Shown here piece by piece: positions 1 through 64,000 of a stretch of 64,000 nt of DNA (the first letter of the stretch is position 1; the number at the start of each line of letters is the position of its first letter). A program made the translations under genes and the position numbers. The notes under the pieces are model-generated. The model made no database searches and was not told where the DNA came from. It worked only from the letters and a program-made list of their open reading frames with translations. The stretch is from Nitrosopumilus sp. GTDB lineage: Archaea > Thermoproteota > Nitrososphaeria > Nitrososphaerales > Nitrosopumilaceae. The stretch is taken from positions 1,664,001 through 1,728,000 of the forward strand of contig OZ242041.1 of the NCBI GenBank assembly GCA_965205215.1, written 5' to 3'.

Positions 1-444
1 GTCATAACGGCCATACGCGACGAGCACGAGAGGGGCGTCAACGAGGCAGTAGCACTGGCAGACAGGCGCATCATGCAAGACGGATACGACGCGTCCATAG
101 TCATGCCGCAGGACATACCATACATCAAGGCGCAGGACATTGACTTTATGATGAGGTTTGCAGCGCCGCCCAACTTTGCAGTCGTCGTACCGTCGAGGAA
201 GTTTGACGGCACCAACGCCCTCGTAAGGATGCCAGCCGATCTGATGGGAACGCACTACGACAACAACAGCTACAGGGAGCACGTCAGGATGGCAGGCGAG
301 TGCACGAGAAATGTGGCCCCTGTGTTCGTGAGGAGGATAATGATGGACATAGATACAATGGACGACCTGAGGTTCCTGCTTGCAAACAGCGGCGAAAAAC
401 CGCACGTCGCAGTCCAGATAGAGCGCATAGCAGGCAGGGGATAG
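1..444 (+). CDS. cofC: 2-phospho-L-lactate guanylyltransferase (F420 biosynthesis), 5'-truncated by window edge
   Basis: Frame open from base 1: GVNEAV...IVMPQDIPYI...VVVPSRKFDGTNAL...SYREH...MDIDTMDDL, matching CofC motifs (DxP, GTNAL, DxDTxxDL). Confidence 0.8.
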   Translation, partial: VITAIRDEHERGVNEAVALADRRIMQDGYDASIVMPQDIPYIKAQDIDFMMRFAAPPNFAVVVPSRKFDGTNALVRMPADLMGTHYDNNSYREHVRMAGECTRNVAPVFVRRIMMDIDTMDDLRFLLANSGEKPHVAVQIERIAGRG

Positions 445-547
445 GAGACGGCCCGCAGCGGCGTGCAGTGTACGACGCCAGAACGAAGCCTGAGGCGGGC
501 ATCGGATCCAAGAAATACTAATTTAGCCAAATGTTACACCGTCGCAT

Positions 548-1396
548 ATGAGGCAGAGGAGGTTCAAGTCCCCCATATCATACAGGCTACGCGAGATCCC
601 AGTAAGGCAGATCAAGGTGTGGAAGGACGCCCAGGCACGCGGCCTTGATCGCAAGGGGATAACCGAACTTGCAAGATCGATAAGGAACGAGGGGCTCCAG
701 AACCCCCCCATGGTGCAAAAACAAGGCAGGGAGTACCTGCTCATGTCGGGCCAGCGCAGGTTGGCGGCCTTGAAGCGGCTGCGGGCAAAGAAGATCCCCG
801 CCCTAGTACTGACCGCGTCCACAAGATACGACCTTGACGATGCAAGGGCGGCGTCAGTGGTAGAGAACCTGCACCGCAACAAGATGAACCCCCGGGACAT
901 GACGCGTGCGTGCGTAGATATTGCGGGGTCGATGGGGAAGACAAAGGCCGCCCAGCTGCTCGGCATAGCACCCCAGACGCTCAGGAGTTTTCTCGGATTC
1001 GCTGCGGTGCCGGAAAAGCTCAAGGCATGCGTGCCGGAAAAGATCACGCGCAACGACGCGACCAGGCTGTACCAGGCAGTGCCGAACGTCTCAAAGGCCC
1101 TGAAGATAGTCGACAGGGTGGAGCCACTGGAACCCAGGCTTAGGGGAAGATACCTGCGCGCGCTCGCGGCAAGCCCGAGGTCCGCCCACAAGACGCTGCT
1201 TGAGCGTGCGAGGCGCGGGCTTTTGAGGCAAAAGATTACGGTCACGCTCAGCAAGACGAACGCCAAAAAGCTGCAAAAGATGGCCGCAAACGAGGACAGG
1301 GACGTCTCAAAAATGGCGGACGCCATCATCAGGAACCACCTAAACAGTCCAAAGGGTGGAAAGAGGCGAGCCGGCAGGCGCAAGCAGACGCATTGA
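548..1396 (+). CDS. ParB/Srx-like N-terminal domain protein with HTH and probable C-terminal ribbon-helix-helix
   Basis: ELARSIRNEGLQNPPMV...LMSGQRRLAAL (ParB box GxxR), VENLHR; C-terminal KITVTLSKTNAKKLQKMA...VSKMADAII resembles RHH. Confidence 0.75.
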   Translation: MRQRRFKSPISYRLREIPVRQIKVWKDAQARGLDRKGITELARSIRNEGLQNPPMVQKQGREYLLMSGQRRLAALKRLRAKKIPALVLTASTRYDLDDARAASVVENLHRNKMNPRDMTRACVDIAGSMGKTKAAQLLGIAPQTLRSFLGFAAVPEKLKACVPEKITRNDATRLYQAVPNVSKALKIVDRVEPLEPRLRGRYLRALAASPRSAHKTLLERARRGLLRQKITVTLSKTNAKKLQKMAANEDRDVSKMADAIIRNHLNSPKGGKRRAGRRKQTH

Positions 1397-1447
1397 ACAT
1401 ACTGCCGCGCAATTACACGACATGTAGGATCGAGTCAGCCCTGCAGG

Positions 1448-1837
1448 TTATGATTCTGCCGGAATCAGAATGGCGTTGACAACCCCGGTCTGCCCAGGCT
1501 TTGAGAGTACGCGGCATTTGCCGTCCTCGGTTTCCAGTACGGCCCCCTTTGTTATGATTCCGCGCCTCTTGTAGTCGTTGTTGGTGGCGTTGTCGAGCAC
1601 CTTTACTATCTTTGATTTTTTGACTTTCGCCCCACCCGTCGCCAGATTGACAAAGTCGATTGATTTCAGCGCCGTCTTGCGGTTGCGCCCCCTGACGTGG
1701 CGCGTTATCGTCTCCTGGGCCCCGTTGACCGCCTCGTTCGGGTACCTGTCAGTCTCGTACTTGCGGCGTATGCGCAAAGGGTGCCTCCTTCCGCCGGTGG
1801 TCTTACTGGTTGCCAGATTCTCTACTGACTTTCGCAT
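1448..1837 (-). CDS. rps8e: 30S ribosomal protein S8e
   Basis: KTTGGRR...RKYE...RGIITKGAVLET...SKPGQTGVVNAIL. Confidence 0.95.
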   Translation of the reverse strand: MRKSVENLATSKTTGGRRHPLRIRRKYETDRYPNEAVNGAQETITRHVRGRNRKTALKSIDFVNLATGGAKVKKSKIVKVLDNATNNDYKRRGIITKGAVLETEDGKCRVLSKPGQTGVVNAILIPAES

Positions 1838-2007
1838 GGCATGCGGATGGACCGCTCTAATTTATACAAACCGAGTGAGCCTCCGGGCATCCGGGCGTGG
1901 GTGGGGGGGGGATCCGGCAGGGCCGCCCCAGTCACGCAGGGGCGCCAGACGGGGCGCGGCGCGGGGCGACTAACACGCTCAGGGCAGGCAGGTGAGGCAG
2001 GCACGGG

Positions 2008-2526
2008 CTAGGCCCCGGCGGTCTTTCTCCTCTTTGAAAAGAGCCGCTCCTTTAGATCCTCGGCGTCCCCTTTGATCCCAAAGTATTTCTGGAACTTTTC
2101 CGTTGTGGAGTAGATTTTGATGCGGCCCGCGCTCTCATACCTGATGTAGTCAAGCTGTACCAGTTCCTTCAGATGCGAGTAAACCCCCGTCCCACGCGTC
2201 TCGACCAGCTGCCTAGAGGCTATTGGTTGCGCCCACGCGATGTATGAGAGGGTCTTGAGGGTGGCCTTGGGAAGTATCGGCTTTGACGCGTAGCGCTTTA
2301 TGGTGGAGCTGTACTCGGGCTTTAGCTGCATCACGTACGAGCCGTCAGGCAGCTGTACCACCTCGATTGCCTTGAACACAGAGCACGTCTTTTTCACGAT
2401 GTTGTTGATTATGGACTGGGTCTTGATGCGCGATTCGGTCCCTGACGCGCGCAAAAGAGCGTCCTCACTGAGTGGCCTGCCGGCAGAATACAGGGCGGCC
2501 TCCACCCGCGCGGTCGCCTCGTTCAT
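2008..2526 (-). CDS. scpB: SMC-ScpAB complex subunit ScpB
   Basis: EAALYSAGRPL, LKTLSYIAWAQPI, RG, YSTTEKFQKYFGI; start trimmed to MNEATAR. Confidence 0.9.
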   Translation of the reverse strand: MNEATARVEAALYSAGRPLSEDALLRASGTESRIKTQSIINNIVKKTCSVFKAIEVVQLPDGSYVMQLKPEYSSTIKRYASKPILPKATLKTLSYIAWAQPIASRQLVETRGTGVYSHLKELVQLDYIRYESAGRIKIYSTTEKFQKYFGIKGDAEDLKERLFSKRRKTAGA

Positions 2527-2686
2527 GTCGGTTACCTTTGCCGTTGCGCGCTCACCCCTACATTGCACCACAGTGTGACATACGTCCCCGGCAGTAACGG
2601 TGCGCGGCCGCTGCGGCCACAACGGTAGCGGCAGCGTTGGCGCCCATCCCGGGCCCCAGATTCGTGCACGACGCCAATGCCCACAC

Positions 2687-3580
2687 TCACGCCCCACCGC
2701 CGCCGCCGCCATTCTCAGCGGCACTGCCACTACCGGCGCCATTATCATCATCTTCAGCACCATCATTCGCATCAGCAACGGCGATGACACTGCCGTCCGA
2801 GTCGGCGCCTCCGTCTGACATGCCCTCCGTGTGCGGTATCGCCGTTATGCGTATGTCATCCCCGGCCTGCTCGAGGTCGACCATCCGGTCCCGGGCAAGG
2901 AACAGGGCCGCAAAAAAGCACTTTATCGAGTCAATGGCGTTAAGGTTTGCAGTTATGTCCTGCAGTATGCCCCGCCCCGTCTCGGCAATCTTTGCCATTA
3001 TCATGTCACGGTACGCGTCTATCTCGCTCTCAAGGGACAGCATATAGTTCTCAAAGGCCGGCGGTTCTGCAGGCTCCAGCATGCTCCTCCGCCGGGGGCG
3101 GGAGCGCGGGTTCGCCATCGTTCCTATCAGATTCTGGAGCATTGCAAGCAGGTCGTCGAGTGACACGGGATAGGTCGACTCGTGCCGGTATGGGATTCCA
3201 ATCATCTCTATGTCCGGCGGATCCCTCCTCACCGGCGCGGTCCCGCGCTCCATGGCGGCCTTGTGAAGGGCCGAGATGCTCTCCACCTTCATCCGGTATA
3301 TGAGCGACGAGGAGAGCGCCGCCATTCCGGCAACCCTCAGGTCCTTTTTGTCCGACTTTTCCAGTATGCGGACCAGCATGTCGAGTATCTGAATCAGGTC
3401 GATCTCCCACACGTCGCGCTTTGCCACCGACGAGTGGGATGCAAACAGGACGTTGATCGGCTCCTGCGATATGCTCTCGGGGGCGCCTGCCGCAGCAGGG
3501 GCGTCATCGGCAGCGGCTCCGCCGTCCGACGCATCATCGTATGCAGCGTTGCTCCCCCCGCCGTCTGCATGTGCGGCCAT
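2687..3580 (-). CDS. scpA: SMC-ScpAB complex kleisin subunit ScpA, with acidic low-complexity termini
   Basis: DVWEIDLIQI, AGMAALSSSLIYRMK, CFFAALFLA...VDLEQ; directly upstream of scpB. Confidence 0.85.
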   Translation of the reverse strand: MAAHADGGGSNAAYDDASDGGAAADDAPAAAGAPESISQEPINVLFASHSSVAKRDVWEIDLIQILDMLVRILEKSDKKDLRVAGMAALSSSLIYRMKVESISALHKAAMERGTAPVRRDPPDIEMIGIPYRHESTYPVSLDDLLAMLQNLIGTMANPRSRPRRRSMLEPAEPPAFENYMLSLESEIDAYRDMIMAKIAETGRGILQDITANLNAIDSIKCFFAALFLARDRMVDLEQAGDDIRITAIPHTEGMSDGGADSDGSVIAVADANDGAEDDDNGAGSGSAAENGGGGGGA

Positions 3581-3674
3581 GCGCAGTATGGCAGTCCCAT
3601 GCAGAAATAGATATCTGTTTATTTTTCTTTAGTTTTCAGTCAACTCTTATATTGTAACCCTAGGGAGGCAGTCC

Positions 3675-4727
3675 ATGAACTCGGCCAAGATAGTGGGCCC
3701 CGGCAAACCCCTAGAAGCAGTCAGTACCGAGACGCCGCGCCCGTCAGGCGAGCAGGTGCTGGTAAAGGTCGACGCCGTCGGCGTCTGCCACAGCGATCTC
3801 CACCTGTGGGAGGGCGGATACGACCTTGGCGATGGCAAGTTCATGAAGGTTACCGACAGGGGCGTAAAGTATCCCGTAACCCCCGGACACGAGATAGCCG
3901 GCACCGTCGAGGAGGTGGGAGACGGAGCATCCGGTTTCTCAAAGGGCGACAGGGTCTTGGTATACCCCTGGATAGGGTGCACCGAATGTCCCGCATGCGC
4001 GGCGGGAAACGAGAACCTCTGCGACACCCCGAGGTCGATGGGCATATTCCAGGACGGGGGGTACGCGGACTATGTAATGATACCAAGCCACAGATATTTG
4101 GCAAGGCTGGACGGCGTCGGAGCCGATACGGCCACGTCGCTTGCGTGCTCGGGCCTCACGGCATACACGGCGATAAAAAAGGCAAACGCCAACTCCCCCG
4201 AATACATGGTGATCATAGGGGCAGGCGGGCTCGGGTTGATGGGCATACAGGTGGCAAAGGCGATTACAAAAGCAAAGGTAATCTGCGTTGATCTGGACGA
4301 TGAAAAGCTGAGGACGGCGTCGGAGATGGGCGCGGACTACACCGTAAACTCAAAGGAGCCGGGTGCGGATAAGGCGATAATGTCGATATGCAACCAAAAG
4401 GGGGCCGACAGCGTGGTGGACTTTGTAAACGCCCCGCCCACCGCAAGGCTCGGGCTCGACATATTGCGCAAGAGGGGCAACATGGTAATGGTAGGGCTCT
4501 TCGGGGGCTCGATTGAGATGTCACTCGTTACGATACCGCTAAAGTCAATAGTCATACAGGGGGCATACACGGGCAACTACACCGACATGACGGAGCTGAT
4601 AAAGCTCGCAAAGGACGGCGTCATCAACCCCATCATATCAAAAAAGTATACGCTCGCCGAGGCAAACGACGCGCTTACCGCGTTAAAGGAGCGCAAGATA
4701 ATCGGCAGGGCGGTCATAAACCCCTAG
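3675..4727 (+). CDS. Zn-dependent alcohol dehydrogenase (MDR family)
   Basis: GVCHSDLH, GHE, CxxCxxC...C structural Zn site, GAGGLG. Confidence 0.92.
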   Translation: MNSAKIVGPGKPLEAVSTETPRPSGEQVLVKVDAVGVCHSDLHLWEGGYDLGDGKFMKVTDRGVKYPVTPGHEIAGTVEEVGDGASGFSKGDRVLVYPWIGCTECPACAAGNENLCDTPRSMGIFQDGGYADYVMIPSHRYLARLDGVGADTATSLACSGLTAYTAIKKANANSPEYMVIIGAGGLGLMGIQVAKAITKAKVICVDLDDEKLRTASEMGADYTVNSKEPGADKAIMSICNQKGADSVVDFVNAPPTARLGLDILRKRGNMVMVGLFGGSIEMSLVTIPLKSIVIQGAYTGNYTDMTELIKLAKDGVINPIISKKYTLAEANDALTALKERKIIGRAVINP

Positions 4728-4840
4728 GCGTGCAGGGTACTGTTTGCGCGGCGCGCAGAGTCGCAGGCGCCGCTGCTGCTGCCCCTGCCGCCGCTTGGCG
4801 GCCGCAGGCCGGAGACCGCCGCGGGTACGACTACCGGCAA

Positions 4841-5452
4841 TCAGCAGTCGCGCACCCAGCCGGGCTCAAGAAAATGCGCGCGGTCCGCCTCCTCCCCGAT
4901 CCCGGTCGCGAATCGCCAGACCGCAGGCAGGTCGGATGCAACGCTACGCTCTATCTTCAACAGGGCCTGCTCCTCGGACTCGAGGTTGCCGTCTGCCGAC
5001 GGGCCGCATTCCCTGCAGTACCTGCACTTTGGATCCAGCACCGATGGGTTGCGTCCGCTCAGCGGATATGCAGAGCAAGCAAGTGGCCTCTGCCCGTATA
5101 CGCGGCACGGGTGACCCCCGTGCGGCGACTTTGAGACTCCAGACGTATCAAGAAACGGGCACGTGTCGCCGTTGGCGTCCCTGCCCATCATCTGGTATGC
5201 GACTATCCGGGACGGCCCCGCGCCTCCCGTCTCCGAGACCCCGACTCTCGGAAGTATGTGCACCCGTACCCCCTGGTCAGAGGCCAGCTTTGCAATCCTG
5301 TCGCGCTCCTCAGGGAGTATCAGGACGCCCACCTTGCCGAACCTCTTGTCAGGATAGTACTCGCGGTAGGTGCAGCAGTCAGAGCACTCAGGGATGCAGT
5401 GAAAGTCGGCCACGGGGGAGCTGTCCCCTCCAGATAAAAATCTCTTTTGCAT
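4841..5452 (-). CDS. YkgJ family cysteine-cluster (CxxCxxCC) protein
   Basis: FHCIPECSDCC, CPFL, CRVYGQRPLACSAYP. Confidence 0.8.
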   Translation of the reverse strand: MQKRFLSGGDSSPVADFHCIPECSDCCTYREYYPDKRFGKVGVLILPEERDRIAKLASDQGVRVHILPRVGVSETGGAGPSRIVAYQMMGRDANGDTCPFLDTSGVSKSPHGGHPCRVYGQRPLACSAYPLSGRNPSVLDPKCRYCRECGPSADGNLESEEQALLKIERSVASDLPAVWRFATGIGEEADRAHFLEPGWVRDC

Positions 5453-5785
5453 TGGCGGCAACCGCGCATGCCGCCGCCATCCACGCGGCGGCGCGTCACG
5501 CTCCGGTACATCCTCAGACCGGTCCCGGGTTAGCGCCCGGGTGCCACGGGTCCTGAGGCCGGGCAGCTACTCAATCAGCCCAAGCACGCACTCATGGTTT
5601 AACGGCAGACGTATTAGGCGCCCCACGCAGCGCGGTTCATGGAAGGTGAGCAGGCGCTCTCCTTTGTGCTGTGGTCGACAATCACTGGAACGGTGCTGGT
5701 CGTATCCGCGCTGTGCTACAAGGCGTATGCCGGACGGCGCGCTCCAAAAGTCATGAGTTATATGCAGAGCGAGGACGTACATGCC

Positions 5786-6097
5786 ATGGGCAAGCGTCAG
5801 GTAAAGAGCGAGAGCGCGCTAAAGGAGATACGTCTTCCAGAAGAGGGCGAGATGTTCGGCAGGGTACTCAAGATACTCGGAGGCGAGAACGTGCTTGTAA
5901 AGTGCACCGACAACATCACGCGCAGGGGGCGCATCAGGGGCAAGCTCAAGCGCAGGGTCTGGATAAGGGACAACGACATTGTGATTATAGCTCCCTGGGA
6001 CTTTAACGAGGCCGAAAAGGGGGACATCGTGTGGCGGTTCACACTGCCGCAAGTCGAGTGGCTAAAGGCCAACGACCACATACCAAAGGACTTTTGA
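5786..6097 (+). CDS. eif1a: translation initiation factor aIF-1A
   Basis: RGRIRGKLKRRVWIRDNDIVIIAPWDF; TTATAT box about 25 nt upstream of this ATG. Confidence 0.92.
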   Translation: MGKRQVKSESALKEIRLPEEGEMFGRVLKILGGENVLVKCTDNITRRGRIRGKLKRRVWIRDNDIVIIAPWDFNEAEKGDIVWRFTLPQVEWLKANDHIPKDF

Positions 6098-6243
6098 CCA
6101 TACGCGGCCGCGTAGTGCGGCACGCCTCCGCGCCGATCGCTGACGCCACCGCAGAGCAGGCAGACGCCCAAGAGGTACAGCAGGCCACGTTCTGCCTGCA
6201 CAAATAACGTAGTTAATATAGAGAGCGCCACACGCAAAATCAA

Positions 6244-6432
6244 ATGGAGCAAGGCACCGTAAAGTGGTTTAACCGCGTAAAGGGCTACGGCTTTATCGAG
6301 CGTGAATCAGGGGATGATCTGTTTGTTCACAAGACGGACGTTGACGGATTTATCAACGAAGGCGACAAGGTAGAGTTCGAAGTTGGCGAGGGTAAAAAGG
6401 GCCCCGCCGCTCAAAAAGTCAAAAAATTCTAG
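6244..6432 (+). CDS. cold-shock domain protein
   Basis: GTVKWFN..KGYGFI (RNP1), DLFVH (RNP2), KGPAA. Confidence 0.95.
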
Positions 6433-6557
6433 GCACGACAGCGTCTGTTTTTTGCACATCATCCATTTTTGTTCATTTCATGCACACCACGCCAGTCACT
6501 GCGCCCCAAGTGCCACCACCAGGAGGCGGCGACGGTGGACAGCAGGTTGTTTTGTAG

Positions 6558-6678
6558 TCCCAAGCGAAGGAGTTGAACCTTCGACGGCCCGGTTTCTGTA
6601 TGCCTGATATGCTGTTATTCGGTCAGCCATAAGCCGACAACTACAGCCGGAAGCTCTACCAGGCTGAGCTAGCTTGGG
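6558..6678 (-). tRNA. tRNA-Tyr(GTA) with about 46-nt intron at the canonical 37/38 position
   Basis: Reverse complement: CCCAAGC/GCTTGGG acceptor stem (C1-G72), D arm GCTC..GAGC, TCCGG-CT-GTA-G, insert, CCGGG, T arm GAAGG-TTCAACT-CCTTC. Confidence 0.9.
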
Positions 6679-6837
6679 ACAAATGTGCTGGGAAACAGCC
6701 ATTAAAAAACCATCCCTGATCGGCACTGGTTCACGCACAGCCAAGGCCGGGGACGGGTTTTGTGCGGGGCAAAATTTCCGCGGGTAGGCGCCCGGCCGCG
6801 ATCAAAAGCATAAATATTATCGCACAATCACAGATGC

Positions 6838-7443
6838 GTGTCAGAGCTCGAGCTGATCCGCCCAGGATACGTATGCGCGCCGTACATGCACACCCACGAG
6901 TCCATAGAATTAAAGGAGTCATGGAAGGACTCTGAAAACATAGAGAGCATGTTCTTTGTCACGGGCACGTTCTCTGCAGACAGCAAGCCATACTTTACCG
7001 ACACTGCAAACCACTACCTGCTTGCAAAATTCAAGAACGGTCAGGAGATAGAAAAGGACATCGAGAGCATGCACAGCGATCCGAAGAGGACGTTCGTATT
7101 CGACATAAGGGACGATCTCTTCGAGCGCGAAGTCGAGGGCGAGACCAACTTTGTCTCCATATACTATTGGGAGTACAAGGATGATGCCAGCGAGATAGCG
7201 TCGTTGTTGCTGCGCCGGGAGAAGATTGCAAGGGCGGGCATCGGTAGTATGAAGACGTTCAGCCCGCAGCCGCCGAGGTTCGACTTCCCGTACTCGAACA
7301 ACATAGTGGTGATAGAGGTTGCAAGCGAGAAGAGCTATCAGAGCGTCAACAAGTACTGCGACCAGACGCGGCGCGAGATCAACAGGCGCGGATTCAGCAT
7401 AACCAACATGATGAGCCTGTCCATACTGGACCGCCTAAAGTAG
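6838..7443 (+). CDS. hypothetical protein
   Basis: 201-aa ORF with host-like codon usage, AT-rich promoter upstream (GTG start). Confidence 0.7.
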   Translation: MSELELIRPGYVCAPYMHTHESIELKESWKDSENIESMFFVTGTFSADSKPYFTDTANHYLLAKFKNGQEIEKDIESMHSDPKRTFVFDIRDDLFEREVEGETNFVSIYYWEYKDDASEIASLLLRREKIARAGIGSMKTFSPQPPRFDFPYSNNIVVIEVASEKSYQSVNKYCDQTRREINRRGFSITNMMSLSILDRLK

Positions 7444-7516
7444 GCACTGGGGATGCCGCGAAATCAGGCACAATTGCAAACAAGGGTTAAAATATTCGGG
7501 ACGGTCGGTTTTTTGC

Positions 7517-7930
7517 ATGAGCAAGCCGTCAGATCTTGGATCACTCAAGATTGGCTCGTACATACTTTTGCCGCACTCCGACCAGCCGAGCGGGGAACCC
7601 TGCCGTATAGTGGAGTACGACACCTCAAAGCCCGGAAAGCACGGGGCAGCAAAGGCCAGAATCGTAGGCGAGGGAATATTCGACGGCCAGAAGAGGCCTC
7701 ACGTCGGCCCCGTCAGCATGCAGATCCACGTGCCCATGATAAACAAAAAGCTGGGGCAGATCATATCCATCATAGGCGACACCGTGCAGGTCATGGACAA
7801 CGAGACGTTTGAGACCCTCGACGTCACGATGATCGACGACGAGGTAGCGGGCAAGCTGGAGAACGGGCAGAACGTGGAATACTGGGTCGTGATGGACAAG
7901 ACCAAGATCATGCGCATAAAGTCGTCATGA
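7517..7930 (+). CDS. eif5a: translation factor aIF-5A
   Basis: SKPGKHGAAK hypusine motif. Confidence 0.95.
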   Translation: MSKPSDLGSLKIGSYILLPHSDQPSGEPCRIVEYDTSKPGKHGAAKARIVGEGIFDGQKRPHVGPVSMQIHVPMINKKLGQIISIIGDTVQVMDNETFETLDVTMIDDEVAGKLENGQNVEYWVVMDKTKIMRIKSS

Positions 7931-8011
7931 CCCGGCGACAGAGCATGCGCCAGCACGTCACGTACGGAACACCACAAGAATGATTTTATTTGGAAGCGCC
8001 GTACGGGTCCC

Positions 8012-8416
8012 ATGGCAGGCGGAAGATTTGCAACGTCCATCAGCTGCATGGACGGCCGGATACAGACGGTCCTAAACGACTGGATAAGGGAGAACTACGG
8101 GGTGGACTACGTGGACACCATAACCGCGCCCGGAGTGGACGGCAGGGTGGCCCGCAACGACGACCTCGAAAAGATAATACAGATGGCGCGCATCTCAGTC
8201 GAGAAGCACGGATCGAGGCTCATAGTAGTGTCCGGACACCACGACTGCGCCGGAAACCCGGTCTCAGAGGAGGAGCACAAGGACCACATCAGATCAGCGG
8301 TAAGCGTCATAGGAGCGTGGGAAGAGGAGCACGGCCTGGCGGGGGGCGCAGGCGGCCGCATAGAGGTGGCCGGCGTCTGGGTAGGAGAAACATGGTCGGC
8401 CCAGAGGATCTCATGA
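8012..8416 (+). CDS. putative beta-class-like carbonic anhydrase
   Basis: CMDGR and HHDCAG Zn-ligand motifs. Confidence 0.75.
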   Translation: MAGGRFATSISCMDGRIQTVLNDWIRENYGVDYVDTITAPGVDGRVARNDDLEKIIQMARISVEKHGSRLIVVSGHHDCAGNPVSEEEHKDHIRSAVSVIGAWEEEHGLAGGAGGRIEVAGVWVGETWSAQRIS

Positions 8417-8802
8417 TGGACAGCGTGGATAAAAAGATAATCGGAGGAATCGCAATCACCGCCGCAATAGCGGCCTCGCTTTACGCGTTTGTGTCGATCT
8501 CAGAGGGCGGCCAGGGCAGATCCTTGGACAAAGAGGCCATAGAGAAGTGCAGAGGCCTGGTGAGGGAGGGCGCCGACATACTCGTCCAGATAGCCCGCGA
8601 CAGACTTGACGCGGCCGATCCAGCGGATGCGGGGCGCCTGGCAGAGTTCGAGGCGCGGATATCCGCAATAGAAGAGGAGATGACAAGGTATGACTGCCAC
8701 TCGACGCAGCAGGAATGGGCGTACGGCTCGTTCAGGCAGGAGATGTCCGAGTACGAGTCGTACATTGCAGACCTCGTGCGCCAGAACAACGCCGAACAGT
8801 GA
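8413..8802 (+). CDS. hypothetical membrane-anchored protein
   Basis: ATGA overlap with the preceding gene; N-terminal hydrophobic helix IIGGIAITAAIAASLYAFV. Confidence 0.65.
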   Translation: MMDSVDKKIIGGIAITAAIAASLYAFVSISEGGQGRSLDKEAIEKCRGLVREGADILVQIARDRLDAADPADAGRLAEFEARISAIEEEMTRYDCHSTQQEWAYGSFRQEMSEYESYIADLVRQNNAEQ

Positions 8803-9668
8803 CGCGGGCGCGACAAACCCGCCCGTGCACCATGTCGCGCGGGCAGGGCCTGCGTTAGACCCAATCCGCACAGCATAACCGTCTGCAAATCCGGGATCGG
8901 GCCGGCGAGGCGCCCCCTGCTCCGCCCTGCCGCATACCACGAACTCGTCGTCGAGCAGTGCTTGAGCGTTCGAGTGGGCGTTTTTCCCACACGGCCATCA
9001 GAGGGTTTGGATTCTCGGCTTGTTGTGGGGCCGGCGTGTACACGTATTGCAATACAAGCACAGAAGGGCGCGGCGGCGACGACCACAATTGCAGCGGCGG
9101 TTTTGCCGTCTATCGCTCAGTGCATGGAGCCGGTTGTTGCAAACGTCAGCCAGCAGTGAGGCGACCGGAGCCCAGATCCCCAGGCACGTCTGCAGATCGT
9201 CCTTTACGGCGAGGCACTACTTTGTCAGCTCGAACTCTGCCGTGACGGTGGCCCCGACCTTCCACGTGTCCGCGTACCTCCACGAATCAGCGCTGTACAG
9301 ATTGCCATAAAACACCCTCCGCTGCTCGATCGGCTATGTTACGCTCTCAATGCTTTGGGCGCCCCCCGATCCCGAGTCCGGCCATTCCGGCAACCACCCG
9401 GCCTTGTATGTTTTTGACACAAAAGTTGCACGCCCAGACAAGACGGCCGTGCCAGGCGCAGACGCCGGCGGCACGGCCTGCGGGGCAGGGCCGCCGTCCG
9501 GACTGCCACGGGAAAAAGATTCAGGGCGCAACGCGCGCCTTCAACTTTCAGGATGTTGATATAAAACAGCCCCATATGAATAACAATTAATTAAAAATTA
9601 ACTATTGCATAATACAAAAACCAGAACGCGGCAAGTATATTTTTAAGGCCATGCGCATGCCAAAGGCC

Positions 9669-9992
9669 ATGTCAACTATGGCAGCAACGGCCGACGTGTG
9701 CGAGTGCGGACACAGCGAAGCTCATCACCACGCCGGTTCGATGGCCGACGGCGCGTGCACGCACGGCTCTAGCAGTGACAACTGCGGGCAAGCCACCACA
9801 AGCGAGTGTGAGTGCTCTACCTTTACCAAGGGCGACAGCACTGACGACTGTGGTGACTGTGGACATACCGAGTCGCACCACCACGAGTCAGCGGCATACG
9901 AAACAGGAGCGTGCACGCACGGCTCCGCTGATGACGTATGCGGGGCGTACAGTGCGCCTGCATGCGACTGCAACGAATACAAGGCTTCCTAA
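9669..9992 (+). CDS. two-repeat Cys/His-rich metal-binding (metallothionein-like) protein
   Basis: 107 aa, 12 Cys and 10 His in two aligned repeats C(x1-2)CGHxExHHH...GACTHGS..D.CG......CxC; TTTTAA box upstream, T-tract downstream. Confidence 0.75.
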   Translation: MSTMAATADVCECGHSEAHHHAGSMADGACTHGSSSDNCGQATTSECECSTFTKGDSTDDCGDCGHTESHHHESAAYETGACTHGSADDVCGAYSAPACDCNEYKAS

Positions 9993-9995
9993 ACC

Positions 9996-10019
9996 TTTTC
10001 TTCGACCTTTCTTTTTTTT
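9996..10019 (+). terminator. oligo-T terminator of the Cys/His-rich gene
   Basis: ttttcttcgacctttctttttttt immediately after TAA. Confidence 0.6.
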
Positions 10020-10187
10020 ATTAGGCTGCGGAATACCTGGGGCTCATAGCTAAGGTCAAAGGCTCTCGAATATTGGCACGGCCCATGTCATGGTACACGC
10101 ACATGTCAAGATCGAGCTTCGATGTATGAAAGTATGCGGACACAATCCTTCTCATATCGGTAAACGCGGGACAGTATTCTGACACCA

Positions 10188-10523
10188 ACAGGAGGTGCGC
10201 AATACGTTTGCAAGATTCGAAGAGCTCCCTGGCCTTGAGAGCATGGCGGCAGACAAAGATTACGTACCGGAGCAGAAACAAGATATGAGCCACATGACAC
10301 ACAGGGCGGCGCCAAAGCAAACGGGCCCAGTGCTAGGGGTGCTACGCACCATACAGAGCGCCGGCAATATGACAGGCCTGATGTACGCACTCAGCAGCTA
10401 GTCACATCCGGCGGTGAGAACGAGGAGATGCGCGCAGTTGCAGACTCGTAGATGCGCTGACGGATAGGCGCATCATCAGAGGACGTCACGCAGGGCCCGA
10501 GCCCAGGATGGAGGCGAACACGA
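10188..10523 (+). pseudogene. degenerate C-terminal fragment of a tyrosine integrase, ending in a decayed copy of the tRNA-Arg 3' end
   Basis: QEVRNTFARFEELPGLE...QSAGNMTGL and RLVDALTDRRII...AGPEPRMEA align with the 12500-12890 integrase remnant; contains stops and frameshifts. Confidence 0.75.
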
Positions 10524-10752
10524 ACGGCTCCACCGCACGCTTGAAGATAAACTGCACCGCTTTGGTGGCCTGTCGGAGTTTGTCGCATACTATAACGAGA
10601 AGTGGTTGCACTGGTTCCTTGACATAGACAGAGGCGAGGTCCCGCTGCAGGCGTTTGACAACAAAAAGGCATCGAATACGATCAGGGATAGCAATACGAA
10701 ATGGGTTGAAGAGGACGCCAACGACTAGACAAAATCATTTTAATACAATACA
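10522..10752 (+). mobile_element. IS481-like (rve/DDE) transposase C-terminal remnant with right end
   Basis: ERLHRTLEDKLHRF..LSEFVAYYNEKWLHWFLDID..EVPLQAF...WVEEDAND* (ERFHRT, YYN..R.H..L...TP pattern); followed by a short end terminating in ACA. Confidence 0.65.
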
Positions 10753-10933
10753 CTTTAGAAACCCGGTCAAATGTTTTTATATATGCAGATACTTGGGCTC
10801 CACAACGGCGCACGCCGCATGTACGGCCAGTCCATTCGTACGCGTGTAGCAAGCAAGGCAGACCGCCGATATGCTCATTTCGCGCTCAGGATCACTTCAG
10901 AAAGTCGGCATGTTGCCATTTTTGCTATTTTGA

Positions 10934-11404
10934 TCAAGAAGAGGCGGCGCCGTCAAAGTCGTCTAGGATCTGGCTTGCATGTCCCGTCGGCTTTACCTTT
11001 GTATATGCTTTGAATATGATCCCGTCCTCTCCTACGAGAAACGAGCTCCTTATCACCCCTTCGCGCTCTTTGTCCCCGACCTTTTTCATGCCCCACACCC
11101 CGAACATTTTGGCCACCGCATGCTGCGTATCTGCCATCAGAACGTATTGGATTTTCTTCCTTTCACGGAAATTTTCATGCGACTCGACGCTGTCTGGACT
11201 GATCCCGATAACCTCTATGTCGCGGCGCCGGTATTCATCATATAGATTTCCAAACTCGTCGGCCTGGATGGTGCAACCCGGCGTAAAGTCCTTTGGGTAA
11301 AAATAGATCACATGCTTCTTGCCTGCAAAATCCTTGGAGCTTTTGAGCGTCCCCGGAGAATCCGGGAGTTCAAAGGACGGTACCGCGTCCCCTTCACTTA
11401 TCAT
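10934..11404 (-). CDS. bcp: peroxiredoxin (BCP/PrxQ family)
   Basis: YFYPKDFTPGCT, GISPD, RSSFLV. Confidence 0.92.
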   Translation of the reverse strand: MISEGDAVPSFELPDSPGTLKSSKDFAGKKHVIYFYPKDFTPGCTIQADEFGNLYDEYRRRDIEVIGISPDSVESHENFRERKKIQYVLMADTQHAVAKMFGVWGMKKVGDKEREGVIRSSFLVGEDGIIFKAYTKVKPTGHASQILDDFDGAASS

Positions 11405-11492
11405 GTTGGCGCATACTTCCGCTTCACATTTTATACCTTTGCATCAGATGTTATGTTACAAATTCTGGAACTGATATAGATAATCTAATAAA

Positions 11493-11649
11493 TACCATTA
11501 AGATTGGTACCTAAATAAACCCAAGTATTATTAATATTGACCCTATGATAGACTTTTATTATCAATATTGGCTCCCATGATAAATTCTATTACTAATATT
11601 GGTTTCTATGATAAATCCTATTATTAATATTGGTACATATAACAAATGT
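11493..11649. repeat. AT-rich 31-bp tandem repeat array (4 good copies plus 1 degenerate)
   Basis: Units start at 11526, 11557, 11588, 11619; consensus about TATTAyyAATATTGGyyyyyATGATAAATyy; degenerate copy near 11493. Confidence 0.85.
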
Positions 11650-11744
11650 ACAATAATATGCCAAGACATATTATCATAATATATGTGCGATAATACAGTT
11701 CCGTCGTTTTTGACAGATCCCGAATTCGCAAGAGCCAGCGTCCA

Positions 11745-11756
11745 AAACTTTTAAAA
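11745..11756 (+). promoter_or_regulatory. BRE/TATA core AAACTTTTAAAA of the 42-aa Cys-rich gene
   Basis: 22 nt separate it from ATG 11779; identical 12-mer and spacing upstream of the homologue at 25967. Confidence 0.7.
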
Positions 11757-11778
11757 CATGCCAAATGCAAACACATGC

Positions 11779-11907
11779 ATGGCAGACTCATGTGCCGAAC
11801 AAATCGCGGCTAACAGCGAATGTAACTGCGCACCAAAGACCGAATGCGGTTGTGACTCGACAGCGTGTGAATGCGCTACAGAAATCTGCGTGACTGCAAG
11901 AGGATAG
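11779..11907 (+). CDS. metallothionein-like peptide (42 aa, 8 Cys); not in the ORF track
   Basis: MADSCAEQIAANSECNCAPKTECGCDSTACECATEICVTARG*; three CxC motifs, no aromatic residues, TATA upstream, T-run at 11921; homologue at 25833-25967. Confidence 0.8.
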   Translation: MADSCAEQIAANSECNCAPKTECGCDSTACECATEICVTARG

Positions 11908-11920
11908 AAAGTCCAACCAC

Positions 11921-11933
11921 TTTTTTTTATTTT
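11921..11933 (+). terminator. oligo-T terminator
   Basis: ttttttttatttt 14 nt after the stop. Confidence 0.65.
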
Positions 11934-12199
11934 AATTCTGTCATACTAGGCCTTGCGCGCCGCCGCTTATCTGCATGAGTCGCCATTCCGGATCACGCTT
12001 GCGGGCCTAGCAGTGTACCCGCGGCGCAACCGCAGTGTGGAGATGCGGGAACAGGAAGCCGCACGATCCGGGTTGGTCCGCGGCGCCGCGGCCGCGTTGC
12101 AATCCGGCGCCCGTGTAACACATGCCCGCCACACTGCAACCGCGCGCCTCGTCGTCGCTGGCGCCGTCCTGATCGGGCTCCTCTTGCCGCACGCGACAC

Positions 12200-12875
12200 C
12201 CTACCGGAAGGCAGGTGCGCGCCGGGCGCACCTGAACAAGTAAACTTGCAGTGATTGCGCCGGGCCACAGATACAAAACCGACAGGAAGTGCAAACAGCG
12301 GCAAGTCGTTCCTGCCCACGTAACACATCAGCAAGGAGGTACGAAGGGCATTCCACCCCAGCTTTTCGTGGAGGCCGTACATCCTGCGCGCCTACTTTGA
12401 TACAGAGCTGCTGATGGAGGAATCCAAGGGCAAGATGGCACACGACTTTCGCGTGTTCTTTAGGGGACGCAGGAGGTCGATGGAGTCAAAATACACCACA
12501 AACAAGGGCATGCTGCCAGAGGTCCTGCTGCAGGAGATGCAAGAGTCCTTTGCAAGATCCGAAGAGTTCCTCGGCCTCGAGAACACGGCCGCAGGCAAGG
12601 ACCACGTATTGGAGCAGAAAGAGGAGATGCACCACATGATACACAAGGCAACGCCAGAGCAGCTAGACCTGATGCTAGAGGCGCTCCGCGTCGTGCAGGG
12701 CGCTGGCAACATGACAGGTCTGGCGGCAACGGCAGCAGTGCTCGGCAACTAGCCGTACCCTGCGAAGCAATAGACGCAATGCTTGCTCGGGACTATCAAT
12801 TTGTAGCCTCGCTGCCCGACGGGCGCATAATCGTGGAAGTACCACCACGCGCAGGGTCCGAACCCAGAGTGGAAG
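12200..12875 (+). pseudogene. archaeal tyrosine recombinase/integrase pseudogene abutting the tRNA-Arg 3' end
   Basis: GKSFLPT*HISKEVRRAFHPSFSWRPYILRAYFDTELL.EESKGKMAHDFRVFF(RGR)..MESKYTTNKGMLP; after a frameshift near 12750: YQFVASLPDGRIIV. In-frame stop 12321-12323; the expected MGH reads RGR. Confidence 0.85.
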
Positions 12876-12950
12876 CGGACCCGACCGGATTCGAACCGGC
12901 GACCTAACGCTCCGCAAGCGTTCGCACTATCCATGCTATGCAACGAGTCC
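12876..12950 (-). tRNA. tRNA-Arg(GCG)
   Basis: Reverse complement GGACTCG..GCAT..GTGC-G-AACGC-TT-GCG-GA-GCGTT..GCCGG-TTCGAAT-CCGGT-CGGGTCC-G. Confidence 0.95.
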
Positions 12951-13204
12951 GTTAGGGGGCCATAAGACGCGCTTAATGTAAATTGCTGATCAGGCGTACG
13001 GGCACAGATCGACACTGTCATCGTGGCGCACGCCGGTACCGACCCCCGTTCTCAAATCGAGAAGACGAGGCCGGATTCAACGAATCGGATTCGCCCAGAT
13101 CAATAACAGGAGCGCGGCCAATACGTAAATGACGCGCTCCGAGCGGGCAGACCCAATAATATCACTAACTAGAATCAACCATGATAATTCCAAGATGCCC
13201 GCCG

Positions 13205-14071
13205 TTACGGCTTCGAGGCAAAAACATACTGCGTGTCGTCTGTCTGGTTAAACGTCCAGGCAGACGGCAATGCCACGGTTCCGGCATGTCGCAGCCCAGC
13301 GCGCCTCATAGTCTTCCCCCACCCGTGCATCCCCTCCGGATCGGAGGCGTACTTGGGAGACATTGTTCCGGCAAACACCCACCCCGGCATCTTGCGCCCG
13401 GCTGCTGCAAGCCTGTCCATTATTCCAGATGCCATAATATCACCGCCCATCTGAGCGAGGCCGCCCACAAAGACCACTGCAGGGGGGCCACAACCCATCA
13501 TCACATAGTCAAATTCTGTTGCGTCGGCGCAGTGGGCCTCGAAGCTGGACAGGTGTGAGAGCCGCTCTTGGAGCCCCACCAACTCCGCGTCGATCTCGAT
13601 GCCATGGGCATCCATGCCAAGCACGGATGCACAGAATGCAATCCTCCCATCCCCAGAACCCACATCTATGACCTGGCGGTATCCAAGGCCCTTGACGAGC
13701 CGCGCCAGCACGTATGCGGACGCGATCCACGTGGGAGAAAACGGCGCGCGGCTCGCCTCGTGCAGTATGCTCCCAAGCCAGTATTTGTTGGCGTCACCCT
13801 CGTATACAATGCACCGTATGCCGTGTAGTACGGACTCATGCGAGTCACGATAGATCGGATTCTCAGATGCAAATCTGTGCAACAGTTGGAGATCATCCCG
13901 GGGGATCAGGAATTCGTCTGAAGGCATGGCAGGTATTGCCTCCGCAATCTGGGCAGTGGGTCGTGACAATGCCAAGTCCCGCTTTATGCGACAGAGAGTC
14001 TTGGCAAGCATGTCGGCAGGATTTGGGGGTATCGTAGATTCCAGAACGGGTTCATTCAAGGTCATCACCAT
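13205..14071 (-). CDS. SAM-dependent methyltransferase-like protein
   Basis: VIDVGSGDGRI motif I, GIEID, ADA. Confidence 0.7.
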   Translation of the reverse strand: MVMTLNEPVLESTIPPNPADMLAKTLCRIKRDLALSRPTAQIAEAIPAMPSDEFLIPRDDLQLLHRFASENPIYRDSHESVLHGIRCIVYEGDANKYWLGSILHEASRAPFSPTWIASAYVLARLVKGLGYRQVIDVGSGDGRIAFCASVLGMDAHGIEIDAELVGLQERLSHLSSFEAHCADATEFDYVMMGCGPPAVVFVGGLAQMGGDIMASGIMDRLAAAGRKMPGWVFAGTMSPKYASDPEGMHGWGKTMRRAGLRHAGTVALPSAWTFNQTDDTQYVFASKP

Positions 14072-14212
14072 TTACGCAGTCACGGGCCCGCATTGGATCT
14101 GTCCAAGTTGCGACATGTGCTTTCGTCAGAGGCGGCAGCGCCGTTGTCAGCATGATTACCGCTGTTGACGTTGTCGCCATCGCCATAACCGCCACCATCA
14201 TCGGCATCACCA

Positions 14213-14731
14213 TTAGAGGCCAGCACGATCGCTCACCATTGCATCGTACTGCCCCACAAACTCGCGCACGCTCATGAGTTTTCTGAGCTGGGCATACCTT
14301 TCGGATTCGGCGGCCTCGTTTGCGGGTGCGGCCCCGCCCTGCAATGACGACAGCTGTGAGGAGGGCGTCAGCTCGCCTACGATGTCCCGTATCATGCCGT
14401 TTATCACGCGTTTTGCATCCCTGTGCAGTGCGTCATCAAAGCGCTTGGAGATAAAGGACTCTGCGTCGGATATCAGCCCAGATAGGCCGTCATCACAGGC
14501 CGTATCTTTTAGCGTCCCTGCGAGCGTCATGACGTTTGACACGGCATAGTACGCCTTTATGAGATCATCCAGGCCGTCGCGCTCCGGCCGCTTCCCGCTG
14601 CTCCACCCCTCTGCAGACTCTACAATCCTCTTCATCTCTGAGCACTGCGCGGCAAGCACCCCGGCGGCGGCTCCCGCACCGGCATTGTGTCTGCTGCCGG
14701 CACCCTTGACCATGGGGACACGGCGTGCCAA
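14213..14731 (-). CDS. hypothetical protein
   Basis: 172-aa helical-looking ORF downstream of the aquaporin; start uncertain. Confidence 0.55.
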   Translation of the reverse strand: MARRVPMVKGAGSRHNAGAGAAAGVLAAQCSEMKRIVESAEGWSSGKRPERDGLDDLIKAYYAVSNVMTLAGTLKDTACDDGLSGLISDAESFISKRFDDALHRDAKRVINGMIRDIVGELTPSSQLSSLQGGAAPANEAAESERYAQLRKLMSVREFVGQYDAMVSDRAGL

Positions 14732-14747
14732 ATTTTTTTAAAGGTTT

Positions 14748-15461
14748 TCAGGCTTCGGCCGCCTCTGCGTCGGCCTTTTTGACGAATACGTAGTTCATTA
14801 TCAGGCCCGCTATGATGCCGCCCAGGATAGGCGCGGCCCAGTACAGCCAGTGAAATTCCCAAAAGCCGGATATGAGCGCGGGTCCAAACGTCCTTGCCGG
14901 GTTTACGGACGCGCCCGTCAGCGGCACCGCAATCAGATGGATCAGGAAGACCATCCCGCCTATTGCAAAGCCGTGCCATCCCGGCGATGCCCTCTTGTGG
15001 ACGGCTGTCATGAATATGACCGTAACCAGAAAGAACGTCAGGATTGCCTCTATTGCAAAGCCAGATCCGACGCTGTTGTTTATGAGGTCGCTGGGTCCCC
15101 CCTGCGTGCCAAAGTTAACCTTTGCACCCAGCTCCGGAAGTATGGCCTTTAGCGTAGCGGCCGCGGCCACGGCCCCTACCAGCTGCGACGCTATATACGC
15201 AATGCCGTCGCTGACACCAATCTTCTTTGTAATCATCATCGGTATGGTGACTGCAGGGTTGATGTGGGCCCCGGAAACGTGTCCGAACGCGTATATCATA
15301 AGAGCAATTGCGCCGCCGTGTCCGAGCGATATGAAGAGGACAGACTGAGTGGTCAGCTCTTCACCAAATGACGCGATTGCCAATATTACGGAGAGTGGTC
15401 CAAAAAAGACAAGTCCGTATGTTGCAATGGCTTCAGCAAGATACGCCCGGGGGTTGGCCAT
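14748..15461 (-). CDS. aquaporin (MIP family)
   Basis: SGAHINPAVT and GASVNPAR NPA boxes; six hydrophobic segments. Confidence 0.95.
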   Translation of the reverse strand: MANPRAYLAEAIATYGLVFFGPLSVILAIASFGEELTTQSVLFISLGHGGAIALMIYAFGHVSGAHINPAVTIPMMITKKIGVSDGIAYIASQLVGAVAAAATLKAILPELGAKVNFGTQGGPSDLINNSVGSGFAIEAILTFFLVTVIFMTAVHKRASPGWHGFAIGGMVFLIHLIAVPLTGASVNPARTFGPALISGFWEFHWLYWAAPILGGIIAGLIMNYVFVKKADAEAAEA

Positions 15462-15687
15462 GCGGCAACACCCGTAATTTTACATATAAAAGATTCGCAA
15501 CGCGTGGGGGTAACCGTCCAACGCCCCCCCCCCCGTCAAATATCCGAACACGCCGCACACTAGACCATACACGGGGCCACATATCTAGCCGTCACGGGGG
15601 CAGTATCGCGGCGGGTATCGGGCGGTTACCGCTCGCGGCGCCTGTCCCGCGCTCAAGGTATAAAACAACCATCAGGTGCGGACAACC

Positions 15688-16158
15688 ATGCTGACGGACG
15701 GCGACAAGGTGCCGGCATTTGAGCTCATGGATGCGTTCGGGAACACCACGGGCTCTGGCGCCCTCAGGGGCAGAAAGTACGTGGTCTACTTTTACCCAAA
15801 GGACTTTACGTCGGGATGCACAATCGAGGCAGACGAATTCTCAAAGGCGTACGACGAGTTTAGGAAGAGAGGCATAGAGGTGGTCGGCATCAGTCCGGAC
15901 AGCGTCGAGTCGCACGGCAAGTTCTGCAAAAAGATGGGCATACCGTACGTGCTTTTGGCCGACACCGACAAGAAGGTAGCAGAGGCGTTTGGTGTCTGGG
16001 GCAAGAAAAAGTTCATGGGACGCGAATACATGGGAGTCAACAGGAGTACGTTTCTTGTGGACGAAGGGGGGACGGTGTTCAAGGTGTACAGCAAGGTAAG
16101 GCCCGCAGGACACGCCAAGGACGTGCTTGAAGAGTTTGAGCGCAGCGGTCCAGCGTAG
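15688..16158 (+). CDS. bcp: peroxiredoxin (BCP/PrxQ family)
   Basis: YFYPKDFTSGCT, HGKFC, RSTFLV. Confidence 0.92.
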   Translation: MLTDGDKVPAFELMDAFGNTTGSGALRGRKYVVYFYPKDFTSGCTIEADEFSKAYDEFRKRGIEVVGISPDSVESHGKFCKKMGIPYVLLADTDKKVAEAFGVWGKKKFMGREYMGVNRSTFLVDEGGTVFKVYSKVRPAGHAKDVLEEFERSGPA

Positions 16159-16205
16159 GCATGGCGAAACAATAAAGAAGAAAATAGGCGGGACGCGTCA
16201 AACGG

Positions 16206-17258
16206 CTAAAAGCCTTTTGGCAATGTCCCTCGGGGTTTCTTTGGCGGTTCAGGCTTTGGTTCAAATCCCTTTGGAAGCGCCCCGCGCTTTCCAGAGCTGG
16301 ATGCAGATGCTGCCTCGGCTGCCTCGGCTGCCGCTTGCTCTGCCATGGCCTTGGCTGCCTCTTGCCTCTGCTCCTCCAGCCGATTTAGATAGTCTGCCTC
16401 ATAGTCGGCAAGCTTCTGCGACCTGTTGCGGTCGTCGGGGGGTGGCGGTGGCGGTGACTGCTGCCGGGCCTCTGCGGGGGGTGGCGGTGGCGGTGACTGC
16501 TTTTCGGTCTGCGCACTGCTGCTACTGCCGGACGCCGAAACGCCCTCCACCTTCATAGCCGTCCCGCTGAAGCTTCCAAACCTCTTGTCCGGAGGATGGT
16601 ACGCAAGCCGGGCCCGCGTCGCAAAGTATTGGTCCGAGGGCTGCGTGTACCCCGTAACCTTTGCCTTCTGCTCGTTCCAGTTTGTGGTTGGAACCGTGCC
16701 CACGGGGGCCGTCAGTCTGACATAGTACCGGTTTGGCGCAGGCGAATAGCCCGTGACGTTGGTGCGGTACTTGTGAAAGTCAGTCTGCGGGGCGTCATAG
16801 TACGCGTCCTCCAGGGCGGCCGCAATTGTGGCCGCGGGTGGCTTGGCAGACTCGGCCGGTTTTGGCTTTTCTGCCGCCGCCGGCTTGGGGGCCGCCTTGT
16901 CAAATCCCTTTGGAAGCGTGCCCTTGGACTTCCTGGGCTCCGCCGCCGCCTCGGCCTTTTTGGGCTCGGGCTTGGGGGCGGGCTTGGGGGCCGCCTTGTC
17001 AAATCCCTTTGGAAGCGTGCCCTTGGGCTTCTTGGGCTCCGCCGCCGCCTCGGCCTTTTTGGGCTCGGGCTTGGAGGCCGCCTCGGCCTTTTTGGGCTCG
17101 GGCTTTGGCTCCTTCTTTGGCTTGGGAGCCGGCTTTGGCCCCAGCTGCTCAGACAGGCTTGCCAGTTTCGCCTCTAGTTCCGCAATCTTTGACTCGAGGT
17201 CCTTTTTAGTAGCGCGGGATGTCCTTGTAGACTTTGATGTACTGCGTGTGGTTGCCAT
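16206..17258 (-). CDS. Lys/Pro/Ala-rich disordered protein with GTLPKGF repeats (paralogue 1)
   Basis: N-terminal coiled coil KKDLESKIAELEAKL, four G(T/A)LPKGF motifs, central Tyr-rich block shared with paralogue 2. Confidence 0.8.
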   Translation of the reverse strand: MATTRSTSKSTRTSRATKKDLESKIAELEAKLASLSEQLGPKPAPKPKKEPKPEPKKAEAASKPEPKKAEAAAEPKKPKGTLPKGFDKAAPKPAPKPEPKKAEAAAEPRKSKGTLPKGFDKAAPKPAAAEKPKPAESAKPPAATIAAALEDAYYDAPQTDFHKYRTNVTGYSPAPNRYYVRLTAPVGTVPTTNWNEQKAKVTGYTQPSDQYFATRARLAYHPPDKRFGSFSGTAMKVEGVSASGSSSSAQTEKQSPPPPPPAEARQQSPPPPPPDDRNRSQKLADYEADYLNRLEEQRQEAAKAMAEQAAAEAAEAASASSSGKRGALPKGFEPKPEPPKKPRGTLPKGF

Positions 17259-17422
17259 TTAATGTACGAACAGACGTGATGCTTATTTACATTTTGTTTG
17301 GAGTGCGATCATGCCTGCCAATTTTACAGGAAAATGCCCAAAAAGATACAAAATGTGGCGTCCGCGTACGGCCCGGGCAGCCGCAGCCGAGGCGGTGGCG
17401 GTGGCCATACGCCTGAAACATC

Positions 17423-17623
17423 CTAGTCCGGCTCCCAGAACGTCATTACGAACATACAGTTGTTGCAGCGCCAAACCCTGAGGTGCACGCCGTTGTTGGT
17501 GTCTGCCATGTACCTGCCTTCCGGATCCTTCTCAAGCCGGGGAATGTACCCCAGTTCCGGGCTCTCAAGCCATTCCTTTTGGCCGCAGTTGTGACAGCTA
17601 GTCAGCGGAGGCACGTACGGCAT
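17423..17623 (-). CDS. small Zn-ribbon protein
   Basis: 66 aa, CHNC...CNNC; TTTTAA box upstream. Confidence 0.75.
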   Translation of the reverse strand: MPYVPPLTSCHNCGQKEWLESPELGYIPRLEKDPEGRYMADTNNGVHLRVWRCNNCMFVMTFWEPD

Positions 17624-17662
17624 ACGCCCCAGTCGCTATTAAAAATTAAAAAAGTCAGGTGC

Positions 17663-18571
17663 TCAGAAACCCTTTGGGAGCGTTCCCTTGGATTTTGATG
17701 CTGCTGTTGTCGATTCTGGCTTTGGAGTCTGCTGCTCCTGTCCCGCGGCTGCAACCTCGACGCTCATAGCCGTCCCGCTGAAGCTTCCAAACCTCTTGTC
17801 CGGAGGATGGTACGCAAGCCGGGCCCGCGTCGCAAAGTATTGGTCCGAGGGCTGCGTGTACCCCGTAACCTTTGCCTTCTGCTCGTTCCAGTTTGTGGTT
17901 GGAACCGTGCCCACGGGGGCCGTCAGTCTGACATAGTACCGGTTTGGCGCAGGCGAATAGCCCGTGACGTTGGTGCGGTACTTGTGAAAGTCAGTCTGCG
18001 GGGCGTCATAGTACGCGTCCTCCAGGGCGGCCGCAACTGTGGCCGCGGGTGGCTTGGCAGACTCGGCCGGTTTTGGCTTTTCTGCCGCCGCCGGCTTGGG
18101 GGCCGCCTTGTCAAATCCCTTTGGAAGCGTGCCCTTGGGCTTCTTGGGCTCCGCCGCCGCCTCGGCCTTTTTGGGCTCGGGCTTGGGGGCCGCCTTGTCA
18201 AATCCCTTTGGAAGCGTGCCCTTGGGCTTCTTGGGCTCCGCCGCCGCCTCGGCCTTTTTGGGCTCGGGCTTCGGGGCAGGCTTGGGGGCCGCCTTGTCAA
18301 ATCCCTTTGGAAGCGTGCCCTTGGGCTTCTTGGGCTCCGCCGCCGCCTCGGCCTTTTTGGGCTCGGGCTTCGGGGCAGGCTTGGGGGCCGCCTTGTCAAA
18401 TCCCTTTGGAAGCGTGCCCTTGGACGATGCCTTGGACGCGGCGTTGGCACTCCCGTCAGACTTGGCCGCCGCGTTATTCTGCAGTTCGGCCACAAGCGCG
18501 TCTATCTTTGACTCCAGCTCGACAATCTTGGACTCTAGGTCCTTTTTGGTCGCTCTTTTTGAAGCTGCCAC
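17663..18571 (-). CDS. Lys/Pro/Ala-rich disordered protein with GTLPKGF repeats (paralogue 2)
   Basis: KKDLESKIVELESKI, tandem 29-33-aa units, five GTLPKGF motifs including the C-terminus; GTG start. Confidence 0.8.
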   Translation of the reverse strand: MAASKRATKKDLESKIVELESKIDALVAELQNNAAAKSDGSANAASKASSKGTLPKGFDKAAPKPAPKPEPKKAEAAAEPKKPKGTLPKGFDKAAPKPAPKPEPKKAEAAAEPKKPKGTLPKGFDKAAPKPEPKKAEAAAEPKKPKGTLPKGFDKAAPKPAAAEKPKPAESAKPPAATVAAALEDAYYDAPQTDFHKYRTNVTGYSPAPNRYYVRLTAPVGTVPTTNWNEQKAKVTGYTQPSDQYFATRARLAYHPPDKRFGSFSGTAMSVEVAAAGQEQQTPKPESTTAASKSKGTLPKGF

Positions 18572-18757
18572 GGACAGGATGGACGGAGTGGGGTTTATCT
18601 ATATTTTGATCAGCGGGCGGCCGCCGGTGCCAGAATCGGCCCGTCAGAACGCCCATCCGCCAAATCCAGGCGGACGGAACCTGCCCCACCACGGATCGCC
18701 CGCCCCCTGATCAAGTTTTATATTCTCTGGTAGACTAGACATCTCCGGAGACCACGC

Positions 18758-19141
18758 ATGGACGACTTTGAGGACGACTATCCGGAATTCGACTGGAAGA
18801 ACATACCGGCATACAAGCACCCGGGCGGCAAGGACTGCCCGTGTCCAAAGCACGAGTACATACGCGAGCAGGTCAACTACACAAAGCAGATCAACGAGGC
18901 AAACAAGGGCGGCGGCGAGCCGGCCCGAATGAAGCTCAGGTTCTGCCCCGACCACTACCGCGTGTACTATGACGAGGTCATACCAGGCATGCCACTAAAG
19001 TACAAGATGCTGACAAAGATTGCGCTCAAGATCGGGGCGATCAAGATAGAGAAGCTAAAGTACATGGAGTCGGAGCTCTGCTTTTACTGCAAGTTCGGCT
19101 CCGGCGGGTACGACAAAAAGACCGAGCTTCCGCCGCTCTGA
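18758..19141 (+). CDS. hypothetical Cys-containing protein
   Basis: 127 aa with CPCPKH, CPDH and CFYC; TTTTATA box upstream. Confidence 0.7.
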   Translation: MDDFEDDYPEFDWKNIPAYKHPGGKDCPCPKHEYIREQVNYTKQINEANKGGGEPARMKLRFCPDHYRVYYDEVIPGMPLKYKMLTKIALKIGAIKIEKLKYMESELCFYCKFGSGGYDKKTELPPL

Positions 19142-19160
19142 GGATGCGAGTGCGCGCGGC

Positions 19161-19400
19161 TCATCCCGGACTGAGCAGTATTTTTGGCCTGTTCGGCGTG
19201 TCGTGGTGGCACGGCTTGCCACACAGGGGGCATTTCTTTCGGTCGAGAAAAACGCACTGGCATATGTGCGACTTGATGTAGGACGCGGCAGTCCTGCTGG
19301 GCTCGCCGGTTCCGTTGCAGAACGGGCACTGCTGGTCGAGCAGCTCTATCGTGCCGGAGCCCTTGCACACGGCGCATCCGTCACTGTCGCTTTCCGGCAT
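19161..19400 (-). CDS. small Cys-rich protein with DnaJ-type CxxCxGxG zinc finger
   Basis: CAVCKGSG...CPFCNGTG, then HICQC...CPLC..CHH. Confidence 0.75.
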   Translation of the reverse strand: MPESDSDGCAVCKGSGTIELLDQQCPFCNGTGEPSRTAASYIKSHICQCVFLDRKKCPLCGKPCHHDTPNRPKILLSPG

Positions 19401-19590
19401 TCAATCCCACCCGGCGGGACGGTTAAAAATAGCTAAGCCGCCCGCATCTTCTACGAGGCCCAGAACTCCGCGGCCAGGTGGAAGGCCTACACGCGGCGGC
19501 AGCGGTGCCCCACCCCCGGCCGCAAACAGCCCGCAATGGCGATCAGGGAAAAAGCAACATATCCTTATACCGCGTCGCCGCAGGCGTTAC

Positions 19591-21063
19591 ATGCCAATAG
19601 ACGGGCTCGGCGAGCTTGTAGACGTACTGGAGGAGGAGGGCGAGCTGAGGCGGGTCTCAGCAGAGGTCGATGCCGACCTGGAGGTGGCCGAGATACTGCG
19701 GCGGATCTCATACGGCCCCGAAGGCGGGGACAGGGACGGAGGCCCCGCCATACTCTTTGAGAATGTCAAGGGGCACGAGATGCCGATACTGGGCAACGCG
19801 TTTGGTTCCGCAAGGAGGATGGAGATTGCCCTGGGTACTGCAGACTATACCGAGATCGGCAGGCGCATTGCAGACATGTCCAAGATCAGAATTCCATCAG
19901 GACTGCTCGGCAAGATAAAGAGCCTGCCGGAGCTCTCAAAGATGGCGGGCGCGTTTCCAAAGGAGCCTGTAGAGTCGGGGCCCGTGTCAGAGACCGCGCC
20001 CAAGGGCGCCGGGTTCGACTCCATGCCGATACTGCGCTCGTGGCCGCACGACGCCGGCAGGTTCATTACGTTTGGCATGGTGGCGACACGCCATCCGGAG
20101 ACCGGCGTGCGAAACCTCGGCGTATACCGTATGCAGATAATCGACGGCTCGCGCTGCATCATACACTGGCAAAAGCACAAGCGGGGGGCCGCGCACGGCG
20201 ACATCTCAAGAGAGGCGGGCCAGAAGATACCGGCCGCAATCATAATCGGAGGCGAGCCGGCCACCATATTCTCGGCAGTCGCCCCGGTGCCGGAGGGAAT
20301 GGACAAGTACCTGTTTGCAGGAATAGCGCGCGGAGGCGAGGGGATAAGGACCGTGAAGTGCCGCACGATAGACCTCGACGTGCCGGCAAACGCGGAGATC
20401 GTAATAGAGGGGCACGTGGATCCGTCGGAGCTGGAAGACGAGGGCCCCTTCGGGGATCACACCGGATACTATACCCCTGTCGAGAAGTACCCCGTGTTTA
20501 CCATGACAGGCATGATGGTGCGCAAGAACCCGATATACCTTGCCACCGTGGTGGGCAGGCCCGTGCTGGAGGACGCCTACATCGGAAAGGCCATAGAGAG
20601 ATCATTCCTGCCACTCATACAGATGTTCCACCCCGAGGTGGTCGACTTTGCCATGCCGCCGGCCGGGTGGTTCCAAGGGCTTGCCATCGCATCCATCGCA
20701 AAGCGGTACCCCGGGCAGGCAAAAAAGGTGATGATGGGCCTGTGGAGCATGGGGCAGCTTGCCCTCACGAAGATGATCATAGTGGTCGACGCCGACATCG
20801 ACGTGCACGACATGGAACAGGTGATATGGGCGGTCACCACGAGGGCGGACGCGGCCCACGACACCACCATAATCAGGGACGCCCCCACCGACACGCTAGA
20901 CCCGGCCGCGAGGATAGTGAACCTGGGCTCAAAGCTGGGGATAGACGCGACCCAGAAGACCGCCGCGGAAGGGTACCTGAGGGAGGTGCAGAGGCCAGTG
21001 GAGACGGACGACGCCACCAAAAGGACCGTCGAGAAAAGGTGGAAAGAGTACGGGCTGCCGTGA
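19591..21063 (+). CDS. UbiD-family decarboxylase (menaquinone biosynthesis)
   Basis: RNLGVYRMQ, EGPFGDHTGYY, DTLDP, KLGIDAT. Confidence 0.93.
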   Translation: MPIDGLGELVDVLEEEGELRRVSAEVDADLEVAEILRRISYGPEGGDRDGGPAILFENVKGHEMPILGNAFGSARRMEIALGTADYTEIGRRIADMSKIRIPSGLLGKIKSLPELSKMAGAFPKEPVESGPVSETAPKGAGFDSMPILRSWPHDAGRFITFGMVATRHPETGVRNLGVYRMQIIDGSRCIIHWQKHKRGAAHGDISREAGQKIPAAIIIGGEPATIFSAVAPVPEGMDKYLFAGIARGGEGIRTVKCRTIDLDVPANAEIVIEGHVDPSELEDEGPFGDHTGYYTPVEKYPVFTMTGMMVRKNPIYLATVVGRPVLEDAYIGKAIERSFLPLIQMFHPEVVDFAMPPAGWFQGLAIASIAKRYPGQAKKVMMGLWSMGQLALTKMIIVVDADIDVHDMEQVIWAVTTRADAAHDTTIIRDAPTDTLDPAARIVNLGSKLGIDATQKTAAEGYLREVQRPVETDDATKRTVEKRWKEYGLP

Positions 21064-21084
21064 CGCCGCATGCGCCGCGACGCG

Positions 21085-22212
21085 TCACACTGTCCTGTAA
21101 AAGTTGTCGCGCTCTGACGCCTCGTACCCCATCTGGGATATCGCGTTCCGGATTATGTCGCCGGTCAGCTCCGTCGACCGGGCGCCCGTGCAGGACACCA
21201 CCTCCTCGCCTATCAGCGTGCCGCCAAAGTCGTCGGCCCCGTACTGCAGCGCAAGCTGCGCCATGCCGACCCCGTTTGTAAGCCAGGACGACTGTATGTG
21301 GGGTATGGACGCGTCGTATACGAGCCTGGATATCGCAATCATCTTGAGCAGCTGGATGCCGCCTGAGCCGAACTCGGACGTCACAATCTTGTCGACCAGC
21401 CCGTCCCTCTGCATCGGGGTGTTGCCGGGCTCAAAGTTCCACGGTATGAACGCCATAAACCCGCCCGTCTCCTCCTGCAGCTTGGCAATCTCGAAGAAGT
21501 GGTCCGCGATGTCAGACGTGGTCTCCGCATGCCCGTACATCATAGTGGCCGACGACGGCAGTCCAAGCGAGTGCGCCTCCCTCATTATGCGCAGCCAGTC
21601 GGAGCTTGAGATCTTTTTGGGGCTTATGGCGTCCTTGACGTCGTCACTCAGTATCTCGGCGCCGGCCCCTGGCACGGACTGCAGTCCGGCCTCCTTGAGG
21701 CGCGAGAGCACCTCCGCGGTAGACGACCGCTCCACCCGGGCAACCATGTCTATCTCCGACGGGGAGAGCGCGTGCACGCCCACGCCCGGGTAACTGTCGC
21801 GAATCATGCGGAACGCCTCCTCAAAGTACTCGATGCCCAGCTTGGGGTTGTGCCCTCCTTGGAAGAGGACCTGGCGTATGCCGAACATCTCGTGCGCGGT
21901 CTTCACCCTGGCCCTGATCTGCGAGATGTCAAGTGTATAGGACTCGTCGTGCCCGGGCGGCCTGTAAAAGGCGCAAAACGTGCAGTCCGTTATACAGACG
22001 TTGGTGTAATTGAGTATGATGTTGTTCACGTACGTGGCCCTGCGCCCAAAGCGCCTCTGCACGAGGTGCCGGGCCGCCATTCCCATCAGGTGGACGTCGT
22101 CGGACTTCAAGAGCCGCATGCAGTCATGCCTGTCAGGGGCGTGCCCCGCAACTACCCTCTCAAGTATGTCCCCAATCTCGCTCTGGTGCAGCTGCGCAGT
22201 GACCAATCCCAT
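21085..22212 (-). CDS. mqnC: radical SAM dehypoxanthine futalosine cyclase (CofH/MqnC family)
   Basis: NYTNVCITDCTFCAF, QGGHNP, PGAGAEIL, ATMMYGH, GADDFG. Confidence 0.8.
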   Translation of the reverse strand: MGLVTAQLHQSEIGDILERVVAGHAPDRHDCMRLLKSDDVHLMGMAARHLVQRRFGRRATYVNNIILNYTNVCITDCTFCAFYRPPGHDESYTLDISQIRARVKTAHEMFGIRQVLFQGGHNPKLGIEYFEEAFRMIRDSYPGVGVHALSPSEIDMVARVERSSTAEVLSRLKEAGLQSVPGAGAEILSDDVKDAISPKKISSSDWLRIMREAHSLGLPSSATMMYGHAETTSDIADHFFEIAKLQEETGGFMAFIPWNFEPGNTPMQRDGLVDKIVTSEFGSGGIQLLKMIAISRLVYDASIPHIQSSWLTNGVGMAQLALQYGADDFGGTLIGEEVVSCTGARSTELTGDIIRNAISQMGYEASERDNFYRTV

Positions 22213-22532
22213 GCACCGGATGTACGGAATTTTCTATTTAATTCTTGACGATGGCGCGCTCCAGCATACCAAGTGGCCACGTGCGCGGCAAGCCGCGAGA
22301 GACGCCCCTTGTCCCCTCTCGTACCGCCGGCTTTGATGCGGGCAGATCCGAGGACTTGCGTCTCGGGGGATTCCCCGAGATGCCTGCCGCATGCGGCGCA
22401 TACGTTACGCGATGCCAAGAACAGAAGGCGCCTGGTCGTAAAGTGGGATCTGGAGGGAGGAGGGCGGGGGCGGAAGGGGGAGGGCGGGGGGAACCTATAT
22501 TGTTTTTAAGTGGGAAGCCCGGAGCCGGTGTG

Positions 22533-23321
22533 ATGGTGACAGGCGTCCAGCTCCGAATGGCCAGGATAATGCGCCGCGGCCGCATGCTCTGCATACCCAT
22601 GGATCATGGGATATCAAACGGGCCGATAGAGGGGCTTGAGGATCCCGCCTCAGTCATATACAGGTGCCAGAACAGGGGTATAACCAGCGTCATAGTCAAC
22701 AAGGGAGTCATAAAGGCGCTTCCAGAGCCCGTGCCACGCATAGGGGTGCTGGTGCACTTTTCAAGCAGCACGTCGCTCTCCACGTCCCCGAATCGCAAGA
22801 TGCTGACTGGGACGGTCAAGGAGGCAGTCGCGCTGGGCGCAGACGGCGTGTCGCTGCACATCAACGTGGGCGGCAAGGAGGAGCCGGAGATGCTAGAGCA
22901 GCTCGGGATGACTGCGGCCGCATGCCACAGGTGGAACATGCCGCTGCTTGCAATGATGTATCCGAGGGGCGAGAACATCAGCGATCCGCACGACCCGGCC
23001 GTGGTGGCCCACGCGGCCCGCATCGGGGCCGAGTGCGGGGCGGACATCGTAAAGACCGTATACACGGGGGATGCCGCGTCCTTTGCAAAGATAGTAAAGA
23101 GCACGCCGGTGCCCATAGTGATAGCCGGAGGTCCAAAGGCGGAGACGGACATGGATCTGCTCCAGATGACGGAGGATGCCATGAGGGCGGGCGCCGCCGG
23201 GGTCACGTACGGCAGGAACATATTTGCGCACGGCGCGCCCGAGAGAATGGTCGACGCGCTTGCCGCGGTCATATTCAAGGGGGCAAAGGCGACGGAGGCG
23301 GCAAAAAAGCTTGGCCAGTGA
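22533..23321 (+). CDS. aroA': 2-amino-3,7-dideoxy-D-threo-hept-6-ulosonate synthase (class I aldolase family)
   Basis: PMDHG, AMMYPRG, GADIVKT, IAGGPK, GRNIF; adjacent to DHQ synthase II. Confidence 0.88.
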   Translation: MVTGVQLRMARIMRRGRMLCIPMDHGISNGPIEGLEDPASVIYRCQNRGITSVIVNKGVIKALPEPVPRIGVLVHFSSSTSLSTSPNRKMLTGTVKEAVALGADGVSLHINVGGKEEPEMLEQLGMTAAACHRWNMPLLAMMYPRGENISDPHDPAVVAHAARIGAECGADIVKTVYTGDAASFAKIVKSTPVPIVIAGGPKAETDMDLLQMTEDAMRAGAAGVTYGRNIFAHGAPERMVDALAAVIFKGAKATEAAKKLGQ

Positions 23322-24435
23322 CGGTTCGGCGACGGCGTCCGGAAAGGAGCTGATAGTACAGCCCAAGCAGAAGAGCAGAAAACAGCGGGGGGAGTTCCTA
23401 GCACAGCTGCAGGCAGAGGGCCTGCAGACGGCATATGCCGACCCGAGCATTGCCGCAGGCGGGGGAGGAAAAAAGAAGAGCGGCCTCAAGACGATGTTTG
23501 CGGACGCGGGCGCCGACTACGTGGTGCTTGCCGGAGGCCGCGGCCCGAAAAGGCCGGCCTCGCCGCCAAGGAGAAGGGGCGGCAAGAGGTACGGCATGCG
23601 CTTTAAGATTACGTCGAACGCGGACATCGAGGACGTGCTGAGTGTCGCGGCAAGCAAGAGGCTCGACTTTGTCATAGTGGACGTAAAGGACTGGAAGATC
23701 ATACCGCTTGAGAACATCATAGCAAAGCTGCACAAGATGAGCACGAGGATAATCGCGCTTGCCCGCACGCCGGCCGAGGTTCGCAAGATGTTCTCCATAC
23801 TTGACGTAGGGGTGGACGGAGTGATATTCGCCGCGTCGTCCATATCCCAGGTGCGGGAGGTCATGCTTTACATGGGCGGCAGAAGCTTCGGGATGGAGGC
23901 GGCCGCCATAACCGAGATAAAGGAGGTGGGCGACGGCGAGCGCGTCTGCGTGGATACGGCCTCGATGCTCAAGAAGGGCGAGGGCATGCTTATCGGGAGC
24001 CGGTCAAACTTTATGTTCCTAGTCCACAACGAGTCGGTCGGCTCGTCGTTTACGTCGCCGAGGCCGTTCCGCGTGAACGCCGGGGCGGTCCACTGCTATA
24101 CCCCGTCGCCGGACGGCACCACAAAGTACCTCTCGGAGATAGAGACGGGTTCAGAGGTGCTCATACTCACGCCGGAGGGCCACGCGAGGAGGGCAGCGGT
24201 GGGAAGGTCAAAGATAGAGCGCAGGCCCATGCTCATGATAAAGGCCGAGGCGGCCGGCGAGATCGGCGGCATCATAGCGCAGGACGCGGAGACGATCAGG
24301 TTTGTAAAGCCGGGCGGGAGGCTGGTCTCCGTCACGCACCTCAAGGTGGGCGACAAGGTGATGGTGCACGCCCGCAGGGCTGCGGGCAGGCACTTTGGCA
24401 TGGAGGTCGCCGACGAGTACATTTTAGAAAAGTGA
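23311..24435 (+). CDS. aroB': 3-dehydroquinate synthase II
   Basis: WKIIPLENIIA, GERVCVDT, RPFRVNAGAVH, GRSKIERRP, GRHFG; start approximate. Confidence 0.92.
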   Translation: MASDGSATASGKELIVQPKQKSRKQRGEFLAQLQAEGLQTAYADPSIAAGGGGKKKSGLKTMFADAGADYVVLAGGRGPKRPASPPRRRGGKRYGMRFKITSNADIEDVLSVAASKRLDFVIVDVKDWKIIPLENIIAKLHKMSTRIIALARTPAEVRKMFSILDVGVDGVIFAASSISQVREVMLYMGGRSFGMEAAAITEIKEVGDGERVCVDTASMLKKGEGMLIGSRSNFMFLVHNESVGSSFTSPRPFRVNAGAVHCYTPSPDGTTKYLSEIETGSEVLILTPEGHARRAAVGRSKIERRPMLMIKAEAAGEIGGIIAQDAETIRFVKPGGRLVSVTHLKVGDKVMVHARRAAGRHFGMEVADEYILEK

Positions 24436-25148
24436 TGGCTTCAAAAAAGAACAGGTACAGCACGTGCGTCTCAGTGGCAAAGGGCGGCCCCGCGGCGATG
24501 CGCAGGGCGCTCTTGGAGGCGCTCAGGAGATCAGAGTACGCGGAGGCGCGGCTCGACTATATGAGGCCCGACGACATGCAGGGACTGCTCGACTCGCTGC
24601 CGCCGGACCTTTTGAGGAGGCGCATAGTCTGCACCATACGAAACAGGCGGGACGGCGGCAGGTACGAGGGGCGAGAGGGGGCCAGGTACGACATGCTCGG
24701 CAGGGTAGCCGCGTACAGGCCGTTTATGCTAGACGTCGAGTACGACGCGCTCAAGAGGAGCAGGAGGCTGGCAGGCGCGCTGCATGCGAGCGGCGCCCGC
24801 CTGTTGGTCTCGTGGCACAGCTTTGCGCGCACCCCGTCGCCTGACGCGCTGCACAGAAGAATGCAGGGGATGTTTAGATACTCGGACCACGTCAAACTCG
24901 CATGCATGGCAAGGAATGCAGATGAGTCAATACGCATGCTCGAGCTGTACAGGCAGATTGGCAGCGGTGGCTCGGGCGGAGGCAGTAGAACCCTCATATC
25001 GTTTGCAATGGGCGACGCGGGCAGGCTGACACGCGTGCTCTGCATGCAGCTGGGAAGCCCTTACGCGTACGTGTCGCTCGGCAGGGCCGTGGCCCCGGGG
25101 CAGCTCTCGCTTGAGGAGTTCAGGCGGCTGGGCAGCATGCTCAAGTGA
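24432..25148 (+). CDS. aroD: type I 3-dehydroquinate dehydratase
   Basis: EARLDY, TIR..DGG, VSWHSF..TP, FAMG..G..TR, APGQL. Confidence 0.9.
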   Translation: MMASKKNRYSTCVSVAKGGPAAMRRALLEALRRSEYAEARLDYMRPDDMQGLLDSLPPDLLRRRIVCTIRNRRDGGRYEGREGARYDMLGRVAAYRPFMLDVEYDALKRSRRLAGALHASGARLLVSWHSFARTPSPDALHRRMQGMFRYSDHVKLACMARNADESIRMLELYRQIGSGGSGGGSRTLISFAMGDAGRLTRVLCMQLGSPYAYVSLGRAVAPGQLSLEEFRRLGSMLK

Positions 25149-25255
25149 CGTGCCACTGGGAGCGGATGGCTCGATCACGCCGCGGCGCAGGGTGCCGGAC
25201 GCGGCGGCTCCACGCGCACAAAAAATCTATTAGTTCCAAGGACGGATACACATCA

Positions 25256-25657
25256 TTGGAGTCGGAACCCCGCACGGTCATCATATACGACAACCTGTGC
25301 TCCCTCTGCACCGCGTTTGCACGGTGCGCATGCGCGCTGTCAAGGGGCAGGCTCAGGCCCGTCGGACACTACTCGCAGGAGGGCGAGGGGGCGTACAGGG
25401 ACGCGCTGGGCGTCGACGCGCTCAAGATGTTCTGGATTGTAAGCGGGGACATGGCCTTTGGCGGGAGGGCGGCCCTGCGTCCGCTGCTCTCCGAGATTGC
25501 AAGGGGGGTGTACCGCGCGCCGCGCGACAGGGACGCAGTCGCGCCACCGGACTCAGGCTGCGGCAGGTCAGACTGCAGCGGCCCAAAAAAGGCCATTGCG
25601 AGGTCGGCAAGCCTGATCCTCAACAGCAAAAGGATCTGCATTCGGAACCCAGAATGA
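25256..25657 (+). CDS. DCC1-like thiol-disulfide oxidoreductase family protein
   Basis: IIYDNLCSLC (DxxCxxC) at the N-terminus; TTG start estimated. Confidence 0.65.
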   Translation: MESEPRTVIIYDNLCSLCTAFARCACALSRGRLRPVGHYSQEGEGAYRDALGVDALKMFWIVSGDMAFGGRAALRPLLSEIARGVYRAPRDRDAVAPPDSGCGRSDCSGPKKAIARSASLILNSKRICIRNPE

Positions 25658-25812
25658 CTGGCAGCCGCAGAACCTGGATCCGCTCCAAAGGTTTCTGGAA
25701 ATGAGCCGCGGGTGCGGCATCAGTGCCGCATACCGGCAGAGCGCCGCGCAGCGTGGGCGCCGCGACACGCGCAGGCGTCCCAGTTGGGTGACTGCACCGC
25801 CGTACGGCACAG

Positions 25813-25826
25813 AAAAAATAAAAAAA
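25813..25826 (-). terminator. oligo-T terminator of the 44-aa Cys-rich gene
   Basis: A-rich run on + (T-run on -) immediately after the stop. Confidence 0.65.
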
Positions 25827-25832
25827 TCAGTT

Positions 25833-25967
25833 CTAGTGCTCTGTGCTCTTGCAGGGATCACCACTGCAATCACATGTTGAATCACAGTAGCATTCGCTCT
25901 GCATCGAGCAGTCACATTCTGTGTTGTTTTCCGCTTGCGCGGCACAACCGCATGCTGCATCCGACAT
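25833..25967 (-). CDS. metallothionein-like peptide (44 aa, 9 Cys); not in the ORF track
   Basis: MSDAACGCAAQAENNTECDCSMQSECYCDSTCDCSGDPCKSTEH*; four CxC motifs; aligns with 11779-11907. Confidence 0.82.
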   Translation of the reverse strand: MSDAACGCAAQAENNTECDCSMQSECYCDSTCDCSGDPCKSTEH

Positions 25968-25989
25968 GACGTGCAGATATCTTAATACA

Positions 25990-26001
25990 TTTTAAAAGTT
26001 T
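25990..26001 (-). promoter_or_regulatory. BRE/TATA core AAACTTTTAAAA of the 44-aa Cys-rich gene
   Basis: Same 12-mer and same 22-nt gap to ATG as at 11745-11756. Confidence 0.7.
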
Positions 26002-26111
26002 AGTTTATTAACTTGGACTCAAAAATTAATAATTATCTCGACCGCGGGGAATAAAACAAGCTAACACAACCAGACGGATGCAGCCGGGCTTTCAGCCCAT
26101 GCAAGGCAGGA

Positions 26112-27308
<1,197 letters not shown>

Positions 27309-27417
27309 CACATGCCCCCATGCGTGTATAAAGAGATCAGCAGATACGCATCCACATCCGTGCGCGTCGCAACCGAAAGCATTTCCTTTAAATTGAGACA
27401 TTCCAGTTTTCAATCTA

Positions 27418-27495
27418 GCTCCCATAGTGTAGTCCGGTTAAGCATACTGCCCTCTCAAGGCAGTGACTCGGGTTCAAATCCCGATGGGAGCACCA
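27418..27495 (+). tRNA. tRNA-Glu(CTC), followed by genomic CCA
   Basis: GCTCCCA..CTGCC-CT-CTC-AA-GGCAG..TCGGG-TTCAAAT-CCCGA-TGGGAGC-A-CCA. Confidence 0.95.
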
Positions 27496-27626
27496 ATCGT
27501 ACCAGAACGCGGGAACGGTTCCTGCCCGGCCATCATTCCAGACTACAGGTGCAGTGCGACTCCCCTATCGCCGCAAACTCCGCGGCACGCATTACGTTTT
27601 AAATAACAACATTTCTTCTGCATATC

Positions 27627-28283
27627 GTGGCTACATTTCTTGACATAGGACTGAAAGAAGAGTACCGCTCAGACGAAGACGACCTCGTCAAGGATTTTTT
27701 CATACCGTGCTTTAGCAAGTGCGTCGAATACGACAGATGCATAGAATACCTGTCAATCGACATGCTCAAGACGGTATTTGACGTATATGACAATTTCAGG
27801 CAAGGCGCCGCAAAGATGAGGCTGATGGCGGGGCACAGGTTCAGGCCGACTGACCTGGATCTTCTCACAGTGCTGCTCTCAAAGTCGAGAAACCCGTTTG
27901 AGAAGAGGAACATAAAAGACGAAAAGCTACGGCTCGTGCGCAGGGCCTTTGAAAGGGGCCAGATAGAGCTCAAGATCGGCATCTCAAACGACATAAAGAT
28001 CAGCGACAAGTTCTCTGAAAAGCTCGGCATATACAGGGACAGTCACGGCCACGTGATAGCTTACGTAAGCACGGCAAAGAGCTCCTTTGACATAAATAAG
28101 AAGGAGTTTGAGTCGATAGAGGTCTTTACATCGTGGGGCGATGCCACAAGGGTAAAGCGCAAGATGCAGATATTTGAGAGGCTTTGGCGCAACAGGGTCA
28201 AGCACATAGACGTGCACGGCTTTGAGTACGCGGCGAAAAATGGCTACCTGAAATACTGGAAAGAATGGCTCATGCATGAGTGA
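27627..28283 (+). CDS. stand-alone domain resembling the N-terminal (PLD-like) region of SF2 helicase/restriction proteins
   Basis: EYRSDEDDLVKDFFIPC...YDR...FSEKLGIYRD..G...FESIEVFTSW...FERLW; no Walker A or DEAH motif. Confidence 0.55.
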   Translation: MATFLDIGLKEEYRSDEDDLVKDFFIPCFSKCVEYDRCIEYLSIDMLKTVFDVYDNFRQGAAKMRLMAGHRFRPTDLDLLTVLLSKSRNPFEKRNIKDEKLRLVRRAFERGQIELKIGISNDIKISDKFSEKLGIYRDSHGHVIAYVSTAKSSFDINKKEFESIEVFTSWGDATRVKRKMQIFERLWRNRVKHIDVHGFEYAAKNGYLKYWKEWLMHE

Positions 28284-28303
28284 GTGAGTGAGTGAGTGAG
28301 TGA
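28278..28303. repeat. (GAGT)6 tetranucleotide microsatellite over the stop codon
   Basis: gagtgagtgagtgagtgagtgagtga. Confidence 0.9.
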
Positions 28304-28313
28304 CACAGGCGCG

Positions 28314-28961
28314 TCAGCGCAGCAAGTCTTGTAAAACGCGGCCTTTGTTCTCCCTAAACTCGACTGTGCCGATGCGATAATATATGATCTCGCCGTGCCT
28401 GTCCACGACTGCCATTATGGGCTCCTTTCCCATCTGGGTTATCTCGCGTATCTTTTTTTGCAAATGCACCATCTTTTCCGGCCTGCCCTCGACAAGTCCG
28501 AAAATGAGAATCTTGGAGCCCTTTTGTCCGAAATGCCCCCGCTCATACACGCGAAAATCTGCGCCGAATCCGAACCCGTCCTTTGCCACGTAGCCGCGGG
28601 AGCGCAGATCCCGGTATATGAGAAAGCGCGTCAGTATGTCCGGGTCATGCCTGCGGCACATGCTCAGAAACGCCTCGAATGTCAGGAGCCTCTTTGAGCG
28701 GAAGAGCGTCAGCCGGCCCGTGTGCATCAGATACAGGGCCTCAAAGGATTCGAGAAACAGTCGGGCGTCCACGTCGTCGCCACCGCCATCATCATCATCA
28801 CCGTCCTGCCCGTCAGTCCAGCCGAACCCCTTCTCAACCAGCTCGCGCGCTGCCTGCGCATCCGTAATGCACGGGCGCGGCATCGGCGACGCGGAGGACG
28901 GGGTTGGCGACATCACAACCGTTCCCCGAATATTTCCCCCCACATCGATCTCGTCGTTCAC
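28314..28961 (-). CDS. endA: tRNA-intron endonuclease subunit
   Basis: EALYL, YRDLRSRGYVAKDGFGFGADFRVYERG, AVVD..GEIIYY; start uncertain. Confidence 0.88.
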   Translation of the reverse strand: MNDEIDVGGNIRGTVVMSPTPSSASPMPRPCITDAQAARELVEKGFGWTDGQDGDDDDGGGDDVDARLFLESFEALYLMHTGRLTLFRSKRLLTFEAFLSMCRRHDPDILTRFLIYRDLRSRGYVAKDGFGFGADFRVYERGHFGQKGSKILIFGLVEGRPEKMVHLQKKIREITQMGKEPIMAVVDRHGEIIYYRIGTVEFRENKGRVLQDLLR

Positions 28962-29133
28962 TAGGACAGCATTTGAGCAGATTCCATATTAAGTGTGGCA
29001 GCACGTGCGGGTTTGCAGGGCCGTGCCGCGGGCGCGGACGGACCAATGCGGCAGGAAAGGACCGGCCGCAAGCGTCCGCACGCACGCAGCAAACAAGCTT
29101 AAAATATCTCGCGGGATGCCTCGGACACATAGC

Positions 29134-29604
29134 ATGAGCGCAGAGGCAACCCCGACATCAAGCCACGCGTACGGAGTGGGAGTGATTGCGTTGATAATCG
29201 CGCTGTCGGCCACCACGGTCTTTTACACCTCGTACTACCTGCCCGAATCGCTTGCAAAACCGTCCGTATCAGAACATATACTCCATCCCGAGGAGACTCT
29301 TGTAATCGACATTGTAGAGGGCGCCCTTATAGAAGGCAACGACAACTACATACCAAACAGCCCCACCGCGTACCTGACCATCAACAACCTGGTCAAGTGG
29401 ACAAACAGCGACGGGACGGCGCACACGGTCACGCCGGACCACAGGCACGCGGACTCCTACAGCGGCGACTTTGGCTCAGACGGCGTGATGATGCCGGGCG
29501 ACGAGTACGAGTTCCTGTTCACCGAGCCGCAGGTGGTGACCTACCACTGCACCCCCCACCCGTGGATGAAGGGCACCATAACCGTGGAGAAGAGCAGGTT
29601 CTAG
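29134..29604 (+). CDS. membrane-anchored cupredoxin (plastocyanin/azurin family)
   Basis: N-terminal TM helix; WTN.D..AHTVT and YHCTPHPWMKG type-1 Cu ligands. Confidence 0.9.
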   Translation: MSAEATPTSSHAYGVGVIALIIALSATTVFYTSYYLPESLAKPSVSEHILHPEETLVIDIVEGALIEGNDNYIPNSPTAYLTINNLVKWTNSDGTAHTVTPDHRHADSYSGDFGSDGVMMPGDEYEFLFTEPQVVTYHCTPHPWMKGTITVEKSRF

Positions 29605-29705
29605 CCCGCGCACAGCGGATCGCGCCGCCAGGTGCCGTTCTGGCGCAGGCACCAGAATCCGGCTCTTCCTTAACCGTTAAAATAAGGGGATCAGACGGCC
29701 AGTGC

Positions 29706-30215
29706 ATGCACGGGGCCAATTACCGCAACGGCACAGGACAGCCGTTTACGCGCAAGGAGTACATAAAGGGAAAGCCGCAGATAAAGATAGCAAAGTTCCA
29801 GGGAGGCAAAAGGGGCACGTACCAATACTGCGTGCAGCTGCTCATAAACGAGACCATGCAGATCAGGCACATGGCAATAGAATCGACCCGACTGGCCGCA
29901 AACAAGACGCTTGAAAAGACGACCGGCGAGACCGGATACTATTCGCGCCTGAGGATATATCCGCACAACCTCCTGCGCGAGAACAAGATGATAGCCGCGG
30001 CGGGAGCAGACAGGCTCCAAGAGGGCATGCGCAGGGCCTGGGGCAAGGCGACTAGCCTGGGCGCAAGGGTCAAGCAGGGACAGTGCATAATGGAACTGTA
30101 CGTCAACGGGGACGACCACCGCGAGGCGGCAAAGAAGGCGCTAAAAGCCGCATGCGTAAAGCTTCCCGGTACCCCAGCAATACAGGTGGTCAGCTGGAAC
30201 AAGCCGTCGCCCTAG
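29706..30215 (+). CDS. rpl10e: 50S ribosomal protein uL16 (L10e)
   Basis: RIYPHNLLRENK...AGADRLQEGMRRAWGK, KLP. Confidence 0.95.
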   Translation: MHGANYRNGTGQPFTRKEYIKGKPQIKIAKFQGGKRGTYQYCVQLLINETMQIRHMAIESTRLAANKTLEKTTGETGYYSRLRIYPHNLLRENKMIAAAGADRLQEGMRRAWGKATSLGARVKQGQCIMELYVNGDDHREAAKKALKAACVKLPGTPAIQVVSWNKPSP

Positions 30216-30538
30216 CAGAGGGCTGACGCGTCGCGCCACCAACCGTGCTTCTGCATGAGATCTGCAAACTCCTCAAACTCTTTTGGGGTCGGATCCCTGC
30301 GCAGCTGGCGCCGGGTCTGATAATAAAACGCATTGTACAACCTTCCTGCCGCAATGCCTGCCGCAACGTAGCGAATGCGGTCCGCGTCGGCCGCGGCAGC
30401 GGTGCCACCGTAACCACTACCAGCGCCTTCATCCCCCAGCCCCGCGGCAACCAGCCGTGCAAGCCTGCACACCTCGTCACGGTTTGACTCTGTTTCGGCC
30501 GCCTTTTCACGTAGTTTTTTCATAATCGCGTCATTCAT
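30212..30538 (-). CDS. hypothetical protein
   Basis: GIAAGRLYNAFYYQTRRQLRRDPTPKEFEEF; TTTTTA box upstream. Confidence 0.65.
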   Translation of the reverse strand: MNDAIMKKLREKAAETESNRDEVCRLARLVAAGLGDEGAGSGYGGTAAAADADRIRYVAAGIAAGRLYNAFYYQTRRQLRRDPTPKEFEEFADLMQKHGWWRDASALC

Positions 30539-30638
30539 GCGCGTACAGCAAGCGCGCCACTAAAAAGCATGATCGTCAGACGCGCGGCAACCCACGCGGG
30601 CATCCCAATTCTCAAGCTATAAATCACCTGCGCGGGTA

Positions 30639-30992
30639 ATGCGGCCTGTGAACAAGGCGCTAGAAAAGTCCCTAAAGGACGCCTCCAAGGAGGGAAACCT
30701 CACGCTGGGCGTAAAGCAGGTGCGCGGGGCACTCAAGGACTCCAAGCTTGTGGTGGTGTCTAGGTCCGCGGATTCCGCGGCATCAGCGTCAGGCGACACC
30801 GACGCCAGCAGCATAATACAAGAGGCAGAGAAGAACAGCATACCGGCAGTCATCTTTGAGGGCACGTCGGTGGCCCTAGGCAGGTTGTGCGGCCTGCAGT
30901 TCCGCACGTCGGCAGTCGCATTCTCCCCACTTGCAGAGATCAACGTCAACGAGATAACAAAGGACGAGGGGCATGACGCGGAAGGATCCTAG
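30639..30992 (+). CDS. rpl30e: ribosomal protein L30e (L7Ae/L30e family)
   Basis: LGVKQV, FEGTSVALGRLCG; precedes nusA-S12-S7. Confidence 0.88.
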   Translation: MRPVNKALEKSLKDASKEGNLTLGVKQVRGALKDSKLVVVSRSADSAASASGDTDASSIIQEAEKNSIPAVIFEGTSVALGRLCGLQFRTSAVAFSPLAEINVNEITKDEGHDAEGS

Positions 30993-31087
30993 TGCGGGGC
31001 GTACGAATATGACGACTATGGCGGCCAATCAAGCTTTAAATAATATTGCCAAATCGCGTTATCATCAGAGGTAGACAGGTATTTTTC

Positions 31088-31552
31088 ATGGCACAATCAA
31101 TAAAGTTATCCACCGAACAGATGCGCCTCATGTCACTCTTTCAGAACGTGACCGGCGCGACTGCAAAGGACTGCATCGAGGAAGAGAACCAGAACCGCGT
31201 CATATTCATAGTCAGCACCGGCAAGATGGGACTGGCCATCGGAAAGGGCGGGATGCACATAAAGTCGCTGCAGAATATGATAAAAAAGAGCGTCGAGCTC
31301 GTCGAGTTTGACGCGGATCCCGCAAAATTCCTTTCAAACCTGCTCAATCCAAAGCTGGTAATGGACGTAAAAATGACAAGCCGCAACGACGGTACAAAGC
31401 AAGCGGTAGTTACGGTCGACCCCCAGAAGAAAGGCATCGTGGTGGGCAGGGAGGGCAGAAACGCCCAAAAGGCAAGAATGCTTGCAAAGAGGTACTTTGG
31501 CATCACCCATGTGTTAATAAACGGCCCCGAAAGGGCGGCCATGGAGCTGTAG
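31088..31552 (+). CDS. nusA: archaeal NusA (two KH domains)
   Basis: GLAIGKGG and GIVVGREGRN KH motifs. Confidence 0.92.
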   Translation: MAQSIKLSTEQMRLMSLFQNVTGATAKDCIEEENQNRVIFIVSTGKMGLAIGKGGMHIKSLQNMIKKSVELVEFDADPAKFLSNLLNPKLVMDVKMTSRNDGTKQAVVTVDPQKKGIVVGREGRNAQKARMLAKRYFGITHVLINGPERAAMEL

Positions 31553-31555
31553 GCA

Positions 31556-31993
31556 ATGAGAAAATCACCGCTTGGTCTGTTTGCAGGAAGGGTTCTGACT
31601 GCCAAGAAGAAGGGACAGAGATGGTCCATATCCACGTACAAGCGCCGAGAGCTTGGCATAGACAAAAAGGCCGACCCGCTGGGGGGCTCCCCGCAGGCGC
31701 GCGGAATAGTCCTTGAAAAGGTAGGCATAGCTGCAAAGCAGCCCAACTCGGCGGTGAGAAAGTGCATCAGGGTACAGCTCATAAAGAACGGCAAGACCGT
31801 GACGGCGTTCCTGCCCCGTGACGGCGCGATGAACTTTATAGACGAGCACGACGAGGTTCACATACACGGAATGGGGGCCACCCAAGGCGGTGCCATGGGC
31901 GACCTGCCGGGCGTGAGGTTCAAGGTATTCAAGGTAAACGGCACATCACTGCACGAGCTTGTGATAGGCAAAAAGGAAAAGCCCAGGCGCTAG
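31556..31993 (+). CDS. rps12: 30S ribosomal protein uS12
   Basis: [21 protein letters not shown]. Confidence 0.97.
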
Positions 31994-32006
31994 GACGTGG
32001 TTGAGT

Positions 32007-32801
32007 ATGGCAGCAGACGAGGCGAAAGTGGACAGCGGCGGCGAGCAGGGCGAAGACGCGACGGTGACAACGCCGTCGCCGGCGGCAACGGAATCTTCCG
32101 CAGACACGCCGGACGCCGCTGGAGAGAGCGCGGCATCGCTGGAGCCCAAGGGTGACGGCGGCAAGCCCAAAAAGTCCGCCTCCCAGAAAAAGGCCAAAAT
32201 TCCGGAGCCCCAAGACATGCGGGTCTTCCGCAAATGGGACGTCTCGGGCATAGAGATAGTGGATCCCGGCCTCAAGACGGCCATATCGCTCAGGAAGCAG
32301 ATCACGCCGCACACGTTTGGCAGATCCGCGCTAAAGCGCTTCAACAAGGCCGATGCCAACATCGTCGAGAGGCTCATGAACAAGACGATGCACTTTGGGA
32401 AAAAGTACGCAAAGAACACGGGCCGGATGTCCGGCAAGAAGACAAAGGTGCTTAACACGGTAAAGTCCGCGTTTGACATCATAAACATAAAGAGCGGCGG
32501 CAAGAACCCCGTCGAGGTACTTGTCAGGGCCGTCGAGTTCTCCGCCCCCAACGAGGACACCACCAGGATAGTATACGGCGGGACCGTATACCACGTCTCA
32601 GTCGACGTTGCCCCCATACGCAGGGTGGATCTCGCGCTAAAGTTCATCTCCGACGCGATAAAAGAGGCCACCTTTTCAAACCCAAAGCCCATAGAGGAGC
32701 ACATGGCAGAGCAGCTGATGATGGCAGCCGCAAACGATCCGGCAGCCCCGTCGGTAAAAAAGAAGAACGAGCTTGAGAGGATAGCGCAGGCGTCGAGATG
32801 A
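32007..32801 (+). CDS. rps7: 30S ribosomal protein uS7 with low-complexity N-terminal extension
   Basis: NIVERL, NPVEVL, VDVAPIRRVDLA, KKKNELERIAQASR. Confidence 0.95.
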   Translation: MAADEAKVDSGGEQGEDATVTTPSPAATESSADTPDAAGESAASLEPKGDGGKPKKSASQKKAKIPEPQDMRVFRKWDVSGIEIVDPGLKTAISLRKQITPHTFGRSALKRFNKADANIVERLMNKTMHFGKKYAKNTGRMSGKKTKVLNTVKSAFDIINIKSGGKNPVEVLVRAVEFSAPNEDTTRIVYGGTVYHVSVDVAPIRRVDLALKFISDAIKEATFSNPKPIEEHMAEQLMMAAANDPAAPSVKKKNELERIAQASR

Positions 32802-32880
32802 CCTGCGCCCAGAAACGGCCGGAGTCCAGATTATCTTCGGGGGGCGCCGCGGCCGCGCGGGCATCATGAATGCAGAACAG

Positions 32881-32984
32881 TAGCCCGAGGCAGATTCGAA
32901 CTGCCGTCTCTGCCTATCCTCTCCTGAGATCCAGAGGGCAGAATCCTTGGCCCGATGGGTTTGACCGAACTAGACTATCGGGCT
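32881..32984 (-). tRNA. tRNA-Gln(CTG) with two apparent short introns (D-loop and anticodon loop)
   Basis: AGCCCGA/TCGGGCT acceptor, CTGCC-CT-CTG-G[ATCTCAGGAGAGGAT]A-GGCAG, GGCAG-TTCGAAT-CTGCC; about 14 extra nt in the D-loop; 104 nt versus about 75 mature. Confidence 0.85.
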
Positions 32985-33115
32985 ACCGGACGTACGCCGT
33001 CAAAAAAAACATATAATGTTTTGCAACTGCTTTATGTACATTTTCAGGACGGCGAATCGGGGCCCAAGCATTGGCTGGCAACCATTATAACGCAAACCGC
33101 CCCCACACCAGACGC

Positions 33116-33865
33116 ATGCCACAGCACGACGCGCGCCAGGGGTACGCATCCCCGGAGCAGAAGGAGATTGCAGACTCGCTTGAGCTGCTCAAAAAGGACT
33201 GGAGCGTGGATCCCGTCCTGGAAGAGTTCATACTGGGAAGGACTGGCGACGTCTCGGACCACGTCATAACGCACGGCGGCGTGACGTTCCACATACCGTA
33301 CCTCAACAGGCACTCAAGGTACGTGCTGTGGAAATGCCTGTGGCCGGACTGCCACAACTGCTGCGAGAGGCAGGGGAGGCTGCCGCTTACGGCCGACGAC
33401 CTGATTGTGATAGGGGCGGGCCTCAAGTATTCAAAGACCTCGGAGTTCGTCAGAAAGGAGACCATAACTGCCACGTACTCGTCGGGGGGAGGGGCAGGCA
33501 GCAGCGGCCAAGAGACCGTAATGACCACGATCAACCTCAAGCGGAAGGAAGGCGAGACCGCGTCAGAGGACGGGACGCGCATACCGTGCAGGTTCCTAGA
33601 CGAGGAGGGGGGATGCAGCATGCACCCCTCGAGGCCCGGCGTGTGCTACCTGTACCCGTTTACCACCTGGACCCAGAACGACGGCGGGGCGGCCAGGATA
33701 CACGCCACGTACCAGTTCACCGGGGACTGCCCGGGGTTCTACCTGGCAGACAGCACGGCCGGGATGATGCCGGAGATAGAGGACTATTCTGTCATAATAC
33801 GGGACTACAACCTGGCGTCTGCCAGGACGGAGCGCGAGTCCCTCGGCTGCTCGTCCATAATGTGA
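33116..33865 (+). CDS. YkgJ family cysteine-cluster protein
   Basis: CLWPDCHNCC, CRFL...CSMHPSRPGVCYLYPF, CPG. Confidence 0.8.
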   Translation: MPQHDARQGYASPEQKEIADSLELLKKDWSVDPVLEEFILGRTGDVSDHVITHGGVTFHIPYLNRHSRYVLWKCLWPDCHNCCERQGRLPLTADDLIVIGAGLKYSKTSEFVRKETITATYSSGGGAGSSGQETVMTTINLKRKEGETASEDGTRIPCRFLDEEGGCSMHPSRPGVCYLYPFTTWTQNDGGAARIHATYQFTGDCPGFYLADSTAGMMPEIEDYSVIIRDYNLASARTERESLGCSSIM

Positions 33866-33867
33866 GG

Positions 33868-34881
33868 TCAGGCCTTGGCGACCTTTATCAGGTCCGCCAT
33901 GCGTATGTCCATCCCGAACCTGTCCTCGTGCTTTTTCATGTATCTGAATATGGAGATAAAGTCCGGCAGCGACCTCACAAGGCTAAAGTCCTTGCGTATC
34001 TTTGAGTGCACAAAGTTGAACACCTTGGAGTATACCTTGTAGTGCTCGTCGACGGCCCGCTCGTACGCGGCAAAGTCCCCAATGTTCTCCAGGAATATCT
34101 CGGCGCACTGCATCGACGGTATGATTCCCTCGCCGAGCAGGGCGTATACGGTCCCGATCGACTCGCCCACGCCGACCACCTTGCCGCTGTAAAACGGCTT
34201 GCACTTGTTGGGGGTGGCAAGCCGGATGGGCCTGCCCTTTGTCTGCAGTATTTTGCCCCCGTGCTTTTTCAGAAAGGCGTCCGTAGCCTTTACGTGGTTC
34301 TTGTTGTAGTCGCCCGCCCCGACGTGGGCCCACTTTTCGCCGAGCGGAAAGTACCAAAAGTAGCCGGACATGCCGGGGAACGGCTCGATGTAAAAGTCGT
34401 CATACGGGACGCCCCCCTCGTACTCGACCTTGTACTCGTACGTGGGCAGGAAGAAGTCCTTCTCAAGCTTTGGCAGGTAGGCCCTGTGGAAGCCCGTGCA
34501 GTCCACGATTATGTCGTATTCGGACTCCAGAACCCCGAGGGCGGGGGGCTTGCCGTACGTGACGTCCGCGTCCTTTATGAACTCCTTTATGAGCCCCAGC
34601 TTGTTGTAGGTGCACAGGCCGTGCAGCCCGATGTCAAACCCGACGCCGTTGTTCATGCGCACGCTCATCTGCCTGCCGTCGTGTATCAGGAACCTGCCAA
34701 AGTCCACGCCCACCTTCGAGCAGAACTCCTCAAGGACGGGCCTTATGGTCCCCCAGGCGCATATGGAGTCGTGGCGCTCCTCGGGCATCATCTCGTACCC
34801 GGCCACGTCGTGGCCGGTGCCGGCCAGGCGCGCCATCAGGTAGGAGCCGGCCACCCCCATGCCCATTACCGCAATCTTCAA
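33868..34881 (-). CDS. FAD-dependent oxidoreductase (geranylgeranyl reductase-like)
   Basis: GMGVAG, CAWG, VDCTG, GYFWYFP, VGES.G.V..LLGEGI. Confidence 0.8.
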   Translation of the reverse strand: MKIAVMGMGVAGSYLMARLAGTGHDVAGYEMMPEERHDSICAWGTIRPVLEEFCSKVGVDFGRFLIHDGRQMSVRMNNGVGFDIGLHGLCTYNKLGLIKEFIKDADVTYGKPPALGVLESEYDIIVDCTGFHRAYLPKLEKDFFLPTYEYKVEYEGGVPYDDFYIEPFPGMSGYFWYFPLGEKWAHVGAGDYNKNHVKATDAFLKKHGGKILQTKGRPIRLATPNKCKPFYSGKVVGVGESIGTVYALLGEGIIPSMQCAEIFLENIGDFAAYERAVDEHYKVYSKVFNFVHSKIRKDFSLVRSLPDFISIFRYMKKHEDRFGMDIRMADLIKVAKA

Positions 34882-35177
34882 CGATGCAAATGGGCGGCAT
34901 CCCAATAAATACAGTGATGGTGTTGGCCGGTGCCGCCCACAAAGGAGAGGGCGGCGCAGCCCCGGGCGCACCCGGACGCAGCCGCGCCAGGTATGCGCGA
35001 CGGTGGCGGCGGCCTGCGCCCGGTCAGCGCCTTTCCAGTCCGCGTGTAAGTTTGCGCATTGCCGTCGCGACCATTGCCGCCATAATCACCGTGCAGACGT
35101 CGTTGGGGTTATTGCCACCGCCAATGTCACCGCCATCAGTAACCAGTGACTTTGACGCTCGCGGAATTTTCGCGGCG

Positions 35178-35888
35178 TCAGATGATCTTTTTGCGCGCCG
35201 CATCAATGCGGATGATTGCCGCCTTGTTGTCAGGCCCCCGCACGCGGGCCTCGAATATGGGCACGTACGTCTCCACTATGGAGTCAAGGTCGAACTGCTC
35301 TGACAGGTCCTCAATGTCAGGCTCAAGGGGGGACTTGAGCCGCTCCTCCAGTACGGAGACGGCGTCCTCGCGTTCAAGGGACGGCTTCTTTGCAAGGGCT
35401 TCGTCGTTTATGATGGATTCGGGGCGCGCCTCGGTGGTCTCCGGCGACACCTTGTACTTTGGCCTTTTGATCTCGTTTCCGGCCGTATCAAACGTAATCT
35501 CAAGGGACGAGTCGAATGCCACGTGCTCTTGAAGGTCTATGTCGATCTTGTTCTTCCCGCGCCGCGGCGAGAGTGCCTTCTTGAGGCGCGACTGCTGCCG
35601 CAGGCCAAAGGAAGCCTCGCCCACCACCACGCGCCTCACGGACTTGTCCACGGCGATGGTGTGGGTGGCGCTGCGCATGTAATCGGCCTCGTATCTGCCA
35701 GATACCGTCCGCAGGCACTCGTACGACAGCTGGATCTTCTGCAGACGCACCGCGCCAGCCTTTGGCTGCGACAAGAGGGATCCAAACAGCGACTGCTTTT
35801 TGCGTTCGATTAGCGCCCTTGCCGCCGCCTCGTCCATCATGGGGCGCAGCACTATGACATCAGTGGATGAGGCATAGCTTTCGGCCAT
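35178..35888 (-). CDS. hypothetical protein
   Basis: 236-aa ORF, host-like codon usage, TTTAA box upstream. Confidence 0.7.
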   Translation of the reverse strand: MAESYASSTDVIVLRPMMDEAAARALIERKKQSLFGSLLSQPKAGAVRLQKIQLSYECLRTVSGRYEADYMRSATHTIAVDKSVRRVVVGEASFGLRQQSRLKKALSPRRGKNKIDIDLQEHVAFDSSLEITFDTAGNEIKRPKYKVSPETTEARPESIINDEALAKKPSLEREDAVSVLEERLKSPLEPDIEDLSEQFDLDSIVETYVPIFEARVRGPDNKAAIIRIDAARKKII

Positions 35889-36205
35889 AGCGCGTGACCG
35901 TCCACGTACGTTAAATAGATTTCAGGCGGCGCGCGCTGGGATGGGGTTTCATATGCCAGTCCATGCCCCGGCCGGCCGGCCCGTGGTGCTCGTCCGGGCG
36001 CACGCGGGCGCCAAGCCGCGGGCGCATAGCCGAACTAGGGAGGGGTAGGACTCGACGCGCCGTCCTGCGACGCGGACCGCGCCCCCCAAGGCCGCCCCCA
36101 AACCGGCAGGATTTGTAATAACAGCGCAAGGGCAAGCCAGACTGCAGCTTGCCGAGATGTCCTACTGGGTAATCGCTTTTAACCCAGTATGCAGCAACAA
36201 CATCT

Positions 36206-36958
36206 GTGAACACCTACCAAGCCCTCCGCACCCTCAACGTCAGCAAGGACTCCACACAGGATGAGATCAGGGCCGCATACCGCCGAATGGCGCTCGAGCT
36301 GCATCCGGACCGCAACAGTGGGGACGGGAGCGAGTTTAAGAGAATAACAGAGGCGTACAACCATCTCAAAGGCGGCAGCCACACTCCGGCCGCCAAGACC
36401 GGCGACGGCGCGGGAGAGTACAGTGACGCGGCGATGAAGGGGGGGAGAAGGGGCAGCGGCAACGGTGCCGAACCCGGCTCCCAATACCGGCATCGGGGGG
36501 AGCCTGGCGGTGCCGGAGAAAGAAACAGGGCCCAGTGGGGGGCAGGCCCGCAGGACGGCACAATCCCGGAGCAGGACTGGAGCAAGTTCACCAAGCACAT
36601 CGAGGACGAGGATCCCGACTTTTGGAAAGAGTATGAAAGAAAGTTCTGGGAGGACTACAACGCCAAGGTGGACGCCGGCGGCAGGAACGGCGAATACGAG
36701 AAAGCGTCAGAGCCCAACAGGCAGCCCAACCTGTCCGTGGATGTGGACGAGAGCCTCTGCATAGGATGCTGCAGCTGCGAGATTATAGCCCCCGACGTAT
36801 TTGAGATAAACAAGCAGAGCATGATGAACCCAAAGTCGTCTGTAATCAACCCCAGGGGAGCGGGCATAAACAAGATAATGAACGCGGCCGAGACGTGTCC
36901 CACAAAGGCCATAAGGGTGGAGAACACGGACACGCATGAGAGACTGTTTCCGCACTGA
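36206..36958 (+). CDS. J-domain/ferredoxin fusion protein (DnaJ-Fer)
   Basis: AYRRMALELHPD J-domain; CIGCCSC...CP ferredoxin motif. Confidence 0.9.
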   Translation: MNTYQALRTLNVSKDSTQDEIRAAYRRMALELHPDRNSGDGSEFKRITEAYNHLKGGSHTPAAKTGDGAGEYSDAAMKGGRRGSGNGAEPGSQYRHRGEPGGAGERNRAQWGAGPQDGTIPEQDWSKFTKHIEDEDPDFWKEYERKFWEDYNAKVDAGGRNGEYEKASEPNRQPNLSVDVDESLCIGCCSCEIIAPDVFEINKQSMMNPKSSVINPRGAGINKIMNAAETCPTKAIRVENTDTHERLFPH

Positions 36959-37029
36959 CGCCAGACGCCCGTGCCTATGCGCAACACAGCCGCAACATCC
37001 CATGGTGCCGGGAACGCCCCAGGTGGCGG

Positions 37030-37449
37030 CTAATCGTTGTCCTTTAGCAGGGCGTGCAGCGCATCGGCGTCGTATCCGGGCGCCTCTGCCGCGCTGCCAT
37101 GGAACAGGTCTGGTATGTGCCCCGCTCGATCACCGGTAGTACGCGGGATTACGTGGACGTGGACGTGGGGTATCACCTGTCCCGCGTCTGGCCCGTTGTG
37201 TACGATAATCATCGCGTCGGCCGACATGGCGGACTCGATTCTGGATGCCATCACCTGCACCATTGCAAAGAGATCGGAGATCTCCGTCCGATCCAGATCC
37301 TGTATCTTTGGACAGTGCCTTTTTGATATGACAAGCGCGTGTCCGGCCGCAAGCGGAAATGCGTCAAGTATTGCTATGCAGTGTTCGGACTCGGAGAGCC
37401 TCTTTGAGGGAATCTGGCCCGACAGTATCTGGCAGAATATGCAGTCCAT
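37030..37449 (-). CDS. HIT family hydrolase
   Basis: CIFC, GHALV, GQVIPHVHVHVIPR. Confidence 0.93.
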   Translation of the reverse strand: MDCIFCQILSGQIPSKRLSESEHCIAILDAFPLAAGHALVISKRHCPKIQDLDRTEISDLFAMVQVMASRIESAMSADAMIIVHNGPDAGQVIPHVHVHVIPRTTGDRAGHIPDLFHGSAAEAPGYDADALHALLKDND

Positions 37450-37601
37450 GCGCGTGCGGCGCGCCCACTCTATAAAGTCATTTTCAAGACTGAAGAACCA
37501 CAATGGGTTGGCGCGGGCAGGACTAAGAGATGCGCCAGTGCGATGCCCCCATATGCGCAGGCGCAAGGATATCTTAAATCACATGTCCCCCCATATCACG
37601 C

Positions 37602-37958
37602 ATGCAATGGATCCGGCTCTTCGAGGTGGCAACAAGGGACCTAGATGCAGATGCCCCCCGAATCAGGAGAATGCTAGACGAACTCGGCGGGGCGGCCCAT
37701 TGCGAAAAGGGCGGATACAGGCTTGATGCAGAGGCGCAGCTTGCAATGGGATGGTGGTTCTTTGGCGTACACGTGCGGGAGGATTTTGTCAGGGATGCGG
37801 TACAGTACATGCACGCAAGGGACGAAAGGGCAAGGGACGAAAGGGCCCTGCTGGACCACGTTCGGCAGGGGCTCAAGGAGCAAGGCAGCAAGGCGACAGT
37901 AAAGTTCCACAGCAAGCCGTCAATCTTTGCCAGGTACTGGACGTGGCTCATGCGCTAA
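37602..37958 (+). CDS. hypothetical protein
   Basis: 118-aa ORF with TTAAA box upstream. Confidence 0.55.
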   Translation: MQWIRLFEVATRDLDADAPRIRRMLDELGGAAHCEKGGYRLDAEAQLAMGWWFFGVHVREDFVRDAVQYMHARDERARDERALLDHVRQGLKEQGSKATVKFHSKPSIFARYWTWLMR

Positions 37959-38021
37959 GGGCGCCGCGGCCGCCAGAAACGACCAGATGTTGCGTCCCGC
38001 CACAATCAAGTGCGGTGTCCA

Positions 38022-38195
38022 CTACCACATGCCGCCGCCGATGTCCGAGTTTGGATCCATCTTCTTTTCAGGCACGTTGCCATGGGCCTTCTTCATGTGG
38101 CGCTTGAGTCGCTCCGGCGCGTGGAGTTCTGTGCCGCACACGTCGCACCGTGTCTTGGACTCGTCGTCTTTGTTACGGCGTCCGAACAGCCCCAT
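38022..38195 (-). CDS. small C2H2 zinc-finger protein
   Basis: CDVC...LKRHMKKAH. Confidence 0.75.
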   Translation of the reverse strand: MGLFGRRNKDDESKTRCDVCGTELHAPERLKRHMKKAHGNVPEKKMDPNSDIGGGMW

Positions 38196-38248
38196 ATGCC
38201 AAAAAACCCTGAGATACATTATAAAGGATGCGCAGGGGGGAGAGGGAC

Positions 38249-39385
38249 ATGGCGCTCCGAAGGATCACGATACTGGGCTCGGGGGTTATGGGGCACGGCA
38301 TCGCGCAGGTGGCGGCGACTGCCGGATACGACATAGCGCTCAGGGACATAGAGCAGAAGTTCCTTGACAAGGCCATGGAAAAGATAGAGTGGAGCCTGCA
38401 GAAGATGGCCTCAAAGGGAAAGATGACCCAGGAGGAGGCAGACGCCGCGCTTGCAAGGATAAGCCCGATAGTAGACCTGGAAGAAACGGTAAGGGGGTCC
38501 CAGATGGTCATAGAGGTGGTGCCGGAGATAATGGACCTGAAGAAGAAGGTGTACGCCGAACTGGACCGGGCGGCTGCTCCAGACGTGGTGTTTGCGTCAA
38601 ACACGAGCACGCTTCCAATCACCGAGATTGCAGGAGCCACCTCGAGGCCGGACAAGTTCATTGGAGTGCACTTTTTCAATCCGCCCCAGCTCATGAAGCT
38701 GGTGGAGATCATACCGGGGGAATCCACCTCGCAGGACGTCGTACGCATGACCAAGGATCTCGTAAAGTCCCTCGGAAAGGAGGCGGTGACGTGCAGGAGG
38801 GACGTGCCCGGATTCATAATAAACAGACTGTTCATACCGATGGTGCACGAGGCCTGCTACGTAATGGACCGCACCGGAGCAACCAAGGAGGAGGTGGACT
38901 CGGCGGTAAAGTTCAGGATGGGCTTTCCCATGGGGATATTCGAGCTCGCGGACTTTACCGGCATGGACGTCATACACAAGGCCACCGCGGAGATGCACCT
39001 GCGTGACAAAAAGGTAATCAGGCCGCACCCGCGAATAGAAGAGCTGTTTGATGCGGGCAACCTGGGCCAAAAGTCAGGCGAGGGGTTCTACAAGTACTCT
39101 GATGACAAGTACGAGAGGGTGCAGCTGTCCGAAGAGCTGGCAGACAAATGCGACTATACGCACCTTGTGGCCAACATAGTCAACAACGCGGCATGGCTGA
39201 TCACAAACGGGGCAAGCGACGAGTCGGAGATAGAGAGGGCGGCCGTCCTAGGGCTGGGCCTCAAAAAGCCGCTCTTTGAGACCGCAAGGGACATCGGATT
39301 GGGCAAGATAGCGTCAGAGCTGGAGGCGCTTGCGTCCGAGTACGGCGAGTTTTACAGGCCCGACCCGCTACTAGCAGAAAAATAG
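38249..39385 (+). CDS. 3-hydroxyacyl-CoA (3-hydroxybutyryl-CoA) dehydrogenase
   Basis: GSGVMGHGIA, ASNTS, GVHFFNPP, PGFIINR, PMGIF; duplicated C-terminal domain. Confidence 0.93.
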   Translation: MALRRITILGSGVMGHGIAQVAATAGYDIALRDIEQKFLDKAMEKIEWSLQKMASKGKMTQEEADAALARISPIVDLEETVRGSQMVIEVVPEIMDLKKKVYAELDRAAAPDVVFASNTSTLPITEIAGATSRPDKFIGVHFFNPPQLMKLVEIIPGESTSQDVVRMTKDLVKSLGKEAVTCRRDVPGFIINRLFIPMVHEACYVMDRTGATKEEVDSAVKFRMGFPMGIFELADFTGMDVIHKATAEMHLRDKKVIRPHPRIEELFDAGNLGQKSGEGFYKYSDDKYERVQLSEELADKCDYTHLVANIVNNAAWLITNGASDESEIERAAVLGLGLKKPLFETARDIGLGKIASELEALASEYGEFYRPDPLLAEK

Positions 39386-39489
39386 ACGCGGGTACAGTTA
39401 GCCGTTATTCTCCTAGCCATCCCAACACCCCCCGCCCTTTCTTCTCATGGCGCCCGTTTGTCATCTTATGAATGGCCGGCATCAGTGCA

Positions 39490-40008
39490 TCAACCGGAGG
39501 CGGATTCAATCATCCGCAGGATTGCAGACACGGCCTCCCGGGGCGTGTCGGCGCCCTCGATCCTGACGTTTTTTCTATGATCCACATAGCCGTCCACGTA
39601 CGGGGCGACTGAGCCGCCCATGCCCCTTATGGCGACCATCGGCTTTTTGTGCATGTACGCGGCGCACACCTCGGACAGGGTGCCGGAACCCCCGCCTACG
39701 ATGATTATGCCGTCGGCGCTGAGCGCGTTTAGAAAGTCACGCGTCAGCCCCATCCCGGTGGGGATCACCACATCACAGTAGGAATTTGCAAACGACGCGT
39801 CATCCTGCGGCAGTATTCCCACCGACAGCCCGCCCGCCTCGCTTGCGCCACGCGATGCGGCCTCCATCACGCCCCCCAGCCCGCCGGTAATCAGCACGGA
39901 GTTCGAGTTGGCGATTGCCGCACCCACCTCGTATGCGGCATCCTCGTGCCGCGGAGTGCAGCCGTTTGTATTGTGTCCTATTACTAGAATCTGGCGCCTT
40001 TTTGTCAT
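39490..40008 (-). CDS. LOG/TIGR00725 family Rossmann-fold nucleotide-binding protein
   Basis: TGGLGGVMEAASRGA, GGGSGTLSE. Confidence 0.85.
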   Translation of the reverse strand: MTKRRQILVIGHNTNGCTPRHEDAAYEVGAAIANSNSVLITGGLGGVMEAASRGASEAGGLSVGILPQDDASFANSYCDVVIPTGMGLTRDFLNALSADGIIIVGGGSGTLSEVCAAYMHKKPMVAIRGMGGSVAPYVDGYVDHRKNVRIEGADTPREAVSAILRMIESASG

Positions 40009-40059
40009 GGCAGGGCGTGGAATTGGCAGGATATTATGATTTTCCCAGGGGGCCGGCCG

Positions 40060-43000
40060 TCACTCGATGAATATGGCAGGCTTGAACGGGCGGGCGTGGC
40101 GCGCCTTGGACTTTGGGTCGTAAATGCCAGGGTCGTCCTCCAGATACACGTCCGTCTTGGCCCCAAACGAGGCAGAGGCAATACCGGGCAGCTCGGATGC
40201 AAGGAATCTGAATTCTGAGAAGGGTTCTCGGCCGGTTGTGCCACCGGTATCGTTTGTAGTAACGTCATCATTGGAGCTGTCACCGTCGCTGTCACCAGTG
40301 GCGCCCGACGCGGCCAGCCGCGCCTCCCTTATTGTGACTGGATCGGACAGTATGTCGGTTATGGCCTTTTGTACATAATCCGGCATCTTTTTGGCATATG
40401 CGGCGCAGGGTCCCGACATGAGCCCGCCCATGACCTGCTTCATGGACGACTCCCCTCCGAGCACCGACTGCAGCACGTTCCGATATATGGCGCGCCTCGG
40501 GCTGCCGTCGCCTGACACGTACAGGATGACTCTGGAAGGGGTCATCTTTGTCACCTTTAGGATACTTGCAATGTCATCAAGCACTGACTTCAGCAGAGAC
40601 TCGGCCTGCAGCGCAGTGTGGTCGGCCGTCCCAAGGCCGGCATGTGCGGGCCACTCGTCCATGGCCCGCGCCTCACGCGAATAGCCGAGTGCATCGCGCA
40701 TCGACCCCGTCACGTGGGGTGCAAACGGCTGTAGCATGGTCACCCGGGATGTCATTACGGCATGCAGGACGCCGCGCGTATCTGATTCCGGGCGGCTCTT
40801 TGCAGCGGCCCTCCTGGCATGCCACTGCAGCACGGACTCGGTCTCAAACAGTACGAGATGCAGCGCCTCGCGGAGCCGCATCTTTTCCATCGACTCGCTT
40901 ACAGACGAGGTGATCTGCCGCATTCTGGACAGCAGCCATGCATCCTCTGGTGTCGGGGAGGTTCTCTGGAGGGCGCCCGCGCCGCCAGGGCCTGTCGCGT
41001 CCCCTACTCCGCCTCCTCCCCCTATGTCTCCCAGCCTGGCGCACTCTGCGTGCATCGCCTCAAGCTTGGAGCGCATCCCGTGCACGGACTCCATGTTAAA
41101 GTCCGCGTCCTGCAGCAGCTCTGCGGATATTATTATGGCAAGCCGTATGGGGTCGGCCCCGAACTCGCGTATGGCCTTGCGGAGCGGTATTATGTTTCCC
41201 ATGCTCTTTGACATTTTGGAGCCGTCCATGAGAACGGAGCCGTTCACCACTATGCCCCGGGGCCACATCTTCTGCGAGAATATTGCCACGTGGTTCAGCA
41301 CAAAGAACGTCAGGTGGTTCGGCACCAGGTCCCGGCCCGAGTGCCTGTAGTCGACGGGATAGAAATACTCGAACTCCCGGCGCATCGCCTCGAGCGCGTC
41401 GCCAGGGATTCCCGACTCTGAGCGCCACTTTGCCACTGCGGCATCCAGATTCCCGTCATGGTCGGCGCCAAACCGGGCGCCCGCGCCGCCGGCATCGCCA
41501 GCGTTCCGCCCCCGGCCCGCCATCACATACTCAAAGAACTCGGGCGTCATCTGCTCTGGGGTTACCGTCCCGTCGTTGACGAACCGGGATATTGTATAGT
41601 ACGCCATGTATATCACCGAGTCGGACAGGCTCTCTACAATCCAGCTGTCGTCCCACGGCAGCTTTGTGCCAAGCCCGTGCTGCCTTGCGCATGCGCGCTC
41701 GTGGAGCCAGTCCACCACGTGCGCGAACTCCTGCCGTATTTCGTCGGGAAGTATGTCCATCCCGTCGAGGCATTCGTGGGCGGCCTCCTTCCATTTGGGG
41801 TTGCCGTAGTTCAGGAACCACTGGTCGTTTAGAACCTTGACCACGCACTCAGAGCCGCACCTGCACCGCACGGGCGCGTCGGCAACCTCCAAGAATGTCT
41901 CTGCGCATCCGGAGTCGGCAAGCCACGCGCCCACCGCATCCTTGGCCTCCCTGACGGGCATGCCGCCGAACTGGGCAGTCGGGCCGTCCCTGCTCATCAC
42001 ACCCTCGTAGAACTCCTTGGAGTACAGCTCCTTGGTGGCGGGTTCCAGCCGGGGATCCGACTGTCCCGCGCAGTCGGGTATGGCAGACACGGCGTCTGCT
42101 GCCGGGACGTCCCCGTACCCGTCGGTGCGGATTATCGAGATTGGCAGGATGGAGGCCGCCGCGGCAGAAGACCCTTGCGGGACGCTGCCGTCGCCGTCGC
42201 GTCCGTCCCGGAGGTCTTGCAGCGCCTGCCAGTCGTATGGCGCGTGGGCGGGAACGGACATTACAATCCCGGTGCCCGTGCCGGGCTCTACGAATTTGGC
42301 CGGCAGTACGGGGATTCGGCGGCCCGGGCCGTCGTTGCGCGGTTGTTGCTGCTGCTGTTGTTGTTGTTGTGGAGGCATCAGCATCGGTTCCGATGCCATC
42401 TCCCCCACCAAGTCAGAGCCGGCAATCTCGCCCTCGTCACGTACGTCATATCCCAAAAATCCCAGCTTGTACGCGCACTCGGCGCTTACAATCCACTTTT
42501 CCGCCTTTGCTCCGTCATCTTCGCCGCCACCGTCCCTCGATACTGCAACCTTCCTGTATGGCGTGTCGGGATCAACCCACAGGTTTGTCACACCAAATAT
42601 GGTCTCCGGCCGCAGCGTTGCGACAGGCACCGTATAGTCGCCCACGGCAAACTTTATCATGACATATTCGGTGAACGCCGGCTCCACATCGCCCAGCGTG
42701 TCGTGCTGCGAGACGGGGTTCTGGTCCTTTGGGCACCACCCGACCGGATGCGAGCCCTGTATGATCAGGTCCAGCCTGCGGAGGGTCGAGATCTGCCACT
42801 CTACAAACTTGGAGTACGCCGGGTCTATGGTGGTAAACTCGCGCCTCCAGTCTATCGAGTAGCCCATCTCCTTCATGCCCATCTTGATCTCGTTGTGAAA
42901 GTAGCGCGCGATGGCAAGGGGGTCTGCAAACGTCTCTATGTCACGCTCCGGCACTCCGTAGATGTCGCGGAGGTTTCCGATCAGCTCCGCGTCCCCGTCC

Positions 43001-43314
43001 TGCACCCGCCGGGACATTCCGAGTATGGGGGTGCCCGTGTAGTGGAACCCCATGGGGAACAGCACGTTGTACCCCCTCAGGCGCCAAAAGCGGGCGTGTA
43101 CGTCGGCAAGCGTGTACGTCCTGCCGTGGCCTATGTGCTGCGGGGAGTTCGGGTAGGGGTACGCCACCGTGACGAACTTTTTTGGGCGCGAGTCGTCGGG
43201 TTCGGCCTCAAACGCCTTGGAGTCGGCCCATACCTCTTGGCATGCGGACTCGACTGACCGCCACCAGTCGGGGCCGTTCTTTCTGGGTGCAGTAGTAGTG
43301 GTGTCAGGAGCCAT
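40060..43314 (-). CDS. leuS: leucine--tRNA ligase
   Basis: YPYPNSPQHIGH, ATLRPET, GTGIVMSVPAHAP, KMSKS. Confidence 0.96.
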   Translation of the reverse strand: MAPDTTTTAPRKNGPDWWRSVESACQEVWADSKAFEAEPDDSRPKKFVTVAYPYPNSPQHIGHGRTYTLADVHARFWRLRGYNVLFPMGFHYTGTPILGMSRRVQDGDAELIGNLRDIYGVPERDIETFADPLAIARYFHNEIKMGMKEMGYSIDWRREFTTIDPAYSKFVEWQISTLRRLDLIIQGSHPVGWCPKDQNPVSQHDTLGDVEPAFTEYVMIKFAVGDYTVPVATLRPETIFGVTNLWVDPDTPYRKVAVSRDGGGEDDGAKAEKWIVSAECAYKLGFLGYDVRDEGEIAGSDLVGEMASEPMLMPPQQQQQQQQQPRNDGPGRRIPVLPAKFVEPGTGTGIVMSVPAHAPYDWQALQDLRDGRDGDGSVPQGSSAAAASILPISIIRTDGYGDVPAADAVSAIPDCAGQSDPRLEPATKELYSKEFYEGVMSRDGPTAQFGGMPVREAKDAVGAWLADSGCAETFLEVADAPVRCRCGSECVVKVLNDQWFLNYGNPKWKEAAHECLDGMDILPDEIRQEFAHVVDWLHERACARQHGLGTKLPWDDSWIVESLSDSVIYMAYYTISRFVNDGTVTPEQMTPEFFEYVMAGRGRNAGDAGGAGARFGADHDGNLDAAVAKWRSESGIPGDALEAMRREFEYFYPVDYRHSGRDLVPNHLTFFVLNHVAIFSQKMWPRGIVVNGSVLMDGSKMSKSMGNIIPLRKAIREFGADPIRLAIIISAELLQDADFNMESVHGMRSKLEAMHAECARLGDIGGGGGVGDATGPGGAGALQRTSPTPEDAWLLSRMRQITSSVSESMEKMRLREALHLVLFETESVLQWHARRAAAKSRPESDTRGVLHAVMTSRVTMLQPFAPHVTGSMRDALGYSREARAMDEWPAHAGLGTADHTALQAESLLKSVLDDIASILKVTKMTPSRVILYVSGDGSPRRAIYRNVLQSVLGGESSMKQVMGGLMSGPCAAYAKKMPDYVQKAITDILSDPVTIREARLAASGATGDSDGDSSNDDVTTNDTGGTTGREPFSEFRFLASELPGIASASFGAKTDVYLEDDPGIYDPKSKARHARPFKPAIFIE

Positions 43315-43453
43315 TCCGTACGATCCCCCGTCCAGATCCGCGTTTTATCACTGTAGTTGTGGCGCTCGGATCCGTCATTATTACCATTGCCATTGTCGTC
43401 ATTACCATTACACCTCAGTATAATGTCATCATTGCGGTCACCGTGGGCGGCGC

Positions 43454-46417
43454 TCACGGGTCACCGGTGACGGCCCCCGACAGCATGCCGCGTATGGCAG
43501 ACTCGGCGGCCCCGGCGGCCCCCTCGATGCGCGAGGTGTTCGTGCCGCCGCCCTGCGAGAACGCGGCGTCGTTACTGCTCGAGCCGCCCCCCAGGACGGC
43601 GGATGCGGCTGCCGCGATTTCAGAGGCGTTGATGCCGCGCGACACGGCGCCGGCCCCCGCATATGCAACGACGCGCACCGTGGGCCCCGCCGCAAAGAAT
43701 CCCACGTATGCAGAGTGCGGCATCTCCCTTGCCATCCTCTTGCCGAGGTTCGTGTGAAAGTGCTCGCCGCGTTCCGTGTCGCGCACCACGCACGCGACGA
43801 CGCGGTCATCTGCCCGCCCGACGGACGTGGATTCGGCGGATGTGTCATCGCGTCCGTCGGGCCGCCCATTTTGCGCGGGCCGTCCCACGAATACGCGCAC
43901 GCCCTCGGGCGCGTCTATCATAGTTATGCCGTTTGCGGCCGCGTCGCTCCCCGCGGCATCAGATATGGCGGCCGCAACCGCCTCGTTTACGGCGCGCATG
44001 ATGCCGGGTATCGCCTTGCGGGCCTCCTCCTTGCTCGAGTCGCGCCTGCGCCGGGTCTCCTCCCTAATGGCCGCGTCCCTTTGTTCCGCCTCTGCCGCGC
44101 GCCTCTGCTCGGCCTCGTACCGGTACGCGGCGTCCCCGGACACGAACTCAAGCCTCACCACGCCGTCCTGTATGCGCTTTGTGCGCGTTATCCTGATCTT
44201 CTTGATGCGCCCCGTCTCCGGCACGTGCGTCCCGCCGCACGCCTCTATGTCCACGTCGGATATCGACACGATCCGGACCGCCTTGACGGGAACGACACCT
44301 CCCTGGTATATGCTGAACCCGTACCTCTGCTCGGCCTCGCCGCGCTCCATGTAGTTGATGGAGACCGGCAGGTTGTCAGACACCATCGCGTTGGCCGCGT
44401 CCTCTATATCCTGCACCTGCTGCCCGGAGAGCGGCGAGTGGTGCGTGATGTCAAGCCGGGCGTGGTCCACATCCTTGAATGCAGAGTGCTGCCACACCCA
44501 CGAGCCCAGTATGCGGCGCGAAGACGCGTTGAGTATGTGCGTGGACGTATGGTGCTTGGTGATGGCGTCGCGCCGGGCCGAGTCAACCACGCACTTGACG
44601 CGGCGGCCTGCATTTGGAGCGGGGGTGGCGGATGCTGCTGCCGCTGCTGCGACTGTTGTTGTCGTTGTCATAGTTTCACCTCCGTCGTCGTCGCCGCCGC
44701 CGCCTTCAAGCACGTGCAGTATTACGCCCGCGTGGTTTTGGACGTCTGCCACTGCGCGGCCGTCTATAGTGCCGTGGTCCGGCTCCTGCCCCCCGCCGCG
44801 CGCGTAAAACGAGGTGCGGTCTAGCGCCACCACGTTCCCGCGCGACCACAGCACGGCGGCCTCAAACTCGCGCGGATCGTCGCCGTAATACAGCAGCTCC
44901 GTGTCCGGGATTCCGTCCGGGACATCTGCGGCGGCGGCATCGTCCCTGGCGCCCCTCTCCGACTGGTGCAGCTCCGATATGCGGGAGTAAAAGTCCGACG
45001 GCACCTCGGATATGACGCCCTGTTCGACGAGATACTCGGGCGTTATCCCGTCAGAGTCGTACAGCACGACAAGGGCCTCCGCGTCGGGAGGGCCCCCGCG
45101 CCTCTGCACCTTTGCGACCTTTTTCTGCATCGTGGAGCGTGACTCGGCGTACCGCCCCGTCTCGATGCGCAGTATCTGCTTTATGTCGTCGCGCTTGGAG
45201 TCCAGCTCCGGGTATGTCCCGCGCAGATAGTCGATGTGTGCGTCCACCAGGCGGTCCAGATCGGCCGCGTCCGACGCGCCGAGCCTGCGTATGCGCTCGC
45301 CTATCCGGCGTATCATCATGCGCAGGTTGTACCCCCCGCCCACGTTGCTTGGGAGGGCCCCGTCGGATATCGCAAATATCAGGGTGCGCACGTGGTCGGC
45401 GATCATGTAAGAGTCCTCGAGGGGCTCTATCACCCGCGAGGCCTCGCGGTCGGATATGCCGGCCCCCCGCATGGCGCGCCTCCTCACGTCCCAGAGATCA
45501 TCGTACTTGTCAAGCGTCTTTGCAACCTCCGTGTAGTACCTCCCGAGCATCCCGGGATCCGCGTCCGAAATCCCGAGCGCGTCCCGTATCATGGCGTCGA
45601 CCCCGCCAAAGCAGCAGTCGTATGAGGTGGGAGTCCCCATGGTGATCCATGCAAGCCGCTCCAGTCCCGCCCCCATGTCTATTATGCGCCTATCAAGGGT
45701 GGTGTGGCGCCCAAGCTCGCCCTGAAACTCGGTAAACACCGCGTTTCCAAGCTCAAGCCCCCTGACAAAATACTCGAGGGACGGCCCAAACGAGCCGCCG
45801 CCGGCCCACACGTCCTCGACGAATACGATCTCCTCCGGCGCGATGCCGAACGGCCCCGTGAGCATGCCATAGTCGAGGCGGATGCACTCGTCCTTCCAGT
45901 ATCCGCCGTCCATGTCCGGCACGCTGTGCTGGCCCACCATGCAGAAGCTGGAAAAGTGCCTGCCCGTAACCCCCACGTTCTCCAGATCCTTGAACCGCAG
46001 GCAGGTCTGCGGCACCACGAGCGGGTTTGCCGGAAACTCGAACACCACCTTGGAGCCCATCACCCGCTGAAAGTCCACGATCGACGCTATCGTAAAGTAG
46101 AGGTCGTCGCGCCAGCGGCACACCACGGGGTATCTTCCGATTGCGGCGTGCCCGTTGCCCTCAAAGTATGCGCGTACCTGCTCCCAGGCCTGGGCATAGT
46201 CGAACCTGCGCGCGGTCGGGGGATCTCCTATAAACGAGTACGTGTCGGTGGCGTCGTCGGGGCACCGTGTGCGCGACGCGTCAAGCGTCCAGAAGAACCT
46301 GCCGCACACGTCACACGGCACGCGTGCAAAGCCGGCGTCTGCGAACAGCTCCACGGCGTAGTACCTGCCAGGCTCGGAGGAGAACTCTCTTAGAATCTCG
46401 GCCTTTTTGCCATCCAA
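43454..46417 (-). CDS. alaS: alanine--tRNA ligase
   Basis: QTCLRF.D..NVG.TGRH, IDMGAGLER, ADHVR, HTSTH..EACGGTH editing motifs, DHHA1-like GGG..QGGG. Confidence 0.96.
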   Translation of the reverse strand: MDGKKAEILREFSSEPGRYYAVELFADAGFARVPCDVCGRFFWTLDASRTRCPDDATDTYSFIGDPPTARRFDYAQAWEQVRAYFEGNGHAAIGRYPVVCRWRDDLYFTIASIVDFQRVMGSKVVFEFPANPLVVPQTCLRFKDLENVGVTGRHFSSFCMVGQHSVPDMDGGYWKDECIRLDYGMLTGPFGIAPEEIVFVEDVWAGGGSFGPSLEYFVRGLELGNAVFTEFQGELGRHTTLDRRIIDMGAGLERLAWITMGTPTSYDCCFGGVDAMIRDALGISDADPGMLGRYYTEVAKTLDKYDDLWDVRRRAMRGAGISDREASRVIEPLEDSYMIADHVRTLIFAISDGALPSNVGGGYNLRMMIRRIGERIRRLGASDAADLDRLVDAHIDYLRGTYPELDSKRDDIKQILRIETGRYAESRSTMQKKVAKVQRRGGPPDAEALVVLYDSDGITPEYLVEQGVISEVPSDFYSRISELHQSERGARDDAAAADVPDGIPDTELLYYGDDPREFEAAVLWSRGNVVALDRTSFYARGGGQEPDHGTIDGRAVADVQNHAGVILHVLEGGGGDDDGGETMTTTTTVAAAAAASATPAPNAGRRVKCVVDSARRDAITKHHTSTHILNASSRRILGSWVWQHSAFKDVDHARLDITHHSPLSGQQVQDIEDAANAMVSDNLPVSINYMERGEAEQRYGFSIYQGGVVPVKAVRIVSISDVDIEACGGTHVPETGRIKKIRITRTKRIQDGVVRLEFVSGDAAYRYEAEQRRAAEAEQRDAAIREETRRRRDSSKEEARKAIPGIMRAVNEAVAAAISDAAGSDAAANGITMIDAPEGVRVFVGRPAQNGRPDGRDDTSAESTSVGRADDRVVACVVRDTERGEHFHTNLGKRMAREMPHSAYVGFFAAGPTVRVVAYAGAGAVSRGINASEIAAAASAVLGGGSSSNDAAFSQGGGTNTSRIEGAAGAAESAIRGMLSGAVTGDP

Positions 46418-46688
46418 TATCTCAGTTGCCGCCGCCCTGTATTAATACCGTCAATTTGCAGGCACGTGTCGGCAGCGTGAGCCGGCAACGACATTGCTGC
46501 AAGGCCGCGGGCAGCGCGCCGTACCAATTGCCATCATTAGATCATCGCCAGCTGTAGCGGCATACGCAACAGCGGCAGGCACACAACAGCGGCAGGCACA
46601 CAACAGCGGCAGGCACGCAGCACCGGCGGTAGCCGAGTGCCTGATCTGTGCCCGTACGCCAAGTCGGGTGCGTATTCTCAAATTTTAA

Positions 46689-47225
46689 ATGTCCAACAGG
46701 CGCAGCAGAGTCATGTTCGGCAAGGGTCCAAAAAAGCTCGAGGAGGGCACAAACATATTCTCAGTCAGGCAGAACGGCGAGTTCAAGGACTTTGTGGTCG
46801 GGACGGTCACCGGCATGGACGGCCGCAGGGTGGGCATCAACGGGATCATAGTCAACCCGGTGGGCCTCAAGAACAAGCTTGCGCAGGGCAAGACGGGCGA
46901 GCGCTCAAGGGAGATACTCACGAACCCGACCCCCGACAACATAGTACTGGCGCTCATCTACAGGGTCGAGTACGAGACCTTCAACGAGATACTGAACCTT
47001 GACGAGGACAAGTGCGACATCATACCCCCGCGCATATACCTGATGCTTGACGGGTGGGTCCGCGAGTTTCTGCCAGAACTCCTCAACAAGGTGCTCTCGC
47101 TGCCGCCCGGCCCCGAGAGGGACGAGGCAAAGCGCGTGCTAAAGCACCGCATGGACACCCTGACTGACAAGCATCTAAAGCGCACCCTGTACTCTGTATG
47201 CAGGAGCCTGAAGATACTCAACTGA
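46689..47225 (+). CDS. hypothetical protein
   Basis: 178-aa ORF with strong host codon bias; true start may be ATG 46713. Confidence 0.7.
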
Positions 47226-47287
47226 CTCCCCCCTCCCCCGAGCCGCCCTCTATAATTTTATATAGCGTCCTCCGACGCCCCACACAC

Positions 47288-47602
47288 ATGGAATACGTCT
47301 ATGCGGCATTGCTTCTTCACAAGCTCCAAAAGGATGTAAGCGAGGAGAACGTCAGCTCTGTCATAAAGGCGTCGGGCGCAGAGGTCAACGAGGCGCAGGT
47401 AAAGTCCCTAGTGGCCGCCCTGGCAGACGTCGACATTGACGAGGCCGTAAAGGCAGCCCCGGTCGCGGCAGTTGCGGCTGCACCTGCTGCGGGAGCGGCA
47501 GACGCAGGCGAGGCAGCCGAAGCCCCCAAGGAAGAGGAGAAAAAGGAAGAGGGCAAGACCGAAGAGGCCGCCATGGAAGGACTCTCATCACTCTTCGGAT
47601 GA
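47288..47602 (+). CDS. rpl12: 50S ribosomal stalk protein P1 (L12p)
   Basis: [11 protein letters not shown], Ala/Glu hinge, GLSSLFG. Confidence 0.96.
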
Positions 47603-47717
47603 CGACAGCCACAAACACACTCATTTATCACAATCTAACGGCGCGTGGGGCCGTTTCACAGGCGCGCAGGCCTGCCTCATCAGCATCCTTAAAGTCTGGA
47701 CGCACCCATGACGTGCA

Positions 47718-48155
47718 ATGCCTGCAGGTGGCAAGGGCGGGGCAAGAAGATGGATACTCTCAGTGGCGCCCAGCATGTGGCGCGCGATAGAGAGAAACGG
47801 AGCGTACGCGACCGCGTCGGTGCCGGAGATCTCCAAGATAAGGAGAGGAGACCTCATCGCGTTCTACGTGCTTGGCACCGGCAGGTTCAACGGCATATTC
47901 GAGGTTTCAGGAAAATGGCACGAACCCACGTGCAGGTGGCCCGTCCGCGTTACGGACGAGGCGTGCATGAGGAGTATCAGGACGGGGACCGCGACCATAC
48001 GGGGCATGCTGCCGTCGCTGCACCTTGCAAAAAAGAGCAGGTGGGTCGGGCTGCACCTGCACGGCGGACTCGCAAACTACGGCAGGCCCATATCCGCGTC
48101 GGACTACAGGACGATATCAGAGCACATGAGAAGGAATCCCCGACTGGCAGTGTGA
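47718..48155 (+). CDS. EVE/PUA-like domain protein
   Basis: WILSV...IRRGDLIAFYV...FNGIFEV...PISASDY. Confidence 0.6.
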   Translation: MPAGGKGGARRWILSVAPSMWRAIERNGAYATASVPEISKIRRGDLIAFYVLGTGRFNGIFEVSGKWHEPTCRWPVRVTDEACMRSIRTGTATIRGMLPSLHLAKKSRWVGLHLHGGLANYGRPISASDYRTISEHMRRNPRLAV

Positions 48156-48256
48156 CCGTCGTATAGGAGAGGGAGAAGGGGAAGGGGAAGAGGTGGAACG
48201 GATATGCGTAAGGTCGGCAGGAATGCAGGCGTCCGGCACTAGAACCAACGGCGGCT

Positions 48257-49123
48257 CTACTGTGGTTCGTACCCTTCTGCGCTCTGCGCGAGGGCCCTTG
48301 CCCGGGCGTCGGCCCTCTGCAGCACCTGCTCCCGGGTCTCATCTGTGAGATATCCGGACTCGACTGACAGTGAGCGCGCATGCTGCGAGGCCTTTGCAAG
48401 TATCTGCGTGACGTTCTCCGGAGTCACATAGGCCGCCTCCACTGACAGCGAGAGCGCCTCCTGGTGCGCCGCAATTACAGAGTCGCGGAACGCCTCCACG
48501 TCTATCGTCAGGTCGTCTTCGGCGTATACCAGTCCGTCCTCGAGCGCCGCGTAAAGCGATATGCCGGCCTCCACGGGCTTTATGTCAAGCTTGCCCAGTA
48601 TGGACGCAAGCTTGTCGTTTATCACCTCGCCCTTGTGCACGGGCGTCGTGTCCTTTGATATCCATATCGTGCCCTGGTCTATCTTTGTGGGTATGCCGGC
48701 CTCCTTGAACTCCGTAAGCATTGGACCGGGCGCGATCCCCGTATTCATCTCGGGCACCACCACGTCCATGCTGGAGGTGTCCCCGCCGCGTGCGGCCATC
48801 ATTATCTTGTTCTTGCCGAGCAGCATGTTGAGGCGGAAAGGCGACATGTCGGTGAACATCAGCATGCACTGGCCCACGAGCTCCTTTGCAATCCCGGCAA
48901 TCCCGGGTATGTCGAGCCCCTGGAGCGCCTTTTTTGCCACCCTGTCCTTTATGTTCACAAACAGCACGTCGTCCTTGAGTGTCTTGCGCAGCGGCAGTAT
49001 CTGCGCCCCCCGCACCTTGTCAAGCTTTACGAGCGCCAGCACCCTGTATCTCTTCGGAAGGCTCTGGAGCTGCTGATACATCTGCGTCTTCTTTGGCGAG
49101 TATGTGGTCCTGTTCTCATGCAA
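48257..49123 (-). CDS. rpl10: 50S ribosomal protein uL10 (P0)
   Basis: NTGIAPGP, GIPTKI..G.I.I, KLDIKP; overlaps rpl1. Confidence 0.93.
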   Translation of the reverse strand: MHENRTTYSPKKTQMYQQLQSLPKRYRVLALVKLDKVRGAQILPLRKTLKDDVLFVNIKDRVAKKALQGLDIPGIAGIAKELVGQCMLMFTDMSPFRLNMLLGKNKIMMAARGGDTSSMDVVVPEMNTGIAPGPMLTEFKEAGIPTKIDQGTIWISKDTTPVHKGEVINDKLASILGKLDIKPVEAGISLYAALEDGLVYAEDDLTIDVEAFRDSVIAAHQEALSLSVEAAYVTPENVTQILAKASQHARSLSVESGYLTDETREQVLQRADARARALAQSAEGYEPQ

Positions 49124-49784
49124 ATCTCTTCTTGACCTCCTGTACCTGTTTGACCGGCTTGCCCATCGAGGTCTTTACCATCACGCGCTTTATGTTCTTC
49201 TCCCCGTTTGGAAGCTTTCGCTCTATTGCACCCAGCACGGCATGGGCGTTTACTGCCAGGTCTTCGTCGCTCATGGTCTCGTCCCCAATCTTGCACGATA
49301 TCGAGAGCGACGCGCGCGTTCTCACCCTGATCGACGATCTGAACCTCTCAAGAAACGACTCGATGGGAGCGTTGAACGGGACCGGGGTCGGCATCTTTCC
49401 GCGGGGCCCGAGCAGCTGGCCCAGGGCCTTTCCGACGGCGGGCATCATCTGCGTGTCGGCAAGGAAAAAGTCGTACTTGTTGATGAACTTGCGCGACTCG
49501 CGCTTGTTTGCAGCAAAGCCGTCAAGCTCGTCGCCGCCCACTACCGCGTCGGCGTTTGCCTGCTTGGCCTTTTGGCCCATGTCGCCCCCCGCTATCACGC
49601 AGACCGACGCAGGGGAGCTGGTCTTTGGCAGCTGCACGGTCTCGTTTATCGCGAACCCCTTTTTGACATCTATGTCCTTGAATGCGACTACAAGCTCCAC
49701 GGACTGGGTAAAGTTGCGCTTCTTCTGCCCCTCGGGCTCCTTTGCGCCCTTTATCAAATCGGCAAGCTGCGCCTCGGCAATCAT
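49116..49784 (-). CDS. rpl1: 50S ribosomal protein uL1
   Basis: KRNFTQSVEL, LGPRGKMP, VKTSMG. Confidence 0.96.
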   Translation of the reverse strand: MIAEAQLADLIKGAKEPEGQKKRNFTQSVELVVAFKDIDVKKGFAINETVQLPKTSSPASVCVIAGGDMGQKAKQANADAVVGGDELDGFAANKRESRKFINKYDFFLADTQMMPAVGKALGQLLGPRGKMPTPVPFNAPIESFLERFRSSIRVRTRASLSISCKIGDETMSDEDLAVNAHAVLGAIERKLPNGEKNIKRVMVKTSMGKPVKQVQEVKKRFA

Positions 49785-49888
49785 TACGCAACGCCTGATA
49801 TGGTGCCTATTTAAAACCGTTTACGGACTGCCAGTCCACCCGTTGTTGTCGTCGCCGGCGCCGCGTCGCTCCATGGCGCGCCCCGGCA

Positions 49889-50422
49889 TCAGTCCCGCGA
49901 GTCCAGCGTGGTGTGCACGCCTCCTTCCGCCCTCTGACATTCGTCATCCTCCCACTCCGGCACGATCCACACGTCGTCACCCACCTCCTCGCCGCAGTAC
50001 GCCGCGTACCCCATCACGTCCCTGCCCGAGTATGACGACTTTCTGAACGCCGCGGCCACCCGGATGTCGGACGCGTACCTACCCAGTTTCCGCACCACGC
50101 CGCGCATCGTATCGCCGGTCTCAAGCACGTCGTCGACGACCAGCATGCGGTACGCGCCTCTCCGCGGCATCCTGATCTCGTCTACGCGTACCGCATGCAG
50201 GACGTTTCCGGAATCGCCGTATTTTGACGCCTTTACCCGCGCCAGCTCAGCAGGCGTCTCACACGCAGTGTTGACGTGCGCCAAGGCCATGCCGGCCGGC
50301 ACGCGCCCGCCGCGCTCCACGGACACTATGACGTCAGGCTCCCACCCGTCGGCCAGCACCTCTGTCATCACGGCATGCATGATCTCGTCCACGTCCGCAT
50401 ACGACCTTGTCTCATATCTCAT
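49889..50422 (-). CDS. type I phosphoribosyltransferase
   Basis: RGG, LVVDDVLETGDT PRPP-binding loop, WIVPEWE. Confidence 0.85.
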   Translation of the reverse strand: MRYETRSYADVDEIMHAVMTEVLADGWEPDVIVSVERGGRVPAGMALAHVNTACETPAELARVKASKYGDSGNVLHAVRVDEIRMPRRGAYRMLVVDDVLETGDTMRGVVRKLGRYASDIRVAAAFRKSSYSGRDVMGYAAYCGEEVGDDVWIVPEWEDDECQRAEGGVHTTLDSRD

Positions 50423-50745
50423 ACCAACGCGTCCACCCCACCATGTAAAACCGTTGGCCGTGACGATTATGGGCCTCCGGGATCCGATCTGGGCGGGGGG
50501 GGTGAGCAGAGTCGGTAGTGCCATGGACAGGACGGTTCCAGGCCGCGGCCCTCGAACCGCCGCATGCATCTCCGGAGGCGGCTCGACAACTAGCAGGCAT
50601 GCCACCTGCCCGCTCCCGCCGGCCCGGCGCAGAGAATCGGCCGCGGGAGGATAAAAACGGCAGTCACTTCCTTGTTACGCATCCGGGCAGCGGCACGATC
50701 CCGCACGTCCAATAGGTTTATTCCACATCAAGAATTCAGAACGGC

Positions 50746-51354
50746 ATGGTATATGGCACGGCCCTAGGCAGTGCGGGGCCCGAGCTGTCGCGCATAATGA
50801 AGGGGTGCGAGGCGAACCACACGGACAGGGAGTTCCTACTAAAGAATGCAAGGGGGATCATAGGATTGTGCAGCAGGTCCATAGTGTCTGTCCACAGGGG
50901 CGACACGGAACAGGGGGCGAGACATCTTGACAAGGCGCGCGCACTGCTCAAGAAATACAAGGTAAAGGCGGGGAAAGGGGGGCTGCGGCAGTACCTCGCG
51001 GTGCCGGAGCAGGAGATAACAGAGGCCGCCTGCCTGATCGCCGTCGTACGCAAGAAACGGATTCCCACGCCCAGAATGCTCGGGGTTGCAGACGTCCCGT
51101 ACGTGCTGGGACTGCTTGATGCCATAGGCGAGATGAAGCGCCTGACGCTTGACATGATGAGGTCCGGCAAAACCGGAGAGGCCGAGCGCATATTCGAGAT
51201 CACGGTGGAGATGTACGACGAGCTTGCAGGCTTTGCCGTATATGGCAACAGCGTCAAGGACATCAGAAAAAAGATAGACGTCGCAAGAATCACGATAGAC
51301 GGAATGAGATCCGTAGTCGCTGGAGTGCGTGAAGGCGGCGCCCCCCTGCAGTGA
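50746..51354 (+). CDS. translin family RNA-binding protein
   Basis: REFLLK..R, QEITEA, YVLGLLDAIGEMKR, RKKIDVAR. Confidence 0.85.
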   Translation: MVYGTALGSAGPELSRIMKGCEANHTDREFLLKNARGIIGLCSRSIVSVHRGDTEQGARHLDKARALLKKYKVKAGKGGLRQYLAVPEQEITEAACLIAVVRKKRIPTPRMLGVADVPYVLGLLDAIGEMKRLTLDMMRSGKTGEAERIFEITVEMYDELAGFAVYGNSVKDIRKKIDVARITIDGMRSVVAGVREGGAPLQ

Positions 51355-51523
51355 GGCGGGGCGCGCCTGCAGGTCCGTACAGTCCGGTGCAGCCTGAGCT
51401 GTACGCACGCGCGGATTTGTGCAAGAATTCCAATGATATCATTGGCGGCAGTCAATATTTGCAAAAAACCGATATTTTTTGCAAAAAACTAGGTATATTA
51501 ACACGGGCTTTTCAAGCCGATTG

Positions 51524-51988
51524 TTGAAGCAGTTTGACAGCCTGGACATGAGGCTCCTGTACGAGCTTGCCACGGACAGTTCCGTCTCCGTCCCCGCGCT
51601 GGCATCAAGCATGGACGTCAGCACGTCGGTGCTGTACAGCCGCATAAAGAGGCTTGTCAAAAAGGGGCTTATCAAGAAATACACCATAATCATAGACGAC
51701 AGCCTCCTCGGCATCGGAGTGAGGGCGTCGGTGGGGATAAAGCGCGACCCAAAGCTCAAGGAGTCCATACACGACAGCCTGATGGAGGCGCAAGAGGTCG
51801 AGTCGATATCCGAGGTTACCGGGCGGTTTGACATCATGATAAGGGTGCATGCAAGGAACCTCGAGGAGCTCCACTCCATAGTGATAGAAAAGATCGGCAA
51901 GATATCGGGCATACAGAGCACGGAAACGCTGGTTGAGCTGCAAAAGACGGAGAAGGATCCCGTCTATCTGATAGAGAAGAGCAAGTAG
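51524..51988 (+). CDS. Lrp/AsnC family transcriptional regulator
   Basis: DSLDMRLL HTH, RIKRL...GLIKKYT, EVTGRFD. Confidence 0.92.
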   Translation: MKQFDSLDMRLLYELATDSSVSVPALASSMDVSTSVLYSRIKRLVKKGLIKKYTIIIDDSLLGIGVRASVGIKRDPKLKESIHDSLMEAQEVESISEVTGRFDIMIRVHARNLEELHSIVIEKIGKISGIQSTETLVELQKTEKDPVYLIEKSK

Positions 51989-52076
51989 AGGCGCCCGTAC
52001 GCGGTGCGGGCTTGTGATTGCTGCACCACTGCTGCAGTCGTCACCGCACTTCAGTCGCTAGGGCCCGAGCCGCATG

Positions 52077-52559
52077 TCAAGAGGAGAACTTTTCATCCCA
52101 CTTGCCGTCGTCAATCTCGGCCGTAATCTCCTTTGGGGTCTTTCCCTCTATCTTGACCCCGAGCGCAAGGCACGTCCCCACGACGGTCTTTGCGACCGAC
52201 TTTAGCGACGACGCGTAAGAGGCCTCCAGCTTGGTGCCTGCAACCTTTGCGACCGCGTCCATGGTAATCTCGCCGGCCCACTCGGTTCCGGACGCGCCGG
52301 ACCCCTTCTGTATGCCGGCCTCCTTCATGACAAGGGCAGCTGCAGACGGGATGCCGATCTCTATCGTGTACTTTTTTGTGTCGCTGTCCACGGCCACCGT
52401 CACGGGCACCTTCATGCCCTCAAAGTCCTTTGTCTTTTCGTTGATGGCGCCGATGACCTCCATTATGTTCACGCCGAGTGGGCCCAGTGCGGGCCCCAGC
52501 GGGGGCCCCGCGGATGCGGCTCCGCCCGTTACCAGTGATGAAATCTTTTGCTCGCCCAT
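52077..52559 (-). CDS. rpl11: 50S ribosomal protein uL11
   Basis: GPPLGPALGPLGVN, GMKVPV. Confidence 0.97.
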   Translation of the reverse strand: MGEQKISSLVTGGAASAGPPLGPALGPLGVNIMEVIGAINEKTKDFEGMKVPVTVAVDSDTKKYTIEIGIPSAAALVMKEAGIQKGSGASGTEWAGEITMDAVAKVAGTKLEASYASSLKSVAKTVVGTCLALGVKIEGKTPKEITAEIDDGKWDEKFSS

Positions 52560-52607
52560 TGTAAACCCGCCTCTCGATGAAAAATTTAACCCTTTGCCGC
52601 CCCGTCG

Positions 52608-53066
52608 TTACGCCCCGTTTGAGAGCTTGAGGTAGTTTGCGTCCACCGTAACCGGCAGCTGGTACGCGGCGTCAAGCAGCACCACCGTAGCCTCCTCCTT
52701 CTCGGCGTCAATCCTGGTTATCGTGGCCTTCATGCCCTTGAACGGCCCGCCGGTGATCTCGATCACGTTGTCTACCTCGAGCTGCGAGATGGTGGACTTT
52801 TTGACCAGATACCCCTCGATGTCACCAAACGCAAGCTCCCCGCGAAGCTGCCCGCGGATGTGCCGGACGCCGTCGACGGCCATGAACGCGTCGTTCGGGC
52901 TCAGGGCCTCTATGACCACGTATCCCTTTAGGTTCTCCACAAGCATGACCGACTGTATGTGCACCTTGTTGGCGTTGGCCTTTGCCTCCAGCAGGCGCAT
53001 GACCACTTTCTCCTGGCCCCCGGTGGTTCTGATTGCAAACAGGTGCGACTCTATCTCCTCAGACAA
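52608..53066 (-). CDS. spt5: transcription elongation factor Spt5 (NusG)
   Basis: TTGGQE, KGYVVIEA, KOW motif GPFKG. Confidence 0.95.
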   Translation of the reverse strand: MSEEIESHLFAIRTTGGQEKVVMRLLEAKANANKVHIQSVMLVENLKGYVVIEALSPNDAFMAVDGVRHIRGQLRGELAFGDIEGYLVKKSTISQLEVDNVIEITGGPFKGMKATITRIDAEKEEATVVLLDAAYQLPVTVDANYLKLSNGA

Positions 53067-53068
53067 CT

Positions 53069-53248
53069 CTATCTACCATACGTGATTACCGAAAATACGA
53101 ACTGTATTATGAATCCTATAGTACCCACGCCGGCGATTCCAAGCAGGACAAGCCTCAGGTGCTGCTGATACTCGTCTCGGTCGGGCTTTTTGGCCATCTT
53201 CATGGTATTGGCCATGTTCTTAAGCGTATGCCTCGGATTGAACCTCAA
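53069..53248 (-). CDS. secE: protein translocase SecE/Sec61 gamma; not in the ORF track
   Basis: (M)RFNPRHTLKNMANTMKMAKKPDRDEYQQHLRLVLLGIAGVGTIGFIIQFVFSVITYGR*; KP...EY plus TM helix, upstream of spt5. Confidence 0.9.
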   Translation of the reverse strand: MRFNPRHTLKNMANTMKMAKKPDRDEYQQHLRLVLLGIAGVGTIGFIIQFVFSVITYGR

Positions 53249-53286
53249 CGCGGAAAATTAATAGGGTTTACTTATATCTGTTCTTT

Positions 53287-54144
53287 ATGGAACTGTTGGT
53301 CGCGTTTGACGGCGATCCGGCCGGAAGCCGCATGGCGGCCCACCTTGCAGCAAATATGGAGAGCGACGGGCCGGCCGGGGGTGACGGGGATGCCAAGTCC
53401 GCATACGACGCCCGCATCTCGGGTTTCTGGCGCTCCAGACACTATGACATGATAACAATATCCACCCCCGCCATATCCGCAGACTGGCTGGAGGAGACGG
53501 AGGTGGCAAGGGCCGGGGGATACGACGGATACGTCTTTCTATCAAGGCACTCGGCAGAGTCCGGCGTGCTTGCACTGACGTGCCACAGTACCGGCAACTT
53601 TGGCAGGGCCGAATTCGGCGGAAACGATTCAGAGGTGGCGCTGCCGCACCCCCACCTGCAAAGGGCATACCTGCGCAGGATACACGAGGAGAAGGAGAGA
53701 AGCGGCAGGTTCGGGGAGTTTGACATCACCATAGAGGCCACGCACCACGGGCCCAGCGCGCTCGGCAGGCCTGCGCTGTTCATAGAAGTCGGAACCACCC
53801 AGGAGCAGTGGGGCGACGACGCGCTGTGCGGCATGGTGGCAGACGCGGTACACGAGACCATGTCATCCGGAGTGGATACGAGCAGCCCTGTGGCAGTCTG
53901 CTTTGGCGGGACGCATTATCCGCAAAAATTTACAGACGAGATTCTGCACGGCCGGCGCGCGCTCGGAACCGTGATCCCAAAGAGGGCCATGCCGCAGATA
54001 GACGACGCGCTGTTCCGCCACATACTGGAGCGCAACAGTGTGGCAACAGAGGCGCTGCTCGACTGGGGCGGCATTCCGGGATCCGACAAGGACAGACTTA
54101 AGAGGCTGCTGGCAGAATCGGGGCTGGAGGCAAGCAAGGTATGA
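53287..54144 (+). CDS. dtdA: archaeal D-aminoacyl-tRNA deacylase
   Basis: LSRH, LTCHSTGN, EATHHGP, FIEVG, FGGTHY. Confidence 0.9.
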   Translation: MELLVAFDGDPAGSRMAAHLAANMESDGPAGGDGDAKSAYDARISGFWRSRHYDMITISTPAISADWLEETEVARAGGYDGYVFLSRHSAESGVLALTCHSTGNFGRAEFGGNDSEVALPHPHLQRAYLRRIHEEKERSGRFGEFDITIEATHHGPSALGRPALFIEVGTTQEQWGDDALCGMVADAVHETMSSGVDTSSPVAVCFGGTHYPQKFTDEILHGRRALGTVIPKRAMPQIDDALFRHILERNSVATEALLDWGGIPGSDKDRLKRLLAESGLEASKV

Positions 54145-54608
54145 CCGCAGCGCCGGGTAGGATAGCAGGGGGAAACAGGACGACAGCTGGATCAGTGGCG
54201 CCGTCGCCGTCACCATCATCATCATCATCACCAGCATCATCGCCATCGTCAACGCCAGACCCATCGTTGTTGGAAGCGGCACCAGATCCAACAGCGCGCC
54301 GGCTTGGAGAATTAGAACAAAAGGTGTACGGCATGCTTGCAAGGGTTCCAAGGGGCAAAATCACCACGTACAGCGAGCTTGCAAGGGCGGCAGGCCTCAA
54401 GAACGGACAGCGCGCAGTGGGCAGGATTATGAGCAAAAACCCATACCCGTCCATAATACCGTGCCACAGAGTCGTCAGGTCCACAGGGGACGTTGGCGGG
54501 TATGCCTACGGGACGGAGGTAAAAGAGGAGATGCTTTCAAGGGAGGGCGTCGCGCTGGGCGGCGGACGCATATCGGACATGGACAGCGTAATGCACAGGT
54601 TCGGCTAG
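54141..54608 (+). CDS. O6-alkylguanine-DNA alkyltransferase (MGMT) family protein with Ser/Pro-rich N-terminus
   Basis: VPRGKITTY, RAVG, NP..IIPCHRVV. Confidence 0.9.
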   Translation: MTAAPGRIAGGNRTTAGSVAPSPSPSSSSSPASSPSSTPDPSLLEAAPDPTARRLGELEQKVYGMLARVPRGKITTYSELARAAGLKNGQRAVGRIMSKNPYPSIIPCHRVVRSTGDVGGYAYGTEVKEEMLSREGVALGGGRISDMDSVMHRFG

Positions 54609-55078
54609 TCGCGCGCAGGAGCGGAGGACTCCCTACGCTCCTTCGTCTCCTCCATCAACGCCCGCAGATGGGCCTTGTTTCGGACGGTGTTTCCGCCGAC
54701 CTTTTTGTACAGCATCCAGAACTCGGGGTTCGTAATGTCGTTCCTGACCTTTGCAATCTTGAGTAGCCTCCTGAGCGCCCTGACCTTTGCGACATACACC
54801 TCTTTTTTGCCCACGCGCGCGCCCTTGCGCCCATGCTTTGAGCCCTGCGTCGTGCCGCGCTTGTTGCGCTGGGCCTTTTTGGTGTGCGCCCTGCCGCGGG
54901 AGGTTCCGGTGAACGGCCTGACGGTAATGGTATTTGCAGTCACCAGGCTCCGTATCTCGTTCCGGGTTATCGCATTTGAGACGTCCTCGAGGTGGTCCTC
55001 CGAGAGCCTTACGCGGTGGACGCCGACTCCCAGCACGCGGGCCGCCAGCCTCTTCTTGGCCTTTAGGTTAACTACCAT
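54605..55078 (-). CDS. rpl19e: 50S ribosomal protein L19e
   Basis: KRLAARVLGVG, AITR, G.SRGR, VRALRR. Confidence 0.95.
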   Translation of the reverse strand: MVVNLKAKKRLAARVLGVGVHRVRLSEDHLEDVSNAITRNEIRSLVTANTITVRPFTGTSRGRAHTKKAQRNKRGTTQGSKHGRKGARVGKKEVYVAKVRALRRLLKIAKVRNDITNPEFWMLYKKVGGNTVRNKAHLRALMEETKERRESSAPARD

Positions 55079-55466
55079 CGGCCTTTACCCTCGCGTTGAA
55101 TATCTTGAACTTTAGTGACACGGCCCTTGCCACGATCTCGCGGCGTTTGCGCGTGCCGACCCCGTGGCCGATGCGGACGCCGTCCTTTTTGGAATCCAGG
55201 CCGTCAAGGTCGGACGTGTTGTATACCAGGTTGTCCGTGTATCCCGACGGGTGCAGCCCGAGCGCGTCCCTAGGGCCCCCGTATCCGATCTTTACAAGCC
55301 CGGGGCGCCCGCGGCTCTTCTGCTTTCGCTGGTGGTTGTCTATCCCCTTTGGCTTGCGCCACCCGGTCTGCAGGCGGACGTACCTCCAGCTCTCCGGACG
55401 CACAAAGTCAGGATTGCGCTCCTTTTGCGCGGCCCGCCTCTGGAGCAGGGCCCTGTTTATCGGCAT
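55068..55466 (-). CDS. rpl32e: 50S ribosomal protein L32e
   Basis: WRKPKGIDN, GYG, GLHPSG. Confidence 0.95.
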   Translation of the reverse strand: MPINRALLQRRAAQKERNPDFVRPESWRYVRLQTGWRKPKGIDNHQRKQKSRGRPGLVKIGYGGPRDALGLHPSGYTDNLVYNTSDLDGLDSKKDGVRIGHGVGTRKRREIVARAVSLKFKIFNARVKADGS

Positions 55467-55873
55467 GCGTGGCCTGCAAGATTTTTAAATAAATACGTTG
55501 CCGGCAGGCGGCAGCAACGGGTCAGCCCCCCGCAGCACCTATGCCGGGCGCCAGACAGATCGCGGCCCGGCGGCCGTGGCATTCCTGACGCACGCCTAGG
55601 CTAGGGGCAAGACACGGTCGCCAAACGGCGCAGGCCCGCGGCCGCCGCATTGCAGGCCCGAACCCGTAGCCAAAAGGCACTCCAGATTTTGATATACCTC
55701 GTTATATAACGCAGGATGCGGCGGTATGCAGTGCTTGCAAAACACAAAGCAGTCCCGCCTGCCTCATTGGCCGCCGCAGTACACCACCTGCCAAGCAACG
55801 CTTATACAGTCAGCCCCCCCCCCCCGCTCAAACCGGATGTATCATGAAGATTCGTAGCAGATGTAACTCTCAC

Positions 55874-58800
55874 ATGCTTGCGCGCGCCGCTGTCGCGGCC
55901 GTGGCGTGCGCCATATTTGCATCCCTGCCCGCGGCCACGTTGGCAGCATCCGATTCAGGCGACGATTTCGTCACCGTGTGGGGCGTCACCGCAGACGATC
56001 CGGCCATAACGATCCCGGTAGGCGGAGCCACGGGCACGTACACCGTCCACTGGGGTGACGGTACGGTCAGCGCCGACGTGTCCGGCGACCAGACCCACAC
56101 GTACGGCTCGGAGGGCGAGTACACGGTCCGGATCTCCGGCGACTTTACCAGGATAAAACTGGGAGACGATCCCGCAAACGCCCAAAAGCTGCGGAGCATC
56201 GAGCAGTGGGGCGACATGCAGTGGTCGTCGATGGAGTCGGCGTTTCGGGGCGCAGTCGTCATGACGTACAACGCGACGGACTCGCCAGACCTATCAGGCG
56301 TGTCCGACATGTCACACATGTTTGCCACCGCATCCAAATTCAACGGGAACCTGTCACAGTGGGACACCTCCAGCGTAACCGTCATGGACCACATGTTCTA
56401 CAACTCCCCCTCCTTCAACGGCGACGTCTCAACATGGGACGTCTCGCGGGTGACCGACATGCACGCGATGTTCTACTACGCCCACGCCTTCAACGGCGAC
56501 ATCTCCGCGTGGGACGTCTCGCGGGTGACCGACATGGACCACATGTTCGACAGGGCCCACGCCTTCAACGGCGACATATCCGAGTGGGACGTCTCGCGGG
56601 TGACCGACATGGGCTACCTGTTCCACAGGGCATTCTCCTTCAACGGCGACATCTCCGCGTGGGACGTCTCGCGGGTGACCGACATGCACTACATGTTCCG
56701 CGATTCCTCCTTCAACGGCGACATCTCCGCGTGGGACGTCTCGCGGGTAGCCAACATGTACCGCATGTTCCACAGCGCATCCTTCAACGGCGACATCTCC
56801 GCGTGGGACGTCTCGCGGGTGACCAACATGGGCGAAATGTTCTACAACGCCCCCCACTTCGACGGGGACATATCGGGCTGGGACGTCTCGCGCGTGACCG
56901 GCATGGGCCACATGTTCACGGGCGCCGATTCCTTCACCCGGAACCTGGGGCCTTGGTATATAACGCTAGATCGCGCGATCATCCATGAGAACGGCACCTA
57001 TACGGCAAGTATCGCGGCGCAAAACGACGAGCTGCGCGGCCACGGCCCGTCCTACCACCTTGCAGACAACGACACGCATGCGGACAACGCGGACTTTGCC
57101 ATATCCGGCAACGTTCTGACAATGACGTCCGCCCCCACAAAGGCCGCATACAGCATAAGCGTCGGGGCCGAGTCCCCGCACCTGTTCGGCGCCGACAGCA
57201 CGCGACAGCTTAGAATCATCGCCCCGCACCTGAACTCGCCGCCTGGCGCCGACGCGGGGCAGGACCAGACCGTATCCGAGGGCTCTGCCGTACAGCTTGA
57301 CGGCTCCGCATCCTCCGACCCGGACGGCAACGCAATGTCGTACAGCTGGGCGATCGTGTCGCCGGCCGGAGGGGCAGCAGCAGCCCTCCAAGGCGCCGAC
57401 ACCATGGCCCCGTCGTTTACGGCGCCCGGCGTCTATGCCGACACCAACTACACCATCGCGCTCACCGTCTCAGACGGCATCACGGTCGACACCGACACGG
57501 TCACCATAACCGTCCGGGACACCGATCCGCTGAACCCGGAGCCGTCGGCCTCCAAGTACGGTGACGACTTTGTCACCACGTGGCGCGTCACCGGAGACGA
57601 CCTGACCATAACGATCCCGGTAGGCGGAGCCACCGGCACGTACGGAATAGACTGGGGCGACAGCACCAGCAGCGTGGACGTGTCAGGCGACCAGTCCCAC
57701 ACGTACGGCTCGGAGGGCGAGTACACGGTCCGGATCTCCGGCGACTTTACCAGGATAAAACTGGGCGATGATCCCGCAAACGCCCAAAAGCTGCTGAGCA
57801 TCGAGCAATGGGGCGGCATGCAGTGGTCGTCGATGGAGTCGGCGTTTCGGGACGCAGGCAGCATGACATACAACGCGACGGATTCGCCCGACCTCTCAGG
57901 CGTGTCAGACATGTCACGCATGTTCACCGCCGCATCAAAATTCACCGGAGACCTATCCGGGTGGGACGTATCGGGCGTAACCGACATGAGCAACATGTTC
58001 TTTGGCGCCGATTCCTTCGACGGTGACATATCGGCCTGGGACGTATCCGGAGTAACCGACATGAGCGGCATGTTCTACAGCGCACCCGCGTTTGACGGCG
58101 ACATATCGGCCTGGGACGTATCCGGAGTAACCGACATGAGCGGCATGTTCTACAGAGCATCCGCGTTTGACGGCAACATATCGGCCTGGGATGTGTCGGA
58201 CGTAACCGACATGAGCAGCATGTTCGAAGGTGCGTCCTCGTTTGACGGCGACATATCGGCCTGGGACACCTCCAGCGTAACCGACATGAGCGGCATGTTT
58301 ACCATGGCCTACTATTTCAACAGCGACATATCGGCCTGGGATGTATCCAACGCAAGATCCATGGACTGGATGTTCTGGGGCGCCTCCTCCTTCGACCAGA
58401 ACCTGGGGCCCTGGTACGTCACGCTAAACGTCACGCGCATCCATGACGACTCCTACGCGGCGGAGGTCGCGGCCCAGAACTCCTTCCTGAGCGGCCGCCA
58501 CAACCCGTCCTACTCGCTTGCAGACGGGGACGGATGCGCCGACAATGGAAAGTTTGCCATAAGTAGCGACGGCGTCCTGACCATAAAATCCGCCCCCGCA
58601 CAGGAGACATACAGCATATGCATCGGGGCATCCGGCGGCAAGCTGTTCGGAGCCGACAACTCGCGGCGGATCATCCTGAGCACGAACACGCCGCCCGCGG
58701 CCGACGCGGGGCCTGACCAGACCGTGCCCGAGGGAGCCGCAGTACAGCTTGACGGCTCCGCATCCTCCGACCCGGACGGCGATACAATGTCGTACAGGTG

Positions 58801-59857
58801 GGTGGCGACGTCGCCAGATGCGATCCTCCGGGGCGCCGACACCAGGGCCCCGTCGTTTACGGCTCCCCAGGTGTCTGGAGACACAGACTATGCCTTCAAA
58901 CTCATAGTCACCGACGGCTCCGTCACCGACACAGACACCGTCGTCATAACAGTCCAAGACGCGCATCCCGCGCCTCCCGCCGCCCCCAAGAACCTCAGGG
59001 CCGCATCCGCCTCGGCCGATTCGGCGACGCTGGCCTGGGACGATCCCGGCGACGACGCGGTTACGGGATACAAGATACTCTCAAGGATACTCGCCCCGCA
59101 GCACAGCCTAGGCGTGCTTGTCGCCGACACCGGCAGCGCCGCCAGCTCGTACACCGTAACCGGCCTGGAGCCGAACACAAAGTACGCGTTCCGCATAATA
59201 GCCCTCAGCGACCACGGGGAATCAGATACGTCATACTTTGTCAACGTCCGCACCGAGAGGGCGCCGCCGCCTGCCGCACCCACAAACCTCACGGCCACTG
59301 CGGTCACCACGGACTCGGTGACGCTGTCTTGGGACGGCGCGGGCGACGACGCGGTTACGGGATACAAGATACTCTCAAGGATACTCGCCCCGCAGCACAG
59401 CCTAGGCGTGCTTGTCGCCGACACCGGCAGCGCCGCCAGCTCGTACACCGTAACCGGCCTGGAGCCGAACACAAAGTACGCGTTCCGCATAATAGCCCTC
59501 AGCGACCACGGGGAATCAGATACGTCATACTTTGTCAACGTCCGCACCGAGAGGGCGCCGCCGCCTGCCGCACCCACAAACCTCACGGCCACTGCGGTCA
59601 CCACGGACTCGGTGACGCTGTCTTGGGACGGCGCGGGCGACGACGCGGTTACGGGATACAAGATACTCTCAAGGATACTCGCCCCGCAGCACAGCCTAGG
59701 CGTGCTTGTCGCCGACACCGGCAGCGCCGCCAGCTCGTACACCGTAACCGGCCTGGAGCCGAACACAAAGTACGCGTTCCGCATAATAGCCCTCAGCGAC
59801 CACGGGGAGTCCAAGGTATCCCACTTTGTCAATATCTCCACACCGTCCGGCAACTAA
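55874..59857 (+). CDS. large secreted/surface protein: two modules of [DUF285/BspA-like 25-aa repeats plus cadherin-like and PKD-like domains], then three fibronectin type III domains
   Basis: Signal-peptide-like N-terminus; FNGDISAWDVSRVTDMxxMF repeats; ADAG.DQTV.EG..VQLDGSASSDPDG; P.AP.NL...W...VTGYKI...GLEPNTKY x3; alternative start 55844. Confidence 0.9.
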   Translation: MLARAAVAAVACAIFASLPAATLAASDSGDDFVTVWGVTADDPAITIPVGGATGTYTVHWGDGTVSADVSGDQTHTYGSEGEYTVRISGDFTRIKLGDDPANAQKLRSIEQWGDMQWSSMESAFRGAVVMTYNATDSPDLSGVSDMSHMFATASKFNGNLSQWDTSSVTVMDHMFYNSPSFNGDVSTWDVSRVTDMHAMFYYAHAFNGDISAWDVSRVTDMDHMFDRAHAFNGDISEWDVSRVTDMGYLFHRAFSFNGDISAWDVSRVTDMHYMFRDSSFNGDISAWDVSRVANMYRMFHSASFNGDISAWDVSRVTNMGEMFYNAPHFDGDISGWDVSRVTGMGHMFTGADSFTRNLGPWYITLDRAIIHENGTYTASIAAQNDELRGHGPSYHLADNDTHADNADFAISGNVLTMTSAPTKAAYSISVGAESPHLFGADSTRQLRIIAPHLNSPPGADAGQDQTVSEGSAVQLDGSASSDPDGNAMSYSWAIVSPAGGAAAALQGADTMAPSFTAPGVYADTNYTIALTVSDGITVDTDTVTITVRDTDPLNPEPSASKYGDDFVTTWRVTGDDLTITIPVGGATGTYGIDWGDSTSSVDVSGDQSHTYGSEGEYTVRISGDFTRIKLGDDPANAQKLLSIEQWGGMQWSSMESAFRDAGSMTYNATDSPDLSGVSDMSRMFTAASKFTGDLSGWDVSGVTDMSNMFFGADSFDGDISAWDVSGVTDMSGMFYSAPAFDGDISAWDVSGVTDMSGMFYRASAFDGNISAWDVSDVTDMSSMFEGASSFDGDISAWDTSSVTDMSGMFTMAYYFNSDISAWDVSNARSMDWMFWGASSFDQNLGPWYVTLNVTRIHDDSYAAEVAAQNSFLSGRHNPSYSLADGDGCADNGKFAISSDGVLTIKSAPAQETYSICIGASGGKLFGADNSRRIILSTNTPPAADAGPDQTVPEGAAVQLDGSASSDPDGDTMSYRWVATSPDAILRGADTRAPSFTAPQVSGDTDYAFKLIVTDGSVTDTDTVVITVQDAHPAPPAAPKNLRAASASADSATLAWDDPGDDAVTGYKILSRILAPQHSLGVLVADTGSAASSYTVTGLEPNTKYAFRIIALSDHGESDTSYFVNVRTERAPPPAAPTNLTATAVTTDSVTLSWDGAGDDAVTGYKILSRILAPQHSLGVLVADTGSAASSYTVTGLEPNTKYAFRIIALSDHGESDTSYFVNVRTERAPPPAAPTNLTATAVTTDSVTLSWDGAGDDAVTGYKILSRILAPQHSLGVLVADTGSAASSYTVTGLEPNTKYAFRIIALSDHGESKVSHFVNISTPSGN
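59051..59808 (+). repeat. 294-bp near-perfect tandem repeat encoding FN3 domains
   Basis: gacgacgcggttacgggatacaag recurs at 59051, 59345 and 59639. Confidence 0.92.
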
Positions 59858-60061
59858 ACAGCGCATGCACAGACTGCGCACAACACACGCTTACCACGAC
59901 GGCTCGCAAAGGATAATAAGGTAATTTCAGGGGGATCGAATCATCTTGAATTCCACACACGACTCGGCGGCCACCACCACATATGCAGGACCGGCCGCGG
60001 CCACGTACCCCGGAGGCGCGCGCACCTGACGCAGGAGCTTGGCGACTCCGACGCCGCCTTT

Positions 60062-61639
60062 ATGGCGCAGATCGAGGAGTTTGGGATTCGCGCCGCAGGC
60101 ATACACAGGAATCTGGGCGCAAAGGCACTGATGCACCAGACAGTAAAGCGCGGCGAGGGCTCAATATGCTCGACGGGCTCGATTACGGTAAATACTGGAA
60201 GATACACCGGCCGCTCCCCCGACGACAGGTTCATCGTGGACGACGAGACGACGCACGATACGGTGGACTGGGGCAAGATCAACCACGGGTTTTCACCAGA
60301 AAAGTTTGACGCCCTGCTCGACAGGATGAAGGAGCATGCCGGGGGCAAGGAGCTCTTTGTGTTTGACGGGTTTGCCGGGGCCGACCCCAAGCAGCGGCTG
60401 CCCATAAGGGTGATAAACGACCGCGCATGGCAGAGCCTCTTTAGCAGCTGCATGTTCATACGCCCCACCGCCGAGGAGCTAAAGGCGCACCGCCCGGAGC
60501 TTACCGTCTTGTGCACAAACGACTTTGACGCCGTACCCGAGAGGGACGGGACCCGTTCAAACGCGTTCATAATAATAAATCTCTCAAGGAGGATCGTGAT
60601 AATAGGGGGCACCAGATACGCCGGCGAGATAAAAAAGTCGGTCTTTTCTGTAATGAATTACATCCTGCCCGACCGCGGCGTCTTTCCCATGCACTGCTCT
60701 GCAAACATCGGCAAGAAGGACAACGACACGGCCCTCTTCTTCGGACTGTCAGGCACGGGCAAGACGACGCTGTCAGCAGATCCAGACAGGATGCTGATAG
60801 GCGACGACGAGCACGGATGGTCCGACGGCGGCACGTTCAACTTTGAGGGCGGCTGCTATGCAAAGTGCATAAACCTCAGCAGGGAGGCCGAGCCGGAGAT
60901 ATGGGACGCGATACGCCCAGGGGCCGTCCTGGAGAACGTCGCGCTGGGGCCCGGAAACGTTCCCGACTACTCGGACAGCTCGCTGACGGAGAACACAAGG
61001 GCCGCGTACCCGCTTGAGCACATCCCGGGGGCAAGGATACCAAGCGTGGGCGGAAACCCGCGCGTCGTGGTATTCCTGACTGCCGACGCGCTGGGGGTGC
61101 TGCCGCCCGTCTCCAGGCTGACCTCCGACGGGGCGATGTACCACTTCATGTCAGGGTATACAAGCAAGCTTGCAGGCACCGAGCGCGGCATAAAGGAGCC
61201 AAAGTCGGTCTTTTCGGAGTGCTTCGGGGCCCCGTTCATGCCGAGGCCCGCGTCCGTATACGCAAAGATGCTCGGCGAGAAGATTGCAAGGCACAAGTCC
61301 TCGGTGTACCTGATCAATACGGGCTGGTCCGGCGGCCCCTACGGGGTTGGAAAGCGCATAAGCATCGGGTACAGCAGGGCGATGGTGACCGCCGCGCTTA
61401 CGGGCTCGATAAGCGACGCCCCGTACGTGCACAACGATCTGTTCAACCTGGACGTTCCAAGCGCCGTGGACGGCGTGCCGCCGGAGATACTGGATCCGCG
61501 CAACACGTGGGAATGCAAGGACACGTACGATGCCACGGCCAAGAAGCTGGCGCAAATGTTTGTGGACAACTTTGCGAGGTTTACGGGCGTGCCGCCCAAC
61601 ATAATAGCTGCAGGCCCGTCCCCGGACGCGGCCTCATAG
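60062..61639 (+). CDS. pckA: phosphoenolpyruvate carboxykinase (ATP)
   Basis: TGRSP, YAGEIKK, MHCSAN, GLSGTGKTTLS, LIGDDEHGW, EGGCYAK. Confidence 0.97.
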   Translation: MAQIEEFGIRAAGIHRNLGAKALMHQTVKRGEGSICSTGSITVNTGRYTGRSPDDRFIVDDETTHDTVDWGKINHGFSPEKFDALLDRMKEHAGGKELFVFDGFAGADPKQRLPIRVINDRAWQSLFSSCMFIRPTAEELKAHRPELTVLCTNDFDAVPERDGTRSNAFIIINLSRRIVIIGGTRYAGEIKKSVFSVMNYILPDRGVFPMHCSANIGKKDNDTALFFGLSGTGKTTLSADPDRMLIGDDEHGWSDGGTFNFEGGCYAKCINLSREAEPEIWDAIRPGAVLENVALGPGNVPDYSDSSLTENTRAAYPLEHIPGARIPSVGGNPRVVVFLTADALGVLPPVSRLTSDGAMYHFMSGYTSKLAGTERGIKEPKSVFSECFGAPFMPRPASVYAKMLGEKIARHKSSVYLINTGWSGGPYGVGKRISIGYSRAMVTAALTGSISDAPYVHNDLFNLDVPSAVDGVPPEILDPRNTWECKDTYDATAKKLAQMFVDNFARFTGVPPNIIAAGPSPDAAS

Positions 61640-61642
61640 CAG

Positions 61643-63967
61643 TCACCGATTCTGGCCCCCGCGCGTGCGGAATGCGACGCCCAGCGCGCCTATCACGGCC
61701 ACCACGGCCGCAATTATTGCAATCTGCCGCATAGGCAGGGACTCAGACGGCGAGAACGCGGCGCGTTGCGGCGCGTCACTGCCAGGATGGTCGGGTGCCG
61801 GCGCGCCCGTCTCGTCATGGGGCCCGACGCGTATCATGTCGTACGCGGCGTACGTGCCGTTGCCGGACGTTATCCTTGCGTCTATCCAGTACGTGCCGTT
61901 CTGCAGCACCTCAATCGAGGGGTGTGCTCCATCCGCCGGGGTGGCCGTGACGGAGACGGACTTCTCAGAGACGCTGTCAATTACGTCAATCTTTACAAAC
62001 TCCCAGCCGTCGGGATGAGACACTGCAAGGTCCAGGCGCCCGGCCGCGTTGGCGTCCCGCAGGCCCGAGTACGACACGGTCGTATCAACGGAGCCGCGCG
62101 TGTGGTGCAGCAGGAACGGCACCGCATACTCGGAACCGTTGTACGTGATAACGACGCGTCCCTCGTGCTCTCCGTACGGCCCGTGCCCCAAAGGCGTCGG
62201 CGCGGGGCCGGCGCCATCGACTGTACCGGTGTCATTGTACGTGACCGTCATGCGGGAAAGGACGGAGCCGGCCTCAATCGAGTATGAGAAATCCACAAAA
62301 CTCGGCCCCTCAAACCGGACACCAACCAGTTCGGTCTCAAGAGGAACCCGCTTGATGTCGCTTACGCCGCTTTTGCTGCCGCCATCATTACCATCACCAT
62401 CACCACCACCATATGAGGCTGCGAGCCTTACTGAACGCAGCTCGAGTACCGCCTCAGAGGCACGGTCCTTCTCCGACGTGGCAAGCACAAAGCTCGGCGG
62501 AAGTACCGCAATGTCAGCCCCGTACGCCCTCGTGATGTTGAGCCGCCCGGAGCCGGTCTCGTGTACGGATAGTTCCTGCCCGTACGCGTCCATGACGGGG
62601 TCGGCGGTATTCATTATGATGGACTTTAACTCGTGCCTGTCAAGCCCGGGGTTTCTCTCCAGAAGCAGTGCCGCGGCGCCGCTTGCGTGGGGCGCCGCAT
62701 AGCTGGTTCCGCTCATTATCTCGTACACGGAACCGGCCTGGGTGGTGTTGATGTACGCGCCCGGGGCCACCACGTCAGGCTTGATGAAGAACGGCATGAC
62801 CGGCCCACGCGAGCTGAAGTGCGCCACAAAGTCGGGATTGTGGAACAGGTGGAGTAGCGCGTCTGAGGCGGTGCCGTTGGCCAAGAGCTCCAGAAGCTCG
62901 AGCCCCTCCTCGCGCTCCATGGACACCACGGGGATGCGGGGCTCGTATCCGGGTTCCGCGAACTCGTGGGCGAGCTCGCCCAGGAACATGCCGTCGACGT
63001 TGTTGTATACAATCAGGGCGGCCGCGCCCGCGTCTGCGGCGTGTGACTCTTTGAGTGAAAAATACAGGAGCTCGCCCTCCACGTCGCTTCCGCGCTCGGC
63101 AATCACGATGGCGCCCCTCGCGTCAATGTCCTCAAAGTCAGACTCCTTGGCATATCCGGCAGATACGAGTCCGGCGTCGATCGGCTCGGCGAGTGACTCC
63201 GAGCCGACCATGGGGATTACCGTATACGAGAAGGAGTCTGCAACGTCCAGTGTCGCGACCAGGCTTGAGGTCAGGTTGTTGTATGTTGCCCCCACCGTAA
63301 GGGAGCCGCTGCTGCGCCCCGGGCTCCCAATCGTGGACGTTCCGGGCCCGTCGTTTCCGGCCGCCACCACCACAAGCGCGCCGCGCCCGAGCGCCTCGTT
63401 TATCGCGTCCTCGATCACGCTGTTCTTGGTGCTTACGCCCATGCTGATGTTTATCACGTCGGCGCCGTCCTCGACGGCCCTTGTGACGGCCCTGGCGATG
63501 AGCTCGGAGGAGACGTTACTGCCGTCTTCGGACACCTTGTAGGCAAGTATTCTGGACTCTGGGGCAACTCCCTGGAGGCTGCCGTCGGCCGACGCCACTC
63601 CGGCCACCTGCGTGCCGTGCCCGTCCGTGTCAAGCGGCGCGTTTCCATCGTCCCCCCACAGAAAGTTATAGCCGCCGGCCACCTTGCCGTCCCCCCGCCA
63701 TCCAAGCATGTCCGGATGCTCGTAGTCAACCCCGGTGTCGATTACCGCAATCAGTATGCCCTCGCCGCCTACCCCGTCAAGCCGCGGAACGTCGCCACCC
63801 ACAAACGGCACGCTCCGCTCAAGGTATGTCCGGATTCCGTCATCCCCACCGTGCGTGGAGCCCGACGACGCCAGCACGGCGATGACAAGTGCGGCCGCAA
63901 TCGCGGCGGACGTCGCAACTGCGGCGGCGTATGCAGGGGGGTACGCAGGCCGCTTATCGCCGCGCAT
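61643..63967 (-). CDS. S8 subtilisin-like serine peptidase with PA domain and C-terminal TM anchor
   Basis: IAVIDTG, HGTQVAG, AAGN, SGTSYAAP catalytic-triad motifs. Confidence 0.93.
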   Translation of the reverse strand: MRGDKRPAYPPAYAAAVATSAAIAAALVIAVLASSGSTHGGDDGIRTYLERSVPFVGGDVPRLDGVGGEGILIAVIDTGVDYEHPDMLGWRGDGKVAGGYNFLWGDDGNAPLDTDGHGTQVAGVASADGSLQGVAPESRILAYKVSEDGSNVSSELIARAVTRAVEDGADVINISMGVSTKNSVIEDAINEALGRGALVVVAAGNDGPGTSTIGSPGRSSGSLTVGATYNNLTSSLVATLDVADSFSYTVIPMVGSESLAEPIDAGLVSAGYAKESDFEDIDARGAIVIAERGSDVEGELLYFSLKESHAADAGAAALIVYNNVDGMFLGELAHEFAEPGYEPRIPVVSMEREEGLELLELLANGTASDALLHLFHNPDFVAHFSSRGPVMPFFIKPDVVAPGAYINTTQAGSVYEIMSGTSYAAPHASGAAALLLERNPGLDRHELKSIIMNTADPVMDAYGQELSVHETGSGRLNITRAYGADIAVLPPSFVLATSEKDRASEAVLELRSVRLAASYGGGDGDGNDGGSKSGVSDIKRVPLETELVGVRFEGPSFVDFSYSIEAGSVLSRMTVTYNDTGTVDGAGPAPTPLGHGPYGEHEGRVVITYNGSEYAVPFLLHHTRGSVDTTVSYSGLRDANAAGRLDLAVSHPDGWEFVKIDVIDSVSEKSVSVTATPADGAHPSIEVLQNGTYWIDARITSGNGTYAAYDMIRVGPHDETGAPAPDHPGSDAPQRAAFSPSESLPMRQIAIIAAVVAVIGALGVAFRTRGGQNR

Positions 63968-64000
63968 CCTGCAGGAATCGCGTCCGGTGCTGCCAGAGGG

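Follow-up and report, generated by a model that had tools for sequence, protein, structure and literature searches.

A nine-cysteine, metallothionein-like peptide module encoded by two very short genes of Nitrosopumilus and conserved in one family of marine ammonia-oxidising archaea

The closest precedent for the peptides described here is MymT of mycobacteria, a cysteine-rich protein of about 5 kDa whose small open reading frame was at first not annotated and whose predicted capacity is up to six Cu(I) ions (PMC7558416). MymT is likened to the archaeal peptides by description, as a tiny, overlooked prokaryotic metal-thiolate peptide, and not by sequence. It belongs to another phylum and another domain of life, and its role in copper resistance is experimental, whereas the archaeal module is known from sequence. 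According to the same source, SmtA and BmtA are small cytosolic Cys-rich proteins of prokaryotes that sequester zinc and cadmium in a metal cluster, while the Csp proteins are Cys-lined cytosolic or periplasmic Cu(I) stores of hosts dependent on copper monooxygenases (PMC7558416). The function of Csp is what an ammonia oxidiser might need, but these proteins are pre-folded four-helix bundles of about 120 residues, whereas the archaeal module has about 40 and no regular structure is predicted for it. SmtA has a zinc-finger-like fold and uses His ligands besides Cys; the archaeal module contains at most one His, which is not conserved, and did not match the bacterial metallothionein models of Pfam at E<=10. 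Similar in layout is the N-terminal beta domain of vertebrate metallothioneins (PF00131), in which nine thiolates hold three divalent ions: this cytoplasmic, almost aromatic-free domain of 30-40 residues also has nine Cys arranged as CxC pairs and a single Cys, with the core spacing CxC-x5-CxC-x3-CxC. However, no significant sequence relationship exists, the window peptides have no PF00131 match, and the first CxC of the archaeal module lies 9-10 residues away. Unlike the Lys-rich vertebrate proteins, the module is strongly acidic, consists of a single domain and occurs also as the tail of a membrane protein.

Two genes for such peptides were present in the window, the 64-kb stretch of Nitrosopumilus sp. 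DNA that was analysed. ORF A (11779..11907, + strand) encodes 42 aa with 8 Cys and a net charge of about -5, ORF B (25833..25967, - strand) 44 aa with 9 Cys and a net charge of about -8; the coordinates and translations in the original prediction were exact on re-translation. The homology it claimed for the two peptides is supported by 16 identities in 35 positions (46 %; BLASTP, E 5e-8), and each of the eight Cys of ORF A, said to be conserved, pairs with a Cys of ORF B. In ORF A the CGC pair is without its first Cys, and one residue is inserted relative to ORF B; ORF A contains three CxC pairs and two single Cys, ORF B four CxC pairs. Recognition criteria quoted for metallothioneins are a low molecular mass, a high Cys content and CxC or CC motifs (PMC6215804). 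Both peptides show the typical features that had been ascribed to them, with their small size, 19 % (ORF A) and 20.5 % Cys (ORF B) and CxC pairs. The classical definition further includes few or no aromatic residues; ORF A has none, ORF B one Tyr, next to one His. The acidity, already pointed out as atypical, was evident from 7 D+E against 2 K+R in ORF A and 9 against 1 in ORF B. Cys-dense open frames (>=7 Cys/40 aa) are not rare in this GC-rich DNA, with 21 in the window versus 1-5 per shuffle in 20 block shuffles, thus Cys density alone is no proof. Others of these frames (43424-44821, 42011-42634, 57945-58298 and 34593-35300) had no Pfam match and were treated as off-frame artefacts. It is the conservation across genomes, not Cys density, that lifts ORF A and ORF B above chance.

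Each gene has a promoter and an oligo-T terminator of its own, as had been proposed. The BRE/TATA-like box AACTTTTAAAA was located at 11746..11756 (+) for ORF A and, with the same sequence, at 25990..26000 (-) for ORF B, in both cases with 22 nt between the end of the box and the ATG (11779 and 25967, respectively). From this distance a leaderless or near-leaderless mRNA is expected, the transcription start being predicted from the sequence. An alternative ATG for ORF A at 11758, which would yield 49 aa, lies only 2 nt past the box and is therefore unlikely to be in use. With an expectation of 0.05 for the window, the pattern AAVYTTTAAAA occurred there three times, a number reached in none of 100 shuffles; the third copy (14736-14746, -) stands before an ordinary gene. 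An identical box with identical spacing precedes the standalone peptide genes at 20 loci, one from each of 20 other family genomes, and most of these loci also have T-runs past the stop codon. In the window, sequence reading placed an archaeal-type terminator of T8 followed by T4 at 11921..11933 (+), 14 nt past the stop of ORF A, and T7 followed by T6 at 25813..25826 (-), just past the stop of ORF B. Transcript data were available as contigs of two RNA libraries. A contig of a close relative in library X1, whose depth is unfit for expression ranking and which may include DNA carry-over, spans ORF A; the contig spanning ORF B has a loose end at the terminator (place 25834). Library X2 had no contig across either gene.

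Selection at the protein level, a further claim of the original prediction, was confirmed by the substitution pattern. Between ORF B and its type-1 (MSDAACGC-type) orthologues, with the exception of L072, pS was 0.75-1.0 and hence saturated, and pN 0.08-0.13; the 82 pairs with 0.05<dS<1.5 had a median dN/dS of 0.32. ORF A differs from the RNA-library contig of the close relative by five synonymous changes, two of them within Cys codons, and one non-synonymous change. ORF A and ORF B are real protein-coding genes under purifying selection. The module they encode comprises about 40 aa with the pattern CGC-x9/10-CDC-x5-CxC-x3-CxC-x4-C. In the alignment of 44 free and fused sequences, eight Cys are invariant, the ninth is at least 90 % conserved, and G7, D19 and Q23 are nearly invariant as well. 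The module profile A2 matched ORF B with E 9.4e-19 and the full set of nine Cys, and the module profile matched ORF A with eight of nine Cys plus the one-residue insertion; these matches are partly by construction because both sequences belong to the set from which the profile was built. Independent support for the family comes from other genomes.

A profile search of the relatives detected the module and its Cys pattern in 148 of 151 genomes and in all 27 genera of the window's family. On the level of the class, 144 of 145 genomes within the family were positive, compared to one weak match in 105 genomes of 13 other families, and of 1.84 billion protein representatives, 30 clusters alone gave a match. 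The module is restricted to this single family of marine ammonia-oxidising archaea. By sequence and position, ORF B is the positional orthologue of the standard standalone peptide of this family, while ORF A is a divergent, lineage-specific paralogue, an extra copy of the module: the genomes of 80 other species of the genus contained no orthologue of ORF A, and the sole match there (E 6e-4) was a B-type gene. To call the family hidden, as had been done, is an overstatement: orthologues are deposited in public databases as "hypothetical protein" and bear the automatic names "Metallothionein" (UniRef) and "metallothionein 4" (JGI/IMG). The exact sequences of ORF A and ORF B, however, are absent from a collection of 15 billion proteins. 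A 504-aa "ferredoxin" in one peptide cluster (P0064) was disregarded as unrelated by sequence. No Pfam family was assigned to ORF A and ORF B even at E<=10, and no NCBIfam family to these two, to a 47-aa orthologue or to a 458-aa fusion protein. Our literature search found no paper on the nine-Cys module family, and none on a metallothionein or similar cytoplasmic metal buffer of marine ammonia-oxidising archaea.

A conserved type-I membrane protein of about 460 aa, encoded 3.6 kb upstream of the window, has the module as its C-terminal cytoplasmic tail; elsewhere in the same genome, the module forms the N-terminus of a 236-aa ORF. The 458-aa fusion consists of a signal peptide, an ectodomain, a transmembrane helix (314-336) with R/K just past the helix, and the module, which is connected by a highly conserved cytoplasmic linker. 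All 27 genera and 60 of 61 genomes of the family possess the membrane protein. In several genera it is tail-less, and a short free frame is the sole profile match there (e.g. G050, G042). A second membrane architecture (P0023, 129 aa) has the module at its C-terminus and hydrophobic segments that, judged by eye, are putative transmembrane helices. The genes for the free peptide and the membrane protein are unlinked, lying about 116 kb apart in genome G010 and about 570 kb in G012. Free forms had no signal peptide, and the module is cytoplasmic in free and fused forms alike; at this location thiolates are expected rather than disulfides. In the AlphaFold2 model of the 458-aa fusion, the ectodomain reached a pLDDT of about 90 (residues ~40-210 and ~260-280) and the tail less than 50. 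The ectodomain received no fold assignment: Foldseek with the fusion model against the PDB yielded nothing (TM ~0.12), and the best Z in VIA-align wide was 5.3, with no row standing out. A language-model search with the ectodomain returned unnamed Nitrososphaerota clusters only (scores 0.81-0.83). Beyond the original prediction, the module is a domain and limited to one family, and the two ORFs differ in standing, ORF B being the standard gene of the family and ORF A the divergent extra copy.

We consider ORF A and ORF B to be, probably, a cytoplasmic metallothionein-like module for a metal-thiolate cluster; metal binding, the choice of metal and the physiological role, including the Cu/Zn storage or detoxification of the original prediction, are inferred. 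Searched against the PDB sequences, the fusion profile gave a single match, human metallothionein-1A, with CxC-x5-CxC-x3-CxC in register with the module core and a non-significant E of 0.047; the module profile A2 gave none at E<=10. PF00131 matched four of the 44 members (best E 0.018) and PF02067 one (E 6.6), all below threshold, and the gathering threshold of the Pfam metallothionein models was reached by none. In a language-model search, all matches that bear a Pfam assignment belong to metallothionein families (scores 0.87, 0.80 and 0.78), which serve as leads only. The matches to metallothionein models may reflect composition only. The metal-free AlphaFold2 model of the module, based on 44 sequences, had a pLDDT of 60 and was almost without secondary structure; the absence of Foldseek matches in the PDB for this low-confidence peptide model is uninformative. 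Metallothioneins are said to fold only upon metal binding (PMC7558416), and the low-confidence model would fit such metal-dependent folding as weak evidence. With its nine spaced Cys, four CxC pairs and one single Cys, the module most likely adopts a fold only when a metal-thiolate cluster forms, in which the nine thiolates could hold, e.g., three divalent ions or several Cu(I). Each gene would be transcribed from its strong consensus promoter into a leaderless mRNA, and the free peptide may act as a cytoplasmic buffer for soft metals (Cu(I), Zn(II), Cd(II)) or pass them on. Many genera also have the module anchored at the cytoplasmic side of the membrane, where it forms the tail of the type-I membrane protein. 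Against the metallothionein-like reading speaks the strong acidity with almost no Lys, unlike in classical metallothioneins. The conserved neighbour, a protein of about 294 aa, is neither a metal transporter nor a regulator.

The rigidity of non-Cys residues and spacing, together with the tethering via a conserved linker, is more suggestive of a dedicated module for structure or interaction than of a general metal sponge. The module may be conceived as a structural zinc-cluster domain, its nine Cys holding a fixed cluster, that mediates protein-protein interaction or signalling where the membrane protein faces the cytoplasm, the free peptides being soluble partners, competitors or regulators instead of metal stores. 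The conservation of the nine Cys, of several non-Cys residues and of the spacing, the conserved linker of a membrane protein shared by practically the whole family, the genera in which a tail-less form coexists with the short free frame, and the second membrane architecture all favour this assignment, but the free peptide is near-universal, has its own strong promoter and is unlinked to the membrane-protein gene; we regard the zinc-cluster domain as rather unlikely. It also needs a metal cluster and hence differs from the metallothionein-like reading in role, not in chemistry. The metallothionein-like reading can also be extended to a first archaeal metallothionein family, specific to marine ammonia oxidisers and with a single origin at the base of the archaeal family, its free and tethered forms serving copper acquisition and hand-over to ammonia oxidation. 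The free Cu(I)/Zn-thiolate peptide would then be highly expressed and the tethered copy would sit on a family-wide surface protein; this copper route is quite unlikely in its full extent.

The gene neighbourhood bears on two further explanations. An AhpC/TSA peroxiredoxin gene (10934-11404, -; Pfam E 6e-34) is divergent from ORF A, and metallothioneins are credited with a role in oxidative-stress defence (PMC7558416), in line with a thiol redox or Fe-S peptide, i.e. an oxidant scavenger, redox buffer or small iron-sulfur carrier instead of a Cu/Zn binder. The many acidic residues could likewise favour harder metals such as Fe. Yet the peroxiredoxin adjoins only the lineage-specific ORF A and was not seen at the family-wide ORF B gene, repeated CxC pairs are not the usual pattern for binding 4Fe-4S or 2Fe-2S clusters, and Pfam and NCBIfam gave no match to an Fe-S family, which makes a redox or Fe-S function improbable. 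The cupredoxin announced for position 29134 was roughly right: a plastocyanin-family ORF extends over 28993-29604 (+; PF00127, E 2e-7), 3 kb off and not consistently adjacent. The conserved upstream neighbour of ORF B (26112..27425, -) has a poly-Asp/Gly insertion here; its listed ATG overlaps a tRNA gene (27418-27492), so the true start is probably internal. In 17 of 20 loci of other genomes, a homologue of about 294 aa is encoded directly upstream of the peptide gene and in the same direction, as it is upstream in five of seven loci of an earlier set; the protein had no match in Pfam, NCBIfam or the PDB sequences. By eye, the N-terminus resembles a nucleotidyltransferase (G-G...D-x-D), with just one Gly and one Asp invariant in the alignment. 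The remaining neighbours in the window are housekeeping genes. The conserved pairing with the ~294-aa gene, the size of 42-47 aa and the Cys richness recall some precursors of ribosomally made, post-translationally modified peptides, with the ~294-aa protein as modifying enzyme. Such precursors are very improbable: large membrane proteins carry the module as an integral domain at their C-terminus, a leader/core layout is missing as the Cys pattern begins 6 residues past the Met, the peptide gene is served by a promoter box of its own, and no radical-SAM, cyclase or transporter genes are located near ORF A or ORF B. The chance of accidental open frames or non-coding RNA genes in AT-rich spacers, suggested by the 21 Cys-dense frames, is close to negligible and contradicted by a reading frame kept in 27 genera, in which synonymous changes are saturated and non-synonymous ones few, by the conserved start, stop, promoter and terminator, and by the lack of an Rfam family on either ORF.

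The marine ammonia oxidisers among the archaea rank with the most numerous cells of the ocean and rely strongly on copper proteins. In their near-universal mini-protein, a consensus promoter is combined with a nine-Cys pattern of metallothionein type, which makes it a concrete candidate that is cheap to test. Genes of less than 60 aa can be core genes of a whole family and yet be covered by no Pfam or NCBIfam model. If metal binding holds true, the module would represent an experimentally unexplored type of archaeal metallothionein and serve as a metal-stress marker in metatranscriptomes from the ocean.

Two small cysteine-rich genes were located in AT-rich gaps within a region of about 60 % GC. 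ORF A (11779-11907, + strand) encodes 42 aa with 8 cysteines, ORF B (25833-25967, - strand) 44 aa with 9 cysteines. Re-reading of the sequence reproduced the coordinates and translations of the original prediction exactly, and the homology claimed there was recovered by BLASTP of one peptide against the other (16 of 35 identities, E 5e-8). The proposed cysteine conservation held in multiple alignments: all eight cysteines of ORF A fell on cysteine columns of ORF B. The first cysteine of the CGC pair is missing in ORF A, and a one-residue insertion precedes the last CxC. No Rfam family overlapped either ORF. Each gene was said to possess its own TATA box and oligo-T terminator, and indeed AACTTTTAAAA was found, its end 22 nt before each ATG, and T-runs after both genes. 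The degenerate box AAVYTTTAAAA had three copies in the window, against 0.05 expected. The third of these, a AACCTTTAAAA promoter box at 14736-14746 (- strand), stands before an ordinary gene of 166 aa without known family, thus the box has to be seen as a strong promoter element of general use and not as one particular to the peptide genes. This copy lies directly after a MIP (aquaporin-family) gene (14748-15461). The transcription start was placed relative to the box by the usual archaeal TATA-to-start distance; since the spacing between box and ATG fits this distance, the ATG of each ORF should be at or adjoining the transcription start, resulting in a leaderless mRNA. Use of an alternative ORF A start, ATG 11758, is unlikely because it follows the promoter box by only 2 nt.

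The search of relatives suggested with the original prediction revealed a cysteine pattern kept across the Nitrosopumilaceae, the family of this genome. Relatives of ORF B turned up in 24 of 24 further genomes from the genus, whereas none was found in 16 genomes that sampled 16 other families of the order, one genome per family. A 24-row profile of the shared module of about 40 aa and nine cysteines matched 148 of 151 family genomes, with all 27 genera represented (145 of 148 without the unpublished genomes G117, G132 and G133, all matching); the three genomes missed were 86 %, 91 % and 71 % complete. A class-wide draw presented matches in 144 of 145 family genomes (142 of 143 without the unpublished and matching G117 and G331) versus 1 of 105 from 13 other families, this sole match having an E of 0.005. 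Only 30 clusters at E<=0.001 were obtained by HMMER from 1.84 billion cluster representatives, and the names on relatives place the peptides among Nitrosopumilus-like marine ammonia oxidisers. In 44 free and fused sequences eight cysteines were invariant, and the ninth cysteine, G7, D19 and Q23 were at least 90 % conserved; the consensus is CGC-x9/10-CDC-x5-CxC-x3-CxC-x4-C. The description as a hidden family stood only in part: orthologous 47-aa peptides were already deposited, as "hypothetical protein", some as "Metallothionein" (UniRef) or "metallothionein 4" (JGI/IMG), but no publication on the peptides was found. The exact sequences of ORF A and ORF B were absent from a collection of 15 billion proteins. 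The literature search, with subscription journals mostly outside its reach, retrieved nothing on these peptides or on an archaeal metallothionein in ammonia-oxidising archaea. New are the delimitation of the module, its restriction to one family and its membrane-tethered forms; new too are the conserved promoter with its leaderless arrangement, the neighbour conserved beside the peptide gene, and the recognition that ORF A is an additional paralogue.

In DNA this rich in GC, open frames with many cysteines are nothing unusual, thus the argument for genes is based on conservation. The window frames 43424-44821 (+), 42011-42634 (+), 57945-58298 (-) and 34593-35300 (+) contain 8-10 cysteines in 40 aa; no Pfam family matched them, and off-frame reading of GC-rich genes is their probable origin. 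Selection at the protein level, inferred originally from the spacer differences, was confirmed for ORF B by a saturated pS of 0.75-1.0 versus a pN of 0.08-0.13 in comparison to the MSDAACGC-type standalone orthologues other than L072. When 27 distinct standalone genes were compared codon by codon, the median dN/dS was 0.32 (82 pairs with 0.05<dS<1.5). For ORF A this comparison covered a single RNA-library contig of a close relative, with five synonymous third-position differences, two of them in cysteine codons, one Val-to-Ala change and small differences around the stop, a pattern of continued constraint on ORF A. Parts of the region were present in two sponge metatranscriptome libraries. In library X1, contigs of a relative of ~93-97 % identity cover ORF A, and one contig starts at the stop codon of ORF B, its loose end being an A-run; no contig of library X2 covered ORF A or ORF B. 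The X1 contigs hint at transcription of the ORFs; they are contigs only and may also stem from DNA carry-over. Contig depth in the runs holding the region dropped at 16500-17050 and rose two- to five-fold at 17760-18410, and the assembly was broken into short contigs around both sites; this suggests a variable or repeated stretch.

The two genes differ in standing. The standard peptide of the family has its positional orthologue in ORF B, as the gene context shows. In 5 of 7 genus loci, and in 17 of 20 loci drawn from further genomes of the family, the gene immediately upstream of the peptide gene, in the same orientation, was a homologue of the ORF at 26112-27425 (- strand). This neighbour has about 294 aa in relatives, carries a long poly-Asp/Gly low-complexity insertion in the window, and had no match in Pfam, NCBIfam or PDB sequences. 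Its true start is probably an internal Met, since the listed start overlaps a tRNA gene (27418-27492); its N-terminus (FPxGLGGC...CDYDxxVFD) appears nucleotidyltransferase-like by eye only. The type I dehydroquinase gene (24432-25148) is overlapped at its end by a 170-aa ORF (25145-25657, + strand), which is convergent with ORF B and has a CxxC motif (YDNLCSLC) but no Pfam or NCBIfam match. The cupredoxin noted near ORF B at 29134 was identified as a plastocyanin/azurin-family copper protein (28993-29604, + strand; PF00127, E 2e-7), whose gene is 3 kb away from ORF B. At locus L070, from one other genus, the peptide gene is followed after about 280 nt by an ORF with weak similarity to this protein (34 % identity over 65 aa). 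ORF A adjoins an AhpC/TSA peroxiredoxin gene. None of 80 genomes of other species in the genus contained an orthologue, and ORF A is a divergent extra copy specific to its lineage.

The organism's own genome (2.10 Mb, one contig), searched for the motif, contains it four times, with ORF A and ORF B as the two copies in the window. A third, far from the window, forms the N-terminus of a 236-aa ORF (C1:664184-664894, + strand; locus L002, 1501-2211). It has the same promoter box 22 nt upstream and a frame without a stop after the module, followed by internal repeats and more cysteines; it is either a true fusion or a read-through following stop loss. The fourth is the C-terminus of a 458-aa protein (C1:1660398-1661774, - strand; locus L003, 1480-2856), encoded some 3.6 kb before the window begins. 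The near-universal form of the module is a free peptide of 44-49 aa, and among the matches listed, genera with one profile match only had it in a short open frame. The fused form is a protein of ~411-458 aa with a signal peptide, an ectodomain of about 290 aa, one transmembrane helix (314-336 in this genome) immediately followed by basic residues, a conserved Gln/Gly-rich linker and the C-terminal module. By the positive-inside rule these basic residues place the module in the cytoplasm, and the 458-aa protein is thus predicted to be a type-I membrane protein with the module as cytoplasmic tail. In another protein, P0023 (129 aa), the module is again C-terminal and the hydrophobic segments are read as putative transmembrane helices. 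The ectodomain, predicted with a confident fold, had no recognisable relative among solved structures. Of the 61 family genomes searched, 60 encode the ectodomain protein, and all 27 genera are represented; in several genera with the free peptide only, e.g., in G050 and G042, the protein is shorter and tail-less, therefore the module was either gained by or lost from a family-wide membrane protein.

Reduced thiols are the expected state of the cysteines, given that the free forms lack a signal peptide and the fused form lies in the cytoplasm. The module contains nine invariant cysteines in about 35 residues as CxC pairs, almost no aromatic residues and no predicted regular structure (pLDDT 60), features that agree with the operational metallothionein definition in PMC6215804 and PMC7558416 (section 4.3). 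Among PDB sequences the fusion profile matched human metallothionein-1A alone, where the cysteines of CxC-x5-CxC-x3-CxC align position for position; at an E of 0.047 and with a strong composition bias this is resemblance, not homology. No Pfam metallothionein model reached its threshold. Language-model neighbours with a family name were metallothionein families, with every score below 0.9. Cysteine pattern, cytoplasmic location and metallothionein-like features together make a metal-thiolate cluster module the rather likely reading. Four points argue against a plain metal sponge: the module is strongly acidic, its non-cysteine residues are rigidly conserved, it has a dedicated membrane tether, and no metal-homeostasis gene is among the conserved neighbours. 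The predicted metal-thiolate cluster may serve the cell either as a buffer or store, or as a tethered structural or hand-over module.
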